DNA from: Anaerolineales bacterium
GTDB lineage: Bacteria; Chloroflexota; Anaerolineae; Anaerolineales; UBA6663
Length of the DNA stretch: 64,000 nt
Assembly: GCA_016789175.1 (NCBI GenBank)
Contig: JAEURK010000122.1
Location: 718 to 64,717, forward strand
Direction of reading: 5' to 3'
Below the pieces are notes generated by a model, which saw only the letters and a list, made by a program, of their open reading frames with translations, was not told where the DNA came from and did not search any database. This document shows positions 1 to 64,000 of the stretch, piece after piece (within the stretch, counting starts at the first letter, position 1; each line of letters opens with the position of its first letter). A program made the translations under genes and the position numbers.

Positions 1-89
1 GAGCCCGACAGCTTGAGGAACTCCAGCGCCAGCTGGGCGTGGTCCTCATTATCATCGACGATCAATACTGATAACGGAACCTGGTTCAT
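1..89 (-). CDS. response regulator receiver protein (N-terminal fragment, continues past window edge)
   Basis: Reverse-strand ATG at 89 reads MNQVPLSVLIVDDNEDHAQLALEFLKLSG, a CheY-like receiver start. The ATG overlaps the TGA (86-88) of the upstream gene (ATGA coupling). Confidence 0.6.
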   Translation of the reverse strand, partial: MNQVPLSVLIVDDNEDHAQLALEFLKLSG

Positions 90-511
90 GACTCAGGCGC
101 CTCCACTTCGCGCGGGCCGACGACACCGGCCAGGTCGAGCAACTGCGCGACCGACGACGCCAGTTCGTCGGTATCGAACGGCTTGCCCATAAACAGATCC
201 ACCTGGGCGACGTTTTTCGCAATCGTGCGTTCGATCGCATCGTCCTTGGCGCTGACCACCACGACCCGCATGCGGGCCGCCGGATTTTCGTGGCGAATGC
301 GGGCCAGGAGCTCCCAGCCCGTGATCCCGGGCATCATCAGATCGAGCACCAACAGATCCGGCGCCTGTTCGCGCGCCAGCTCGAGGGCGTGGCTCGGCCG
401 CTCGGTCGAGATGCACTCGACCGGCAACCGGGAGACGATCCGCGTGACGATGTCCAGCGTCCGGCGGTCGTCATCGACACATAACACGCGTGGCAAACCT
501 TTGGTCGTCAC
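86..511 (-). CDS. stand-alone response regulator receiver protein
   Basis: 141 aa. Receiver signatures VLCVDDD, DLLVLDLMMPGITG and GKPF. GTG start preceded by GGTGAGG. Confidence 0.85.
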   Translation of the reverse strand: MTTKGLPRVLCVDDDRRTLDIVTRIVSRLPVECISTERPSHALELAREQAPDLLVLDLMMPGITGWELLARIRHENPAARMRVVVVSAKDDAIERTIAKNVAQVDLFMGKPFDTDELASSVAQLLDLAGVVGPREVEAPES

Positions 512-522
512 GTTTACCTCAC

Positions 523-1092
523 CTACGCCCCTGCCCCGGCCGGGGTCGCATCATCACCGATGATTTCGGTCGCTGCCTGGGCCTCCAGGGCCGAGAGCAA
601 CGCCGCCTCGCCACCCGCATTGAGCGTGGCAGCCCGTTCAGCCGCCCAGCGCCGTCCGGCTTCGCGCCGGGCAGCCAGACGCAGCCAATACTCCACGACA
701 TCGCGCACGCTCGAAGTGAAGGTCTCGGGCCCGACCGCCTTCGAGAGATACCCATTCGCGCCGTTCGCGTAACACTCGTCGATGTCGACCGGCCGGGTCA
801 GGGTCGTCAACACCACGACCGGCACCTGGCGCCAGTTCGCGGCCGCCCGCATAGCCTTCAACACTTCCAGACCGTCGACCTTTGGCAGCTTGAGGTCGAG
901 CAACACCAGATCCGGCGGTGGCACCAGGTTGCGCCCGGCCACGTCGGAGGCGATGAAGTTCAGCACCTGTTCGCCGTCGCCGATCACGCTGATGTGCGGC
1001 GCGTAGCGGCTGCCCTCCAGCGTGGTCTGGATCAGCAGCGCGTGGTCGGGATTGTCCTCAACCAGCAGGATACGTAATTCCCGCGGCCACAT
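523..1092 (-). CDS. response regulator receiver protein (Rcp1/CheY-like) with Ala-rich C-terminal tail
   Basis: 189 aa. Motifs ILLVEDNPDHALL, DLVLLDLKLPKVDG and GANGYLSK. Overlaps the kinase gene 3' end by 35 nt. Confidence 0.85.
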   Translation of the reverse strand: MWPRELRILLVEDNPDHALLIQTTLEGSRYAPHISVIGDGEQVLNFIASDVAGRNLVPPPDLVLLDLKLPKVDGLEVLKAMRAAANWRQVPVVVLTTLTRPVDIDECYANGANGYLSKAVGPETFTSSVRDVVEYWLRLAARREAGRRWAAERAATLNAGGEAALLSALEAQAATEIIGDDATPAGAGA

Positions 1093-3283
1093 GCTCGACC
1101 TCCGCCATCGCTTCTGGGCCCACCGGTCGAACGACCGACGAGTCGACCGCTACCAGGGGCGCCGTGAAGTAAAACGTCGCGCCCTGCCCCGGCGTGCTCT
1201 CGACATGCACGGCGCCGCCGCGGCCCTCGACGATTCGACGCACGATGCTCAAACCGACACCGGTCCCGTCGACCTCCACGACCTTCAACCGCTGAAACGG
1301 CCGGAACACCCGCTGGTGATAATCCGGGTGGATGCCGATGCCGTTGTCGCGGACCCAGAACTCAACCAGGGCCGGCTCACCGACCTGTAACCGCCAACCG
1401 ATCTCGATCCGCGGTTGCGGTTGGGTTCCCAGGAACTTGATCGCATTGGAGACCAGGTTCGAAAACACCTGGCGCAGCCGCACCCGCGAGAACCGCACCT
1501 GCGGCCAGGTGCTGGTCATCATGACGTTGACACCGCGCTCCTTGAGCGCCGCTCGCAGGTCCTCCAACACGGCCTTGACCACGTCGCCGGAGGCCAGCAC
1601 CTCGTCCGGCTCCTCGAGCCGCCCGACGCGCGATAGCTCCAACAGGTCGTTCAGCAGCCGGCTGAGGTATTCGGCGTTGGCCGCGATCCGGTCGATGTAC
1701 AACGCACCGCGCTCGTCGAACTGGTCGCGGTGGCGGTTCTGCAGGAGTGAGGCAAAGCCGCGCATCGACACGACCGGCGCCTGCAGGTCGTGCGAGACGG
1801 TGTACACAAAGGCCTCGAGCTCGGCGTTCTTGGCCCGCAGCTGGGCTGCGGCGAGCTGGGTGGTCTCGAAGAGTTGCGCATTCCGCAACGCCAGGGCCAG
1901 CTGGCCGGCGATGCCGCGCAGCAAGGTCTGCTCGTCTTCGGTCCAGCGCCGGCCATGCGTGACCTGCATCAGCATCAAGACGTAGAAACGGTCTTCGATC
2001 TGGGTTCGGATCGGCACCCAGGCCACCGACCGTAACCCAAACCGCGTCGACGTGTCCTGCCACCACTCCTGCAGCACGGGGTCAACCAGGTCCTCGGTCG
2101 TGGTGAGCACGGACCCGGTTTGCAGCCAATGCGCCAGGAGCTTCAGGCTATGCCCAAGCGGCTGCGGCTTCTTCAACGAGCGTCGCTCGCCCAGCGAGGC
2201 GTTGACGTATTCGTGCTCGGTCAACAGCAGGCCGGCCCCGAGGTCGACCTGGCTGAGTGCGCATAGGTCGGCTTTCAGCACCTCGCCCACCTCGGCCACC
2301 GCCTGGCCCAACACCTGCTGGACGTCGAGGCTGCTGTTGACGGCACTGGCCACCCGCGAGAGCAGCGCCTCGCGTTTGGCACGCTCGGCCTCGCGTTGAA
2401 AGGCGTGGATGCCGCGCAGCGACGCCGTCAGCGGCTCCGCCAGAAGCGCCAGCGTGCGCTCGTCTTCCAGGCCGAATTGCCCGGGCCGCTGGGCCGCGAT
2501 GGTCAGCGCGCCGATGGCGTGATTGCCGTCCCGGATCGGCACCGAGAGTTCCGACATAACCACGCCCAGGCCCAGACTGGGCCGCAGACCGGTCTGTCCG
2601 CGCCCGGCGAATTGTTCGACGACAGCCGCCCGGTTGGTCAGCACCGCACGCCCGGCCGTCCCATAACCCGGCGGGATCCGGTAGGCGTTCGGGGCCAGGA
2701 CGCGCCCGTCCAGCCCGGCGATCGCGCACAGCGCCAGGCGACCGTCATCTTCTTTGAGATAGGCCGCCACGAACTCGTAGCGCAGGTGCAGGTGCGCCTC
2801 GCGCACCACAGCTTCGAGGATCGGCGCCAGCTCGGGCGTGGCCGCGATTTGCTGGGTGACGTTGAGCAGGGCCTTGAGCAGGCTGGTCTGGCGGATGACC
2901 ATCCGCCGGTTGCGGGCCTGCTCGAGCATTCGCCCCATGGCCCGGGTCAGACGGTCCGGCGATTCCTGCCGGACGAGGAGGTAGTCGGCGGCGCCCCGCT
3001 CGACCGCCGCCCGCGCCTCGGCCTCGCGTTCAACGTCGGCAACGACGAACAAGGGCAGGTCCGGGCGCTCACGCAGGAACAGGTCCAACACGTCATGTCC
3101 GGCCACGGTCGCCGCCACGTCGAGCACGGCCACGTCATAATGCGTGCCGTCGTCGAGCCGTCGGCGACAGTCGGCCTCGGTGATCGCCCAGTCGGCCGTG
3201 GCGCCGCCGCGATGGTTCGGCAGGGCCGACTCCAGGCCCAGGACCAGGTCCTGACCCAGACCGATGGCGAGGACATGCATCAT
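1058..3283 (-). CDS. sensor histidine kinase: REC-like N-terminus, two GAF-like regions, HisKA, HATPase_c
   Basis: 741 aa. H-box FVYTVSHDLQAPV, N-box SNAIKF, G-boxes DNGIGI and GTGVGLSIV. The long middle part resembles tandem GAF domains. Confidence 0.85.
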   Translation of the reverse strand: MMHVLAIGLGQDLVLGLESALPNHRGGATADWAITEADCRRRLDDGTHYDVAVLDVAATVAGHDVLDLFLRERPDLPLFVVADVEREAEARAAVERGAADYLLVRQESPDRLTRAMGRMLEQARNRRMVIRQTSLLKALLNVTQQIAATPELAPILEAVVREAHLHLRYEFVAAYLKEDDGRLALCAIAGLDGRVLAPNAYRIPPGYGTAGRAVLTNRAAVVEQFAGRGQTGLRPSLGLGVVMSELSVPIRDGNHAIGALTIAAQRPGQFGLEDERTLALLAEPLTASLRGIHAFQREAERAKREALLSRVASAVNSSLDVQQVLGQAVAEVGEVLKADLCALSQVDLGAGLLLTEHEYVNASLGERRSLKKPQPLGHSLKLLAHWLQTGSVLTTTEDLVDPVLQEWWQDTSTRFGLRSVAWVPIRTQIEDRFYVLMLMQVTHGRRWTEDEQTLLRGIAGQLALALRNAQLFETTQLAAAQLRAKNAELEAFVYTVSHDLQAPVVSMRGFASLLQNRHRDQFDERGALYIDRIAANAEYLSRLLNDLLELSRVGRLEEPDEVLASGDVVKAVLEDLRAALKERGVNVMMTSTWPQVRFSRVRLRQVFSNLVSNAIKFLGTQPQPRIEIGWRLQVGEPALVEFWVRDNGIGIHPDYHQRVFRPFQRLKVVEVDGTGVGLSIVRRIVEGRGGAVHVESTPGQGATFYFTAPLVAVDSSVVRPVGPEAMAEVEHVAAGITYPAG

Positions 3284-3412
3284 GCCGCGGCCGCCTTTCC
3301 GGCGGTTCGGCTGATCACCCGTTTACTTGAGGCCCCGACCCTTAGCTTCACAGAAAATTCCCTTAAGACTTCGTCATCATAATCAACGGGTTTGGCGGGC
3401 GCCATAAACGAG

Positions 3413-3500
3413 ACGTAAAGAGTTTACGCGGTACGTAAAGGCCAAGTAAAAGCTCTTCAGCGCGTTTTCGGCCGAGGTCACGAGGACCAATCGAGGACCA
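3413..3500. promoter_or_regulatory. candidate operator repeats upstream of the WXG-like gene
   Basis: Inverted repeat CGTAAA-gag-TTTACG (3414-3428). ACGTAAAG repeated at 3413 and 3433, with GTAAAAG at 3446. Direct 9-mer CGAGGACCA at 3481 and 3492 (11-bp phase). The region is relatively AT-rich. Confidence 0.3.
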
Positions 3501-3578
3501 GCCGGCTGAGAAAAGCGCCTATTCTGGGTCAACGGCTCGCTTCAACCACCCTTCAGCGGGCCTTCAGGGGGACAGGCG

Positions 3579-4559
3579 ATGACGACTCTCCGAATGGAGC
3601 CCGATAAGCTCAGAAACCTGGCGGCCGCGATCCACGCCACCTACACCGGATCGCACCATGAGGCCTTGACCCGGCTTGGCAGCCTGCGCGGTGCTTTGCG
3701 AGCCGCGTGGAGCGCCCAGGCTCAGGCCGCGCTGGATGCGGCCTTCGGTGATTGGCTGACCGGCTTTGATCGGCGCGGCCGCGACCTGATCGCCGTGGCG
3801 CGGTATCTCCGGCTGGCTGCCGAAACCAGCGAAGCGCAGGAGGCCAGGTTAGAACAGGCGTTGCCGTTTGCCACCGGCGGAGCCGGGAAAGCGCTTCACA
3901 GACCCTCGGCTCAGGGTAACGGCCCAGTGTTGAACGGGCCGGTGACCACTGCCGGCGGCAGCCTGGCTGCCCGCGACATTCCGGGCCTGGCCGCCGTCAC
4001 TGAGGGTGTGCCGGCCGTGCCGACCTTGATCTCCTATCGGGCCGACTACAGCCTCCAGACCTATACCGATCGGGTCGAGCTGCGGCTGACCCAGTACACG
4101 TCCACCAATCGGACTGTGGGAGCCGCGGCCTGGTGGACAACCGCCACCGTGACCACGGCCAGCGGTCGGACCGTCACGTATAATCTCGGCGCACTTAACC
4201 TGAACCCGGCCAGGCCAGACTCGGCTTTCCTGAGCATTCCGACCGATCCGAGCGATCCACCGGTCTCCCTGGATCTCTCGGTCGGGAATGCTGCAGCCAA
4301 TGCGGTGGGGGCTATGCCGATCACGACGCACTATGCCACGGTTCCGATCCAGGTTCCGAGCTCCAGCCCGACGCCGACGACGACCGGCCCGTACAGCCCG
4401 ACGCCCACGCCATCGAGCGTGCCGGGTTTGCGCGGACCCCAACCGATCCAGATCCCGACCCCGACCCCGACGCCGTCAGTTCCCGTCGGGCCCGTGCTTC
4501 CAACGCCAAGACGACCTGCGCCGCCGTCGTTTCCCGGAAGACCCGCGATCCCGGAATGA
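3579..4559 (+). CDS. hypothetical protein: WXG100/ESAT-6-like helical N-terminus plus Pro/Thr-rich C-terminus
   Basis: 326 aa. AGGGGGA lies 7 nt before the ATG. The N-terminal ~95 aa reads as a helix-turn-helix hairpin with AWSAQAQAALDAAFGDW (WxG-like position). The C-terminus has PTPTP repeats. Confidence 0.5.
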   Translation: MTTLRMEPDKLRNLAAAIHATYTGSHHEALTRLGSLRGALRAAWSAQAQAALDAAFGDWLTGFDRRGRDLIAVARYLRLAAETSEAQEARLEQALPFATGGAGKALHRPSAQGNGPVLNGPVTTAGGSLAARDIPGLAAVTEGVPAVPTLISYRADYSLQTYTDRVELRLTQYTSTNRTVGAAAWWTTATVTTASGRTVTYNLGALNLNPARPDSAFLSIPTDPSDPPVSLDLSVGNAAANAVGAMPITTHYATVPIQVPSSSPTPTTTGPYSPTPTPSSVPGLRGPQPIQIPTPTPTPSVPVGPVLPTPRRPAPPSFPGRPAIPE

Positions 4560-5491
4560 CCGATCGCTTTTCGAAGTGCCGAGGACTACCAACCATGTTT
4601 AATTCCGTCTCCCCATTTAGTTGGGCCGTCCGTGTCTGCGCGGTGCTGGTCAGCCTGATGTCGATCGTCAATGCCGTCTCGATCTATGGGTTCGGGCTGG
4701 TCCCGCTTACTGGGATTGCACCATGGGAAGCCGTCTGGCTGGCGGCCCTGCATGTCCTGAACACTCTGCTCAGCCTGGGGGTAGCCTTCATGGGCGCTGA
4801 GGCCGGCCTCGCCGGCGGCCCGGCCGATCGCTCCGCCCGCCAACGGCTGGCAGCCCTGACGGGCTGGTTGCCGATCGCCGGGGTGCTGGTGGTGTCCTTC
4901 ACCCTGATCAGCCCCGGGTTGGGTCAGGCGCTCGGCACGCCGATCCTGTGGACGCCTCGTCAGGTGGTGGGTGCGCTGATCGTGTTGGGTTGGGCCCTGT
5001 TCGGCTGGGCGGCCGTCCAACGCTGGCTGAGACAGGGATCGCCGGTCGCTTTGAGTGCGCTAACCCGGATCATGGAGGGCCTGGCCCTGGTCGCGCTCGT
5101 CATGGACATCGTCCAGGTTGTCAGCATGGGGTTCGGCGACGTCGTCCAGATCGGCGCCGCGTTGGGCGAAGCCCTGAACGCACTGACTCAGGCGCTGGCC
5201 GTGATCGTGTGCGTCGAGGCGGTTTCGGGGCCCGACCCCGAACGACTAAACGGATGGCTCGGGTCTGGCGTGCGTTGGTTGACGATGCTGGCCTGGTCGT
5301 GTCTGGCTGTGCAGTTGGGCGCGCAGGTGCTGGCGATCATCGGGCGGTTTGAACTGTCGGCCCTGGCGCTTCTCGGTCCGCTCACGGTCGCTGCGAGCGT
5401 CTTGCTTTCGTTCTCCGAACGGCTGCTGCTGGCGGCCACGTTGTGGGCACGCGAGCAGCGTCTGTTGGGGGGCAGCAACGGACGGGCGTAG
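4556..5491 (+). CDS. polytopic membrane protein, unknown function
   Basis: 311 aa with about 8 hydrophobic segments. ATGA overlap with the upstream gene. An alternative ATG at 4595 has GAGGA upstream. Confidence 0.5.
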   Translation: MTDRFSKCRGLPTMFNSVSPFSWAVRVCAVLVSLMSIVNAVSIYGFGLVPLTGIAPWEAVWLAALHVLNTLLSLGVAFMGAEAGLAGGPADRSARQRLAALTGWLPIAGVLVVSFTLISPGLGQALGTPILWTPRQVVGALIVLGWALFGWAAVQRWLRQGSPVALSALTRIMEGLALVALVMDIVQVVSMGFGDVVQIGAALGEALNALTQALAVIVCVEAVSGPDPERLNGWLGSGVRWLTMLAWSCLAVQLGAQVLAIIGRFELSALALLGPLTVAASVLLSFSERLLLAATLWAREQRLLGGSNGRA

Positions 5492-5503
5492 CGAGCGACG
5501 GGG

Positions 5504-6517
5504 TCAGGCGAGATCGTTCGACCGGAACACACACACCCGGTTCCGGCCGAGCTCCTTGGCCTGCATCAGGGCTTCATCGGCGCGGGCGACGAGGTTGTCG
5601 AGGTGGTACAACTCGGAGGTGCTGGCGCTCAGGCCAAGCCCGGACGCGGTGCTGGCGATGCCGAAGCTGGCATTGAGCTGGAGCACGCCAGTCGCAACCG
5701 ATAGGTGCGTGTCGAGGATCTGCAACCGCATGCGCTCGGCGATCGTCACGGCGACACTTTCATCGGTGTTGGGCAGCACCAGCAGGAATTCTTCACCACC
5801 CCACCGGCCGGCCCAGTCATAGGGGCGTTTGTTAACCTTGAGGGTGTCGGCGATCAAGCGCAGGGCCTTGTCGCCGATCAGGTGGCCGTGCCGATCGTTG
5901 ACCTGCTTGAAGTGGTCGATATCCAACATCATCAGGCTGACCGGGTTGCGATCGCGGCGCGAGCGGCTGAGCTCGGCCTCGGCGTGCGTATACAGTGCGC
6001 GGCGGTTGAGCAGGCCGGTCAACGAGTCGAGCGTCGCCAGCTCTTCCATCTGTTGCAGGGTCTGGTTGAGCCGGTTCTCGAGGTTGAGGATCCGCTCGCC
6101 GATCTTGACCCGGGCCCGCAGTTCACCGGTGTTGAAAGGTTTGGTGAGGTAGTCGTCGGCGCCCGCTTCGAGACCGTAGATCACGTCGCCCTTGCTCTCC
6201 TTGGCGGTGAGCATGATGATGTACGTGTACGCGGGGGCGGAGACGGCCCGAATGCGCCGGATCAATTCCGGGCCGTCCATCACCGGCATCATCCAGTCGG
6301 TGATGACCAGCCGGATGGTCTCGCGCTCCCAGATATCGAGCGCGGCCTGGCCGTTTTCGGCCAGGGCGACATCGTAGCCGGCCCGGCTCATGTACGTCTG
6401 CAAAATCTGTCGCAGCACAGGGTCGTCATCGACGATGAGGATCCTCATCGGTGACGTCGCGGGCAGCGCGGAAGCAGGCGGTAATGTCATGATCGGTGCG
6501 CGTCGAGCTGGGACCAC
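5504..6517 (-). CDS. response regulator-diguanylate cyclase (REC-GGDEF, PleD/WspR-like)
   Basis: 337 aa. Receiver motifs MRILIVDDDP and LVITDWMMPVMDG, then a GGDEF domain with an intact RWGGEEFLLVL site. Start is uncertain (GTG 6517, ATG 6490 or ATG 6448). Confidence 0.9.
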   Translation of the reverse strand: MVPARRAPIMTLPPASALPATSPMRILIVDDDPVLRQILQTYMSRAGYDVALAENGQAALDIWERETIRLVITDWMMPVMDGPELIRRIRAVSAPAYTYIIMLTAKESKGDVIYGLEAGADDYLTKPFNTGELRARVKIGERILNLENRLNQTLQQMEELATLDSLTGLLNRRALYTHAEAELSRSRRDRNPVSLMMLDIDHFKQVNDRHGHLIGDKALRLIADTLKVNKRPYDWAGRWGGEEFLLVLPNTDESVAVTIAERMRLQILDTHLSVATGVLQLNASFGIASTASGLGLSASTSELYHLDNLVARADEALMQAKELGRNRVCVFRSNDLA

Positions 6518-6643
6518 GACGCGCCCAACAGGGCTCGATCCCGCCCGGCCAGCGGTGCGGGATCGACAAACCAGGCGTCAATCCACAGGGCGACCGGACG
6601 GTTCATGGGCCAATTCTTTATTCTACCGCGATACCGCCGGGCC

Positions 6644-7105
6644 CTAGGCCAGCGCGGGAACGGCCTGCAGGTCTTTCTTCTCTTCCAGCGACAACACCCG
6701 GGTCAGATCAAGCAGGATCACCAAACGCTCATCCACCTTGGCGATGCCGCGGATAAAGGCGCTGTCGAGGGTCGTGACAATCGGCGCAGGCGGCTCGATC
6801 GACTCCGACTGGATCCGCAGCACCTGCGTGACAGCGTCGACGATCATGCCGACCTTCTGACCGCCCAGTTCGACGACCACGATCCGAGTATCGTTGGTGT
6901 AGGCCTCCACCTTGACCATACCAAAGCGGGTGCGCAGGTCGATCACCGGCAACACCTCACCGCGCAGGTTGGTGACCCCCTCGACGAAGTGCGGCGCGCG
7001 GGGCACCACGGTAATGGCCTGCATCTTGATGATGCCGTCGACGGCCGCGATCTCAACACCGTAGTGCTCGTCCGCCAGGTTGAACACCACAACTTGGTTT
7101 TCCAT
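6644..7105 (-). CDS. cheW: chemotaxis coupling protein CheW
   Basis: CheW fold signature VVVFNLADEHYGVEI...NLRGEVLPVIDLR. AAGGAGG lies 5 nt before the ATG at 7105; the track ORF begins at an upstream TTG. Confidence 0.9.
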   Translation of the reverse strand: MENQVVVFNLADEHYGVEIAAVDGIIKMQAITVVPRAPHFVEGVTNLRGEVLPVIDLRTRFGMVKVEAYTNDTRIVVVELGGQKVGMIVDAVTQVLRIQSESIEPPAPIVTTLDSAFIRGIAKVDERLVILLDLTRVLSLEEKKDLQAVPALA

Positions 7106-7206
7106 GCATACCTCCTTCAAACTTCCCCAACGGTAGCGAACGCCACCCGAAAAGTCAGTAAACGTGCTCTAAAGAGCCGCCGGTCGTCCGGGATTTCACC
7201 CGATCC

Positions 7207-7725
7207 TCACCCGAACTTCGGGCTGGCGGGCACCGCGATTTGGGCGGCCTTGGCGGCCGCGTTGCGGCCCTCGCGGATCGCCAGATGAACCGTCAGGGGT
7301 CCATGATCGGTATTGAGAGCCACCACCAGCCGCGGCATGTCGAGGGTCGACAGCGTCGAGCCTTTGCCAAGCAGGAGCGTCGGCGGCGAGATCTGCGACT
7401 CGAAACCAGCCTGAGCGAGCTTGACGCTCGCCCGACCGGTGATGACATTGCCGAGCTCGGCCAGTCCCGATTGGGCCAGCGAGGTCACCGACTCGAGCTT
7501 CTCACCCAGCATGTTGCCGATGAGGGCCAACGAGAGCGGATTGCCCAGGGCGTAAAACACCGTGCCGTCGACAGCGCCGACCAGGCTGAGCATCACCGTG
7601 ACGTCCTCGGTGATATACGGATCCTTGTTGAGCCCGATCTGGCCCCGCGTGGCCCCGACGTTGGCCTCAGCCAACAGGACCTCGGTAGCGGCCTCCAAAA
7701 ACGGGTTGAGGAATTTGACATTCAT
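7207..7725 (-). CDS. CheX/CheC-family CheY-P phosphatase (paralog 2)
   Basis: MNVKFLNPFLEAATEVL. One E-x2-N-x21-P motif (AELGNVITGR...ISPP). ATG at 7725. Confidence 0.75.
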   Translation of the reverse strand: MNVKFLNPFLEAATEVLLAEANVGATRGQIGLNKDPYITEDVTVMLSLVGAVDGTVFYALGNPLSLALIGNMLGEKLESVTSLAQSGLAELGNVITGRASVKLAQAGFESQISPPTLLLGKGSTLSTLDMPRLVVALNTDHGPLTVHLAIREGRNAAAKAAQIAVPASPKFG

Positions 7726-7763
7726 GTCGCAGCGATACCCTTTCCAGCGCCCGGCGCGGCGGC

Positions 7764-8282
7764 TCAAGCCCGCACACCCAGCCCACGCACGAGCGGGACA
7801 TGCGATTGATTGCTGCTCGCCTCGGCCAATCTCAGCGCCAGGTGCGCCTCCATGGAATGGTCCTCAAAGCGGATCGGCACGACCAACCGTGGAAAGTCGA
7901 GCGTGCTAACTGTGATCCCGGCCCCGATGATCACGGTCGGCGGCGAGATGTCCGTCTGCAAGCCGATCTCCGACAGCTTGATCGTCGCCCGACCGGTCAG
8001 CACGTTTCCCAGCTCGGCCACGCCGGATTGGGCCAGTGAGTCGAGCTCCGTGATCTGTTCGCCCAACATCTTGCTCACCAGCATGCAAGCCGTGGCTTTG
8101 GACATGCCGTAGAGCACGACGCCCTGGAGCTGCCCGATCATGTTGAGCAGGACAGTGACCTCGTTCGCCGTCAGAGCCGAGCGCTGCAGGCTGATTTCGC
8201 CGCGCTGGACCTCGACGCCGATCTCGGCCTTGAGGACCTCGTTGGCGGCCTCAAGAAACGGATTCAAAAACTGAACGTTCAT
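7764..8282 (-). CDS. CheX/CheC-family CheY-P phosphatase (paralog 1)
   Basis: MNVQFLNPFLEAANEVL, AELGNVLTGR...ISPP. GAAGGAG lies 8 nt before the ATG. Clear paralog of 7207-7725. Confidence 0.75.
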   Translation of the reverse strand: MNVQFLNPFLEAANEVLKAEIGVEVQRGEISLQRSALTANEVTVLLNMIGQLQGVVLYGMSKATACMLVSKMLGEQITELDSLAQSGVAELGNVLTGRATIKLSEIGLQTDISPPTVIIGAGITVSTLDFPRLVVPIRFEDHSMEAHLALRLAEASSNQSHVPLVRGLGVRA

Positions 8283-8338
8283 TCGCTCGACTCCTTCGAC
8301 CCGACGACCAAAACGTCGTCGCTCGACACTCCCAAGGC

Positions 8339-9202
8339 TCAGGCAGCCAGGAAGGACTCCGCTTCCTGGACGGCCGGCATCACTTGTAACAGGAGGGCCT
8401 GAAAGCCCGCTTCATCCAGCCCCAAGCGCTCGAGCGCAGACGGCTCGATCTGATACTGGAGGCCATCGCTCCCGAGTCCGATTCCCAACATCATGACAGC
8501 GATGTCCGCGGTGTACACCGCAGCGACCAGCCCGGCCGCCTCTGGATCCGGCACATCCAACGGGCGATGGTGAAACTGGATCGCCTGGACCAGTCGATCC
8601 GGCAGGTTCCAGCGCCGGGCCATCTCCGCGCCGAGGTCGGCGTGATTGAGGCCAAAGCATTGGGTCTCCAGCTCGTCGAACGGTAGCTGCGCCCATTCGG
8701 GACGCGCCAGTTCGACGTCGCGCAGCAGGAGCTCATAGGCGAGCTTGCCGATATCGGCCAGCAAGGCGGCGTTGTACGCTTCCTCGGTGATCGCGCGGCC
8801 AAGCTTGGTCGCAGCCAGGCGGGCGGCCGTGGCCATGCCCACCGCGTGCTTCCACAGCGAGCCGCGCTCCAGTCCGTAGCCGGGGACGGGTCGGTTGAAA
8901 AGCGACGCAACCGAGGCCGCGATCACAAGGTTCTGCACGGTGCCGTTGCCCAGGTAGACGATCGCATGCTGAACCGTGGTCACCGGATGGCGCAGACCGA
9001 AGAAAGCCGAGTTCGCCCAGCGCAGCACCAGGCCGGCGAGCGCCTGGTCCATCGACAGGACGCGCGCCAACGCGCTGGCATCCGAGCGCGGATTGCGGAT
9101 CAGCTCGAGGGCCTTGTAAGCGGCCGCCGGAAGCGGAGGCAGTTCGCCGATCCGCTGCAGGGCTTCCTCAGCCGTGAGGGGCTTGCCGATCTGGACGGTC
9201 AT
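8339..9202 (-). CDS. HDOD domain protein
   Basis: 287 aa. HDOD-type pattern LPPLPAAAYKALELIRNP...LARVLSMDQALAGLVLRWANSAFFG plus an HD-like LGLNHADLGAEMARRWNLP. ATGA overlap with the cheR stop. Confidence 0.8.
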   Translation of the reverse strand: MTVQIGKPLTAEEALQRIGELPPLPAAAYKALELIRNPRSDASALARVLSMDQALAGLVLRWANSAFFGLRHPVTTVQHAIVYLGNGTVQNLVIAASVASLFNRPVPGYGLERGSLWKHAVGMATAARLAATKLGRAITEEAYNAALLADIGKLAYELLLRDVELARPEWAQLPFDELETQCFGLNHADLGAEMARRWNLPDRLVQAIQFHHRPLDVPDPEAAGLVAAVYTADIAVMMLGIGLGSDGLQYQIEPSALERLGLDEAGFQALLLQVMPAVQEAESFLAA

Positions 9203-10017
9203 GACGCCTCTGGGCGCTGGTAGAACGAGATACCAGCGCTCTTGAACCCGATTTGTGCAGCTTGCGAGACCACTTCCGTGCCGCCGACGAAGAGCACGCC
9301 GCCCGGCCGCAGGCTGTCATAGAACTTGCGATACAGTCCGGCCTTGGCCGGCTCGGTGAAGTAGATAACCACGTTACGGCAGAGCACCAGGTCGAAATCG
9401 GTGCCGGCCGGCGGCATCGTCACCAGGTTGTGTTCGCTGAACGAGATCCGGCGCTGGATCTTTTCGACGACGCGATAGGGCGGGCCGCCCGGCTCGAAAT
9501 ACTTGGCCTTGAAGGCGGCGCTGACGTTGGCGGTGTCCTCGGCCGGATAGGGGCCGCGCGCCTTCGAGCGCGCCAGCGCGCCGCGGTCGAGGTCGGTCGC
9601 CACGATCTCATAACGGCCGCCGTGACCGAGCTCTTCGAGCATCATGGCCAGGCTATACGGCTCCAACCCGATCGAGCAGCCGGCGCTCCAAATGCGGAGC
9701 TTGGCGCCCAGGGTGCCGCCGGCCGCGGCCTGGCGCCCTTTAAGCACCAGCGGCACGATCGCATCACGCAGGTAGTCCCAGCGATCGGGGTCGCGGAAGA
9801 AGGCCGAGACGTTGATCGTCAGATAATCGCGCAGCTTGGCGATATCCGGCTCCGAGCCCTTGATCGCTGTGAAATATTCGGGCCAGGTCTTACGACCGGA
9901 GCGGACCAGCCAGGCGTCCAGACGGCGCCGCATCTGCTCATCCTTGTAGTAATCCAGGTCGATATCAAGGATGGCGCGGATACTGCGCTTGACTGTCGCG
10001 TACGTCTCGAGATCCAT
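9199..10017 (-). CDS. cheR: chemotaxis protein methyltransferase CheR
   Basis: 272 aa. TINVSAFFRDP, SAM-binding IWSAGCSIGLEPYSLAMML and CRNVVIYF. Confidence 0.9.
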   Translation of the reverse strand: MDLETYATVKRSIRAILDIDLDYYKDEQMRRRLDAWLVRSGRKTWPEYFTAIKGSEPDIAKLRDYLTINVSAFFRDPDRWDYLRDAIVPLVLKGRQAAAGGTLGAKLRIWSAGCSIGLEPYSLAMMLEELGHGGRYEIVATDLDRGALARSKARGPYPAEDTANVSAAFKAKYFEPGGPPYRVVEKIQRRISFSEHNLVTMPPAGTDFDLVLCRNVVIYFTEPAKAGLYRKFYDSLRPGGVLFVGGTEVVSQAAQIGFKSAGISFYQRPEAS

Positions 10018-10034
10018 AGCTTAGCTACCTCACC

Positions 10035-11117
10035 TTATCGGCGCACCGCGCGTTCGATCGCGCGGGCCACCTCGGGCAGCGGCGCGATTTCGTCGGCCAC
10101 ACCCGCTTCGGCGACGCTGCGCGGCATCCCCCACACCACGCACGTGCTCTCGTCTTCGGCGATGACATGTCCGCCGGCTTGATGCACCAGGGTCGCACCC
10201 TGCGTGCCGTCGTGGCCCATCCCGGTCAGGATGGCCGTCACCAGGCGCCCGCGATAATGCGGCACCAGAGAGGTCAGGGTCACGTCGATTGCCGGTCGTA
10301 CACCCTGGACGGGCGGGTTCTGGTTCAGCGTCGCGCGCACGTTGGCGTCGAACTGCAAATGGAACCCCCCGGGCGCCAGCAGCGCCAGACCGGCCTCCAG
10401 CGCATCCCCGGGACGTGCCTCGCGCACATGGAAGCCCGAGATCCCGTCCAATCGCTCGGCCAGCGAGCGCGTGAACCCGACCGGCATGTGTTGCACGATC
10501 ACCACAGCCGCGTTGAGATTCCCGGCCAACCCTTGCATGACGGTCTGCAGCGCCCGCGGACCGCCGGTCGAGGAGCCGATGAACACCACCCGATCGGTGT
10601 TGCGCAGCTCACGCGTCGTCTTGACCGTCTGCGGCGGGGCCGGCTCGGTCGCCAGCGTCATCGGGCGCGAAAGTCGTCCGACCTTGACCCGGGCCGCGGC
10701 GCGGACCTTGGCGATGACCTCTTCCATTACACCGGCAACGTTGGCGCGCGAGGCCGGTTTCGTGACGAAATCGACAGCGCCCAGCGTCAACGCCTGGACC
10801 GTCTCACGCGCGCCCTCACCGGTCAGCGAACTCAACATGACCACCGGTCGCGGAGCCGAGGCCATGATCTGACGCAACGTGGTCAGCCCATCCATCCTCG
10901 GCATCTCGACGTCAAGGGTCACCACATCGGGCTGAAAACGCTGGATCAACCCCAACGCCTCTTCGCCGTCATGGGCGCTCGCCACCACCTGGATGCCGGC
11001 CGCATCGTTCAGATGCTTGGAGATCGTGAACCGCATGAACGCGGAATCGTCGACCACCAACACCCGGATCGTGCCGGTCGCCGCAGGCGGCGCATCAGCG
11101 GATCGCGTGACCATCAT
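10035..11117 (-). CDS. cheB: protein-glutamate methylesterase/deamidase CheB (REC + CheB_methylest)
   Basis: 360 aa. Receiver motifs VLVVDDSAFMR and DVVTLDVEMPRMDG. Catalytic region IGSSTGGP...HMP...GMGHDG. Confidence 0.9.
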   Translation of the reverse strand: MMVTRSADAPPAATGTIRVLVVDDSAFMRFTISKHLNDAAGIQVVASAHDGEEALGLIQRFQPDVVTLDVEMPRMDGLTTLRQIMASAPRPVVMLSSLTGEGARETVQALTLGAVDFVTKPASRANVAGVMEEVIAKVRAAARVKVGRLSRPMTLATEPAPPQTVKTTRELRNTDRVVFIGSSTGGPRALQTVMQGLAGNLNAAVVIVQHMPVGFTRSLAERLDGISGFHVREARPGDALEAGLALLAPGGFHLQFDANVRATLNQNPPVQGVRPAIDVTLTSLVPHYRGRLVTAILTGMGHDGTQGATLVHQAGGHVIAEDESTCVVWGMPRSVAEAGVADEIAPLPEVARAIERAVRR

Positions 11118-11130
11118 GGGGTGTTGACCC

Positions 11131-11487
11131 TTAGGCCAGGGCGCGCTTCAGGGCGGCCAGCACGCGATCTGGTTCGAACGGCTTGACCACGAAGTCACGG
11201 GCGCCCGACTTGATTGCCTCGAGCACGACCGACTCCTGCCCGAGCGCCGTGAGCATGACGACCCGCGCGTTCGGATCGCCGCTGCGGATCTCCTTGAGAG
11301 CGGCCAGGCCGTCCATCTCGGGCATGGTCACGTCCATGAGGACCGCATCGGGCCGGTTCTCGCGATACTTGGCCACGGCCTTGGCGCCGTTGTCGGCCTC
11401 GACGACTTCGTGACCGTTGCCGGTCAGCATCTTCGTGATGCGCACCCGCAGGAACTCCGCATCATCCACCACTAGAATCTTCGCCAT
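11131..11487 (-). CDS. cheY: chemotaxis response regulator CheY
   Basis: 118 aa. MAKILVVDDAEFLR, VLMDVTMPEMDG, FVVKPF. GGAGGG SD upstream. Confidence 0.9.
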   Translation of the reverse strand: MAKILVVDDAEFLRVRITKMLTGNGHEVVEADNGAKAVAKYRENRPDAVLMDVTMPEMDGLAALKEIRSGDPNARVVMLTALGQESVVLEAIKSGARDFVVKPFEPDRVLAALKRALA

Positions 11488-11575
11488 CGTTCATCCCTCC
11501 ATCACAACTTCGACTGTGCGCTTGAACGCCGAGTGCGTTCGCGCGCCCTGCCCCGGGCCGCGACCTTGACCGGGT

Positions 11576-12067
11576 TTACGCCAATGCCTTTTCCTGATTG
11601 CCAAGGGCCTTCACCGTCATGCGTCCGTCGGTCACGTACAGCCGCACCGTTCGCCCTACCGTCCCGCCGACATCCTCAGCCAGCAGTCTGAGCCGCAACC
11701 CGTCGAGCACGATCCGCGTCTGCTGCACGTTGCGCTCGCCGATGTTGAAGGCCTGCTTGGCGCCCGGCGCCGAGAGCATGTTGGCGCCGCCGGCGATCCG
11801 CACGTGCAGCCGGCTGCGCATGGCTCCGGCCTTCTCCATCTCTTCGAGCAGCTTGGGGATGCCGGTCGTCACGAACTTGCCGGGAACCTGCTCCGTGCCG
11901 TTCAGGCTCTGGGGCAGGACGGCATGCAACAGGCCGGCCACCTTCGAAACCGGGTCGAATACGCCGACCCCGACGCAGGAGCCCAGACCGTAAGCCACCA
12001 ACACATCGCCGGGGCTGCTGCTGATCTTGATTTCGCCCAGCCCAACGGGCAGTGCCTGATCGGCCAT
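11576..12067 (-). CDS. cheD: chemoreceptor glutamine deamidase CheD
   Basis: 163 aa. CheD signature GLGSCVGVGVFDP...LLHAVLP...GGANM. Confidence 0.85.
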   Translation of the reverse strand: MADQALPVGLGEIKISSSPGDVLVAYGLGSCVGVGVFDPVSKVAGLLHAVLPQSLNGTEQVPGKFVTTGIPKLLEEMEKAGAMRSRLHVRIAGGANMLSAPGAKQAFNIGERNVQQTRIVLDGLRLRLLAEDVGGTVGRTVRLYVTDGRMTVKALGNQEKALA

Positions 12068-12068
12068 G

Positions 12069-12668
12069 TCAGCTCCCGGTCCCCCGGAACATCTCGAGCG
12101 AGTTCGCGTCCGGGATGATCCAGAACATCACCTCGACCTCGCGGCCGGCGCGCACGAAAGTGCCCTGAAGCATCAGCACTTCGTCGCTGATCCCGGCCAC
12201 GGTGGCGGTCACGACGTTCAAGATCGCGCCCACCATATCGACGATCACGGCCGGCGGGCTCGGACGAGCATCCCAGTGCATGATCGTGGCCACCCGGTTG
12301 AGGAAATAGCCGGTCGTGATGTTGCCGACCTCGCCCAGGGCCGAGCGCTCCATCGAGCCGAGCGTCTTGGTCGAACCGACCGGCTCGCCGATCACCAGAT
12401 CGACCAGCTCGCAGGCTTTTTCGAAGGGCAGTACGAGCACGAATTGCGCCACCAGATCGCCTTCGGATTGAAGGTAGATCCCGACCGCCTCGCGCTCGGG
12501 GCCGCCCAGCACATTGGGGATCTCGACCAGCGGCACCATCCGGGTCGCCGGGCGGCTGGACATGATCTGTTCGCCCAACATCCCCGACAGGCCTTCGGCC
12601 GCGTGCTGAAAACCCTGGATCCCGGTCGTCTCGAGGAAGAGCTTGAGCTTCTCGTCGTTATTCATCAT
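12069..12668 (-). CDS. cheC: CheY-P phosphatase CheC
   Basis: About 199 aa from ATG 12668. The second active-site motif ALGEVGNITTGY...PSPP is clear; the first E-x2-N motif is not evident. Lies 1 nt from the cheD start. Confidence 0.8.
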   Translation of the reverse strand: MMNNDEKLKLFLETTGIQGFQHAAEGLSGMLGEQIMSSRPATRMVPLVEIPNVLGGPEREAVGIYLQSEGDLVAQFVLVLPFEKACELVDLVIGEPVGSTKTLGSMERSALGEVGNITTGYFLNRVATIMHWDARPSPPAVIVDMVGAILNVVTATVAGISDEVLMLQGTFVRAGREVEVMFWIIPDANSLEMFRGTGS

Positions 12669-12690
12669 TGCCAGGTGCTTCTTTCTAGCC

Positions 12691-14712
12691 TTACGCACCG
12701 CCAAGCCGGAACAGGCCGGGCACATCGGCGATCAGGGCTACCCGCCCATCGCCCAGAATGGCGGCCCCGGCCGTGCCGGGCGTGTCGCCGATCAAGGAGC
12801 TGATGGTCTTGATGACCAGCTCCTGCTCACCGATCAGGCGGTCGACCGCCAGACCCATCTCGAGCTTGCCCCAGCGCACGGCCACGACATATTCCTGGGC
12901 CCGTGGCTTGCGCTGGCCGCCGTTCAAGGCCAGGACCTCGCCCAGATACACGATCGGCAGCACCCGCTCGCGCAGGCGCATGACCGGTCGGCCGTTGATC
13001 TTCTTGATCTGTTCCTTGGGCACCCGCAGCGCTTCGACCACGCTCGGCAACGGCACGGCCATGGTGTTGTCGTTGACCTTCACCAGCAGTGCCGGAACGA
13101 TCGCAAGCGTCAGCGGCAGCGAGACGCTGAACACCGTGCCTTCACCCGGTTTGGTGTCGATCGCGATCGAGCCGTTCAGGCGTTCGATGTTAGAGCGCAC
13201 AATGTCCATTCCGACGCCGCGCCCCGAAATGTTCGAGACGTTGCGGGCGGTGGACAGTCCCGATTCAAAGATCAGGTTGATGGCTTCGTCGTTTGACAGA
13301 GCCGCGGCCTCGGCCTCGGTCAGCCGGCCCTTGCGGACCGCGCTGGCCTTTACGGCTTCGACGTTGATACCGCGGCCGTCATCCTCAACGGTCACGATGA
13401 TCCGGCCTTCTTCGTGGCGCGCCGTGAGTAGCACGGTGCCGGTCGCGCTCTTGCCGGCCGCGATGCGCGCCTCGGGCCCTTCCAGGCCGTGATCGACCGA
13501 GTTGCGCACCAGATGGATCAGCGGGTCGCTGATCGCCTCGATCACAGTCCGGTCGAGCTCGGTGTCTTCGCCGCGCATCTGCAGGTCGATCTGCTTGCCC
13601 GTCGCTTTGGCCAGGTCACGCACCAGACGCGGGAACTTGTTGAACGCGGTCGAGATCGGCAGCATGCGGATCCGCATCACCTCTTCTTGCAGTTGATCGG
13701 TGATGCGGGCCAGATGCTGGGTCGTCTGAACCAGGTCCTCGTACAGGCTGTCGCCGCGCAGTTTGGGCTCGATGCTCGAGCGGAGTTGCGCCAGGCGGTT
13801 GCGATCGGTGATCAGCTCACCGGTCAGGTTCATCAGGGTGTTGACCCGCTCGATCGTGGTACGGATCGTCTGTTCGCCGGCGGCGGGCTTGGGGGCCGCA
13901 GCCGACTTCCCGGCCGGCTCGGGCGCCTTGACCTTCACCGGCGTTGGCTCGGGCAGTTGGGCGGCCACCGCCACCGGCGCCGCGGCTTCCGGCAGCGGCT
14001 GACCAGCGGGCACCACCGCCACCCGCGTCACGTCCGAGACCCAGGCCAGGGCCTGTTCGATCTCAGCCGGGCTCTTGTCGGTCTGCATCTGCCCCACGAA
14101 GCGTGCGCACGGCTTGGCGGCTTCGATCGTTGCCGCATCCGGCACATGGCTGGCCAGGGTGCCCAGCCCCTGCAGCGTGATCATGATCTGCAGAGCGCGC
14201 GCCGCCGAGGCGACGCTGGCCGGGTCGATGTCCACCACGACCTGGAGCCCGTTGCCCGTCGCCGGCTCGGGCGCCGCGGTCGGCACGCTGACAGACGCCT
14301 CGGGCGCCTCGGGCGCGATGTTCTCCATGTTGATCTCGAGGGCCGTGACCAGCACGTGGTGATCGACGTCGCTGACCTCGTGTGTTACGACCTCTTCCAG
14401 GAGCAGCCGCAGCGCGTCCAGGCTGCCCAGCAAAGCATCCATCATCTGCGGCGAGGTGCTGTACTGGCCCTTGCGCAGTCCGTCGAGCACGGTCTCCATC
14501 GCATGCGTGAGTTCTGTCATGCGGATGTGACCGATCGCGCCGGCCGCGCCTTTCAGGGTGTGCGCGGCCCGAAAGATCACCTGGAGCAATTCGTCATCGG
14601 CGCCCGAGCGCTCGAGACGCATCAGGCCGTCTTCGAGTTTCTGAAGTTGTTCTTCGGCTTCGGGCATGAAGACCTGGAGTTCATCGTCTGCGATATCAAA
14701 CATGATCGGCAT
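12691..14712 (-). CDS. cheA: chemotaxis histidine kinase CheA
   Basis: 673 aa. Hpt box FRAAHTLKGAAGAIG, kinase core HLVRNSVDHG...DDGRGI...GRGVGMDIV, C-terminal CheW-like domain. GGAGAGGG SD upstream. Confidence 0.95.
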   Translation of the reverse strand: MPIMFDIADDELQVFMPEAEEQLQKLEDGLMRLERSGADDELLQVIFRAAHTLKGAAGAIGHIRMTELTHAMETVLDGLRKGQYSTSPQMMDALLGSLDALRLLLEEVVTHEVSDVDHHVLVTALEINMENIAPEAPEASVSVPTAAPEPATGNGLQVVVDIDPASVASAARALQIMITLQGLGTLASHVPDAATIEAAKPCARFVGQMQTDKSPAEIEQALAWVSDVTRVAVVPAGQPLPEAAAPVAVAAQLPEPTPVKVKAPEPAGKSAAAPKPAAGEQTIRTTIERVNTLMNLTGELITDRNRLAQLRSSIEPKLRGDSLYEDLVQTTQHLARITDQLQEEVMRIRMLPISTAFNKFPRLVRDLAKATGKQIDLQMRGEDTELDRTVIEAISDPLIHLVRNSVDHGLEGPEARIAAGKSATGTVLLTARHEEGRIIVTVEDDGRGINVEAVKASAVRKGRLTEAEAAALSNDEAINLIFESGLSTARNVSNISGRGVGMDIVRSNIERLNGSIAIDTKPGEGTVFSVSLPLTLAIVPALLVKVNDNTMAVPLPSVVEALRVPKEQIKKINGRPVMRLRERVLPIVYLGEVLALNGGQRKPRAQEYVVAVRWGKLEMGLAVDRLIGEQELVIKTISSLIGDTPGTAGAAILGDGRVALIADVPGLFRLGGA

Positions 14713-14800
14713 GTTGGCACCCTCTCCGCTTCACTGTAGCATTTCGGTTAGTGCGCTTCTATAAATCGGCTGTGAAGGCAGCGGAAATTCGAGCGAAAAG

Positions 14801-15039
14801 CTAACCGACCGGCACGGCCTGCGATTCGACCAGCAGAATGTTGTGACGGGCCGCGAAAGCCTCCAGGTCAACGGCGCGTATACGGATCTTTAATCCCAGC
14901 TCGGTGTTGTAGGCCGGCAGGCCCTTGTACCGGATCCAGCGCCGGATAGTCTCGGTGGAGACGCGGCAGCGGGCTGCGGCTTCCCGGGTCGAAAGCACGG
15001 CATCAGCACGATCGATGGGTTGAGCGACGTGAGCGATCA

Positions 15040-15040
<1 letters not shown>
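14801..15040 (-). CDS. small helix-turn-helix DNA-binding protein (excisionase/MerR-type HTH)
   Basis: 79 aa. LSTREAAARCRVSTETIRRWIRYKGLPAY. The ATG at 15040 shares 1 nt with the kinase TGA. The long track ORF to 15481 is an upstream extension inside the kinase gene. Confidence 0.6.
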
Positions 15041-16404
<1,364 letters not shown>

Positions 16405-16621
16405 GGCCAGCCTCCATTCGCCACAGAGACGTCATCGGCCACAACCGCCACATGGGGCGTAAAGCTCTGCTAAAATTCCGCGGGTTTCACAATCGATAGC
16501 TTTGCCACCCACCTCGGGACGTTCCGCGCCGAACGCGGTGCTTCAAGCGCCGGGTGCGGGCTCGCCCAGCCCGTGGGAAAGGCACTGCCAGTATTTCACG
16601 CAAGTTGAAAGGCACCGACAC

Positions 16622-17080
16622 ATGGACAAGACACTGGTCATCATCAAACCCGACGGCGTGCAGCGCGGGCTGGTGGGTGAGATCATCGCCCGGCTCGAGC
16701 GCCGCGGGCTGCGCCTGGTTGCAATGAAGATGCAGGCGGTCAGCCCCGAACTGGCGGCCCGGCACTATGCCGTCCATCAGGGCAAGCCGTTTTACGAGGG
16801 TTTGGTGAGCTACATCAGCAGTTCGCCGGTCATCGTACTGGCGGTCGAGGGCAATAAGGCGATCGAAGCGGTCCGCCAGACCGTGGGCGCCACGAACCCG
16901 ACCGCGGCCGCGCCCGGCACGATCCGCGCCGATTTCGGGATGGACATCGGCCGAAACCTGATCCACGCCTCCGACGGCCCGGAGACCGCGGCGCAGGAGC
17001 TTGCCCTCTGGTTCGGCGAAGGCGAAGTGCTCAGCTGGGCGCGCGATGGCGAGCGCTGGGTGTACGAGAAGATCGCTTAA
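16622..17080 (+). CDS. ndk: nucleoside diphosphate kinase
   Basis: MDKTLVIIKPDGVQRGLVGEII...NLIHASD. ATG at 16622. Confidence 0.95.
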   Translation: MDKTLVIIKPDGVQRGLVGEIIARLERRGLRLVAMKMQAVSPELAARHYAVHQGKPFYEGLVSYISSSPVIVLAVEGNKAIEAVRQTVGATNPTAAAPGTIRADFGMDIGRNLIHASDGPETAAQELALWFGEGEVLSWARDGERWVYEKIA

Positions 17081-17087
17081 AGCAGAA

Positions 17088-17141
17088 GAGGGAGGAGAGA
17101 GGAGGGAGCGCTGCCGCGCGCTCCCTCCTCTCTCCTCCCTC
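17088..17141. terminator. bidirectional hairpin between convergent ndk and rsfS
   Basis: Perfect 24-bp arms GAGGGAGGAGAGAGGAGGGAGCGC (17088-17111) and reverse complement (17118-17141) with a 6-nt loop. Polypurine/polypyrimidine composition. Confidence 0.65.
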
Positions 17142-17159
17142 CACATTCGTCCTGACTTC

Positions 17160-17528
17160 CTACTGGATCCTCAAGACCGTCTTGGCCTCGTTCCAGAGCT
17201 CTTCGAGCTTGTAGCGCTGTCGTTGCGCGGGCGAAAAGAGGTGCGCGATGACGTCGCGACAATCGACCAGGATCCAGCCGCCGGCCGGCTGCCCCTGAAT
17301 GCGCGGCGACTTCTGGCGCAGGTTTTTGCGCATGTGCTCGGCCAGACCGTCCGCGAGCGCGTCGAGTTGACGGTCGCTCGTGCCGGTGGCAATGATGAAG
17401 TAGTCGGTGAACGAACTGAGGCCCTGGACATCGAGCAACACGATATCTTCGGCCTTTTTGTCCTCGAGGACATCCACGAGCGACCGGGCATATTCAAGCG
17501 TCTTCAGAGTGTTCTTCTCCTCGCTCAC
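17160..17528 (-). CDS. rsfS: ribosome silencing factor RsfS (iojap-like)
   Basis: 122 aa. DIVLLDV...TDYFIIATGTSDRQ...WILVDCRDVIAHLF. GTG start. Confidence 0.9.
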   Translation of the reverse strand: MSEEKNTLKTLEYARSLVDVLEDKKAEDIVLLDVQGLSSFTDYFIIATGTSDRQLDALADGLAEHMRKNLRQKSPRIQGQPAGGWILVDCRDVIAHLFSPAQRQRYKLEELWNEAKTVLRIQ

Positions 17529-17543
17529 AATCGAATTGGGGGA

Positions 17544-18137
17544 TTATAACGCCGCCGCGACGAGCCGGGAATAGCGGGATCCCCCCGGGCCCATCTGGCT
17601 GCGCACCAGGGCGACCTCTTTCGCGTCCCAGGCCAGCGGCTCGACTTTAGGAAGCGCTGCCAGCGCGCTCCTGAGCGTCTCGATCTGGGTCGTGCGCAGA
17701 TCCTCGCGCACCCGGCCCAGTGTCAGGTGCGGTCGAAACGGCCGCCCTTCCGGCGCCCATCCGACCCGCGCCAGGGCTTTATCAAGGGCGGCCGTCAATG
17801 CCGGCAGCCCGCCGCCCACGTCCCGCATCCCGACAAACAAGACCCGCGGGGCGGTCCTGCCCGACGGGAAGCTTCCGTATCCAGATAACTCGAGCCGTTG
17901 CGGACCGGGCGCGGCGCGGACCGCCGCCTTCACAGCCGCCTCCGCGTCCGTCTGCCGGGATCCGGCCGTCTCGCCCAAGAACCGCAGCGTGAGGTGGATG
18001 CCCTCCGGGGCCACCCAACGGATCGACCCTTCAGGCAAACGTGTTCGACAGACGCGTTGGATCCGCCCGAGCGCCTCAACGATCTCGGGCGGCAGCGTCA
18101 GCTCGATAAACAACCGCAGGGTCTCGTCGTCACTCAT
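17544..18137 (-). CDS. thpR: RNA 2',3'-cyclic phosphodiesterase (2H family, ThpR/LigT)
   Basis: 197 aa from ATG 18137. Two HxTx motifs (HLTLRF, HLTLGR). ATGA overlap with the upstream hydrolase stop. Confidence 0.85.
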   Translation of the reverse strand: MSDDETLRLFIELTLPPEIVEALGRIQRVCRTRLPEGSIRWVAPEGIHLTLRFLGETAGSRQTDAEAAVKAAVRAAPGPQRLELSGYGSFPSGRTAPRVLFVGMRDVGGGLPALTAALDKALARVGWAPEGRPFRPHLTLGRVREDLRTTQIETLRSALAALPKVEPLAWDAKEVALVRSQMGPGGSRYSRLVAAAL

Positions 18138-18928
18138 AGGGCGCTCTCCTTGGTCGGCAGCGTGTGCTGAAAGAAGGATCGGAGCAGCTCCGCGACGGCG
18201 TGCGGCTTCGTATCCGTGATGGTATGTCCTGCCACAAACCGCACCAGCCGCGCATTGGGCAGGGCCGCCACAGCCGACATCCCTTCGCTGTTGGGCACGT
18301 TGAGGTCCAGGCTCCCGACCACGATCAGGCCGGGAGCGGTCACCGTCGCCAGCCGGGGCCGGACGTCGAAACCCGCCAGCAGATCCCAGGTGTGCAGCAG
18401 GGCCGGCCCGGAGGCCTGGTTGAAATCGTCGATGCGGCGTTGCACCGGCCAGATCAATTCGCGGATCTGATCCAGGGCCGGCTGAGCGAGCAAAGGACCG
18501 AGGACGGTCTGCGAGAGCTCCTGCGACCACCCCATCCAGCGCGAGCGCGCCGGAAGGCGATTCAACAGGCGCAGGATCACGCGCCCCGTCACGACCGGGT
18601 TGATCGCCGCGAAAGCGCGCACGCGTTCCGGCTGGTCGGCCGCAAACCGCAGCGTAAGCGCCCCGCCCATCGAATGGCCGACCAGCCCACAGGCGCCGAT
18701 GCCGTGAGCGTCGCAGAACTCATTCAGCCAAAGGCTGTACGCCTCCGCATCGATCGCGCGCGGTCCGAGATCGGGTGCCGACCCGAAGCCCGGCAGGTCG
18801 ATCGACCAACATCGAAACGAGGCTGCCAGCGTCGGGATAAGCCGTTTCCACAGATGACGCGAACTGGCCCAACCGTGGAGGAGCAAGAGATCGGGCCCGG
18901 CGCCGGCGACGTCGAAGAAGGGCTGCAT
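18134..18928 (-). CDS. alpha/beta-fold hydrolase
   Basis: 264 aa. LLLLHGW and nucleophile elbow GHSMGG. Confidence 0.8.
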   Translation of the reverse strand: MQPFFDVAGAGPDLLLLHGWASSRHLWKRLIPTLAASFRCWSIDLPGFGSAPDLGPRAIDAEAYSLWLNEFCDAHGIGACGLVGHSMGGALTLRFAADQPERVRAFAAINPVVTGRVILRLLNRLPARSRWMGWSQELSQTVLGPLLAQPALDQIRELIWPVQRRIDDFNQASGPALLHTWDLLAGFDVRPRLATVTAPGLIVVGSLDLNVPNSEGMSAVAALPNARLVRFVAGHTITDTKPHAVAELLRSFFQHTLPTKESAL

Positions 18929-18931
18929 GGG

Positions 18932-20284
18932 TTACAACCCGCGCGCGCGGGCATAGTCCTCCGGGGTGTCGATGTCGAGCAGGATGGCATTGTCGGGCGC
19001 CACCACGTTCTCGACCGGGAGACCTGCCAGCGCCTGGCGCGGGTTGGCGTTGGCGGCCAACGCCATCACGCGCGGCCAGACGGCGCGATCCAACAACAGC
19101 GGGTGTCCACGCTTATCGCCATGCACAGGCGCCACGACCGGCGCCAACGTCTCGCGCCAACGCTGCACGAGATCGCCGATGACCGCCGTCGGCATGAGCG
19201 GTTGATCGCCAAGCGCAACCAGAGCCGCCTCGGGGGCGGTCTGCAGCGCCTTCAAGCCCGTCTGCAGCGAACGCCCCATCTCCGCTTCTGCGAAGTCCGG
19301 GTTATGCACGAAACTCAGACGCGGGTCGCCCTCGGCCGCGGCGCGCGCCACCGCTTCGATCCGCTCGCGCTCGGCGCCCGTCACGACCACGATCTCGGTC
19401 ACCGGCGTGGCGCGCAGGCGCGTCAGCACGGCGCCCAGGATCGTGCCACCCTCGGCCCATTCCATCAGGAGCTTCGGCTGCCCCATCCGCGTCGACTGGC
19501 CCGCCGCCAGGACGACGGCGCCGACCCGACCGTGCACCTCGGCCACGGCGTTGGGTTTGCGCGCCGTGCCGAGCAGGACGGTGTTGATCCGCGGCTCAAG
19601 CAGCAGACGCTGTGCGATCCCACGGCCGATCTCGAGCCGCCGCGGCAGATCGACCCGATTGAGGAAGACGGCCACGCGGGCACCCTTGGGCACGCCTTTC
19701 AGACCGCCCTCGGGATGGGCCAGCACCCGTGCCAACACGTCGGCAGTGACGTCGTGGCCCACGTCGACATTTGCCAGCTCGGCGGCCCGCGCGGCGTTGT
19801 GCACGTTCAGGTCGATGATGGCCTCGCCGATGGCTTCCAGGTTGGCCATGACGACGACCAGGGTCGTCGCGGGCGGCACGGCCGGCTCGTCACCGAGCGG
19901 GGCCTTGAACAGACGGCGATTGCCACTGTCGGTCTTGATCAACAGGGCGCCCAATTTAGGAACCGTCAGCAAGTCGTCGATCAGGCCGGCAGTCACCGGC
20001 GCGGCGCTATCGATCGCCCGGTCGACCGGACCGGTGACGAAGAGGTGGGTGTGACGATCGAGCGCGGCCTCCACCCGGCCGCGGTTGGCCTCGGCCGACG
20101 AGAAATGGCGCGGCGCCCGCTCAATCAGGGCCGGTGACACCTTGACGGTCGTGGTCGTCAGCACCGTCCGGCCATGCTCGGCCAAATCATCGGCCAGTCG
20201 GAACATGGCTGTCGTTTTGCCGCCGGCACCGGTGAAAGCCACCACCTCGCCGTCGTCGATTCGAAGAGCTTGGAACAATCGCAT
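18932..20284 (-). CDS. YqeC-like accessory protein fused to MocA-like molybdenum cofactor cytidylyltransferase
   Basis: About 450 aa from ATG 20284. N-terminal VVAFTGAGGKTTAMFRLA (YqeC P-loop type). C-terminal VVLAAGQSTRMGQPK...ALGDQP...DIDTPEDY (MobA/MocA type). Confidence 0.75.
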   Translation of the reverse strand: MRLFQALRIDDGEVVAFTGAGGKTTAMFRLADDLAEHGRTVLTTTTVKVSPALIERAPRHFSSAEANRGRVEAALDRHTHLFVTGPVDRAIDSAAPVTAGLIDDLLTVPKLGALLIKTDSGNRRLFKAPLGDEPAVPPATTLVVVMANLEAIGEAIIDLNVHNAARAAELANVDVGHDVTADVLARVLAHPEGGLKGVPKGARVAVFLNRVDLPRRLEIGRGIAQRLLLEPRINTVLLGTARKPNAVAEVHGRVGAVVLAAGQSTRMGQPKLLMEWAEGGTILGAVLTRLRATPVTEIVVVTGAERERIEAVARAAAEGDPRLSFVHNPDFAEAEMGRSLQTGLKALQTAPEAALVALGDQPLMPTAVIGDLVQRWRETLAPVVAPVHGDKRGHPLLLDRAVWPRVMALAANANPRQALAGLPVENVVAPDNAILLDIDTPEDYARARGL

Positions 20285-20490
20285 GTGAAGATTCTCACTC
20301 AAAGTGCGCGGAATGCAAGGCGCAGGCTGCGTGGCGCTTCGGGCATGGCGCTGTTCTTCACCTGGCGCTTTGTGCCAGACGCGTGACGCGGGTTGCCTGA
20401 CGTGTACACCTGACGCCTTCTGCCCAACGTGCCCTGCCTGATGTGTGCTACCCGGTGAGTGGGCTCTACACGCGGCTCTTCGATCTAACT

Positions 20491-20557
20491 CCCCCTCCAG
20501 GAAAACGCGCAACAAGCCGGTTCTGAGCCCAACCGGTACACGTTTCCCTGGAGGGGG
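20491..20557 (-). terminator. large hairpin downstream of the ankyrin gene (candidate operon terminator)
   Basis: 17-bp arms CCCCCTCCAGGAAAACG (20491-20507) and CGTTTCCCTGGAGGGGG (20541-20557) with one mismatch. An inner small hairpin CCGGTT...AACCGG sits in the loop. Confidence 0.45.
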
Positions 20558-20575
20558 CCGGTGGGTTGCCGGCCG

Positions 20576-21454
20576 TCATGCCACATCGGCCTCCCGCAAC
20601 CGCGCGACGTCCAGCGGCGTGGCCCCCTTGGGATACGGCCCAAAGGCGACCCGCAGCCGTTTGGTCTGGCTCGCGCCAGCGCGGATGAGGTCCTGCGCCA
20701 GCGCCACATGTCCGTTGGCGGCGGCCTCGTGCAGGGGCGTGAAGCCGTATCGATCCTGCGGGTCGGGCCGGGCGCCGGACTTGAGCAGCCGCCGCGCCAG
20801 AGCGCGATCGCCGGAGTGGGCGGCATAGTGCAGAACGGTCAGGCCGAGGTGGTCGCGGGCGTCGAGGTCGATGTCCGTGGCCTTCAGCAACAACGCGATC
20901 ACGGGCCCGGCGCCCCGGTCGACGGCGCCGAACAGCGCGGTCTGCCGGTACTGGGCCGTGCGCGCGTTGACGTCGACACCCTGTCGCAGCAGGTAGCGCG
21001 CGACGCCCAACAGCCGATCCCGCAGCGCCTGCGCTTCGGCGGCGGCCCGGGAGGTCTCGGCCTCGTTTGCGCCGGCGCGGGCCCAGGCATCGGCGATGAC
21101 ATACAACAGCGGCACCCCGGCCCGGCGTTCGACCGCGAGCCGGGCTCCCGCGGCGTGCAGGGCCCGAACCGTCGGAAGCGCGCCGGCATAGGCCGCGGCC
21201 GCGATCGGCGGCACGATCTCGGCGGACCAGGCGTTCACGTCCGCGCCGGCGGCGATCAGGGCCCGCGCCAGACGGGCTCGCTCGGCCTCGCTTTCGAACA
21301 CACCGCGACAGACGTAATGCAGGGCCGTGTCGCCGTCGACCTCGCGCATCCGCACGGCAACGCGCCGCCGGCCGGCCGGGAGCGCGCGCAGGTCAGCCCA
21401 GAGCGCGGACCACTCGCCGGCGGCTGCCCATTCGAGCAGGGTGCGTTCACTCAT
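20576..21454 (-). CDS. ankyrin repeat protein
   Basis: 292 aa. Repeated TALHYV/TVLHYAAHSGD/TPLHEAAANGH...LIAAGADVNA patterns. Confidence 0.8.
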   Translation of the reverse strand: MSERTLLEWAAAGEWSALWADLRALPAGRRRVAVRMREVDGDTALHYVCRGVFESEAERARLARALIAAGADVNAWSAEIVPPIAAAAYAGALPTVRALHAAGARLAVERRAGVPLLYVIADAWARAGANEAETSRAAAEAQALRDRLLGVARYLLRQGVDVNARTAQYRQTALFGAVDRGAGPVIALLLKATDIDLDARDHLGLTVLHYAAHSGDRALARRLLKSGARPDPQDRYGFTPLHEAAANGHVALAQDLIRAGASQTKRLRVAFGPYPKGATPLDVARLREADVA

Positions 21455-21539
21455 CTCGCTTGCTCCGACGAAACGAATGTGCCAGGGATCGAGGCTTCAC
21501 CCGACCCTGGCACATTCGCATTGACCGATAGGGTTGGCG

Positions 21540-22271
21540 TCAGGCGGCCGGTTTGTCGCCCTCAGCCGGCTTAGGCGCGGCGGGCTTGGGGGCTGCCGCC
21601 GGCTTGGCCGGGGCGGCCCCACCCTCGGCCGCCGGCTTCGCAGCCGCAGCGGGTTTGGCAGCCGCAGCCGCGGCCTTGGCGGCCTTCTTGGCCTCTTCTT
21701 CGGCCCGGATCGTTTCCTCACGCTGGAAGTTGCGCGGCCGGATCGAGGCGTAGTAGCTGAGCGGCTTGCCCAACGCCTCTTTGTTCATGATGTGCTTGAC
21801 CGTGCGATCGTACGAGGCCATCTCATAGTTATGGTCCATCTTGATCGCGTCGAACGGGCAGAACTCGGCGCAAAAGCCGCAATTCATGCAGATGTCGATA
21901 TCGATGTGGAACTCGCGCGGCTGCGGCACCGGTCGACCGGTCTTTGGATCGTTGGTGCGCTCGATCCAGATGCACTGCGGCGGGCAGACCTTGGCGCAGA
22001 TGCCGCACGACGTGCAGCGGAAGTCCTTCTCGGTACCCTTCTCTTCGTACACCAGGAACGGCGTAAACCGAAATTCCTCGGGCACCGGCATCTTCTCGTC
22101 CGGGTACATCACGGTCATGGCGCCCTTGCCCTTGGGCCCCTGCCGCGTCAACAGATGCTTCGGATCCGAGCTGTAGTACTTACGGCCCAAATACTTCAGG
22201 TCGTCCGCGTAGCTGCCCAGCAGGTGCCGCAGCACCACGCCCATGCCCTTGAGGATTCCAGTTCCGAACAT
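21540..22271 (-). CDS. nuoI: NADH-quinone oxidoreductase subunit I (2x[4Fe-4S]) with Ala/Lys/Pro-rich C-terminal tail
   Basis: CTSCGICAKVCP and CMNCGFCAEFCP. Preferred ATG at 22271 with GAGAGG 4 nt upstream; the track start at 22286 is also possible. Confidence 0.9.
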   Translation of the reverse strand: MFGTGILKGMGVVLRHLLGSYADDLKYLGRKYYSSDPKHLLTRQGPKGKGAMTVMYPDEKMPVPEEFRFTPFLVYEEKGTEKDFRCTSCGICAKVCPPQCIWIERTNDPKTGRPVPQPREFHIDIDICMNCGFCAEFCPFDAIKMDHNYEMASYDRTVKHIMNKEALGKPLSYYASIRPRNFQREETIRAEEEAKKAAKAAAAAAKPAAAAKPAAEGGAAPAKPAAAPKPAAPKPAEGDKPAA

Positions 22272-22287
22272 AGCACCTCTCGACATT

Positions 22288-22346
22288 GCTGATTGCCGAT
22301 TTCTGATTAGCGGAAGTCAATCAGCAATCAGAAATCGCCAATCAGC
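22288..22346 (-). promoter_or_regulatory. intercistronic 21-bp inverted repeat between nuoCD and nuoI
   Basis: GCTGATTGCCGATTTCTGATT (22288-22308) and AATCAGAAATCGCCAATCAGC (22326-22346), with one central mismatch and a 17-nt loop. AT-rich island in a 67-nt spacer, ending just upstream of the nuoI start. Confidence 0.5.
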
Positions 22347-22353
22347 GATCAAA

Positions 22354-24117
22354 TCACCGGTCCACTTCGCCCAATACGATATCGATGCTGCCCAGGATGG
22401 CCACGACGTCGGCGACCTTCCAGCCCTCGCAGGCCTTGCCAAGCGAGGTCAGGTTGATGAAGCTGGGGGCGCGGACGTGGTAGCGGTATGGGTTCGGCTT
22501 GCCGTTCGAGACGGTATAGAACCCGAGCTCGCCCTTCGGGCTCTCGATTCGGCCATAGGCCTCGCCGGCCGGCACCCGCGCCTGGTACTGCTGCTTGCCC
22601 GAAAGGATCTCGCCCTCGGGCAATTGAGTCAGCGCCTGCTGCAGGATCTTGACGCTCTCGCGCGCCTCGAACACGCGCACCTTGTACCGATCGAACAGGT
22701 CACCCGTCTGACCCAGCGCGATATTGAAGTCGAAGCGATCGTAGATGCCGTAGGGCTCGGCCTTGCGAATGTCGTAGGGCACACCCGCAGCGCGCAGGAT
22801 CGGCCCGGAGACGCTGTAGCCGATCGCATCGGCAGCCGACAACGCGGCAACCCCGATACACCGGGAGCGCACGATCTCGTTGTCGGTGAGATAGGCCTCG
22901 ATCTCATCGATCTTGCGCGGCAGGCGCTCGAAGGCCAACTCCTTGAGGGTCTCGAGCGCGCCCGGAGGCAGATCGCGCGAGACGCCGCCGAAGCGCATGT
23001 AGTTGACCATCATGCGCGAGCCGGCGGTGGCCTCGAACACGTCGAGGATCATCTCGCGCTCGGTCATCATGTACAGCGCCGGGGTGAAGAAGGCGCCGAG
23101 GTCGTTGAGGAAGAAACCGATCCACCACAGGTGGCTGGCCACGCGCGTGAACTCATCCATGATCACGCGCAGGTATTCGGCGCGCTCGGGCACCTTGGCG
23201 CCCATCAACTTCTCGACCGCCATCACGTACCCGTGGTTGTTGCACATCGGGGTGAGGTAGTCGAGCCGGTCGGTGAACGGGATGTTCTGGATGAAGGTGT
23301 TGCGCTCGCCGATCTTCTCGTGATTGCGGTGCAGGTAGCCCATCACCGGATCGAGCTTGACGATCGTCTCGCCGTCGAGCGTGACGATCAGGCGCAGCAC
23401 GCCGTGCGTCGAAGGGTGTTGCGGGCCGAGGTTGACCGTCACGTAGTCGGTCTGCATGCCCTCGGTCGTCAGGCCCTTGCCGTCGACCGGCATCGCGTCG
23501 TACATGGTGCGGTCCGACTCTTCCGACCAACCCTCGAGCGTGAAGCCGTCGGGATAGGCGACGTTGTTGCCGAACGGGTTCTTGTCTTCGACCCGGTGCA
23601 CCTGGCCGCCCGGCCAGCGCGTGTCGTAGGGCTTGGAATCCTGCTCGAAGTAGGCTTCCTTCCAGTCCTTGCGCATCGGGTGGCCGTGAAAGCCCTCCCA
23701 CATCAGGATGCGCCTCAGGTTCGGATGCCCCGTGAACTTGATGCCGTACAGGTCCCAGGCTTCGCGCTCCTGAAAGTCGGCGCCCGGGAAGATCGGGGTC
23801 AGGCTGGGCAGCACCGGCGCGTCGTGGCTGGTCTGCGCGTGCAGCACGATCGCGCCGCCCCCGGCATCCAGATTATAGAGATGGTAGACCATCTCCATCT
23901 GGCCCTGCTCGAGGTAATGCACGGGTGTCGCAGCTGACAGAAACTTGAAGTTGTAGCGATCGCGCAACGCCGTCGCAACTTCGACCAGGTGCTTGGGCTT
24001 GACGGTGTAGCCCGAATAACCCTTGCGGGTTTCGACGCTGACCGCATCGGGAAAGGCCTCGTGGAGCTTGACGTCCTCGGCCTTGAGCTTGAGGTTGGAG
24101 AGTTCAGCAGTGGCCAT
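22354..24117 (-). CDS. nuoCD: NADH-quinone oxidoreductase fused subunit C/D
   Basis: 587 aa. N-terminal NuoC-like region ([14 protein letters not shown]). NuoD region [15 protein letters not shown]...DRLDY...VLGEVDR at the C-terminus. Confidence 0.9.
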
Positions 24118-24157
24118 GATTTCGGTGTGACCTGCCTGTTTCGCGGATGCGCTGACG

Positions 24158-24859
24158 TCAGCCGGCGGCCGGCGGTTCGGTTGCGGCGGGTTCGACCGCG
24201 GGCGCCGCGACCAGAGCGGCCTGCTCTACTAGAGCAGCCTGCTCGGCCGCGCGCTGGCGCAGCAGCCCGGCGTGACGCGGGTCGATCAGATCCGGGCCGA
24301 GAATCGGAACCGGGATCGGCTCCTCGGCGCCCGGCTGGTACCAGCGCACGGTCCGGATCGACTGGGAGTCGATCTTCTTCTGCAATGTGATCAGGCCGTG
24401 CAGCAGCGCCTGCGGAGTGGGCGGGCAACCCGGCACGTACACGTCGACCGGCAGGAACTTGTCGATGCCCGACACGACGTTGTAGCCGTCCTTGAAGGGC
24501 CCGCCGCCGCTGGCGCAGGCGCCCATGGCCATGACGTACTTGGGTTCGGGCATCTGGTTGTACAGGCGCACGATCTGGGGCACCATCTTCTTTGTCACGG
24601 TGCCCGAGACGATCATCAAGTCTGCCTGGCGGGCCGACGGTCGCATGACCTCCATGCCAAAGCGGCTCAGGTCGAAGCGGGCCGCTGCCGTGCAGATCAT
24701 TTCGATCGCGCAACAGGCCAGGCCGAAGAGCATCGGCCACAGCGAATTGCGCCGGCTCCAGTTGTAGATCTTGTCGATCGAGGTGACGATCAGGTTGCCC
24801 TCGATCTCAGCCGGGACTTTGATGTCGGGGTTGGCAAGTTCCTTGGCGATGCTGCTCAT
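24158..24859 (-). CDS. nuoB: NADH-quinone oxidoreductase subunit B with extended C-terminus
   Basis: [15 protein letters not shown]...[10 protein letters not shown]...PGCPP (N2 cluster ligands). The ATG at 24859 overlaps the iscX-like TGA (ATGA). Confidence 0.9.
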
Positions 24860-25065
24860 AAAGTCGTCCTGCTCTCGTACCACTCCTGATAGATGGCTTC
24901 AAGCAAATCGTCGTTCGCGAGCTCGGGTTCGTCTTTGAAATCCGGGAGGGAGATTACCCAATTGTAGACCAGATTAAGGGTGACCTCTTCGAGTCCCACG
25001 TCGGGATGCTCGGCCTCCAATCGCCGCGCAACGGCATAGGCTGAGTCCCAATACAGATCATCCAT
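24856..25065 (-). CDS. IscX-like (YfhJ) Fe-S assembly accessory protein
   Basis: 69 aa. [23 protein letters not shown]...[12 protein letters not shown]...LLEAIYQEW parallels the E. coli IscX pattern W-DS...YPD.D...W...L.DF.DDP...LEAI..W. Confidence 0.65.
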
Positions 25066-25108
25066 CGCTCCCGCCCTGCCCTGCCCGCGGAGGACGATCA
25101 GACATGCG

Positions 25109-25153
25109 GGTGCTCCGTGGTTTCGGGGCTGGGCCCCAAAACCACGGAGCACC
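25109..25153. repeat. long hairpin/palindrome in the divergent iscX-like / sufR-like intergenic region
   Basis: GGTGCTCCGTGGTTT (25109-25123) pairs with AAACCACGGAGCACC (25139-25153). Inner GGGGC/GCCCC extension after one mismatch, 3-nt loop. Confidence 0.6.
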
Positions 25154-25299
25154 CCACGCTTTCCGTCATTCCCCTGCCGCCGGGCCAAAGTCGCTCGTGA
25201 CAGATTTCGCAATTGAATTATATCTGTCGGATTTGTTGTGTCAAATTGGAGGCGCCAAAACGTGCTATTCTTTGGGCAGAACTGATAAGTCAGGCGCAT

Positions 25300-25329
25300 T
25301 TGACAAAAAAAGATCCGCGACGCTAGAAT
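25300..25329 (+). promoter_or_regulatory. candidate sigma70-type promoter for the SufR-like gene
   Basis: TTGACA (25300-25305), 18-nt spacer, TAGAAT (25324-25329). Lies in an AT-rich stretch 26 nt before the ATG. Confidence 0.45.
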
Positions 25330-25354
25330 TCCAAGCAGGAACGATACAGTCAGC

Positions 25355-25996
25355 ATGCAAGCAACACGGCAGCAGATCCTCGAATACCTCAAGGTCCACG
25401 GGCCCTCCACGGTCGACCAATTGGCCGAGGTGCTCGAGTTGAGCCCCGTCACCGTTCGACATCATCTCGACATCCTGCGCAGCGAAGAGCTGATCGGTGA
25501 GCCGGTCGTGCGGCGGCGCGCGACACGCGGGCGGCCGCAACACCTCTTTGCGCTGACCGACAAGGCCTCCAGCCACTTCCCGAAGCGTTACCACGAGCTG
25601 GCGAACGGCCTGTTGAGCCAGATCAAACAGCATGCCGACGATCGCACCGTCAATGTGATCTTCGCCGGGTTGAGCGACGCGATGTTGGCCGAAGCGCCGC
25701 GTCCGGACGACGCCAGCCCGCTCCCGGCCCGGCTTACGCAGGCCGTGGCCTACCTCAACACCCAGGGCTACGTCGCGCGCTGGTCGACCGTCGACGACGG
25801 CTTCGTGGTCCACACCTGCAATTGCCCGTTTGAGGCCGTCGCATCCGATCACGGTGAGTTGTGCGGGCTCGACGCCCGCCTGATCAGCACCCTGGTCGGC
25901 TCGCCCGTAGAGCGTCGCACCCATTTTGCCGAGGGCGACGCCAGCTGCACGTACTTCGTGGCTGGCTCGGTCGGGGCCCAGGCCGCCGGGAATTGA
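25355..25996 (+). CDS. winged-helix transcriptional regulator, SufR-like (N-terminal HTH, C-terminal Cys cluster)
   Basis: 213 aa. QQILEYLKVHGPSTVDQLAEVLELSPVTVRHHLDILRSEELI...GRPQHLFALT. C-terminal cysteines HTCNCP...ELCG...ASCTY. Confidence 0.6.
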   Translation: MQATRQQILEYLKVHGPSTVDQLAEVLELSPVTVRHHLDILRSEELIGEPVVRRRATRGRPQHLFALTDKASSHFPKRYHELANGLLSQIKQHADDRTVNVIFAGLSDAMLAEAPRPDDASPLPARLTQAVAYLNTQGYVARWSTVDDGFVVHTCNCPFEAVASDHGELCGLDARLISTLVGSPVERRTHFAEGDASCTYFVAGSVGAQAAGN

Positions 25997-26110
25997 CCAG
26001 AGTCCCGTCGCTGAAAAGTTGACAGCGCCGGGTGATCTTGTTACCATTTCGCACGTGTGCGTCCCAAACCGGGCGCATGAGGTTTGACATCACGCGACGC
26101 CGGAGGACAC

Positions 26111-26554
26111 ATGACCACTCAGACTGAAATGCCCACCACCCTGACCGAGCTCACACCCGTCACTGAATCGGTGTTGACGCTTCTGCCGGCTGCAGCGGCC
26201 AAGCTCTCCGAGCTGTTGACTTCCCGCAATCTGACCGATCACGGCCTGCGCGTGTTCGTCTCCGGCGGCGGATGCTCCGGCATGCAATACGGCATGGCGA
26301 TCGAAAAGGACGCCAGCGAGTTCGATACCGTCTTCGAGCAGGCCGGCCTGCGCGTCATCGTCGACCCCACCTCGCTCAGCTATCTCTCGGGCGCCACGAT
26401 CGATTACATCGACAACCTGATGGGCGGCGGTTTCCGGATCGACAATCCGAACGCCGTGTCGACCTGCGGGTGCGGTCATTCGTTCCGCGGCTCGGCCCAG
26501 ACCGAATCCTCGGACGAGGGCGAGAGCTGCGGCAGCGGCTGCGGTTGCCACTGA
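26111..26554 (+). CDS. A-type Fe-S cluster carrier (IscA/ErpA/HesB family) with Cys/Gly-rich C-terminal extension
   Basis: VFVSGGGCSGMQYG...NPNAVSTCGCGHSF. Extra tail SCGSGCGCH. GGAGGA 4 nt before the ATG at 26111. Confidence 0.85.
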   Translation: MTTQTEMPTTLTELTPVTESVLTLLPAAAAKLSELLTSRNLTDHGLRVFVSGGGCSGMQYGMAIEKDASEFDTVFEQAGLRVIVDPTSLSYLSGATIDYIDNLMGGGFRIDNPNAVSTCGCGHSFRGSAQTESSDEGESCGSGCGCH

Positions 26555-26677
26555 GCCGCGCTTCCACTTCGGCGTTCTCCAACGCGACCGGCCCAGGCCG
26601 GTCGCGTTTTAATTTGGGCGCCAATCGGGCTGAATCGGCCGAGATAGGCCCGTAGCTCAGGTGTTCGATTTTTTAAG

Positions 26678-26738
26678 TTGACAGATCGGGTCGGATCCCA
26701 TATAAAGACTATAAGCTATATAACCTTTTAGTTATATA
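26678..26738 (+). promoter_or_regulatory. sigma70-type promoter plus AT-rich palindromic operator upstream of the accessory cluster
   Basis: TTGACA (26678-26683), 17 nt, TATAAA (26701-26706). Perfect inverted repeat TATATAAC-N6-GTTATATA (26717-26738). AAGGAG SD, then ATG at 26753. Confidence 0.6.
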
Positions 26739-26752
26739 AAGGAGCAAACGAC

Positions 26753-27217
26753 ATGATCGACACCCCGAACATCCTGACCACGCCCGGACAGCGGACCGCT
26801 GTAATCCGCATCACAGTGCCCCGCGCCGAGATCCAGGTCGTCATGGGGCCGGGCTATCAGGAGTTGATGGAGACCCTCAAGGCACAGGGCATCCAGCCGA
26901 CCGGCCCCTGGTTCACGCATCATCTGCGCATGAATCCCGATGTCTTCGACTTCGAGCTGGGCGCGCCCGTCGACGCCAGCGTCAGCCCCGCGGGTCGAGT
27001 CACGCCCGGTTCGCTGCCCGCCACGCGCGTCGCCCACACGACCTATCGTGGCCCATATGAAGGTCTCGGCGAAGCCTGGGGTGCCTTCCAGACCTGGATG
27101 GCGGCCCAAGCCCTCACGACAGCCGACGACCTGTGGGAGGTCTACACGGCCGGGCCCGAGACCGGCCCCGATCCCGCAACCTGGCGGACCGACCTGTATC
27201 AACCGCTGACCAGCTGA
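26753..27217 (+). CDS. GyrI-like small-molecule-binding domain protein
   Basis: 154 aa. Pattern typical of GyrI-like/AraC effector-binding domains (...PWFTHHL...YRGPYEGLGEAWGAFQTWM...EVY). Confidence 0.7.
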   Translation: MIDTPNILTTPGQRTAVIRITVPRAEIQVVMGPGYQELMETLKAQGIQPTGPWFTHHLRMNPDVFDFELGAPVDASVSPAGRVTPGSLPATRVAHTTYRGPYEGLGEAWGAFQTWMAAQALTTADDLWEVYTAGPETGPDPATWRTDLYQPLTS

Positions 27218-27279
27218 CCGCCCCACCCGCTGCTCACCGGCAAGCGACTTGGGCCGCCACCCCTTGGAGACCCGCCACC

Positions 27280-27891
27280 ATGACCAATCAATCCACGGCC
27301 GCGAAGTACCGTAAGGTCGTTGCCAATATTTCGCTTTCGCTGGACGGGCGCGTCAACGGCCCGGGCGGCGATTACGATATGGGCTGGATCGTCCCGCACG
27401 CCATTACGTCGGGCGCGCGCGACCACATGAGCGCAGTCACGGCCCCGGCCACGACAGTCATCCTGGGCCGCAAGAACTATCAGGGCTTCGGATCGTACTG
27501 GCCCAGTGTGGCCGACGACGGGGCGGCTGACCCGCGCGATCGCGCGTTTTCGCAATGGCTCAATGCCTCAGAGAAGGTGGTGTTCTCACACACGCTCACG
27601 GAGGCCCAATGGCACAACAGCCGGATCGTCGCCGGCGACCCCGTCGCTATCCTCGACGGACTTCGAACGCAACCGGGCGGCGACATCATCATCCTGGCGA
27701 GCATCAGCCTGATCAAGAGCCTGCTGCAGGCCAGTGCCCTGGACCGGTTGAGCATCACGCTCTGCCCCGAGATCGCCGGCGGCGGAGAGCGCCTGTTCGA
27801 GGAAGGGCTGCCCGCCTCAGCCTGGGTGTTGGACAGCAACGTGGCGACCGAGAGCGGCGCGCTCTGCCTGTTTTACGATCGCAGACGCTGA
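27280..27891 (+). CDS. dihydrofolate reductase-family protein (RibD C-terminal domain)
   Basis: About 203 aa from ATG 27280. ISLSLDGRV...ILGRKNYQGF...VVFSHTL...DIIILASISLIKSLL. Confidence 0.75.
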   Translation: MTNQSTAAKYRKVVANISLSLDGRVNGPGGDYDMGWIVPHAITSGARDHMSAVTAPATTVILGRKNYQGFGSYWPSVADDGAADPRDRAFSQWLNASEKVVFSHTLTEAQWHNSRIVAGDPVAILDGLRTQPGGDIIILASISLIKSLLQASALDRLSITLCPEIAGGGERLFEEGLPASAWVLDSNVATESGALCLFYDRRR

Positions 27892-27905
27892 GACGGGAGG
27901 CATCG

Positions 27906-28331
27906 GTGCAAGCTCCCAAGACACAACGCAGACCGGCGCGCAGCCCCCGCCCAAAACCAGTGCCGGAGGTGGAGGCGTTCCTGGCGGATCTGCAACACCC
28001 GCACCTGGCCGAGCTCAAAGCGCTGCGCACGATCATCCTCGGCAGTGACAGTCAGATCGTCGAGGGCATCAAGTGGAACGCGCCCAGCTTCCGCACCACC
28101 GCAGACTTTGCGACCTTCCACCTGCGCGCCAAAAAAGGCCTGCAGCTCGTGCTGCACCGGGGGGCCAAACGCCGGGCCGACGCCGACACCTTTGCGATTG
28201 CGGATCCGGATGGCCTGCTGAACTGGCGCGACCGAGACCGCGCGATCGTGACCTTCATGAGTCTGAATGAGGTCACGGCCCGCAAGGCGGCCCTGGTCGA
28301 TATCCTGCGCCAGTGGATCCGTCAGGTGTAG
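27906..28331 (+). CDS. DUF1801-like protein
   Basis: About 141 aa from GTG 27906 (GGGAGG upstream). FLADLQHPHLAELKALRTIIL...EGIKWNAPSF. Confidence 0.6.
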   Translation: MQAPKTQRRPARSPRPKPVPEVEAFLADLQHPHLAELKALRTIILGSDSQIVEGIKWNAPSFRTTADFATFHLRAKKGLQLVLHRGAKRRADADTFAIADPDGLLNWRDRDRAIVTFMSLNEVTARKAALVDILRQWIRQV

Positions 28332-28374
28332 TGTCGCGCTCCTGGCCCATTTTCTCGCCCGAGGAGGTCACGTC

Positions 28375-28857
28375 ATGTTCGCCAAACAGAAGATCACGCC
28401 CTATCTCTGGTTCGACACACAGGCCGAGGAAGCCGCCCGGTTCTACGTGTCGATCTTCAAGGACTCACGCATCGTCAATATCGCGACCTATGGCGAGGGC
28501 GGGCCTCGACCCAAAGGCTCGGTCCTCACCGTGGTCTTTCAGCTCGAGGGCCAGCAGTTCGTGGCCCTGAACGGCGGGCCGCAGTTCCCGTTCACCGAAG
28601 CGATTTCGCTCTTCGTCAACTGCGAGACCCAGGCCGAGGTCGATTCCCTGTGGGAAAGGCTTCTCGACGGCGGCCAGCCGCAGATGTGCGGCTGGCTGAA
28701 AGACCGCTATGGCGTCTCCTGGCAGATCGTGCCGGATGCGCTGGGCGGGATGCTGTCGGACCCCGACCCGGCCCGGGCCGGACGTGTGACCGAGGCCATG
28801 CTCAAGATGGTGAAGCTCGACCTGGCCGTATTGCAGGAGGCCTATGACCGCGGCTAG
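28375..28857 (+). CDS. VOC-superfamily protein (PhnB / 3-demethylubiquinone-9 3-methyltransferase-domain type)
   Basis: 160 aa. KITPYLWFDTQAEEAARFYVSIF...FQLEGQQFVALNGGP...CGWLKDRYGVSWQIVP. GAGGAGG SD upstream. Confidence 0.75.
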   Translation: MFAKQKITPYLWFDTQAEEAARFYVSIFKDSRIVNIATYGEGGPRPKGSVLTVVFQLEGQQFVALNGGPQFPFTEAISLFVNCETQAEVDSLWERLLDGGQPQMCGWLKDRYGVSWQIVPDALGGMLSDPDPARAGRVTEAMLKMVKLDLAVLQEAYDRG

Positions 28858-29230
28858 TCTGCCAGTCAACTCACCGCTGGATCTGACCTTTGCGGCGCTG
28901 TCCGACCCTACCCGCCGTGCGATCCTGGCGCGGCTGGCCGCCGGCGAGGCCACGGTCATGGACCTGACTCGCCGCTTCGCGTTGAGCCAGCCCGCGATCT
29001 CGAAGCACCTGAAGGTCCTCGAACGGGCCGGCCTGATCTCGCGCGGGCGCGACGCGCAGCGCCGCCCCTGTCGGTTGGAGGCCCGTCGCCTCGCGGAGGC
29101 CAATGCCTGGCTCGAAGGCTATCGCCGGCATTGGGAGGGCACGTATCAACGCCTCGACGCCTTGCTTTCAGAGCTCAAGGCCGAGGAACTCAACGAGCGA
29201 CTGAGCCAGTACCCGGGAGATCCTTCATGA
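28844..29230 (+). CDS. ArsR/SmtB-family transcriptional regulator
   Basis: 128 aa. FAALSDPTRRAILARLAAGEATVMDLTRRFALSQPAISKHLKVLERAGLI. Confidence 0.85.
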   Translation: MTAASLPVNSPLDLTFAALSDPTRRAILARLAAGEATVMDLTRRFALSQPAISKHLKVLERAGLISRGRDAQRRPCRLEARRLAEANAWLEGYRRHWEGTYQRLDALLSELKAEELNERLSQYPGDPS

Positions 29231-29709
29231 AAACAGTCGGCGCACTCCAGGTCACTACCCCGTCCGAACGCGAGGTCGCGCTGACCCGCGTCTTCGATGC
29301 GCCCCGTCGTATGGTGTTCGATTGCTACACCCGGCCCGAACTGGTCAAGCGTTGGGCCGGCGGCCCGCCGGGCTGGCGAATGCTCAGTTGCGAGATCGAT
29401 CTGCGGGTGGGCGGCGTCTGGCACTGGGTCACCGAAAGCCCGGACGGTCAGCGCATGGGCTACGGAGGGGTTTACCTCGAGGTCGTGGCACCCGAACGGC
29501 TGGTGTCGACCGAGGTCTTCGACGAGCCCTGGTATGAGGGTGAAGCCGTCTCACGGCTGGAGTTCGTCGAACATGCCGGCCAGACGACACTGACCACCAC
29601 GGTCCGCTATGCGTCCCAGGCCGTCCGCGACGCTGTGCTGCAATCGCCTATGGCCGAGGGCATGGCGTATGGGCTGGAGCAGCTCGCGGCGGTGCTCCGG
29701 GCGCTGTGA
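29227..29709 (+). CDS. SRPBCC-superfamily protein (Aha1/START-like)
   Basis: 160 aa. ATGA overlap with the arsR-family stop. LTRVFDAPRRMVFDCYTRPELVKRW...GGVW...G.Y.EV. Confidence 0.8.
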   Translation: MKTVGALQVTTPSEREVALTRVFDAPRRMVFDCYTRPELVKRWAGGPPGWRMLSCEIDLRVGGVWHWVTESPDGQRMGYGGVYLEVVAPERLVSTEVFDEPWYEGEAVSRLEFVEHAGQTTLTTTVRYASQAVRDAVLQSPMAEGMAYGLEQLAAVLRAL

Positions 29710-29722
29710 GGGCAAGCCGACC

Positions 29723-29804
29723 GGGCGCCCACAAGGGGCGCGCTGGGGCACACGAGCCCCACGGGGCCGGCGGTAGGGCGCCCACAAGGGGCGCCCCTAC
29801 CGCC
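29723..29804. terminator. duplicated GC hairpins between convergent genes
   Basis: 19-nt direct repeat GGGCGCCCACAAGGGGCGC at 29723-29741 and 29776-29794, each a GCGCCC-ACAAG-GGGCGC hairpin. The second extends to a ~15-bp stem (29769-29804) overlapping the stop of the minus-strand gene. Confidence 0.6.
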
Positions 29805-30426
29805 GCCCTTGAATGAAGCTGACGGTGCCGGCGAAGGCGCCGACGACGACCAGGACCAGGATGATCACCATCGGCGGCACGCCGCCGGTTCCGCTGATCG
29901 GCGCGCCGGAAGCCGGCAGCAGCGTCGGGCGCAGGACGACCGACGGCGCCGTGAAGGTCGGCGGACGGACTGTGACGGGCGAATCCGTCGGCGCCAGGCC
30001 ACCGAACTCGATCGTGGGCGTCGTCACGCGCGTGGGCGTGGCCGGGATAGCGACATCGGACAAGGCATCGACCTGCCCCGTGAAGGCGATGTTGTCGATC
30101 CAAACCCAGCCCACGTTGTCGTTCGGGCCGAGGTAGACGATCTGAAGCCAGACCACGGCCTCGCCGTCGTCGGCGCCGATCACGGCCTTACCCAACACCG
30201 CCGCCACCTGCCCGGCCACGATCCGGCCGACGCGATCGTAGGTGGTGCCCGGGCCGCTGCGCACCGTGGCGCCCTCGCCCACGCCTGTGATGAACGGACC
30301 GCTCGGCGTGGCGTCTTGCGCCAGGGGACCGGCGCTGGCACGCCCCGCGCCCCATCCCATAATCACGGCAAACAGCCCGGTCAGGGCCAGTAACGCGCCG
30401 CTCCGGCGCAGGTTGAGGGATCTCAT
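29797..30426 (-). CDS. secreted SH3-like domain protein with C-terminal membrane anchor
   Basis: 209 aa from ATG 30426. Signal-like MRSLNLRRSGALLALTGLFAVIMG. SH3b-like GATVRSGPGTTYDRVGRI. C-terminal TM PPMVIILVLVVVGAFAG. The longer track ORF is unlikely. Confidence 0.6.
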   Translation of the reverse strand: MRSLNLRRSGALLALTGLFAVIMGWGAGRASAGPLAQDATPSGPFITGVGEGATVRSGPGTTYDRVGRIVAGQVAAVLGKAVIGADDGEAVVWLQIVYLGPNDNVGWVWIDNIAFTGQVDALSDVAIPATPTRVTTPTIEFGGLAPTDSPVTVRPPTFTAPSVVLRPTLLPASGAPISGTGGVPPMVIILVLVVVGAFAGTVSFIQGRR

Positions 30427-30517
30427 CTGGCCTGGATTGTACCCAAGTCGAATAAAGCAAAAAGGCGGCGCCGAGCGCCGCCTTTGCGTCTTGATTGGTT
30501 CGAAGCGCGATCCGGGA

Positions 30518-31255
30518 TCACACGTCGTCGCGCAGGATGTCGAGCGTGGCCTGGAGCGCCGGGAGCAGCGAGCCCTCGTCGGCGTAGTCGGCCGGTGCAA
30601 AGGCCATCGCCATCTGCCCGGCCTGGCGCCCGGCGATGCGAGATTGCAGGCCCTCGAGCGCGGCCAGTGAATCCGTGAAACCAATCTTGCCGAGCAGGTC
30701 GATCGCGGCCCGCCGAATGTGCACGGCCACCGAGCGGTCGCCGGCCAGCTTGACCAACAAGGCTGAGGCCGCCGGCACGCGCTCGAGCACATGCGCCTGG
30801 GCCTCCAGGGTCAAGCGCGCCGCGCCTTCGTGCGCTGCCAGATGCGCCTCGAGTAGATACTGCATCTGGGGTCGGTCAAACTTGCGCAGTTGCGCGGCGA
30901 CGCCGGCGCGCACCTCGGCCGGGTAACGATACTCGCTCCCACGCAGTTCGAAGTAGTCGCCGATCGCCTGGACGATCTGAGCGCGCAAGCCAAGATCGGC
31001 TTCGTCCAGCCTGGCGGTCAACAATTGGACGGTCAGCGACGAGCGCCGCAACCCCTCGGACCCCATCAAAATGGCGAAGCCGCGCGCCCGCTCCTGCAGG
31101 TGCTGCGACACGAACATCTCGCCTGCGACCCACGGATCGACCGACGGCACGGTCCGCGGCTGCAGACGCATGGCGGGTCGAACAAGCGAGGCTTCGAATC
31201 GGACGCGGGACCGGGGACGGCTCATGAGCGATTCACTTTGACAACGCAGGTCCAC
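30518..31255 (-). CDS. hypothetical protein (helical-repeat/HEAT-like?)
   Basis: Only long ORF in the gap. Start ambiguous (GTG 31255 or ATG 31225). No motif recognised with confidence. Confidence 0.35.
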   Translation of the reverse strand: MDLRCQSESLMSRPRSRVRFEASLVRPAMRLQPRTVPSVDPWVAGEMFVSQHLQERARGFAILMGSEGLRRSSLTVQLLTARLDEADLGLRAQIVQAIGDYFELRGSEYRYPAEVRAGVAAQLRKFDRPQMQYLLEAHLAAHEGAARLTLEAQAHVLERVPAASALLVKLAGDRSVAVHIRRAAIDLLGKIGFTDSLAALEGLQSRIAGRQAGQMAMAFAPADYADEGSLLPALQATLDILRDDV

Positions 31256-31295
31256 GGACGACCCACGTCGGGCATAACTCAGTGCGGCGTGGGCG

Positions 31296-34073
31296 CTAAT
31301 TTAGCACATCCAACACGGCGCGCAAGTTGCGCTCGACGTTCACGCCCAGGTTGATCCGCAACACGCGGCGCTTACGCGCCAACAGGGCCTGCAGATCGCC
31401 CAATGCCTGCGCGTTCTTCAGCCCCGAGAAGCTGTAGGGCTGGCCCGGCACGGGCGCATCGACCGCATCGTCGCAGACGAGTTGGATGAAAACCCCATTG
31501 TTGGCGCCGCCCTTGTGAAGCTGGCCGGTTGAATGCAAGAAGCGCGGGCCGTACCCGAGCGTGGTCGCGGCCCCGGTCTTGTCACGCAAGGCCGCCTGCA
31601 GCTCACGCAGCAGTTTCTCGCGCTTGGGCGTGGCGTGCAGATACGCCATGATCGCCACGTAATCGTTGCGGTGCACGCTCTGCAGATGCTGGCGCACCGT
31701 CGCCGCGAGGCCGGCATCGACGCGCACTTCCTCGGCAGCCGGCAGCTGGCCGGTCTCGGAGAGAGTCGCCAGCAACGCCCGGGTCTTGTCCTTGGCCTCT
31801 TGCACGTTGGGCTGATCGAACGGGTCGATCGCCAGCACCCAGCTGGCGGCCGTTGTCGCGATCTCCCAGCGCAGGAACTCGCCGCCCAGGTCGTACACGT
31901 CGTCGAGCGTGATCGTCACGACCGGCTGCCCGGCGCGGGCCAGGGCCTTGAGCGCGCGCTCGTTCTCCGAATCCTTTCCGAGCTTGAGGTGGATGAAGAG
32001 CCGGTCGAGCCCGTAGGCGCGCGGCTTGGCCAGCGCCTCGCCCTCGATCGGCAGGATGCCCACGCCGTCTTTGCCGGTCGACTCGGCGATCAGTTGCTCG
32101 ACCCAGTAACCAAAGGTGCGCACTTTGGGCGAGGTCAGCACCGTGACCTTGTCGCGCTTCGACTTGGTCAGGGCGCCCAGGATCGCGCCCAGGTGCAGCC
32201 CGGGATTGCGGACCGGCGGCACGTTCGGGCCGCAGGCCGCGGCCATGCGCTGCGCCCGGCCGAGCAGTTTGGGGAGGTCGATGCCCATCAATGCCGCGGG
32301 CACCAGGCCGAAGAGTGAGAGCGCCGAGTAGCGCCCACCGATCTCAGGCGGATTCACGAACACACGCCGGAAGCCGCGCTCTTTGGCCATGGCTTCGAGC
32401 GCCGTGCCCGGGTCGGTGATGGCGACGAAATGTTCGCCGGCCCGGCGTCCTTTGAGCTGGGTCAGCTTGGCCCAGAAGTGGTTGTTGAAGGCATTGATCT
32501 CGGCCGTGCCGCCCGATTTCGAGGCGACGATGTAGAGCGTGCGCGCCGGATCGCTGCGCGCCTCGGCGGCCAGCACCGCGGCCGGGTCGGTCGAATCGAG
32601 CACCGCCAGATCAAGATAACCCTTGGCCACGCCAAAGGTCATGCGGAGCACCTCGGGTGCCAGCGACGAGCCCCCCATGCCGAGCAGCAACGCATGCGTA
32701 AAGCCGGCCCGGCGCACCTCGCCCGCAAACGTGGTCAGGTGCGCGATCTCGGCCGTCATCTGGACCGGCAGATCGAGCCAGCCCATGCGGATCTTGATCT
32801 CGCCCTGATGAGCAGGATCGTTCGGCTTCCAAAGCGTGGTGTCTTTGCGCCACAGGCGCGGCCCGAATTCGGCCCGCGCCATGGCCGCGGTCGAACGGGC
32901 GGCCGTGGCCGCGCTGCGCCCGAGCTCGGGCACCTGGCGGTCGGCCAGCAGCACCGCCTGGCGCCGGGTCTCGACCACACCCAACAGCGTTTCGAACGAC
33001 TTGGTGAAGGAGGCCACGCCCTCGCGCTCGAGCTGGGCCGTGACATCATCCATGTGGATGCCGACTTCTTCGAGCTTCTCGATCACGGCTTCGGCCTCGG
33101 GCGCCGTCGCGGCCAGGCGCACCTCCGGTTTGCCGTGGTCCTTATAGGCCACGACCGTGGCCGGCGGCATAGTGTCGACCGTATCGGGCGCGATCAGGGC
33201 CTCGACGTAGTACACGTCGGGATAGGCCGGGTTCTTCGTGCTGGTGCTGGCCCAGAGCGGCCGCTGCAGGCGCGCGCCTTTGGCCGCCAGTTTCTGCCAG
33301 CGCGGTCCCGCAAAAGTAGCGCGGAAGGCGGCATAGGCCAGCTTGGCGTTGGCGATCGCGGCCTGGCCCTTGAGCGCGTCGAGCGCCTTGGCCTCGGTCT
33401 TGCTCAGCGCGCCGCGCTTCAGATCGAGCTGCTTGTCGACCAGGCTGTCGACCCGGCTGACGAAGAAGCTCGCCACCGAAGCGAGCCCGTCGATCGGCTT
33501 GCGCGCCCCGGCGCGTTTCTCGAGCCCGGAGAGATAGGCCTCCATCACTTCACGGTAGCGCTCGATCGAGAAGATCAGGGTGACGTTGACGTTGATGCCC
33601 TCGGCCAGGCACTGCGCAATCGCGGGCAGACCCTCTTTGGTCGCCGGGATCTTGACCATCAGGTTGGGCTTGCCGACGGCCTTCCACAGCCGACGCGCCT
33701 CGGCCACCGTCGCCGCCGTATCACGCGCCAGGTTGGGCGCGACTTCGATGCTGACGTAGCCGTCCGCCCCGCCCGTCCGCCGGAACACCGGCCCAAACAC
33801 GTCGGCGGCGGCGCGGATGTCGTCAATCGAGAGTCCATCGTAGATGTCGAGCGCGGATTTGCCGGCGCGCGCCAGAGTCGCGATGTGCTCGTCGTAATCG
33901 TTGCTGCCGGCGATGGCCTGTTCGAAGATCGTGGGGTTGGAGGTCAGGCCTGTGATGTCGCCGGCTTGGACCATCTTCTTGAGCGCGCCGGTGGTCAGGA
34001 GGCTGCGGCGGATGTTGTCGTGCCAGGGGGATTGACCCAAAGCGGTCAGCTGCGCAAGAGGATGTGTCGCCAT
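31296..34073 (-). CDS. bifunctional transaldolase / glucose-6-phosphate isomerase
   Basis: 925 aa. N-terminal transaldolase (GQSPWHDNIRR...TGLTSNPTIF...MVKIPAT). C-terminal PGI-like half (GMGGSSLAPEV...SKSGGTAE). Confidence 0.9.
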   Translation of the reverse strand: MATHPLAQLTALGQSPWHDNIRRSLLTTGALKKMVQAGDITGLTSNPTIFEQAIAGSNDYDEHIATLARAGKSALDIYDGLSIDDIRAAADVFGPVFRRTGGADGYVSIEVAPNLARDTAATVAEARRLWKAVGKPNLMVKIPATKEGLPAIAQCLAEGINVNVTLIFSIERYREVMEAYLSGLEKRAGARKPIDGLASVASFFVSRVDSLVDKQLDLKRGALSKTEAKALDALKGQAAIANAKLAYAAFRATFAGPRWQKLAAKGARLQRPLWASTSTKNPAYPDVYYVEALIAPDTVDTMPPATVVAYKDHGKPEVRLAATAPEAEAVIEKLEEVGIHMDDVTAQLEREGVASFTKSFETLLGVVETRRQAVLLADRQVPELGRSAATAARSTAAMARAEFGPRLWRKDTTLWKPNDPAHQGEIKIRMGWLDLPVQMTAEIAHLTTFAGEVRRAGFTHALLLGMGGSSLAPEVLRMTFGVAKGYLDLAVLDSTDPAAVLAAEARSDPARTLYIVASKSGGTAEINAFNNHFWAKLTQLKGRRAGEHFVAITDPGTALEAMAKERGFRRVFVNPPEIGGRYSALSLFGLVPAALMGIDLPKLLGRAQRMAAACGPNVPPVRNPGLHLGAILGALTKSKRDKVTVLTSPKVRTFGYWVEQLIAESTGKDGVGILPIEGEALAKPRAYGLDRLFIHLKLGKDSENERALKALARAGQPVVTITLDDVYDLGGEFLRWEIATTAASWVLAIDPFDQPNVQEAKDKTRALLATLSETGQLPAAEEVRVDAGLAATVRQHLQSVHRNDYVAIMAYLHATPKREKLLRELQAALRDKTGAATTLGYGPRFLHSTGQLHKGGANNGVFIQLVCDDAVDAPVPGQPYSFSGLKNAQALGDLQALLARKRRVLRINLGVNVERNLRAVLDVLN

Positions 34074-34218
34074 CGCATGTTCCTATCTTTGATCGGCGAG
34101 CCTGGGCCCGACCGAGTCGCTAGTGTGGCGTGTGGAGCGCGGCCCGCCAACAGCAGGCCGCGGCGTTTTGCAGGGCCGTCAAGCGCGTCGACGCTGTGTC
34201 GGTACGCCAGGGCCGCGC

Positions 34219-34689
34219 TCAACGGTCTCCGGGCTGTGGCCCGCCTTGCTCCAGAGCCTTGACTTTATTGAGCCGGCGCACCAAACGCTCTTCGTTCTGG
34301 AAGGTCGCGCCCAAGAAAGCGCGCGTGATCTCGGACGCCAGCTCGGAGCCGATGATCCGCGCCCCGACGCACAACACATTCATATCGTCATGTTCGACGC
34401 CCTGATGGGCCGAGTAGGTGTCATGACACACTCCGGCCCGGATGCCCCGCATCTTGTTTGCCGCGATACAGGCGCCGACGCCGCTGCCGCACAAGACGAT
34501 GCCACGCTCGGCACGGCCCGCCTGCAGCTCCAGACCGACCGCTTTCGCCGAGTCCGGGTAATCGACCGGATGATCGGCCGAATCGGTCCCAAGGTCGAGC
34601 GTCTCCCACCCGAGCCCCTGAGCCACCTCGATCAGCCTGGATTTCAGCACAAACCCGCCATGATCGGCGGCAATGGCCAGTCTCTTCAT
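34219..34689 (-). CDS. rpiB: ribose-5-phosphate isomerase B
   Basis: 156 aa. [13 protein letters not shown]...[17 protein letters not shown]...[15 protein letters not shown]. Confidence 0.9.
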
Positions 34690-34759
34690 TCTTTGCCCTC
34701 AAGCCGAACAACAATGCCGCCCGTCTCCGGACCGGCGTCCATCGACCCAGACGACTCAC

Positions 34760-34795
34760 CCTCTTCCCTCTTCCCTCTTCCCTCTTCCCTCTTCC
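34760..34795. repeat. heptamer microsatellite (CCTCTTC)x5 in the tkt-rpiB spacer
   Basis: Five perfect head-to-tail copies. On the coding (minus) strand it reads GGAAGAG x5 (polypurine, SD-like), starting 11 nt after the tkt stop. Confidence 0.9.
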
Positions 34796-34805
34796 TTTTT
34801 CGCCC

Positions 34806-36854
34806 TCACTGCCCCAGCGCGCGCTGCGCCAGCTCGACCACGCGCTCGACCGTGAAGCCGAACTCCTTGAACACCGTCGGAGCCGGGGCCGAGGCGCCGA
34901 AACGATCGATCGACAGGGTCTGCCCGGACGCGCCCACGTACTTGTGCCAGCCCAGCGAGACGCCGGCCTCGACCGCGACGCGCGCCGTCACGGTTGGCGG
35001 CAACACCGACTCGCGGTACGCGATCGATTGCTCCTCGAACAGCGCCCAGCACGGAAGCGACACGATCCGGGCGCGCACGCCGCGCTCGGCCAGTACCTTC
35101 TCGGCTGCCACGACCAGCGCCAGCTCCGACCCGGTCGCGAGCAACAGCACCTGCGGGTCGGCCACGTCCGGGTTGAGGACATAGCCGCCGCGCGCCGTGC
35201 CCTCGGCCGGGGCATACACAGCCCGATCCAGCACGGGCAGGTTCTGGCGCGTCAGCGACAGGATGGTCGGGCGCCCGCGGTTCTCGATCGCGATCCGCCA
35301 GGCCCAGGCCGTCTCGTTGGCATCGCCCGGCCGGATGAAGAGCGCATGGGGGATCGCGCGCAGGGCCGCGTAGTGCTCGACCGGTTGATGGGTCGGGCCG
35401 TCTTCGCCGACGCCGATGCTGTCGTGGGTGAAGACCCAGACGCTGCCCAGCTCCATCAGGGCCGAGAGCCGGACCGCGCCGCGCATGTAGTCGGCAAACA
35501 TCAGGAAGGTCGCGCCGTAGGGGATCGAGCCGCCGTGCAGCGCCAGGCCGTTGACGATGGCGCCCATGGCGTGCTCGCGCACACCAAAATGCAGGTTGCG
35601 GCCGTCATAGCCCCAGACCCCGCCCGAGGCGCCTTGCACGCCCTCCTGCGACAGCGTCGGGCTCTGGAAATCGCCCGCGCCCTTGAGCACTGTGAACGTG
35701 GAAGGGTTCAAGTCGGCCGAGCCGCCGATCAACTCCGGCAGCACCGTGCCCAGCGCATTGAGGACGGTCTCGCCGGCCTTGCGCGTGGCCACGCCCTTCG
35801 GGTCGGCCGCGAAGCTCGGGATCGCTTCAACCCAACCTGCCGGCAGATCGCCCGCCAGGCGTCGGTTCAACTCGGCCGCCAGCTCGGGATGGGCCTGAGC
35901 GTAGGCATCGAAAGCGGCCTGCCAGGCCTTTTGCGCCTTGCGCCCGCGCCGCACGGCCTTGCGCAGATGATCGACTGCAGCTTCCGGCAGATGGAACATC
36001 TCGTCCGGCCAGCCCAGGTTGGCCTTGGCCGCCTTGAGTTCGTCCGGGCCGAGCGGCGAGCCGTGCGCCTCGGAGGTGCCCTGCTTGTGCGGGGCGCCGA
36101 AGCCGATGATCGTGCGCACCGCGATGAGCGACGGCTTATCGGTCACGCGCTGCGCCTTCTTGAGCGCGCGCCCCACCGCCGCCGGGTCATTGCCGTCGAC
36201 GACGTGTTGGACGTGCCAGCCATAGGCGGCGTAGCGCTTGCCGACATCCTCGGAGAACGACAACGAGTTCGTGCCGGCCAGCGAGATCGCGTTGTCGTCG
36301 TACAACACGATCAGCTTGCCGAGTTTGAGGTGCCCGGCCAACGAACAGGCTTCAGCCGTCACACCTTCCATCAAATCGCCGTCGGAGGCGAGGACGTAGG
36401 TGTAATGATTGATGACATCGTGCCCCGGCCGGTTGAAGGTCGCGGCCAGATGCGCCTCCGCCAGCGCGAAACCGACCGCGGTCGCCAGGCCCTGACCGAG
36501 CGGCCCGGTCGTCATTTCGACGCCCGGCGTCAGCCCCACCTCGGGATGGCCCGGCGTGCGGCTGCCCCACTGCCGGAAACGTTTGACTTCGTCCAGCGAG
36601 ACGTCATAGCCCGTCAGGTGCAGCAAGGCATACAGCAGCATCGAGCCATGGCCGGCCGAAAGGATGAATCGGTCGCGGTTGGCCCAATTCGGATCCTTGG
36701 GGTTGTGGGTCAGAAACTTGTCCCACAAGGCATAGGCCATGGCCGCGGCGCCCATCGGCAGGCCTGGATGCCCCGAATTGGCGTGTTGGACGGCGTCAGC
36801 CGCAAGGAAGCGGATGGTATTGATCGCCTGGCGATCGATTTCTGGGTTAGCCAC
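34806..36854 (-). CDS. tkt: transketolase
   Basis: [34 protein letters not shown]. Preferred GTG at 36854 with AGAGGAG 5 nt upstream; the track start at 36899 is possible. Confidence 0.9.
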
Positions 36855-37146
36855 GGGTTCTCCTCTGTCGGGCAATGGGGCCCGGAAGTGTGCGGACACT
36901 CCATTATAATCGCCCCGTTATCGGGGCGGATGGCCAAATGCACCGGGGTGTGCACGGGCGAGTTGTCAGGCTTAGATTCCGGCCGCGGACAACGCGTGCC
37001 TGCCCACTGCGTCGGGTCCACCCCGAACCAGGCCTGACCTCAGCGCGGCCGAGATCGGACCTCCTCGAGCGGTCCTGACCTTTTGTCGCCGTTGGGCGGC
37101 AAAAGTTACGGCGCCGGCCCCAGCCCGGATATTCAGACGGAGACCC

Positions 37147-38322
37147 ATGAAGCTCTTTCTCTTTGACGTCGACGGTGTGCTCGTTCACCATCGGGCATAC
37201 CACCTCGGTTTGCAGCGCGCCGTGGGGCTGCTGGCAACCGGGCTGGGCCTCGACGGACACGCTTTGACCCAGGCCGATGTCGACGAGTTTGAAACCGCCG
37301 CCGTGACCGTGGAGTGGGAGTCGTGTGCGATCGCTGTGGCGCGGCTCCTGGTCGATCGGTTCCGGTTCGCTCCGGTGGCGGGCCCGATCCCCGAAACGTA
37401 TTGGGCGTTGGCCGCCGCGCTGGCCGCTCAACCAGTGACGATGCCGCGGCCCGACTTCGCCGCGGTGGCGCGGGCCAGCGCCATCACCCTGCCCGGCCAA
37501 CGGCCTTCGCTGGCCATGCTCGAGCGTTTTCTCGAGGAAGTCCAGGACGAGCCTTTCGGCCCGAGCCTGACGCCGGTGCTCAAAGAATTGCTCGGCCATT
37601 GTTACGACATCACCAAGGGGCCCGCCATGCAAGTCGTGCAGGCCCTGGCGGTCGGGGCCGATGCCTATCGCAAGAGTTACGGCCTGGAGCCGCACATCGA
37701 AGCCGAGTCCCTGCTCGAGACGGCGGATCGGCCGTTCCTGGCCGAGCGCCAGCGCGAAACGTTGCTTGAGGGTTGGCGGGCGGGGACTCTGGGGATGAGC
37801 CTGTACACGGCCCGGCCGAGCCGGCCGCCCCGCGAAGCGCCGGATCGGCCGCTTGGGTACACGCCGGAGGCCGAGGCGGCCCTGAAGCTCGTCGGTCTCG
37901 AGGACATCCCGGTCATCGCCGTCGGCAAGCTGCAATACGTCGGCGACCAACAGGGACTGCCCCCCGAAGCGCTGGTCAAGCCGGCGCGCGTGCACTCGCT
38001 GGCCGCCATGGCGGCCGCGCGCACCGGGAAGGAATTCGAGTCGATCGAGGCTGCGATCCGCGTGGACGCCGGCGGACCGGTCTCGGAGCCGCTGCTGCGC
38101 GTCGCAGGCGATGACGTGCACGTCTTCGAGGATTCCGCCAGCAGTCTGCGAGCCGTGACCCGCTCGGTCGCTTTGCTCAACGAGCATGGGCTCGGCCTGA
38201 CGTTGACGCGGCATGGCATCGCGCCGACCGGCTCACCCCGGGCCAAGACCCTCGGCGAGATCGCCGATCACGTCTGGCCGGATATCAACGTCGCGTTGGA
38301 TTGGGTCCTGCAAACGAAGTAA
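37147..38322 (+). CDS. HAD-superfamily-like hydrolase, atypically long
   Basis: 391 aa. Motif I MKLFLFDVDGVLV. The rest is not recognised. GGAGA SD upstream. Confidence 0.5.
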   Translation: MKLFLFDVDGVLVHHRAYHLGLQRAVGLLATGLGLDGHALTQADVDEFETAAVTVEWESCAIAVARLLVDRFRFAPVAGPIPETYWALAAALAAQPVTMPRPDFAAVARASAITLPGQRPSLAMLERFLEEVQDEPFGPSLTPVLKELLGHCYDITKGPAMQVVQALAVGADAYRKSYGLEPHIEAESLLETADRPFLAERQRETLLEGWRAGTLGMSLYTARPSRPPREAPDRPLGYTPEAEAALKLVGLEDIPVIAVGKLQYVGDQQGLPPEALVKPARVHSLAAMAAARTGKEFESIEAAIRVDAGGPVSEPLLRVAGDDVHVFEDSASSLRAVTRSVALLNEHGLGLTLTRHGIAPTGSPRAKTLGEIADHVWPDINVALDWVLQTK

Positions 38323-38429
38323 CGGGCCCACCGGGCCGGTGCCGCTGGCCTACGGGGCTGTGGCCGGGCCTCGCCGCGTCCGAACAGGCCCGGGGCGCGT
38401 CGTGGCCGCTCCAGGGTCAGCGTGCATGC

Positions 38430-38792
38430 TCAGCGCTTGAGGCGGACCGCCAGATCGCGCAACTGTGTGAAGCTGATCGGTTTGACCAACACGAGATCGG
38501 CGGTCTCTTCGAGAGTCTCGGCCAGCCGCGCATCGGCGGTCGAGGCGATCACACGCGTGGTCTCGAGGCGCGAATCGGCGCGCACCTGGCGCAGGATCTC
38601 GACGCCTGAGGCCCCGGGCAGATGCATGTCGAGGACGATCACACTCGGCACGATCTCCTTCAGCCGCTGCAACGCATCGGCGCCGTTGCCCAGCGCCTCG
38701 ACCTGGAAACCGCCAAAGCGCAGCGCCTCGCTGAAGATCTCGGCCAGATCGGGGTCGTCTTCGACAATCAGAGCCAGGCTGGAATCGGTCAT
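38430..38792 (-). CDS. stand-alone response regulator receiver protein
   Basis: 120 aa. ALIVEDDPDLAEIF, VIVLDMHLPGASG, LVKPI. Confidence 0.85.
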   Translation of the reverse strand: MTDSSLALIVEDDPDLAEIFSEALRFGGFQVEALGNGADALQRLKEIVPSVIVLDMHLPGASGVEILRQVRADSRLETTRVIASTADARLAETLEETADLVLVKPISFTQLRDLAVRLKR

Positions 38793-38849
38793 GGCAACAT
38801 CCCGCTTAGCGAATACGGCGCGCCGGGCCGCCGTGAAGGGTCCCGTCTC

Positions 38850-39293
38850 TTACCGAACGGTGTACGTCTTCTCGAGGCCGCGTTTCTCACGCAGGGCCGC
38901 ATAGGCGCCGATCCAGGGCTCACCCAGGGTATTGCGCTTCGGCAACACGACTTTGTCGAGCCGGGTAGACAGCTCGGCCATCAAACCGGGCAGTTCCTGC
39001 CAGCGGTCGCCGAGCACGACGGCCTCGAACTTGCCGGCCGCCGGGAGGGCCCACATCCAATCCCGACGGAACTGATCGGCCTTCAACCAGTAGTCGCGCT
39101 TCTCCCAGGCCGCGCAGGTGACGTCGATCGTCTCGTTGATCTCGATCAACGCCAACGCCAGGAAGGCGGCCATATCACGCGCCGTCTCGTCGAGGCTGGC
39201 GCGGGTGGCCAGGCCCCGCAAGGTCAGGGTCATCGCCTTCATCAGGCGCTCACGGGTCTTGCCGACGTTATCGGGCTTCACCAGACGTCCCAA
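38850..39293 (-). CDS. hypothetical protein
   Basis: Only sizeable ORF here. TTG track start, with alternative ATGs at 39242 and 39233. No recognisable motif. Confidence 0.4.
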   Translation of the reverse strand: MGRLVKPDNVGKTRERLMKAMTLTLRGLATRASLDETARDMAAFLALALIEINETIDVTCAAWEKRDYWLKADQFRRDWMWALPAAGKFEAVVLGDRWQELPGLMAELSTRLDKVVLPKRNTLGEPWIGAYAALREKRGLEKTYTVR

Positions 39294-39321
39294 CGCTCAC
39301 CTCACTGCCAGGAAAAGATTG

Positions 39322-39394
39322 CAGACGGAGGTTCGGCGTGTGTGGCCTGCCTCCGTCTGTAGAGATGATTTTAGCAGAAACCCGGTGCTATACT
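39322..39394 (+). promoter_or_regulatory. hairpin plus extended -10 element immediately upstream of the M32 carboxypeptidase start
   Basis: CAGACGGAGG (39322-39331) pairs with CCTCCGTCTG (39350-39359). TGcTATACT at 39386-39394 lies only 6 nt before the ATG at 39401, with no SD (leaderless candidate). Confidence 0.4.
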
Positions 39395-39400
39395 GAACGG

Positions 39401-40918
39401 ATGAGCGACTTACCCGCACCTTACACGCAACTGCGCGAGCGTCTCAGCGAAATCCACGACCTGAACAAGATCGGCTGGGTGCTCAACTGGGATCAGCGCA
39501 CGATGATGGCCCCCGGCGGCGCCGCCGTCCGGGCCGAGCAGATCGCCACAGTCAACCGGATCGCCCACGACAAGTTCACGGCGGACGAGATCGGCGCCCT
39601 GCTCGAGTCGTTGCGCGATTTTGAAGCCAACCAGCCGGTCGAGAGCGATGCCGCCGCCTTGATCCGACGCACGCGCTACGACTACCAGCGCGAACGCCGC
39701 GTCCCCGGCGATTTGCGCGTCGCGATGGCGCGCGCGGCGGCCCTGTCCAACGGCGCGTGGGTCCAGGCCCGGCGCACCAACGATTACGCGGCCTTCAAGC
39801 CGAGCCTGGCCGAGACCCTCGATCTCAAGCGCGCCTACGCCGACGCCGTGCGTGATCCCGGTCAGAGCCGCTATGACGCCCTGCTCGACGACTACGAGCA
39901 CGGCATCACCACGACCGAGGTGGCCGAGATCTTCTCGTCGGTCCGTGACGGGCTGGCCGATTTGATCACGCTGGTACATGAGCACGCCGACCGCGTCGAC
40001 GACGGCGCCCTGAAGGGCGACTTCCCGGCCGACCAACAGGCCACGTTGTGTCGCTCGGTGCTGGAGCCGCTCGGTTTCAATGCCCGTGCCTGGCGGCTGG
40101 ACCCAACGGTGCATCCGTTCGCCAGCAACGCGTCCACTCAGGACATCCGCATCACCACCCGGTACGAGCCGCACACGCTCGGGCCGGCGTTCTTCGGTAG
40201 CCTGCACGAGTTCGGACACGGCCTGTACGAGCACCAGGTCGACCCGGCCCTCGAGCGCACGCCGCTCTGTCGCGGCACGTCGCTGGGCTGGCACGAGTCG
40301 CAGAGCCGCATGTGGGAGAACCTGGTCGGGCGCAGCCGGGGCTTCATTCATTGGATCCACCCGCGACTCAAGCGCGTCTTCCGCAAGCACTTCACGCGCT
40401 ACGACGCCGAGGCCCTGTACCGGGCCGCCAATCGCGTGCAGCCGTCGCTCATCCGCATCGAGGCCGACGAGGTGACGTACACGCTGCACATCGTCATCCG
40501 CTTCGAGCTCGAGCAGGAGCTGGTGGCCGGCACGCTCAGCCTCGACGATCTGCCCGCGGCCTGGAACGATCGCATGCGCCGTTACCTCGGCGTCGACGTG
40601 CCGAGCGATTCACAGGGCGTGTTGCAGGACGTGCACTGGTCGTCCGGTTACTTCGGCTACTTCCCGACCTACAGCCTGGGCAGCATCCTGGCCAGCCAGC
40701 TGTGGGTCGCGATCCAGCGCGATGTCCCCGACGTCGAACAACGCATCGGCCGTGGCGACTTCGCGCCGCTCCGCGCCTGGTTGGGCGAGCACATCCACAA
40801 GCATGGGCGCAAGTTCACGCCGCGCGAGCTGCTGCAGTTGACGCTCGGCGTCGATCGCATCGATGTGGCGCCGTACCTGAGCTACCTGCACACCAAGTTC
40901 GGCGAGTTGTACGCCTGA
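39401..40918 (+). CDS. carboxypeptidase Taq-type metallopeptidase (M32)
   Basis: 505 aa. HEFGHGLYE zinc motif, GWHESQSRMWEN, DVHWSSGYFGYFPTY. Confidence 0.9.
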   Translation: MSDLPAPYTQLRERLSEIHDLNKIGWVLNWDQRTMMAPGGAAVRAEQIATVNRIAHDKFTADEIGALLESLRDFEANQPVESDAAALIRRTRYDYQRERRVPGDLRVAMARAAALSNGAWVQARRTNDYAAFKPSLAETLDLKRAYADAVRDPGQSRYDALLDDYEHGITTTEVAEIFSSVRDGLADLITLVHEHADRVDDGALKGDFPADQQATLCRSVLEPLGFNARAWRLDPTVHPFASNASTQDIRITTRYEPHTLGPAFFGSLHEFGHGLYEHQVDPALERTPLCRGTSLGWHESQSRMWENLVGRSRGFIHWIHPRLKRVFRKHFTRYDAEALYRAANRVQPSLIRIEADEVTYTLHIVIRFELEQELVAGTLSLDDLPAAWNDRMRRYLGVDVPSDSQGVLQDVHWSSGYFGYFPTYSLGSILASQLWVAIQRDVPDVEQRIGRGDFAPLRAWLGEHIHKHGRKFTPRELLQLTLGVDRIDVAPYLSYLHTKFGELYA

Positions 40919-40993
40919 ACAGACGACCAGGAAAGACATCGGGCGTGTCGCGGAAAATGTCCGACACGCCCGATGTCTTTAGTTGAGCCCACC

Positions 40994-41554
40994 ATGGCCA
41001 AAACTCATCCCCACATCACCGACGCGATCCGCGCCTTCATCGAGCGCCAGCACCTCTTTTTCGTCGCCAGCGCGCCGTTGAGCGCCGCCGGCCACGTCAA
41101 TCTGTCGCCCAAGGGGCTGGACTGCTTTCGCGTGCTCGGGCCCGATCGGGTGGCCTATCTGGACGTGATCGGCAGCGGCAACGAGACCTCGGCCCACCTG
41201 CTCGAGAACGGCCGGATCACGTTCATGTTCTGCGCCTTCGATGGGCCGCCCAACATCGTGCGCCTGTATGGGCGCGGCCGCGTGGTGTTGCCAGGCGCTG
41301 CGGGCTGGGACGAACTCGCTACGCGGGTCGCCCTGCCGCCGGCGGCGCGCCAATTCATCGTCGCCGACATCACGCGCGTGCAGACCTCGTGCGGGTTTGG
41401 CGTGCCGCTCTTCGAATTGGCGGGGCACCGTGAGCACATGGCCGAGTGGGCGGAGAAGAAGGGACCGGACGGCCTGGCCGCCTACACGATCGAGCACAAC
41501 TGCGCCAGCCTCGACGGCCTGCCGACTCACGTGAGCGCGGCGTTGAAAGGCTGA
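40994..41554 (+). CDS. pyridoxamine 5'-phosphate oxidase-family (FMN-binding split barrel) protein
   Basis: About 186 aa. FIERQHLFFVASAP...VNLSPKG...GSGNETSAHL...RITFMFC. Confidence 0.7.
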   Translation: MAKTHPHITDAIRAFIERQHLFFVASAPLSAAGHVNLSPKGLDCFRVLGPDRVAYLDVIGSGNETSAHLLENGRITFMFCAFDGPPNIVRLYGRGRVVLPGAAGWDELATRVALPPAARQFIVADITRVQTSCGFGVPLFELAGHREHMAEWAEKKGPDGLAAYTIEHNCASLDGLPTHVSAALKG

Positions 41555-41644
41555 TCCCGACGGCGGGCCGGGCGGTGCACAAACGGCGACGGCGCTTACA
41601 ACGCAAGCGTTTGAGCCGCCAGGGCAGCAGCCCGCGCGCGCTGC

Positions 41645-42880
41645 CTACATCTGGTCGACAGCCAACGGAAGTTCGAACCAAAACGTGGCGCCCTCACCCG
41701 GAGTGCTCTCGACCGAGATGCCGACGTGGTGCGCGTCGAGCACGCGTCGCACCAGGGCCAGACCCAGGCCCATGCCGCCCACGGCCCGGGTCTCCGAGCC
41801 GTCGATTTGATAGAAGGGTTCGAAGATCCGAACCTGTTCGTCCGGCGGGATGCCTGGCCCACGGTCGCGGACGGAGAAGCGGACACCGCCCAACGTGCGC
41901 GTCGCGGCCAGCCAGACCGTAACCTTGGGCGGCCCGAACTTGAGCGCGTTGTCGAGCAGGTGCCGGAGCGCGCGCACGATCGCGTCCTCGTCAGCCCACA
42001 CCTCGGGCAGGCCGGGATCGATTTGAAGGTCGATCGTTGAGCCACGGCGTTCGGCAGCCGAGCCGGCCGCGCGAGCGGCGGCGCCACACAGCCGGTTGAC
42101 GGCGAGCGCCTGTGGCCTGACCGTGTCGGCGTGCGTGTCTCCGAAGTCGACGATGTCGGCCACCAGGCGCTCGAGTTGATCGACGGCGTCGCCGGCGACG
42201 GCCAGCCCGCGGGTCTGTTCGCCTGTGAGTGCGCCCAGCGCGCCGTCGCGCAGGAGGGTCACGGTGCCCTTGACGTGCAACAACGGCGTGCGCAACTCGT
42301 GCGATACGTTGGCGATAAATTCCGACTTGAGGCGATCGCCGGCCTGCAACTCGCGGATCGCGGCGCTGAGCTCGGCCGTGCGCGCGACGACGCGTTCCTC
42401 GAGATCCTGATTGTGCGCGCGCAGCTCGTCGTACAGGCGCTTGGTGCGCGCCAGCGCGCGGACGCGGGCCATCAGCTCGACAGCCTCGAACGGCTTCGAG
42501 ATGAATTCGTCGGCGCCGGCTTCGAGACCGCGCAGACGATCCTTGCTGCTGCGCAGGCCGGTGATCAGAACGATAGGAACGTAGCCCAGTTGTGCGTCGG
42601 CCTTGATCTGCCGGCATAACGCCAGGCCGTCCAAACCAGGCATGACCACATCCAGCAGGATGACATGCGGCTGATGATCGTGGGCCAGGCCCAGGGCGAC
42701 TTCACTGTCGTCGCTGACACGCAAATCGAACTCCGGCGCGGTCAGCGCCAGCTGCAGCACTTCTAGATTGCGGATCTCGTCATCGACCGCCAGGACGCGG
42801 ATCGGCTCGCGCGCCAGCCCTGGCGGGGGATCGCCAGGCGCTGTCGCCGCCGGCGGCGACTGGGATTCGGCAGTGGACAT
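41645..42880 (-). CDS. hybrid response regulator / histidine kinase (N-terminal REC, HisKA, HATPase_c)
   Basis: 411 aa. VLAVDDEIRNLE, VILLDVVMPGLDG, H-box ANVSHELRTPL, DRGPGI, GGMGLGLALV. Confidence 0.85.
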   Translation of the reverse strand: MSTAESQSPPAATAPGDPPPGLAREPIRVLAVDDEIRNLEVLQLALTAPEFDLRVSDDSEVALGLAHDHQPHVILLDVVMPGLDGLALCRQIKADAQLGYVPIVLITGLRSSKDRLRGLEAGADEFISKPFEAVELMARVRALARTKRLYDELRAHNQDLEERVVARTAELSAAIRELQAGDRLKSEFIANVSHELRTPLLHVKGTVTLLRDGALGALTGEQTRGLAVAGDAVDQLERLVADIVDFGDTHADTVRPQALAVNRLCGAAARAAGSAAERRGSTIDLQIDPGLPEVWADEDAIVRALRHLLDNALKFGPPKVTVWLAATRTLGGVRFSVRDRGPGIPPDEQVRIFEPFYQIDGSETRAVGGMGLGLALVRRVLDAHHVGISVESTPGEGATFWFELPLAVDQM

Positions 42881-42958
42881 GGGCCAATCTTAGCGCATGG
42901 GCGCAGCGACGAGCAACGCAATTTCGGTCAGGAGGAGCATCGACAGACAGACCAAATG

Positions 42959-43027
42959 GGCGAAAAACAGATTGCAGCACAGGTTCCCGGCAGAGCCGGG
43001 AACCTGTGCTGCAATCTGTTTTTCGCC
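42959..43027. repeat. perfect 33-bp-arm palindrome (69 nt) between the divergent REC-HK gene and tRNA-Leu
   Basis: GGCGAAAAACAGATTGCAGCACAGGTTCCCGGC (42959-42991), AGA loop, exact reverse complement (42995-43027). Seen once in the window. Confidence 0.9.
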
Positions 43028-43063
43028 ATTCTTTGCCTTAAGTTATAATCGTCTGCTGCCACT

Positions 43064-43145
43064 GGGGAAGTGCTGGAATTGGCAGACAGAACGGACTTAG
43101 GATCCGTCGGGGCAACCCGTGAGGGTTCAACTCCCTCCTTCCCCA
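43064..43145 (+). tRNA. tRNA-Leu (anticodon UAG), class II with long variable arm; CCA not encoded
   Basis: Acceptor GGGGAAG/CTTCCCC, D-arm CTG-GAATTGGCAGA-CAG, anticodon arm ACGGA-CTTAGGA-TCCGT, variable arm CGGGGCAACCCGT, T-arm GAGGG-TTCAACT-CCCTC, discriminator A. TATAAT at 43044-43049. Confidence 0.85.
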
Positions 43146-43260
43146 CAGGATCTGTTGGTTGCGACTGCCGGAACGGGCAGGCCCAACCGGATGGCATCTT
43201 ATACTCCGCCAATCTTGGCGATGCTACACTCGGCCCAGGTTTGGGCGACGGAAGGATACA

Positions 43261-44628
43261 GTGCTAAAGGTCGACTCCCAACCCAATGAAGACCGGACCC
43301 TCACGCTCAAGGTGGAGGTCTCGGAAGAACGCGTCAAGCCGGCGCTGGAAAGCGCCGCGCGGCAACTGAGCAAGCGCTACCCGCTGCCCGGCTTCCGCCC
43401 CGGCAAGGCGCCCCTGGCCGCTGTGCGGCGCCAGTTCGGCGAGCAGGCGCTCTACGAGATCGCGCTCGACGAGCTCGGCCCCAAGATCTACGAGGAAGCG
43501 CTCGATCAAGAGAAGATCGAGGCCTACGCGCCGGGTGCGTTGACCAACCTGCAGCTCAGCCCGATGGAGCTGACCTTTACCGTGCCGCTCAAGCCCGAGG
43601 TCGAGCTGGGCGATTACCGCGCGGTGCGGGTCGACTTCACGGCCCCGGCCGTGTCGGATGAGGAGCAGGGCCGCGTCCTCGATAGCCTGCGCGAGCGCCA
43701 GGCCGTGCTCGAGCCCGTCGACCGTGCCGCCCAGATGGGCGATCAGGTCTCGCTCGACATCAACGGCTTCCTGAACGAGGGCCTCAACCCTTCGGACTTC
43801 CTGCTGGCCGACAAGGACGTCAGCACGCAACTCGACGTCACAGTCGAATGGCCGATGAAGGGCTTCGCGGATCAGGTCGTCGGTCTGAAGACCGGCGAGA
43901 CCAAGAAGTTCGACCTGGCCTTCCCCGAAGATTACGCCAATGAGGCGCTGCGCGGTCAGCCCGCGCACTGGGAAGTGACTGTCAAGGAAGTCAAGAGCAA
44001 GACGCTGCCGGAATGGAACGATGATCTGGCCAAGTCGCTGGGCGAGTACGAGTCGCTCGACGACCTGCGCACCAAGGTGCGCCAGGATCTCGAGAACCAG
44101 GCCAAGCGCACGTCGGACCGCGAGTACGGCGACAAGGTACTGAACGAGGTCGTGACCGCGGCCAGCGTGAAGTATCCGCCGGTGCTGCTCGAGCAGGAGA
44201 TGGACGACATCCTGCACAACCTCGACCATCGCCTGCGCGATCAGGGTCTGACGCTTGAGGATTACCTCAAGATCGAGAAGAAGACCCGCGAGGCGTTCCG
44301 CGAGGAGCAAAAGCCGAACGCCGAGGAGCGCCTCAAGCGCGCACTGGTGCTCGGCAAGCTGGTCGAGCTCGAGGGCATCGATCTTGAGCCGCAGGATGTG
44401 CTCGGCCGCATCGAGCAGCTCAGCGCGATGTGGGGCGAGCGCGCCGACGAGATGCGCAAGGCGCTCAACGTCGACGCCACCCGTCGCTCGCTGACCGTCG
44501 ACATGCTGACCGAGCGCGCGATGCAGCGCCTGATGGCGATCGCGCGCGGCGAGACCGTTCCGGATCCCGCGCCGGCTGCACCGCCGGCCGAGAGCCCGGC
44601 GGCCGAACAATCGAGCGAAAACGCGTAA
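43261..44628 (+). CDS. tig: trigger factor
   Basis: 455 aa from GTG 43261 (GGAAGGA upstream). GFRPGKAP ribosome-binding signature, central PPIase-like region, acidic C-terminal domain. Confidence 0.9.
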   Translation: MLKVDSQPNEDRTLTLKVEVSEERVKPALESAARQLSKRYPLPGFRPGKAPLAAVRRQFGEQALYEIALDELGPKIYEEALDQEKIEAYAPGALTNLQLSPMELTFTVPLKPEVELGDYRAVRVDFTAPAVSDEEQGRVLDSLRERQAVLEPVDRAAQMGDQVSLDINGFLNEGLNPSDFLLADKDVSTQLDVTVEWPMKGFADQVVGLKTGETKKFDLAFPEDYANEALRGQPAHWEVTVKEVKSKTLPEWNDDLAKSLGEYESLDDLRTKVRQDLENQAKRTSDREYGDKVLNEVVTAASVKYPPVLLEQEMDDILHNLDHRLRDQGLTLEDYLKIEKKTREAFREEQKPNAEERLKRALVLGKLVELEGIDLEPQDVLGRIEQLSAMWGERADEMRKALNVDATRRSLTVDMLTERAMQRLMAIARGETVPDPAPAAPPAESPAAEQSSENA

Positions 44629-44652
44629 CACCGACCGAAGACGGCGCAGTGG

Positions 44653-44689
44653 TGACAGACCGGCGCAGAACACCGTCATCGGTCTGTCA
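44653..44689 (+). terminator. hairpin between tig and clpP (terminator/attenuator candidate)
   Basis: TGACAGACCG (44653-44662) pairs with CGGTCTGTCA (44680-44689). 17-nt loop. No strong U-tract. Confidence 0.4.
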
Positions 44690-44710
44690 TTAGAAAAGGG
44701 AACGCAGAAC

Positions 44711-45334
44711 ATGATCAACCCAACTGCTTTGGTCCCGATGGTGATCGATAGCTCGGGCCGCGGCGAGCGCGCCTACGATATCTTCTCGCTGCTGCTCAAG
44801 GAGCGCATCGTCATCCTCGGTACGCCGATCAACGACCAGGTCGCCAACCTGATCGTGGCCCAGCTGCTGTGGCTGAACCACGAGGATCCCAAGCGCGAGA
44901 TCCAGATGTTCATCAACTCGCCCGGCGGCGTGATCAACTCGGGCTACGCGATCTACGACACCATGCACCTGATCGAGGCGCCGGTGAGCACGATCGCGGT
45001 CGGCATGACGGCCAGCATGGGCACCATCCTGCTGACGGGCGCGACCGGCCGGCGCTACGCGCTCCCGAATGCCACGATCCACATGCACCAGCCGCTCGGC
45101 GGCGCGGAGGGCCAGGCCTCGGACATCGAGATCGCGGCCAAGGAAATCCTGCGCCAGCGCGATCGCATCAACCAGTTGCTCGTCCGCCACACCAAGATGG
45201 ATGTGGAGTCGATCCGGCGCTATACCGATCGCGACTACTACATGACGCCCGACGAGGCGGTCGGGCTGGGCGTGATCGACGAGGTCATGCAGCCGCTCGA
45301 GGCCGGGTCCCGGCTCAACGGCTCGAAGAAGTAA
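44711..45334 (+). CDS. clpP: ATP-dependent Clp protease proteolytic subunit
   Basis: 207 aa. INSPGGVI, GMTASMG (catalytic Ser), IHMHQPLGG (His), DRDYYMTPDEA. Confidence 0.95.
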   Translation: MINPTALVPMVIDSSGRGERAYDIFSLLLKERIVILGTPINDQVANLIVAQLLWLNHEDPKREIQMFINSPGGVINSGYAIYDTMHLIEAPVSTIAVGMTASMGTILLTGATGRRYALPNATIHMHQPLGGAEGQASDIEIAAKEILRQRDRINQLLVRHTKMDVESIRRYTDRDYYMTPDEAVGLGVIDEVMQPLEAGSRLNGSKK

Positions 45335-45359
45335 GGGCCCGCCGAAGGAAGACACCCGT

Positions 45360-45389
45360 GAGCCGCAGGGACGATCGTCTCTGCGGCTC
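45360..45389 (+). terminator. hairpin downstream of clpP
   Basis: GAGCCGCAG (45360-45368) pairs with CTGCGGCTC (45381-45389), followed by TCTTCTTGT. Confidence 0.5.
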
Positions 45390-45424
45390 TCTTCTTGTCC
45401 GGGTGCTGCCGATCCAGGAGAACC

Positions 45425-46225
45425 ATGCTCGCTTCCGCTGATGTCCAGGCCTTGATCGTCGACATGGATGGTGTGCTCTGGGAAGGCAATCGCGCCCTGC
45501 CCGGCCTGGTTCCGTTCTTCGAGTCCATCCGGCGTCGTGGGCTGAAGGTGGTGCTCGCCACCAACAACGCCAGCCAGACCCCAGCCCAGTACGTGGCCAA
45601 GCTGGCCGGGTTCGGCGTCGACGTCGCCGAGGCCGAAGTCATGACCTCAGCCGTGGCCACGGCCGAGGTGCTGTCGGCCCGACCCTGGCCCAGCCGCAAG
45701 GCCTTCGTCCTCGGCGGCGATGGAATCCGACGGGCTATGGAAAACGCCGGTTTCGAGCTGCTGGGCCTGTATGAGACCGGCGCCGCGGTGGTGGTGGTCG
45801 GCATGGATCGCGGGCTATCTTGGGACAAACTCGCGACGGCCACCCTCAACCTGCGCGCCGGCGCGACCTTTGTCGGCACCAATCCGGATCTGACCGTCCC
45901 CTCCGAGCATGGCACCACCCACGGCAACGGAGCCATCCTGGCGGCGCTGACCGCCGCGACCGGGTTGACGCCCGAGATCATCGGCAAGCCCGAGCCCACC
46001 ATGTATCAGCTAACACTCGCGCACCTGGGGATTACGCCGGCGACAGCCCTGGCCGTCGGCGATCGGCTCGACACCGATATCCTGGGCGCCGTCCGGGCCG
46101 GCATGGCCAGCGTCCTGGTGCTCTCCGGCGTTTCGACCCGGGCAGACCTGGCGACCGGCCCGGCCCAGCCGAGCCTGGTGATGACCGATATCCGCGAATT
46201 GACCGATTGGTTGAACGCCGGCTGA
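45425..46225 (+). CDS. HAD-IIA family hydrolase (NagD-like sugar phosphatase)
   Basis: About 266 aa. LIVDMDGVLWEG, VLATNNAS, GKP...VGDRLDTDI. AGGAG SD before the ATG at 45425. Confidence 0.8.
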   Translation: MLASADVQALIVDMDGVLWEGNRALPGLVPFFESIRRRGLKVVLATNNASQTPAQYVAKLAGFGVDVAEAEVMTSAVATAEVLSARPWPSRKAFVLGGDGIRRAMENAGFELLGLYETGAAVVVVGMDRGLSWDKLATATLNLRAGATFVGTNPDLTVPSEHGTTHGNGAILAALTAATGLTPEIIGKPEPTMYQLTLAHLGITPATALAVGDRLDTDILGAVRAGMASVLVLSGVSTRADLATGPAQPSLVMTDIRELTDWLNAG

Positions 46226-46310
46226 TCCGGCTGCGAGGGCGCGTTCTCGCCCACAATCGCCAACCCGTCCGCGCTCGCAGCGCTGGTCGAACCTGCCTTA
46301 CAATAACGCC

Positions 46311-46955
46311 ATGTTGCAGGGTGGCAGTTCCGGCGCCGGTCGAAAGCCCATGTGGCCCGACGATCGATTTCTGTACGACGTGGAGGCCGTGATTGCGCGC
46401 TTTGACGGACCCGAAGCGCAACGGCCTGACCGCGCCCACTCGCGCCGCCTGGTGCAGGATCTCGAGCTCCTGGGCGAACGCGAGCCGCGGCTGGCGGAGC
46501 GCTGTTATGCCCTGCAGGCCCGCATCTACCTCAAGCTGCAGGAATTCGAGCAGGCCCTGCTGAGCGTCGAGCGCGCCATCTCGCTCGCTCCGCTCGATCC
46601 GGGCCTGGTCGTCCTGCGCGGCGAGATCCATCAGGGCCAGGATGCCTATTCGGCGGCCCTGCGCGACTTCAGCGAGGCGCTCGAACGCAATCCGGACGCG
46701 GTGACCGCGCGCATGCACCGGGCTGAGATCCAGCAGGTCGGCGGCGACCCGACCGCCGCTCTGGCCGACATCACGGACGCGCTGCGTCAGGAGCCGCGCT
46801 CGGCCCGGTTGCTCTATCGCCGTGGCCTGATCCTGGCCGATCTACGGCGCGCGCACGAGGCCTGCGCCGATTTTCGCGCGGCGGCCCAACTGGCCTCCGA
46901 CCCCGTCTTGCGCGCCAAGGCCGAGAAACGCCTGCGCGAACTCGGCATCTCCTGA
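46311..46955 (+). CDS. tetratricopeptide repeat protein
   Basis: 214 aa. Recurrent A..YS.AL.DF..AL..NPD... style TPR units. Confidence 0.7.
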   Translation: MLQGGSSGAGRKPMWPDDRFLYDVEAVIARFDGPEAQRPDRAHSRRLVQDLELLGEREPRLAERCYALQARIYLKLQEFEQALLSVERAISLAPLDPGLVVLRGEIHQGQDAYSAALRDFSEALERNPDAVTARMHRAEIQQVGGDPTAALADITDALRQEPRSARLLYRRGLILADLRRAHEACADFRAAAQLASDPVLRAKAEKRLRELGIS

Positions 46956-46960
46956 AGGCG

Positions 46961-46987
46961 CCGGGCGTACCGCCTCGGGAGTTTTTT
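46961..46987 (+). terminator. weak intrinsic terminator after the TPR gene
   Basis: CCGGGCG-TAC-CGCCTCGG imperfect stem followed by GAGTTTTTT. Confidence 0.4.
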
Positions 46988-47588
46988 GGGCGGCTCAGCC
47001 CCCCAGACTCTTGTCCGTTCGTGTCTCCTGAAACACATCCTGACCGGGACATCTCAGCAGCCCAGGGCGCCTGAAGGGAGATCCTGCGCGCCCTCACCCT
47101 GCCCGGCCCACAAGGCGTCTGGGGCGCTACTGAGAAACAAAACGTGCTCGACTCTGCGGTCGATGGAGTGCCGGCCCTGAGTAGGCGTTGCCTGTCCGGC
47201 GCTCGCCACGACCCACAGGGCGGCGACAAGCGCCGCCCTTACGAGCGCGCCACCGGGTCTCAGCGAAACACAGACCTCCCGCAGTTTCTCGCCCGCCGTT
47301 TGGGCACCGCCCATCCACTCTCTGGATGACATGGGCCGCACGGAGTTCGCGGCTTGTGGAGGGTTTCACACCAGGCATCGACCGCTCGTCCTCCGTGTCG
47401 GTATGCGCGGCATCGCGCCTCGTCGTCTGTGCCATCCAGAGGGCCCGAGACACTCGGGTCATGACGCCGAGGGCACGGGCCCGAAGGATCTCCTGTCAGG
47501 CTCGCGTGCCACCGCGCGAGGGCCGAGCAGCCCGGGGCGCCCAGGTCGCAGAAGAGTGCCGTTGGACGTCTGATGATAAGATTCCCTT

Positions 47589-48620
47589 GTGCCCGAAAAC
47601 ATCTACAACCTGACCCGCGCTGAGCTGCGCGAGCGAATCGCGACCTGGGGCGAGCCGGGTTACCGGTCCGACCAGATCTGGAAAGCCCTGTATCAAGAGC
47701 TCGCGCCCGACGCCGGCGCGATGACCACCCTGCCCCGGCCGCTGCGCGAGCGCCTGGCCGAGAGCTTCGTGTTCGGCGGCCTGACGCCCGCCAACGAGGC
47801 GCGCTCGAGCGATGGCCAGACCCGCAAGATCCTGTTTCGCATGCCCGATGCGCGTGCGATCGAAGCAGTGCTGATGGGCTACGCCAGGCGACGCACGACC
47901 TGCATCTCGTCCCAGGCGGGCTGCGCCATGGGTTGTGTGTTCTGCGCGACCGGGCAAATGGGCTTTCAGCGTCATCTGGAGGCCGGCGAGATCGTGGCGC
48001 AGGTGCTGTGGTTTGCGCGTGAGCTGCGCGCCAAAGACGACCGGCTCACCAACATCGTCGTGATGGGCATGGGCGAGCCGCTCCACAACTACGAGGCGAC
48101 CCTGGCCGCCTGCGACACCCTCAACGATCCCGACGGCTTCAACTTCGGCGCCCGTCGGATCACGATCTCGACGGTCGGGCTCGCGCCCGCCATCCGGCGC
48201 TTTGCGGACGAGCGCCGGCAGGTGAACCTGGCGATCTCGTTGCACGGCGCCACCGATGAGCTCAGAGCCTCGCTGCTGCCGGTCAACAAGCGCTACCCGC
48301 TCGACGAGGTCTTCGCCGCCGCGCGCTACTACACCACGACCACCCACCGCCGAATCACGTTCGAATGGGCCCTGATCGCCGGCGTCAACGATACGCCCGA
48401 ACAGGCTGAGGCCCTGGCCAAACGCGCCGCCGGGCTGCTGTGCCACGTCAACGTTATCCCGCTCAACCCGACCACCGGCTACGAGGGTCAGGCATCGACC
48501 CGCGAACGCGTGGCGCGCTTCAGCGCCGCGCTCGAGGCCCACGGTCTGGCCTGCACGGTCCGCGTCCGCCGCGGCATCGACGTCGCCGCCGGCTGCGGGC
48601 AACTGGCGATCCAATCCTGA
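47589..48620 (+). CDS. rlmN: 23S rRNA/tRNA adenine-C2 methyltransferase RlmN (radical SAM)
   Basis: 343 aa. GTG start. YRSDQIWKALY, CAMGCVFCATG radical-SAM motif, C-terminal GCGQL. Confidence 0.9.
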   Translation: MPENIYNLTRAELRERIATWGEPGYRSDQIWKALYQELAPDAGAMTTLPRPLRERLAESFVFGGLTPANEARSSDGQTRKILFRMPDARAIEAVLMGYARRRTTCISSQAGCAMGCVFCATGQMGFQRHLEAGEIVAQVLWFARELRAKDDRLTNIVVMGMGEPLHNYEATLAACDTLNDPDGFNFGARRITISTVGLAPAIRRFADERRQVNLAISLHGATDELRASLLPVNKRYPLDEVFAAARYYTTTTHRRITFEWALIAGVNDTPEQAEALAKRAAGLLCHVNVIPLNPTTGYEGQASTRERVARFSAALEAHGLACTVRVRRGIDVAAGCGQLAIQS

Positions 48621-48634
48621 CCGAAGCACTGCTT

Positions 48635-48675
48635 AAAACGAGAGAGGCCGGGCGACGCCCGGCCTCTCTCGTTTT
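48635..48675. terminator. bidirectional intrinsic terminator between convergent rlmN and the LysM gene
   Basis: Perfect 20-nt arms AAAACGAGAGAGGCCGGGCG and CGCCCGGCCTCTCTCGTTTT, with A/T runs on both sides. Confidence 0.8.
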
Positions 48676-48689
48676 AGCGACAACCCGGC

Positions 48690-50072
48690 TCAGTTGAATG
48701 CCAGGGGCGCCTTGTCGTATTGGATCGGGATGAAGATCAGCTGCCCGGGGTAGATCTTGTCGGGGTTCGGCAGGCTGTTCCCGGTCAACAGGAAGTCAGC
48801 CGTCACGCCGTAGCGGGCCGCGATGAAGCGCAGCTCATCGCCGGCCTTGACGATGACCAGGTGCGGGCCGGCCGGGATCAGGATCTCGGTGCCGACGTTG
48901 AACGTCGTTCCGGGGTTGGCGGCCGCGATCGTGAGCGCCGACATCTCGAAGCGCTCACCCAGGAAGTTCAAGGTGTCGCCCGAGACCAGGGTGTAGTAGA
49001 ACGGCGTCGTGCGGCTGGGCGTGGTCGAACGCGCCACCGGCACGTTGATCTTCTGGCCGGGGTAGACCAGGCTACTCGAGTCGCCGAGCTGCGGGTTGAC
49101 CTTCAGCAACGCGCCGGCCGACACGCCATAGCGCTGCGAGATCGTCAACAGGCTCTCACCGGCCCGCAGCGTGATCTGCTGTGCGTTAGCCACAGGGGGC
49201 GGCACGGGCAGCGAGACCGACACCGACGGCGTGGCCGTCTTGGCCGCGACCGAAGTGGCGGCCGGGACCGCGGTGGCCGCGCCACGGGTCGCGGCCGGCG
49301 CCACCTGCGGGATCCGCAGGCGTTGGCCGATCTGGAGCAGGTTCGGGTCACGCTGAATAGACGGGTTGGCCGTGATGATCGCGGCCGCCGACACGCCGTA
49401 GCGATTGACGTACGTCAACAGCGTGTCGCCCGGCTGCACCACGACCTCGATGAAGCCGCCCGAGCTCGGGGCGGCGGTTGCCGCCACCGTGGTCGGTAAT
49501 GCCGTCGCCGCCGTGGTCGGCACGGACACCGGGATCAACAGCACCTGCCCAACCTGCAGCAGATTGGGATCCTTCTGCAAGGCCGGGTTGGCAGCGATGA
49601 TCGCCTGGGCCGAGACCTTGTACCGATTCACGAAGGTCACCAGGGTTTCGCCGTTTTGGACCTTCACGGCGATGTATCCGCCCGGCGCGACCAGGGTTGG
49701 CGTCGGCGATGTGCCGATGACAGGCACAGCCGTCGCCGCGGCCGGCGCCGCCGAAGTCGGGATCAACAGCACCTGCCCGACGTAGAGCAAGTTCGGATCA
49801 CTCTGTAGGGCCGGGTTCGCGGCGATGATCGCCTGGGCCGACACCTTATAGCGATTGACGAACGTCACCAGGGTTTCGCCCGACTTGACGACCACGGCGA
49901 TGAAGCCGGCCGGCGCCGCCAGGGTGGCGGTCGCGGCCAACGTCGGCGTGGCCGTGGCCTGTTGGGCCGCCGGGGCCGCCTGGACGGTCTGTCCGCCGGC
50001 GAAGATGAGCGCCGCCACCAGGGCGGCCGCGCCGAGCCAGCGCACAACGGATTGATGGATGGGTTGCAGCAT
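48690..50072 (-). CDS. secreted protein with six LysM peptidoglycan-binding repeats
   Basis: 460 aa. Signal-like N-terminus. Six units of V..G(E/D)TL.....RY.VS...I...NP.......L..GQ.L.IP. GGAGG SD upstream. Confidence 0.85.
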   Translation of the reverse strand: MLQPIHQSVVRWLGAAALVAALIFAGGQTVQAAPAAQQATATPTLAATATLAAPAGFIAVVVKSGETLVTFVNRYKVSAQAIIAANPALQSDPNLLYVGQVLLIPTSAAPAAATAVPVIGTSPTPTLVAPGGYIAVKVQNGETLVTFVNRYKVSAQAIIAANPALQKDPNLLQVGQVLLIPVSVPTTAATALPTTVAATAAPSSGGFIEVVVQPGDTLLTYVNRYGVSAAAIITANPSIQRDPNLLQIGQRLRIPQVAPAATRGAATAVPAATSVAAKTATPSVSVSLPVPPPVANAQQITLRAGESLLTISQRYGVSAGALLKVNPQLGDSSSLVYPGQKINVPVARSTTPSRTTPFYYTLVSGDTLNFLGERFEMSALTIAAANPGTTFNVGTEILIPAGPHLVIVKAGDELRFIAARYGVTADFLLTGNSLPNPDKIYPGQLIFIPIQYDKAPLAFN

Positions 50073-50284
50073 AAGACCTCCGGTTAGCGAAGACCCGCCG
50101 ATTGTAGGTCGATTTTCCAGGAGCGCAACGCAGCCCTAACCTTGGCGGCCCAGGGTTGGCAAAGCGCTTGGTCCAGGGCGCGTCTCATCGAGTTCTCATG
50201 GGCAATTCGGGATCCTGTCGCCCCGACCTGTTACAGTTCGCGCAGTGGCATGCGGGCGAGTCACCCCGCGCCACCTGAGACCCG

Positions 50285-50791
50285 ATGAAAAAGAGAACGC
50301 TCATGCAGAACCTGTTGATCACCGTCGCGATCGCTCTGATCGTCCTTGTGGGAGGCGGATTTGTCGCCTTGCGGATGTGGGCGGCCAGCGCACCCCGCCC
50401 CAACAACCTTGGCCTCGGAGCCGATGGCCAGCTGGCGCCCTGCCCCGGCACACCCAACTGCGTCACCACACAGCGTGGGCTCGAGAGCCAGCGCATGACG
50501 CCGCTGGTGTACACCACGTCACTCGACGATGCGCAGACGCACCTGCGTGAGATCATCGCGAGTCTGCCACGCACACAGGTGCTCACCGATACGCGGGGCT
50601 ACCTGCATGTCGAATTCCGCTCGCCGGCGATGGGCTATATCGATGACGTCGAATTTGCTTTCGATGACGGTGCCAAGCAGATCCACTTCCGCTCGGCTTC
50701 GCGCCTGGGGGTGGGCGATATGGGGGCTAACCGGACCCGGATGACCGAGCTTTCGTCCCTGTGGGCGGAAGGGGACGGTCCCTCAAGATAA
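50285..50791 (+). CDS. DUF1499-like membrane-anchored protein
   Basis: 168 aa. N-terminal TM, PCPGTPNCVTTQ, YIDDVEF...RSASRLGVGDMGANR. Confidence 0.65.
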   Translation: MKKRTLMQNLLITVAIALIVLVGGGFVALRMWAASAPRPNNLGLGADGQLAPCPGTPNCVTTQRGLESQRMTPLVYTTSLDDAQTHLREIIASLPRTQVLTDTRGYLHVEFRSPAMGYIDDVEFAFDDGAKQIHFRSASRLGVGDMGANRTRMTELSSLWAEGDGPSR

Positions 50792-50794
50792 GAA

Positions 50795-50824
50795 AAAGGA
50801 GGGGCGCGACTGCGCCCCTCCTTT
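50795..50824. terminator. bidirectional terminator hairpin between convergent genes
   Basis: AAAGGAGGGGCGC (50795-50807), GACT loop, GCGCCCCTCCTTT (50812-50824). Confidence 0.75.
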
Positions 50825-50839
50825 GTTCAACCCCGTCGC

Positions 50840-51367
50840 TTACTTGGGTTCCATCACGGGAACGGTCAGGTCGACGCTGGCGCCCGACTCGAAGGTGAGC
50901 TTGACCGTGACGGTCTCGCCGGCCTTGAGCACCTTCGTCAGTCCGATCAGCATGACGTGATAGCCGCCGGGCTTGAGCTCGACGCTCCCGTTGGCCGGGA
51001 CTTCGAGGCCGCCCTCCACCGGCTGCATCTGCATGACGCCGTTGTCCATCTTGGTCTCATGGATCTCGATCGCCGCGGCCACCTCCCCGCTCGCGGCCAC
51101 GAGCTTGTCGGCTGTCCCTGACGTGTTCTTCAGCACCATATAGATCGCGCTGTTGCCACCCTCCATCGCCGCCGCGCGGGCCCATGGATCGACGATCTCG
51201 ATCCCCCCGACCGTGGCCGCCACCTTGCCTTCATTGGGGCCGCCGCCCATTTCCATCCCGCCCATGTCACCGCCGGCATGCCCGCCCGACATGGCCGGCT
51301 GACAGGCCGAGATCGAAAGCGCCGCCGCAACCAGGGCGGCCGTCATCCAGTGCATAAACTTGTTCAT
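50840..51367 (-). CDS. periplasmic copper chaperone PCu(A)C (DUF461)
   Basis: 175 aa. Signal peptide with Cys (lipobox-like SISAC). IEIHETKM...MQMQP...GGYHVMLIGL Met/His Cu(I) motif. Confidence 0.8.
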   Translation of the reverse strand: MNKFMHWMTAALVAAALSISACQPAMSGGHAGGDMGGMEMGGGPNEGKVAATVGGIEIVDPWARAAAMEGGNSAIYMVLKNTSGTADKLVAASGEVAAAIEIHETKMDNGVMQMQPVEGGLEVPANGSVELKPGGYHVMLIGLTKVLKAGETVTVKLTFESGASVDLTVPVMEPK

Positions 51368-51438
51368 CGAAAGTCTCCCCCAGCTGCGCGGAACACAGGG
51401 CCCGCACAGCGAATGTCAGTGTGTAGAACCGGATCTCG

Positions 51439-52068
51439 TCACGGGTTCGGCGCCTGGCCGAACAGATAACGAAGATCCTGCACGATGGCATCGGCGTCGA
51501 TGCCGTATGGATACGTCACACGCCAGCGCCCCGCGGGGTCGAGCAGGTACGTGAACGCCGAATGGTTCATCAGGTACCCGGCGGCCGAGCCCGGCGTCTC
51601 CCGGCGCGTATAAGAGACATTGAAAGGTTGCGCCGCTGCCGCGATTTGCTCGGGTGTGCCGCTCAGGCCGATGAAGGCCTCGTCAAACCCCGTCACGTAC
51701 TGGGCGATGCGCTCAGGTGTGTCGCGTTCGGGGTCGATGCTGATGAAGACGACAAGGACCCGGTCGCGATCTGGGCCGAGCGAGTCGACCACCCGGCTCA
51801 GCATCGCTAGAGTCGCCGGACACACATCCGGACAGAACGTATATCCGTAAGCCACAAGCACGTAGCGTCCCTGCAGACTCGACAGCGGCACCGAGCGCGC
51901 CTGGCTCGTTTCGAGCGTAAAGTCGGCAATACGCGCGGCTTCAGGCTGAACGACCCCGGCGAACACGTGCGTGCTCGGTTGTAGGAAGGCCAGACCGGCG
52001 ATCACAGCCAGACCAACCAGGACGCCGCCCCCGATCAGGAGCGCCGGCGTCCGCCAGTGTGTATGCAT
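51439..52068 (-). CDS. SCO1/SenC-family copper chaperone (thioredoxin fold)
   Basis: 209 aa. N-terminal TM, FCPDVCP motif, ...NHSAFTYLLDPAG. Confidence 0.85.
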   Translation of the reverse strand: MHTHWRTPALLIGGGVLVGLAVIAGLAFLQPSTHVFAGVVQPEAARIADFTLETSQARSVPLSSLQGRYVLVAYGYTFCPDVCPATLAMLSRVVDSLGPDRDRVLVVFISIDPERDTPERIAQYVTGFDEAFIGLSGTPEQIAAAAQPFNVSYTRRETPGSAAGYLMNHSAFTYLLDPAGRWRVTYPYGIDADAIVQDLRYLFGQAPNP

Positions 52069-52132
52069 ACGACCCTTTTCGCTTGCGCAATACCCAGAGC
52101 GGGCTGCCCAACGGCGCCCGCGGCAGCGGATG

Positions 52133-52501
52133 TCAAACGATCAGGCGAGGCGGAGGCGGATCCAGCGCAGGCCGCCAGGAAGGCGCCTGCACAGGGGATA
52201 TACAGAGCAAGCGCCAGTGGATGGTTCGACGCGCCAGCGTTTCGAGCAATCCTGCAACCAACGCCGGAACCGGGGCCGGCTGGACGCCAAACCGCAGCGT
52301 ATCACCGTCGCTGGACGCGCGGCCGCCGGGCGGCGCCTGGCGCGACACGTCGTGTCCGCGATGCTCCGCGTGCGGTTCGGCCTGCGCGGCGTCGATCCGC
52401 CACAGCGTGTACAGCCAGCACGGGCACGGCCCCGGCTGCGCGATCAGCAACAGCCCGGCCAGCACAGTCGCGAGCAGGCGATGCCAGAGCTGCCGGTTCA
52501 T
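52133..52501 (-). CDS. hypothetical small exported/membrane protein with CPC and His-rich motifs
   Basis: 122 aa. ATGA overlap with the upstream gene stop. Hydrophobic N-terminus LLATVLAGLLLIA, then PCPCW and HAEHRGHD. It is the only minus-strand ORF filling the 430-nt gap. Coding status is uncertain. Confidence 0.35.
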   Translation of the reverse strand: MNRQLWHRLLATVLAGLLLIAQPGPCPCWLYTLWRIDAAQAEPHAEHRGHDVSRQAPPGGRASSDGDTLRFGVQPAPVPALVAGLLETLARRTIHWRLLCISPVQAPSWRPALDPPPPRLIV

Positions 52502-52983
52502 GGTGCAGCCCCGCCCTGTTCAAACACATGCCGGATGGTCAGAGTGTCGGCCCCAAACAGCCCGGCCGGCTCGACCTTGAAGGTCACGTAGTAATCGGCG
52601 CTGGAGTCGGCGCCGTAGGTGTTCAGGCCCCCGCACTCGGTCAGGTAGACGCGGATCTGATCGACAGCCGAACCGGGCGCAATCTCGACCCGGCCCTCGG
52701 CCTGCTGCGGACCCGCGCTGGTGTTGCGCACACGGTAGATGACGTTGACCACTTCCCCGGGCTGCACGTCCATCGTCGGCGGAATCATCTCCACCTGGAA
52801 CGGCAGGGTCGGGTCCAGCTGGGTCTCCAGACGAACCGTCACGGGGCCGGTGAACCGGCGGTAAAGGGTCAGTGCGCCGAACACCCCAACGGCCAGGCCC
52901 AGCACCGTCAGGAGTCCGTACGACACTCTTTTGTTGATCGTCATGCTCGCAATAAGTTTACCCGGCTTGCCGCTCCCGTGCAC
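52498..52983 (-). CDS. single-TM protein resembling Cox11/CtaG copper-insertion factors (tentative)
   Basis: 161 aa. TM YGLLTVLGLAVGVFGAL, then a beta-rich domain with the Cox11-like pattern V.PGE...V.Y.V.N......G...I.P......Y....EC. The CFCF copper motif is absent (TECGG). Start GTG 52983 or ATG 52944. Confidence 0.4.
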   Translation of the reverse strand: MHGSGKPGKLIASMTINKRVSYGLLTVLGLAVGVFGALTLYRRFTGPVTVRLETQLDPTLPFQVEMIPPTMDVQPGEVVNVIYRVRNTSAGPQQAEGRVEIAPGSAVDQIRVYLTECGGLNTYGADSSADYYVTFKVEPAGLFGADTLTIRHVFEQGGAAP

Positions 52984-53068
52984 TGACGGATATCATCCCT
53001 TCCCTCGCCCGCGTTTTTCCTGAGATCGCCTCAACGCCTTTGGGCTTGTGCCGGTACAATCCGCGTCG

Positions 53069-53860
53069 ATGCAGATTACGAGCACCCAGAACCCGCAGAT
53101 CAAGCACCTGGTCAAGCTCCGCGACCGGCGTACGCGCGACGCCGAGGGCCTGACCCTGATCGAGGGCGGCGACGAGGTCGCGCTGGCCCTGGAGGCCGGC
53201 GTCGCCCTCCAAAGCGCGTGGCTGTGCCCCGAGCTCCCGCGCTTTGCCCGGCAACCCGAGTTGCGGGCCAGAATCGAACGCGCCGGCATCGCGATCGCCG
53301 AGGTCAGCCCGGTAGTGTTTGCCAAACTTGCCTATCAGGAAAACCCGGATGGTTGGCTGGTCGTCGCGCCGGCCTTGCGCCCGACGCTCGAGTCGCTCCG
53401 CCTACCGGAGACGCCGCTCGTCCTGGTGTGCGAGGCGATCGAGAAGCCGGGCAACCTGGGCGCGATGCTGCGGACGGCCGACGCCGCCGGCGCGCACGCC
53501 TTGATCGTGTGCGACGCGATCACGGACGTCAACAACCCGAACGTGGTGCGTGCCAGCCGCGGCGCTGTGTTCAGCGTGCCGCTCGCGGTAGCGCCGACCG
53601 CGGTTGTGGTGGACTGGCTCAAGGCGCGCGGTCTGCGGATCGTGGCGGCCACGCCGGCTGCGACGCAGCGTTACACCGACGTCGACCTGCGCGGGCCGGT
53701 TGCGATCGCCGTCGGCGCCGAGGACACGGGCCTGAGCGACGACTTCCTGGCGCGCGCCGATCTCGCGGTGCGCATCCCGATGGTCGGTCGCGTCAACTCG
53801 CTCAACGTCTCGGCCTCGGCGGCGCTGCTGTTGTATGAGGCCGTGCGCCAGCGGGCGTGA
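53069..53860 (+). CDS. TrmH/SpoU-family RNA 2'-O-methyltransferase
   Basis: 263 aa. NPQIKHLVKLRDRR..., EKPGNLGAMLRTADAAG, ...IPMVGRVNSLNVSASAALLLYE. Confidence 0.85.
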   Translation: MQITSTQNPQIKHLVKLRDRRTRDAEGLTLIEGGDEVALALEAGVALQSAWLCPELPRFARQPELRARIERAGIAIAEVSPVVFAKLAYQENPDGWLVVAPALRPTLESLRLPETPLVLVCEAIEKPGNLGAMLRTADAAGAHALIVCDAITDVNNPNVVRASRGAVFSVPLAVAPTAVVVDWLKARGLRIVAATPAATQRYTDVDLRGPVAIAVGAEDTGLSDDFLARADLAVRIPMVGRVNSLNVSASAALLLYEAVRQRA

Positions 53861-54211
53861 GGGGCGACTCTTACCTTCGACCTGACAGGTCCACCCGTCA
53901 TTTTCGGGAAAACAAGGCAATTCAAAACGGCCATTCAAAGAAATCGAGCGCGAAATCTAACCATTGCAGGGCGACCGCACCTCGGATACACTCGCGCCCA
54001 TGCCTGAACAGACCGGCGTCCTCCCCCCTCCGGCCACGCGCTAAGCGTGCGCTGTCGTGTTGATGCCCCACCGCTCCCATCGGGTCCGCGGTGCGTGTGA
54101 ACGCGCCTCCACGCCGTCGTACCGTCGAGTCTTTTGCAACCAAAGCATCGCCTGGGCCACGGTCCAGGTGACCGTCCTGGGGCGACGCGTGGAGTCGCCA
54201 CTCGTACTGAC

Positions 54212-55123
54212 ATGAAACTTCAAACAACTTCGTGGGGCACCTTCATGGTGCTCGGCTGCGCGGTCTTGTGGGGCACCGTCGGTGTCGCCACGCGCGGTAT
54301 CTACAGTGTGTCGTCAACCGATCCGCTTTCGATCGGCTTCTACCGCCTGGCGTTTTCGGTGCCGGTGCTGGCCCTGCTCACGTTCCGCACACTCGGGTCG
54401 ACATCCTGGCAGCCGCGGGCCGGCGTCACGCCTCGGGCCGGGCGCGACCTCGCCCTCGTGGCAGGGCTGGGCGCAATGATGGCGATCTATCAGGCCTGCT
54501 ACTTCGCCGCCATCCCGCGTTTGGGCGTGACGATCGCCGTGATCGTCACGATTTGCTCTGCGCCGATCATGGTCGCCGTACTGAGCGCGATCCTGTTCAA
54601 GGAGAAACTGACGCCCCGCATCGTGATCGCGCTGATGGCCGCGATCGCGGGCACGACCCTGCTCGCGCTGCAGGAGCCGGTCGAGGCGCGGGCCGACGGA
54701 GAGACCTTGGCCGGTCTGCTGTTCGCGCTCGGCTCCGGGCTCGGGTATGCGATCCTGACGCTGTTCAGCCGCGCCCTGGCCGATCGCTATCATCCGCTCC
54801 AGCCGATCACGCTGGGTTTTGCGATCGGCGCGGCCTTGCTCCTGCCGATCGCCCTGGCGGGGGGGTTGACGCTCAACTACCCGGCCGAGGGTTGGGCGCT
54901 GCTGGTGTACCTCGGCCTGGTGCCGACCGCCCTGGCGTACTGGCTCTTCCTGCACGCCCTGCGAACGGTGCCGCCGACGATCGCGAGCATCCTGACGTTG
55001 CTCGAGCCGCTCACCTCGGCGATCCTGGCGGCCCTGATCTTTCACGAGAGCTTGAGGCCGCTGGGCTGGGCCGGCGCCGCCCTACTGCTCGGAGCGCTGC
55101 TCGTCCTGCTCATCCGCCGCTGA
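54212..55123 (+). CDS. EamA/DMT-superfamily transporter
   Basis: About 303 aa. Ten hydrophobic segments in two EamA-like halves (LWGTVGVATR..., LFSRAL...). Confidence 0.85.
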   Translation: MKLQTTSWGTFMVLGCAVLWGTVGVATRGIYSVSSTDPLSIGFYRLAFSVPVLALLTFRTLGSTSWQPRAGVTPRAGRDLALVAGLGAMMAIYQACYFAAIPRLGVTIAVIVTICSAPIMVAVLSAILFKEKLTPRIVIALMAAIAGTTLLALQEPVEARADGETLAGLLFALGSGLGYAILTLFSRALADRYHPLQPITLGFAIGAALLLPIALAGGLTLNYPAEGWALLVYLGLVPTALAYWLFLHALRTVPPTIASILTLLEPLTSAILAALIFHESLRPLGWAGAALLLGALLVLLIRR

Positions 55124-55193
55124 TTCCTGGCTCATGCAAACCGGCGTCGTGAAAGCTCCACGACGCCGGTTCGAGGTCAGTTGGTCTGCCGGC

Positions 55194-56177
55194 TTACCAG
55201 GCGTGGTGCACGGAGGGTCGTACCTGGGCGCTGTAGATCGCGTCGATGGCCTGCAGGGTCGGATCCGACAGCGGCGCCAGGTCGGCCGCCGCCACGTTTT
55301 CGTCGACCTGGGCCGGGCGTTTGGCGCCCGGGATCGCGCAGGTCACAGCCGGGAAGGCCAGGATCCAGCGCAAGGCCATTTGCGCCATCGACACGCCGGC
55401 CGGCACCAGGGGGCGCAGCGCCTCGACCGCCTTCAAACCAGTCTCGTAATCCAGGCCCGAGAACGTCTCGCCCTTGTCGAAGGCCGCGCCCTCGCGATTG
55501 AAGGCACGATGGTCGTCTGTGGCAAAGGCGGTGCTGCGCGTCATTTTTCCAGCGAGCATGCCCGACGACAGCGGCAGCCGCGCCAGGATCCCAACCCGCC
55601 GACGCTGCGCCTCGGCGAAAAACAGTTCGCGCGGGCGCTGGCGAAAGATATTGAAGATGATTTGCACCGACTGCACCCCAGGGTACTCGATCGCCTTGAG
55701 CGCCTCTTCCACGCGCTCGACGCTCACGCCATAGCTGCGGAGCTTGCCGGCCTGCACCAGGTCATCCAGGACGCCGAAGACTTCGGGGTGGTAATACACG
55801 TCGGTCGGCGGACAATGCAGTTGCACCAGGTCGAGCGCCTCGACCTCCAGGTTGCGCAGGCTGCGCTCGACGAAGGCCGTCAGGTTCTCACGGTTGTACC
55901 CCGCGGCGCTATGTGGGTTGAGGCGGCGGCCGGCCTTGGTGGCCACATAAAAGGATTCGCTGCGTTCGCGCCGCAGCCGGGCCAATAACCTTTCGCTTCG
56001 GCCGTCGCCGTACACGTCGGCGGTGTCGAAGAAGTTGACGCCGCGATCGAGCGCGCGATGCAGCGCGGCCAGCGACTCGGAGTCGTCCACCTCGCCCCAG
56101 GTGCCGCCGATGGCCCAGGCGCCGAAACTGATGGTCGAGACCCGATAGCCGGTACGGCCTAACTCACGATATTCCAT
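55194..56177 (-). CDS. aldo/keto reductase
   Basis: 327 aa. MEYRELGRTGYRVSTISFGAW, FFDTADVYGDGRSE, ...IPGAKR. Confidence 0.9.
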   Translation of the reverse strand: MEYRELGRTGYRVSTISFGAWAIGGTWGEVDDSESLAALHRALDRGVNFFDTADVYGDGRSERLLARLRRERSESFYVATKAGRRLNPHSAAGYNRENLTAFVERSLRNLEVEALDLVQLHCPPTDVYYHPEVFGVLDDLVQAGKLRSYGVSVERVEEALKAIEYPGVQSVQIIFNIFRQRPRELFFAEAQRRRVGILARLPLSSGMLAGKMTRSTAFATDDHRAFNREGAAFDKGETFSGLDYETGLKAVEALRPLVPAGVSMAQMALRWILAFPAVTCAIPGAKRPAQVDENVAAADLAPLSDPTLQAIDAIYSAQVRPSVHHAW

Positions 56178-56219
56178 AACACAACTCCAGTGATTGGGTG
56201 ATTAAGTGTAGCGACGCTG

Positions 56220-56999
56220 CTAGGGACGACGCGGCGGCCAGGGGACGAAAGCCGACGTGCGCGCGACGTACTCCGCGTAGCCGGGTCGCGTGCTCATGTT
56301 GCGCTCGGTCAGGGCAACGCCCGATACGCGCAGCAGCAGCCAGGTCATCGCCAGCGGCGCCGGAAACGTCGCGACGCCCCACGGCACCGCGCACGCGATG
56401 ACGAAGAAGCCCCACCACAGACAGGCGTTGCCAAAGTAGTTTGGATGGCGCGTGTAGCGCCAGAGCCCGTGATCCAGCACCCGGCCGCGATTGGCCGGGT
56501 CTGCCTTGAAGCGCGCCAACTGGGCGTCGCCGACGGCCTCAAAGCCGAAGCCGATCCCCCAAAGCACGGCGCCCAGAATATCCCAGAGCCCCAGCGGCGC
56601 GGTCTGTGTCATGGCCAGCACCAGCGGCGCCGAGATCAAGACGATCAGCGCGCCCTGCAGCAGAAAGACCTGGAAGTAACTGAACCACCAGTACCGCTCA
56701 CGGCCATAGTGCTCGCGAAAGGCCTGATAGCGCGGATCCTCACCGCGGCCGTAGTTGCGTGTAAAGATGTACAGGCCGAGCCGGCCGCCCCAGACCCAGA
56801 CCAGGGCCAGCACCAGCGCGATCCGCGCCGGATCGCCGCCGCCGACCAGGGCGTAGCCGGTCGCGGCCAGGGCGAAGCCCAATCCCCAAAACGAGTCAAC
56901 GATGCTGGCGTCGGTCAGCAGCACGCTGACCAGCCACAACAGCGTCACAGCGACCCAGACGATAGCCGCACCCACAAGCCAGGCAAAAAGCAGGTTCAC
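56220..56999 (-). CDS. DUF1295 / steroid 5-alpha-reductase-like membrane protein
   Basis: 259 aa. Polytopic. GLWRYTRHPNYFGN motif. Confidence 0.75.
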   Translation of the reverse strand: MNLLFAWLVGAAIVWVAVTLLWLVSVLLTDASIVDSFWGLGFALAATGYALVGGGDPARIALVLALVWVWGGRLGLYIFTRNYGRGEDPRYQAFREHYGRERYWWFSYFQVFLLQGALIVLISAPLVLAMTQTAPLGLWDILGAVLWGIGFGFEAVGDAQLARFKADPANRGRVLDHGLWRYTRHPNYFGNACLWWGFFVIACAVPWGVATFPAPLAMTWLLLRVSGVALTERNMSTRPGYAEYVARTSAFVPWPPRRP

Positions 57000-57029
57000 G
57001 TTTCCCCCCGTGGTTGACCGCGTCGCGAC

Positions 57030-57617
57030 TCAGCCGCGCAGTCCGTTGGACCAGCGCGCCAGGTTGCTGGGCGTGTGTGCGCGCATGCGCTCGAGCAACA
57101 GGCCCGGCTCGGGCGCGTCCATGACAAGCGCCCGGAAGGCCGGCGGGATGAACCCCTCGGCCAGGGCGTGATCGAACATCGCCAGGAGCGGGTCGAAATA
57201 ACCGGCATGGTTGAGCAGCGCGATCGGTTTGCTGTGCAGGCCAAGTTGCGCCCAGGTGATCATCTCGCACAACTCATCCAGCGTGCCATAGCCGCCCGGG
57301 AGCGCGACGATGCCATCGGCCAGCTCGGCCATCATGGCCTTGCGGTCGTGCATCGACTCGACCACCCGCAGCTCGGTCACGCCGGTGTGCCCGACCTCGC
57401 GCTCGAACAACCCGCGCGGGATGATGCCGATCACGCGGCCGCCCGCCGCCAGGGCCCCATCGGCGACCGCGCCCATCAGCCCGACCTTGCCGCCCCCGTA
57501 GATCACGTCAATGCGCTCCTCGGCCAGCAATTGCCCAAAGGCTCGCGCGGCCTGCATATAGCCGTCGCTCTTGCCACCCGACGCGCCGCAATACACGGCC
57601 ATGCTCTTCACGTCCAC
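57030..57617 (-). CDS. LOG-family nucleotide 5'-monophosphate nucleosidase (TIGR00730)
   Basis: 195 aa. VYCGAS, YGGGKVGLMG, ALPGGYGTLDE. Confidence 0.85.
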   Translation of the reverse strand: MDVKSMAVYCGASGGKSDGYMQAARAFGQLLAEERIDVIYGGGKVGLMGAVADGALAAGGRVIGIIPRGLFEREVGHTGVTELRVVESMHDRKAMMAELADGIVALPGGYGTLDELCEMITWAQLGLHSKPIALLNHAGYFDPLLAMFDHALAEGFIPPAFRALVMDAPEPGLLLERMRAHTPSNLARWSNGLRG

Positions 57618-57726
57618 CTTCGCTTTCTGTCAGGCCGCTTTTGGCCGACCGACCCCGAGATTGTAACCGTAGAGTTGAGAGCGTGTAGTGTGTGCTCCCC
57701 GCCCGAATCCGGTTACCATACGCCCC

Positions 57727-58353
57727 ATGCCCCGTCTGACGCGCGCCTTCTTTGATCGCCCCACGGTGGAGGTGGCCCGCGAGTTACTCGGAAAACGCCT
57801 GGTGCATGTCGTCGACGGCCGCCGGTTGGCCGGTCTGATCGCCGAGACCGAGGCCTATGTCGGGGAGGCCGATCGGGCCTGCCATGCCCGCGTTGGGCGG
57901 ACGGCGCGGACCGAGCGCCTGTTTGGGCCGCCCGGCCACGCCTACGTCTACCTGAACTACGGCCTGCACTGGATGATGAATGTCGTCTGCGAGCGCGACG
58001 GATTCGCGGCTGCGGTGTTAATCCGCGCGATCGTGCCCAGCGAGGGCCTGGCGCAGATCCGGGCCAATCGGGGCGGCAAACCGGATAAAATCCTGGCCGA
58101 TGGCCCCGGCAAGCTCTGCCAGGCCCTGGCCATCACCGGCGCCGACCATGGTCTGGACCTGTGCGCCCGCGGCGCGGCTCTGTTTTTTGAGTCTGCCCCG
58201 CCGGTCGAGGTCATCGCCACCCGACCGCGCGTCGGCATCGACTTCGCGCCCGAGCCCTGGCGCTCGATCGACTGGAACTTCATCTGGCCGGCCGCGGCGA
58301 CGCGCGCGGCCACCACCCCGACGAGCCCCCGCCCGTCGGACGAGGAGAGTTGA
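57727..58353 (+). CDS. mpg: DNA-3-methyladenine glycosylase (Mpg/AAG family)
   Basis: 208 aa. FFDRPTVEVARELLGKRL, ETEAY, GHAYVYLNYGLHWMMNVV, DGPGKLC. Confidence 0.85.
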   Translation: MPRLTRAFFDRPTVEVARELLGKRLVHVVDGRRLAGLIAETEAYVGEADRACHARVGRTARTERLFGPPGHAYVYLNYGLHWMMNVVCERDGFAAAVLIRAIVPSEGLAQIRANRGGKPDKILADGPGKLCQALAITGADHGLDLCARGAALFFESAPPVEVIATRPRVGIDFAPEPWRSIDWNFIWPAAATRAATTPTSPRPSDEES

Positions 58354-58354
58354 C

Positions 58355-59140
58355 ATGGGACTGCTGACCGGCAAGAAGGCCTTGATCTTCGGCGTGGCCA
58401 ACGACCATAGCATCGCCTGGGGCATCGCCCAGGCCCTGCACCGCGAGGGCGCGACCCTCGGCTTTAGCTACGCCGGTGAGAAGTTCGAACGCCGCGTCCG
58501 CCCGCTGGCCGAGTCGCTCGACAGCACCTTCATCGAGCCCTGCGACGTCTCCAAGGACGAGGAGATCGCTGCGATCGTTGAGAAGACCCGCGCCCAGTTC
58601 GGCGAGGTCGATATCCTCGTCCACTCGATCGCATTCGCCAACCGCGATGACCTGGCCGGGGCCTATCACACCGTCTCGCGCGCCAATTTCGCGTTAGCGA
58701 TGGACGTCAGCGTGTACTCGTTCACGGCCCTGGCCAACGCTTATCTGCCGCTGATGAAGCCCGGCGGGTCGATGCTGACCCTCACGTATCTGGGGTCGGT
58801 GCGCGCCGTGTCACACTATAACGTCATGGGGGTGGCCAAGGCCGCGCTCGAAGCCAGCGTGCGCTATCTGGCGATGGATTTCGGCACCCACGAGAAGCAC
58901 TTGCGCGTCAACGCCATCTCGGCCGGGCCGATCCGCACCCTGGCGGTCGCCGGCATCGCAGGCTCGCGCTCGCTGATCTCGGAGTTCGCCAAGCAGAGCA
59001 TGCTCGGCCGCAATATCACGATCGACGACGTCGGCAACGCCGCCGCCTACCTGGTCTCCGACCTGGCTGCGGGTGTAACCGGCGAGATCCACTACGTCGA
59101 TGCCGGCTTCAACGTCGTCGGCATGAACATCCAGGAATAG
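58355..59140 (+). CDS. fabI: enoyl-[acyl-carrier-protein] reductase (NADH) FabI
   Basis: 261 aa. GKKALIFGVANDHSIAWGIA, HSIAFA, YNVMGVAKAALE, SAGPIRT. Confidence 0.9.
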   Translation: MGLLTGKKALIFGVANDHSIAWGIAQALHREGATLGFSYAGEKFERRVRPLAESLDSTFIEPCDVSKDEEIAAIVEKTRAQFGEVDILVHSIAFANRDDLAGAYHTVSRANFALAMDVSVYSFTALANAYLPLMKPGGSMLTLTYLGSVRAVSHYNVMGVAKAALEASVRYLAMDFGTHEKHLRVNAISAGPIRTLAVAGIAGSRSLISEFAKQSMLGRNITIDDVGNAAAYLVSDLAAGVTGEIHYVDAGFNVVGMNIQE

Positions 59141-59141
59141 C

Positions 59142-59194
59142 GGAGGAGGGAGGAGGGAGGAGGGAACGATCATCCTCTTCCCTCTTCCTTCTTC
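59142..59194. terminator. polypurine/polypyrimidine heptamer hairpin between convergent fabI and the membrane-protein gene
   Basis: (GGAGGAG)x3+GGA at 59142-59166 and CCTCTTC CCTCTTC CTTCTTC at 59174-59194. These pair as ~15 bp, using G.U pairs on the plus-strand RNA. Same heptamer as at 34760. Confidence 0.5.
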
Positions 59195-59199
59195 ACACG

Positions 59200-60369
59200 C
59201 TACGCCTTCGCCGCCTCTTCCTCGCGTGGCAGAAGCCGGCGCAGGATCGAATTGAACCAGCGCAGCACCAGGCTCTGCTGGAATCCGCCGGCAAAGGCGA
59301 GCACGTAGAGCGACAGCACCGGATCCTGCACGCCCAGGATGAAGCCCGAACGCCCGATCAAGAAGACCGCGACGGCCAGCAACATCCCGACCGGCGCATA
59401 CAGCAGATACCAGTAGGCGTAGTCAGGATCGTAATCCTTCTCCTGGCTGGTGTGCTTGAACAGGTTGAACCCTGCGCCGACCAGGCCGCCAAAGCCGCCC
59501 GAGACGAGAGTCACCCACAGGACAACCGGGTCCATCATCTGCAGGCCTTCAAACAGCAAGACCCGGCGCGCGATCTCGGTGAACAGATCCGGCAGCGCCA
59601 CCGGGGCGGCTGCCAACGTCACCAGCACCGGGACGTGAGCGACCAGGTACCACCACAGGAAACGCGGCTGCTCCCAGATCTTGAGCCGGTCCCACCGCAG
59701 CACGCGGAAGCGCACCTCAGCGATCTCGCGCGCGGCTTCCTCATAGTGATCGCGCGCGTTGAGGAGCAGGTTGCGCGCGGTCTGCAAGCGTGTCAGCAGT
59801 TCGCGCGCCACGGCCAGGCTGATCCGCTGGCGCTCAACCAGAGCGCGTTCGAGCGAGCCGACTTCGTTCCACAGCCGCTGCAGATCCTGATCGGGGACGA
59901 GCAGGCGCGCCAGACGCACGCTGGCGGGCAGGTTGGGCGACTCGAGGGTCGGCGTTGCAGCCGTTTTGACGGGCTCAGGGGTCGTTTCGAGTCGATCGAC
60001 CAGCACCGGGCCCGCCAGCGCCGCCATGCCTTCCTTGGACGAGAGCGTCGCGGCGGCGTGGGTGGTCGGCCCGCCGTCTTCGACAGCCGACACCGTGGGC
60101 GCGATCACCACGGGCGCGCCGTCCGGCGGCGGCTCGAAGTGCGCGGTGCCGGGCGTGCGCGGATCACCGGCCGAGGTCCAGACCGGCAGACCGGGCGCGA
60201 CGTCGTCGTCGACCGGGGCCGCGTCGACACCGGCCGGGGTCTCCGCCGGATAGTTCGGGATCAAGTCAGTCGGTCGGGCCTCGGGATTGAAGGGATTGCC
60301 CGAGCGCGGCAACAGGATGTCGGAGCCGCGTCCACGAACCGAGCCGGGGTCGTTTTCAGTGCCTGCCAT
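59200..60369 (-). CDS. hypothetical membrane protein (disordered Pro-rich N-terminus, helical middle, ~4 C-terminal TM segments)
   Basis: 389 aa. The ATG at 60369 lies 14 nt inside the 3' end of the parA-like gene. No recognisable family. Confidence 0.5.
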   Translation of the reverse strand: MAGTENDPGSVRGRGSDILLPRSGNPFNPEARPTDLIPNYPAETPAGVDAAPVDDDVAPGLPVWTSAGDPRTPGTAHFEPPPDGAPVVIAPTVSAVEDGGPTTHAAATLSSKEGMAALAGPVLVDRLETTPEPVKTAATPTLESPNLPASVRLARLLVPDQDLQRLWNEVGSLERALVERQRISLAVARELLTRLQTARNLLLNARDHYEEAAREIAEVRFRVLRWDRLKIWEQPRFLWWYLVAHVPVLVTLAAAPVALPDLFTEIARRVLLFEGLQMMDPVVLWVTLVSGGFGGLVGAGFNLFKHTSQEKDYDPDYAYWYLLYAPVGMLLAVAVFLIGRSGFILGVQDPVLSLYVLAFAGGFQQSLVLRWFNSILRRLLPREEEAAKA

Positions 60370-61123
60370 TGCGAATTACCTCCGCGGCCAGCCGCTTGAA
60401 CGCACCGGCCGACTCGCTCTGTGGACGATAGGTCAGCACCGTTTGGTGCGCCGCCGGGGCCTGCGCCGCGGCGTCATCCTCCTCGATCACGGTCGACAAG
60501 AGCCGCGACGGGAAGGTCACGCGCAGCTCCTCCAGCACTTCATAGGCATGCTCGGAACCCGCTTTGTACAGGGTCGCCAGCACACCCAGGAGTTCGAGCT
60601 CCGGGTTCAAGCGGTCATGGATCCGGCCGACCGATTCCAGCAGGCCGCGCACGCCGCGCATGGCCAGGTACGTGCACTGCACCGGCACCAGCAGTTCGCG
60701 CGCGGCCACCAGGCCGTTGGCCGTCAGCAGCCCGAGGTTGGGCGGCGTGTCGATCAGAAAAAAGTCGGCGGCCACCCGCGAGCTCTCGATCGCGGCCCGC
60801 AGGCGAAACGCATGCTGGGTGTCCGCGCCGATCTCCACGTCCAGCAGGGCCAGATCGACCGAGGCGGGCACCAGCACCAGCCGGTCGTTAACCGTGCGCA
60901 GCACGCTGCCGAAGCTGACCCGTTCGCGTGTCAGAAGCGTATAGGCGGTGCGTGTCAGCGAATACGGGTCAAACCCGAGCCCGGCGGTGAGCGATCCCTG
61001 CGGATCCAGGTCGATCAGCACCACCCGTTGGCCCAGCTCCGCCAGGGCGGCGCCGAGATTCGCCACCGTGGTCGTCTTGCCTACGCCGCCCTTTTGATTG
61101 GCGACCACGATGACACGCCCCAC
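60356..61123 (-). CDS. ParA/Soj/MinD-family P-loop ATPase
   Basis: 255 aa. Deviant Walker A VVANQKGGVGKTT, LIDLDPQGS, FLIDTPP. GTG start with TGaTAGAAT 7 nt upstream. Confidence 0.85.
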   Translation of the reverse strand: MGRVIVVANQKGGVGKTTTVANLGAALAELGQRVVLIDLDPQGSLTAGLGFDPYSLTRTAYTLLTRERVSFGSVLRTVNDRLVLVPASVDLALLDVEIGADTQHAFRLRAAIESSRVAADFFLIDTPPNLGLLTANGLVAARELLVPVQCTYLAMRGVRGLLESVGRIHDRLNPELELLGVLATLYKAGSEHAYEVLEELRVTFPSRLLSTVIEEDDAAAQAPAAHQTVLTYRPQSESAGAFKRLAAEVIRNGRH

Positions 61124-61300
61124 ACGCGGGATTCTATCATTATGGCCCCTCCAGGGTAGTTGGCCTGGGTGGGCGCAAGCGGGGTCCTGAACTCCCCACC
61201 TGGCCCTGGCCCGAGCCAGCCCGGCCGGTCGTTGAGCTTATGCTCCAGTTTGCGAGGTAACGCTTCGCCGAAGCACATCCAGCGTCGCTGGGGTCGAGCG

Positions 61301-61630
61301 GTATCCTAGCAATCCGCGCCATCGGCGGCCGACCACGCCCGTGCCCACTCAAGAAACGTGTGCCTGCACGAGTTTTCAGTGGCCCTTATGCCGCGGATTA
61401 CGCGGATTTCGCGGATTAGAACAACGGGAGCCCTGCCGGCAATGGTCCCGCTTCTTCCGTGTCATCCGCGCAATCCGTGGCCAGAATCCGGGCCTGACAA
61501 CGTGCGATCCGGATCGCCAACAGGATCGCACGGTGTCAGGAGCCCCGGAACAGGCCGAACGGGCACACGGATGTTCACGGAAACACCTCGAACGGCTCGG
61601 TGCTATCCGTGAATATCCGTGTGATCCGGT
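61301..61630. repeat. iteron array with core ATCCG[C/T]G (candidate origin/centromere/operator)
   Basis: Nine exact copies on both strands (61312, 61464, 61473, 61605, 61615 on +; 61392, 61401, 61410, 61566 on -) plus at least six one-mismatch variants. Three perfect tandem 9-mers CGCGGATTW at 61392-61418. 9-10-bp phasing. Nested palindrome GCGATCCGGATCGC at 61504-61517. Confidence 0.8.
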
Positions 61631-61700
61631 ATAGGGTCCGCCGTCCGAAGCCGGTCCGCCAGCTGGATCAACTCGCCCGTGCACACCAGGAAACAAGTGT

Positions 61701-61730
61701 TTGACGAAGCGGGGAATGCTCTGGTACAAT
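61701..61730 (+). promoter_or_regulatory. sigma70-type promoter for rpmH
   Basis: TTGACG (61701-61706), 17+1 nt, TGgTACAAT (extended -10, hexamer 61725-61730). Lies about 45 nt before the rpmH ATG. Confidence 0.55.
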
Positions 61731-61775
61731 CGTTATTCGGTCTCGCACCAGTTTCTGATTGAGGTTTTTTGAGCA

Positions 61776-61991
61776 ATGCCTAAGCGAACGTTTCAGCCGC
61801 GAATCCGCCGGCGCATCAAGACGCATGGCTTCCGTTCCCGCATGGCCACCAAGGGTGGCCGCAAAGTGCTCAAGGCGCGCCGCGCCCGGGGCCGCTGGGA
61901 ACTGGCGCCCAAGATGAACAACCACCTCAAGCGAATCAACTGGAAGTCCAAGAAGGCGCCAGTTTCGCGCGAGTTCACGACCAAGAAGTAA
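61776..61991 (+). CDS. rpmH: 50S ribosomal protein L34 with ~25-aa C-terminal extension
   Basis: [40 protein letters not shown] matches the L34 consensus. The ORF continues to 71 aa. Confidence 0.85.
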
Positions 61992-62077
61992 TCGCGGTCG
62001 GTGACTGACCCGTGCCTCGGCCGGCCGGGCGCCGATGTGCACGCAACTCTGCGCGGCCTGGCGCAGCAGCGTGCACG

Positions 62078-62410
62078 ATGAACCGGTTACGAAGCGCAGT
62101 CGAAATCGAGCGGGTGCGGCGTGAAGGACGATCTTACGCCCACCCGCTCGTTGTTCTGATCACAGCCCCCGCCCTGCCCGAGCACGCCACAGGCAGCCGG
62201 GCCGCCGTCGTGGCGGGCCGCCGGATCGGGGGTGCCGTGATCCGCAACCGGGCCAAGCGCCTGCTCCGCGAGGCGTTGCGCCAGGAACAACTCAAACCGG
62301 GTTGGGATCTGATGTTGGTGGCTCGCGCCGCCATCGTCGGCGCCCGGCTCGTGCAGGTCAAGGCGGCGCTGCATCAACTGCTGCAGCGCTCCGAGCTAGC
62401 GATGTCGTGA
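62078..62410 (+). CDS. rnpA: ribonuclease P protein component
   Basis: 110 aa from ATG 62078. Basic; [19 protein letters not shown] (RNR motif). Confidence 0.8.
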
Positions 62411-62730
62411 TGCGAGCCGTCAAGCCGCCCAGTGAGGAACTCTTCGACGAAATCGTGGACCCGGCCAGTGGCCGCGTCGAAGAGCCGCGCTGGGTACCGG
62501 ATTGGCGCCTCAGCCGGATCCCGCAAACCCTCCTGCTCGGCCTCATCCGGCTGTATCAACTGACGCTCTCCCGTTTGCTTCCGGCGGCCTGCCGCTTCTA
62601 CCCCACCTGCTCCCGATACGGCTTCGAGGCGATCCGCCGCTACGGTATCGGGCGAGGTGGTCTCATGGCGGCCTGGCGCATCTTACGCTGCAATCCATTT
62701 ACGCCCGGCGGTTATGATCCGGTGCCCTGA
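62410..62730 (+). CDS. yidD: membrane protein insertion efficiency factor YidD (with N-terminal extension)
   Basis: [35 protein letters not shown]...RILRCNPF. The ATG shares 1 nt with the rnpA TGA. Confidence 0.85.
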
Positions 62731-62778
62731 GCGTTGTTCGCGGCCTGCAAGGCCCGAGCGACAAGGTAAGATTGATCT

Positions 62779-63966
62779 ATGAGGCTTTCCTGGACCTATC
62801 TGGTGGCGCTTGGCGCGGTGGCGGTTGTGACAACCGGCTGCGGCGCCGCCCCCACCAACTCCTGGCTGGGGCTCGGCCTGGATGACGAGCATGCCTATCT
62901 CGCCGGCGGCACGCACATCTACGCCGTCAGCCTGACCGACGGCAAGGAGGCCTGGCGCTTCCCAAAGGCCGGCGCCACGGTGCGCTCCGGCGGCGAGACC
63001 TTCCTGGCCGATCCGGGCGTGAGCACCGACATGATCGTCGTCGGCTCATGGGGGCCGGGCACGTCCCACAGCGGCGCTGTGTACGGGCTCGACCCGGCCA
63101 CCGGCGACCAGAAGTGGTGCCTGGTCTTCGACGACAAGGCGGCGACTGAACCCGAGATGGCCAACTGCCAGAAATCGCCCGATGCCACGGCTTTCGTGCT
63201 CGGGGTCTTCCTGCCACCGATCGACAACCGCGTCGTGGGCGGGGTCACGCTACAGGATGGGGTCGCGTACTTCGGCATGGCCAACAACCATGTCTACGCG
63301 GTCGATGCGACCGACGGCACCGTCAAGTGGATCTTCGATCAGCCCACGCATCCGGTCTGGGCTGCCCCCGTGATCGACGGCGACCGCGTGCTGGTCAGTT
63401 CGTTCGACCACTCGGTCTACGCCATCGACCGCGCCACGGGCAACCTGGTCTGGCAGCAGGACATGGGCGCCGCGCTGGCGGGTGGCCCGGTCGTGGCGGA
63501 CGGGACGCTCTTCGTCGGCACGTTCGGCAATAAGCTGGTCGCGCTCGACTCGGCCTCCGGTGCCGAGCGCTGGTCGTACACCACCAACTACTGGGTTTGG
63601 GACACGCCGACCCTGGTCGATGGCGTGCTGTATTTCTCGGATCTGCAGGGCACGGTGTACGCCGTGACCGCCGCCGATGGGAGCGAGGTCTGGCGCCAGG
63701 CGGCCAGCGGCTTCACGCGCGCCGCGCCGGCCGTGACGAACGGCCTGGTGTATGTCGGCGATCATAACGGCAACCTGGTCGGGCTCAAGACAGCCGACGG
63801 CAGCGAAAGCTGGCGTCAAACGGTCAAGGGCCAGCTGCAGGCCACGCCGCGGATCGCGCCCGCCCAAGGGCTGGTGTTGATCCTGCCCTACCAGGGCGAC
63901 GCATCGGTGACGGCCTTCACTCTCGACGGCACGCGCGTTGCGTGGGCCTATCAGCCGACCCAGTAA
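62779..63966 (+). CDS. PQQ-like beta-propeller repeat lipoprotein (BamB/YfgL-like fold)
   Basis: 395 aa. Lipobox VVTTGC. Repeated ...YAVDA.TG...W... blades. Confidence 0.8.
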   Translation: MRLSWTYLVALGAVAVVTTGCGAAPTNSWLGLGLDDEHAYLAGGTHIYAVSLTDGKEAWRFPKAGATVRSGGETFLADPGVSTDMIVVGSWGPGTSHSGAVYGLDPATGDQKWCLVFDDKAATEPEMANCQKSPDATAFVLGVFLPPIDNRVVGGVTLQDGVAYFGMANNHVYAVDATDGTVKWIFDQPTHPVWAAPVIDGDRVLVSSFDHSVYAIDRATGNLVWQQDMGAALAGGPVVADGTLFVGTFGNKLVALDSASGAERWSYTTNYWVWDTPTLVDGVLYFSDLQGTVYAVTAADGSEVWRQAASGFTRAAPAVTNGLVYVGDHNGNLVGLKTADGSESWRQTVKGQLQATPRIAPAQGLVLILPYQGDASVTAFTLDGTRVAWAYQPTQ

Positions 63967-64000
63967 GCGGCGCTCTGCGCCCTTTTTGAGGAAACGCCCG

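Follow-up and report, generated by a model that had tools for sequence, protein, structure and literature searches.

A probable Q-module operon of a split-gene respiratory complex I in Anaerolineae, with a conserved IscX-like gene upstream

The gene cluster described here is very probably the Q-module operon of a split-gene respiratory complex I, a layout typical of the class Anaerolineae. The window (the whole stretch of DNA analysed, 64 kb) carries on its minus strand an iscX-like gene, nuoB, a fused nuoCD, nuoI and an ankyrin-repeat gene, in this order. The same succession, followed by a hairpin, had been given in the initial annotation, and it was borne out by the ORF listing, the Pfam matches and the analysis of hairpins. 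The split layout itself is already known and published for Anaerolineae, and the block is ordinary save for its conserved IscX-like gene. An isolated nuoB-nuoCD-nuoI cluster in a genome of this class should be taken as the normal complex I layout of the lineage and not as a new soluble enzyme.

The nuoB gene (24158-24859, minus strand, 233 aa) encodes the subunit carrying cluster N2. Its product matches PF01058 and passes the NCBIfam cut-offs of both TIGR01957 (score of 232 for a cut-off of 143) and PRK06411 (241 for 116). The ORF is listed as 24158-24883 with the ATG at 24859 (MSSIAKEL...) as an alternative start; this ATG, which overlaps the iscX stop codon as ATGA, is the likely start of the gene. 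The four cysteine ligands of cluster N2 (CC...C...CP), including those of PGCPP, are present in the translation. The nuoI gene (21540-22286, minus strand), whose product would hold clusters N6a and N6b and ends in an Ala/Pro/Lys-rich C-terminal tail, is recognized by Fer4 families and by its two CxxCxxCxxxCP motifs, both present with their eight cysteines (CTSCGICAKVCP and CMNCGFCAEFCP). Its best NCBIfam model is that of the NuoI family (TIGR01971), with a score of 91.5 for a cut-off of 113, and it falls below every curated cut-off. The second ATG (22271), with GAGAGG ahead of it, is likely to be the start of nuoI rather than that at 22286.

Between these two genes, the fused nuoCD (22354-24117, minus strand) encodes the 30-kDa and 49-kDa subunits with the quinone site; it matches PF00329 and PF00346 and passes PRK06075 (454 for a cut-off of 360). 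When its NuoD part was aligned to Thermus Nqo4 (2fug_4), PSTHG and RLDYL were found to be conserved, the aligned GPQHPSTHG stretch was retained, and so were the residues corresponding to His38 and Tyr87. The cofactor and quinone-site residues of NuoB, NuoCD and NuoI are all intact. The best PDB matches of NuoCD are complex I subunits, with Aquifex NuoCD2 (7q5y, 358 bits) first, E. coli NuoCD at about 350 bits, and Thermus Nqo4. Like E. coli NuoCD and Aquifex aeolicus NuoCD2, the protein is a fused 30-kDa/49-kDa subunit of about 590 aa; it shares about 35% identity with E. coli NuoCD, whose gene, in contrast, lies inside a single nuoA-N operon. Cyanobacterial and plastid ndh genes are distributed among several operons (ndhC-K-J is one of them), and the window resembles them in that a complex I-type enzyme would be encoded in separate transcription units; the grouping of subunits and the lineage differ. 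NdhH (334 bits) is no closer to the NuoD of the window than other NuoD proteins are.

Subunits of Mbh, MBS and Hyc also appear as distant PDB matches (6cfw, 6u8y, 7z0s), as these families are homologous. Nevertheless, an assignment of the proteins to a group 4 membrane-bound [NiFe] hydrogenase or to an Mbx/Mbs-type complex has next to no chance of being right, since the NuoD and NuoB models, with their cut-offs passed, are the best matches by far and no Mrp-type antiporter genes were found nearby. The hydrogenase assignment is essentially refuted by the lack of NiFe-binding cysteines in the large-subunit homologue: its translation and the Nqo4 alignment show neither the N-terminal nor the C-terminal CxxC pair, in agreement with what the initial annotation had stated for the NuoD part. 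Its C-terminus is NuoD-like.

The other nuo genes had been reported as missing from the flanks of the cluster, and this extends to the whole window: tblastn of the 64 kb with E. coli NuoA, E, F, G, H, J, K, L, M and N gave no match, and Pfam scans of approximately 60 of its ORFs detected no further complex I domain. Genes for oxidase assembly factors (PCuAC and Cox11-like) are also present in the window, as would suit an organism that respires.

To place the cluster in its lineage, the nuoB-nuoCD-nuoI block was surveyed and found in 143 non-redundant Anaerolineae loci with NuoCD identities of 50-96%, among them the complete chromosomes CP070639.1, CP070708.1 and OZ242327.1. The closest proteins and loci come from Anaerolineales and Anaerolineae MAGs, and the host of the window is accordingly an Anaerolineales bacterium. 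Membrane-arm genes were absent within 10 kb of the block in 142 of these loci, the exception being locus L165. Such an isolation could point to a stand-alone soluble Q-module devoid of a membrane arm, for instance a soluble ferredoxin-linked oxidoreductase; to our knowledge, a soluble NuoBCDI enzyme would be without precedent, and this reading is highly improbable given that the His and Tyr of the quinone site are kept, as is the GPQHPSTHG stretch, and that a complementary nuoAHJKLMN operon is present in published relatives. According to the supplementary material of Hug 2013 (PMC3971608), the Anaerolineae genome RBG-9 has the two operons nuoBC/DI and nuoAHJKLMN, and McGonigle 2020 (PMC7117926, citing Chadwick 2018) describes a Chloroflexi "2M" complex I with a separate nuoBCDI set and a fused nuoCD. 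The window presents the same split arrangement: it comes from a member of the Chloroflexota, and its nuoB, fused nuoCD and nuoI adjoin one another, separate from the rest of the nuo genes. It shares with these systems the class of organism and the gene order. The 2M type is defined by a second NuoM and a longer NuoL with an insertion in its long helix, and the window is likened to it by the nuoB-CD-I layout alone. The IscX-like gene, the SufR/IscA/ApbC/RicT context and the ankyrin gene do not appear in the portions of the two papers that deal with this complex.

The label "stand-alone" given to the cluster is therefore not supported, the same block being found throughout the surveyed loci and its complement being reported in relatives. 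Encoding of the complex in scattered pieces, one of the two options raised initially, is supported for the lineage by the survey and the literature, that is, by relatives rather than by the genome of the window. One cluster that holds all the remaining nuo genes and misses just B, C, D and I had been named as the sign of a simple operon split, and it is essentially what has been described; the basis is two papers on other Anaerolineae, not the genome of the window or the relatives retrieved here. In the split complex I that we favor, NuoB (N2), NuoI (N6a and N6b) and NuoCD (quinone pocket), with their residues intact, would form the quinone-reducing module. As judged from published relatives, the docking site of this module would be NuoH and NuoA, in a membrane arm whose genes (nuoA, H, J, K, L, M and N, possibly with another M) would lie at a different place in the genome.

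This enzyme may not be the only complex I of its host. According to the same supplement (PMC3971608), RBG-9 carries, beside nuoBC/DI and nuoAHJKLMN, a complete canonical nuoABC/DEFGHIJK operon, in which B, C and D are encoded a second time. At L165, the split-type nuoB-CD-I is directly followed on its 3' side by a canonical nuoA-B2-C2-D2-E-F-G-H, and NuoD2 is merely 43-44% identical to split-type NuoD. This coexistence in RBG-9 and L165 indicates a distinct complex I lineage, and the notion of a sole complex I that has merely been split may not capture it. The B-CD-I set could be part of a second, specialised complex I of the 2M type, which would have one more NuoM and perhaps a different electron donor and would operate beside a canonical 14-subunit one. 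The split arrangement is tied to the 2M complex in PMC7117926, but a canonical operon lies nearby in only 1 of the 143 loci and the 64-kb window shows no sign of a second nuo set. We regard this possibility, the other option raised in the initial annotation, as a tentative one: the distinct lineage and its coexistence with a canonical operon speak for it, the content of the window does not. It refines the explanation by a split complex I and does not contradict it.

The IscX-like gene (24856-25065, minus strand, 69 aa) has a stop codon that overlaps the start of nuoB. Its product matches PF04384 (E-value of 7e-13), passes TIGR03412 of NCBIfam (48.1 for a cut-off of 40.4), and aligns over its full length (residues 4-64) with the E. 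coli IscX structures 2BZT and 1UJ8. In E. coli, the gene for IscX ends the isc operon (iscRSUA-hscBA-fdx-iscX), whereas here and in related loci it adjoins nuoB on the upstream side (96 of 122 loci). Of 67 loci, 35 have an ATGA overlap at the junction and 16 a gap of 0 nt, and in most the iscX stop thus overlaps or touches the start of nuoB. IscX is a conserved partner of the Q-module genes, its link to NuoB being genomic only.

Other iron-sulfur genes surround the block. A divergent gene on the plus strand (25355-25996), with a promoter-like site of its own at 25300-25329, encodes an ArsR-family regulator with an HTH_5 domain. The match to the SufR_cyano model TIGR02702 is full-length (2-208 of 208), yet its score of 76.4 stays below the cut-off of 178.8, and the protein is therefore named SufR-like only; a gene of this kind is divergent from the block in 45 of 92 loci. 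It is followed by a gene for an A-type iron-sulfur carrier of the IscA/ErpA kind (26084-26554, plus strand; PF01521), which passes TIGR00049 and reaches 116.7 with the ErpA model for a cut-off of 117. On the other side of the block, an ApbC/Mrp-family carrier gene stands 3' of nuoI in 72 of 93 related loci, and a RicT gene is also found downstream of the block in most relatives. In the clade of the window, the ApbC/Mrp gene is absent (0 of 4 loci), its position being occupied by ankyrin and YqeC-MobA genes. Over about 140 Anaerolineae loci, the Q-module genes are accompanied by iron-sulfur assembly genes. This context of IscX, SufR-like, IscA/ErpA-like, ApbC/Mrp and RicT genes is the sole part of the locus not found in the literature.

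The IscX-like protein, the SufR-like regulator and the A-type carrier probably help to load the three 4Fe-4S clusters into the module, whose expression is probably tied to iron-sulfur status through these neighbours. More speculatively, the IscX-like protein may be a dedicated maturation factor or accessory subunit of the Q-module, made together with NuoB through the stop-start overlap, within an iron-sulfur-controlled cassette (SufR-like, IscA/ErpA-like, IscX, NuoB-CD-I, ApbC/Mrp, RicT) assembling the three 4Fe-4S clusters. In E. coli, both IscX and frataxin (CyaY) act on the cysteine desulfurase IscS. Thermus thermophilus provides a parallel in Nqo15 (PMC10855754, PMC1959517), a small protein of the iron-sulfur assembly type that is linked to the peripheral arm of its complex I; Nqo15 is an established subunit with the fold of frataxin, whereas the product of the gene here is an IscX-family member. 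The ApbC/Mrp gene in turn recalls mitochondrial Ind1/NUBPL (PMC7980591, PMC6196649), an Mrp/NBP35-type carrier required for iron-sulfur assembly of complex I, with the difference that the clade of the window does not have it. If true, such a cassette would be a bacterial counterpart of Nqo15 and Ind1, and it could also explain why the four nuo genes are split from the membrane-arm operon. A functional IscX/ApbC link would offer a simple bacterial setting for studying the insertion of clusters N2 and N6 into complex I, and a way into the roles of IscX-family proteins outside the isc operon.

Upstream of iscX, a sigma-70-type promoter (25217-25244, minus strand) with TTGACA and TATAAT separated by 16 nt matches the consensus at 12 of 12 positions, and both hexamers are kept in 7 relatives, the most distant of which has a NuoCD identity of 74%. 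Directly 3' of the -10 box lies the motif TTGCGAAATCTGTCACGA (25195-25212, minus strand), conserved in relatives; it is exact in 6 of 6 non-redundant close relatives, near-exact in one further locus (L011), and is possibly an operator or the transcript start. The leader also contains a 22-bp hairpin (inverted repeat I2, 25108-25154, minus strand; -54.5 kcal/mol, z of -9.9), which occurs once in the window and is variable, being weak in two relatives (L009 and L090) and absent in the remaining ones. A second hairpin with 24-nt arms occupies the gap between nuoCD and nuoI (22285-22349, minus strand; -38.5 kcal/mol, z of -5.9), and a hairpin of differing sequence is found at the matching position in 6 close relatives. 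Behind nuoI, 14 perfect pairs followed by GUUUCGU form a terminator-like hairpin (21474-21518, minus strand; z of -4.9), and relatives have long hairpins followed by GTTT(T)CG at the matching site. Judging from these sequence features, the iscX-like gene, nuoB, nuoCD and nuoI would be co-transcribed from this strong conserved promoter, and the hairpin 3' of nuoI would stop most transcription.

The ankyrin-repeat gene (20576-21454, minus strand; Ank families matched) stands behind this hairpin. It follows nuoI on that strand after a gap of 85 nt in which no promoter-like site occurs; this position and its presence in the five closest relatives could suggest that its product is a partner dedicated to the Q-module, as a subunit or as an assembly factor. 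This is very unlikely, as the gene is missing from 101 of 106 loci, ApbC/Mrp and RicT genes occupy its position in other Anaerolineae, and a stable hairpin with a U-rich tract sets it apart from nuoI, here and in relatives. The 5 loci that have it all show at least 85% NuoCD identity; its proximity to nuoI is incidental and confined to the closest clade, and the gene lies outside the conserved unit. Of the two unusual partners initially proposed, IscX holds up and the ankyrin protein does not. The ankyrin gene is itself followed by a hairpin with 17-nt arms (20491-20557, minus strand; -55.9 kcal/mol, z of -4.9), which is not exceptional, the leader, nuoCD/nuoI and nuoI 3' hairpins being of equal strength.

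The minus strand carries five consecutive genes between 20576 and 25065, in the order iscX-like, nuoB, nuoCD, nuoI and ankyrin, as read from the ORF listing and from Pfam and NCBIfam searches. The first gene (24856-25065) encodes a 69-aa IscX-family protein (PF04384, E 7e-13; TIGR03412, 48.1 against a cut-off of 40.4) that aligns over its full length to the E. coli IscX structures 2BZT and 1UJ8. The start of nuoB was revised to the ATG at 24859, which overlaps the iscX stop as ATGA, and its product passes PF01058, TIGR01957 and PRK06411. The fused nuoCD gene encodes a 587-aa protein with PF00329 and PF00346 that passes PRK06075, and no identical protein was on record in an exact-protein look-up. 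The nuoI product contains two CxxCxxCxxxCP motifs; NuoI is its top-scoring NCBIfam family, yet the score is below the curated cut-offs, and its revised start most likely lies at 22271. A gene for a 292-aa ankyrin-repeat protein comes last. The C-termini of NuoI (21540-21700) and NuoB (24158-24300) are low-complexity tails rich in Ala, Pro, Lys and Glu, of about 50 residues each. In relatives, NuoI is anything between 214 and 248 aa long, so at least its tail is lineage-specific.

The four Cys that ligate cluster N2 are all present in NuoB, as are all eight Cys in NuoI. NuoD retains a His and a Tyr at the positions aligned with His38 and Tyr87 in Thermus Nqo4, and the conserved GPQHPSTHG stretch is present. 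Judged by their sequences, NuoB, NuoCD and NuoI look like a working quinone-reducing module. A hydrogenase reading of the block was rejected since NuoD is devoid of the NiFe-binding Cys pairs of hydrogenases. The best solved matches are complex I subunits, namely Aquifex NuoCD2 (7q5y), Thermus Nqo4, E. coli NuoCD and the mitochondrial 49-kDa subunit, with membrane-bound hydrogenase subunits ranking far lower among the solved homologues.

We then looked at the surroundings of the block. Using all thirteen E. coli Nuo proteins (NC_000913.3) as tblastn queries, no Nuo other than B, CD and I was found in the 64 kb window, and Pfam scans of about 60 ORFs revealed no further complex I domain in it. 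To place this arrangement, 143 loci with 50-96% NuoCD identity were compared after removal of duplicates. nuoB, nuoCD and nuoI are contiguous in this set wherever the extent of the contig permits a view, and no homologue of NuoA, E, F, G, H, J, K, L, M or N lies within 10 kb at any of the 143 loci except L165. At this locus from an Anaerolineales MAG (CAZHMV010000008.1, 9048-21707), a canonical nuoA-B-C-D-E-F-G-H operon comes immediately after the split-type nuoB-nuoCD-nuoI block, and the NuoD of this operon shares only 43-44% identity with the split-type NuoD. The two most distant matches, L085 and L086 (45-46% identity), form a separate family in which nuoH, nuoI and nuoJ, and in L085 also nuoK, come after the NuoD gene. 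The nearest NuoCD proteins (90-93% identity) belong to Anaerolineae MAGs, a metagenome contig (L009) reaches 96% identity, and a locus with 91% identity lies on contig JBGAGY010000006.1 of assembly GCA_044226485.1. All 80 of the 80 loci from species-representative genomes are from Anaerolineae MAGs, several of them complete chromosomes (CP070639.1, CP070708.1 and OZ242327.1 among these), and include Anaerolineales, Thermoflexus, Phototrophicaceae and Aggregatilineaceae. The isolated nuoB-nuoCD-nuoI block is ordinary for the lineage.

The search for the complementary membrane arm was extended to other sources. Genomic context look-ups revealed no other nuo genes around five homologues, and no split-type membrane-arm gene was detected in the metagenome scan (80 loci) or in the genome scan (80 loci). 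NuoH sequences were recovered only from L085, L086 and the canonical operon of L165, and the NuoD genes adjoining them share only 43-47% identity with the split family; these NuoH sequences were judged too distant to serve as queries for the split-type NuoH. Plasmid tblastn matches were all below 60% identity and chiefly rhizobial, and viral contigs scanned with a NuoH alignment gave no match. From relatives and the literature, we infer that the membrane arm of this genome is encoded elsewhere. The split layout has already been published by Hug et al., and McGonigle et al. 2020 cite Chadwick et al. for it; their own MAG carries the nuoL-M-M-N and nuoBCDI genes on two contigs (PMC7117926). The initial annotation had described a five-gene Q-module operon with no other nuo genes nearby, and both points are borne out, by the domain matches and by the tblastn and Pfam searches of the 64 kb window, respectively. 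Its label of a stand-alone operon is unsupported, the same split being published for Anaerolineae relatives, and of the two explanations that it offered, the one of a complex encoded in scattered pieces is right and already on record for relatives. The counter-case that it named, a complementary cluster missing B, C, D and I and nothing else, is essentially what published relatives contain.

The alternative explanation was a specialised paralog set with unusual partners, IscX and the ankyrin protein, and the two fare differently. The IscX-like gene is a real, conserved companion of nuoB, with a place immediately upstream of it in 96/122 loci. Among 67 non-redundant Anaerolineae pairs, the iscX stop overlaps the nuoB start by 4 nt in 35 and adjoins it with a 0-nt gap in 16, the distance being between -14 and +6 nt in 58. 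The recurrence of this stop/start overlap, in the window (24856-24859, ATGA) and in relatives, suggests translational coupling. The ankyrin gene was found in 5/106 informative loci, in each case at a NuoCD identity of at least 85%, that is, in the closest clade only; it was therefore rejected as a Q-module partner and is an incidental, local neighbour.

Other iron-sulfur genes recur around the block. A SufR-like regulator is divergent in 45/92 loci, with an IscA/ErpA-type carrier beyond it in 23/84, and an ApbC/Mrp carrier comes after nuoI in 72/93 loci, as a rule with RicT/PSP1 behind it. None of the four loci of the clade to which the window belongs has the ApbC/Mrp-RicT pair; the ankyrin and YqeC-MobA genes stand in that place. 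In most relatives (for instance the homologous loci L005, 12568-15015, and L004, 12482-14945), nuoI is followed by a trio comprising a small, Cys-rich protein that matches no family, the ApbC/Mrp iron-sulfur carrier and RicT/PSP1; the whole trio is absent from the window's clade. The ApbC/Mrp context has a parallel in mitochondrial Ind1/NUBPL, a factor of the Mrp/NBP35 type that serves the clusters of complex I (PMC7980591, PMC6196649), and another parallel is Nqo15, the frataxin-like subunit of Thermus complex I (PMC10855754, PMC1959517). No paper tying IscX to nuoB in such a manner, or to Chloroflexi, was found in the literature searched. The one point worth following is how tightly the Q-module is coupled, in genomic terms, to genes for iron-sulfur assembly, and most of all to the IscX-like gene.

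Transcription of the iscX-nuoI operon was in every respect predicted from its sequence. A perfect match to TTGACA, 16 nt, TATAAT at 25244-25217 (minus strand) is the putative promoter, and both hexamers are conserved in relatives; a promoter-like site of the divergent regulator is located at 25300-25329. Directly after the -10 box comes an 18-nt motif, TTGCGAAATCTGTCACGA (25212-25195, minus strand), which all six close relatives share exactly and which is almost unchanged at 74% NuoCD identity; it is a possible operator or transcript start. A possible dyad around the -10 box (GACAGAT, 16 nt, ATCTGTC) was dropped since it is not kept in two homologous loci, L097 and L091.

Four very stable hairpins punctuate the iscX-nuoB-nuoCD-nuoI-ankyrin unit, in the 5' leader (25108-25154, z -9.9), in the nuoCD/nuoI gap (22285-22349, z -5.9), in the nuoI/ankyrin gap (21474-21518, z -4.9) and 3' of the ankyrin gene (20491-20557, z -4.9). 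A role as a regulatory or a repeated element was considered for the leader hairpin, but as a conserved feature it was rejected, since it occurs only once in the window and most close relatives lack it. The hairpins of the two gaps flanking nuoI keep their position in close relatives with different sequences. That of the nuoCD/nuoI gap consists of GATTG/CTGATT-like repeats, and its arm length also differs in relatives, reaching about 33 pairs. Downstream of nuoI, the hairpin runs into GUUU(U)CG and so looks like the operon terminator. No credible Rfam family was found, an isrK match inside nuoI (22.5 bits, the gathering score being 50) being taken as chance.

Elsewhere in the window, YqeC and MobA-like nucleotidyl transferase domains are fused in one ORF (18932-20515, minus strand), and the same fusion follows the ankyrin gene in the homologous locus L001. 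We take it to resemble accessory genes for molybdenum hydroxylases. A pentose-phosphate cluster (31296-36917, minus strand) encodes a 928-aa transaldolase/glucose-6-phosphate isomerase fusion, which also occurs in L001, together with RpiB and transketolase. Three ORFs of 390-450 aa (36976-38322, 4199-5491 and 59200-60375) have coding-like GC3 and no Pfam match. Two assembly factors for a haem-copper oxidase, a copper chaperone of the PCuAC type and a protein resembling Cox11/CtaG, are encoded at 50840-51415 and 52498-52992 (minus strand); they fit a respiring organism and point to aerobic respiration. Finally, a large chemotaxis and signalling cluster (86-14730), with CheY-like receivers, a GGDEF response regulator, an HDOD protein and CheW, CheX, CheR, CheB, CheD, CheC and CheA, suggests a motile Anaerolineales.
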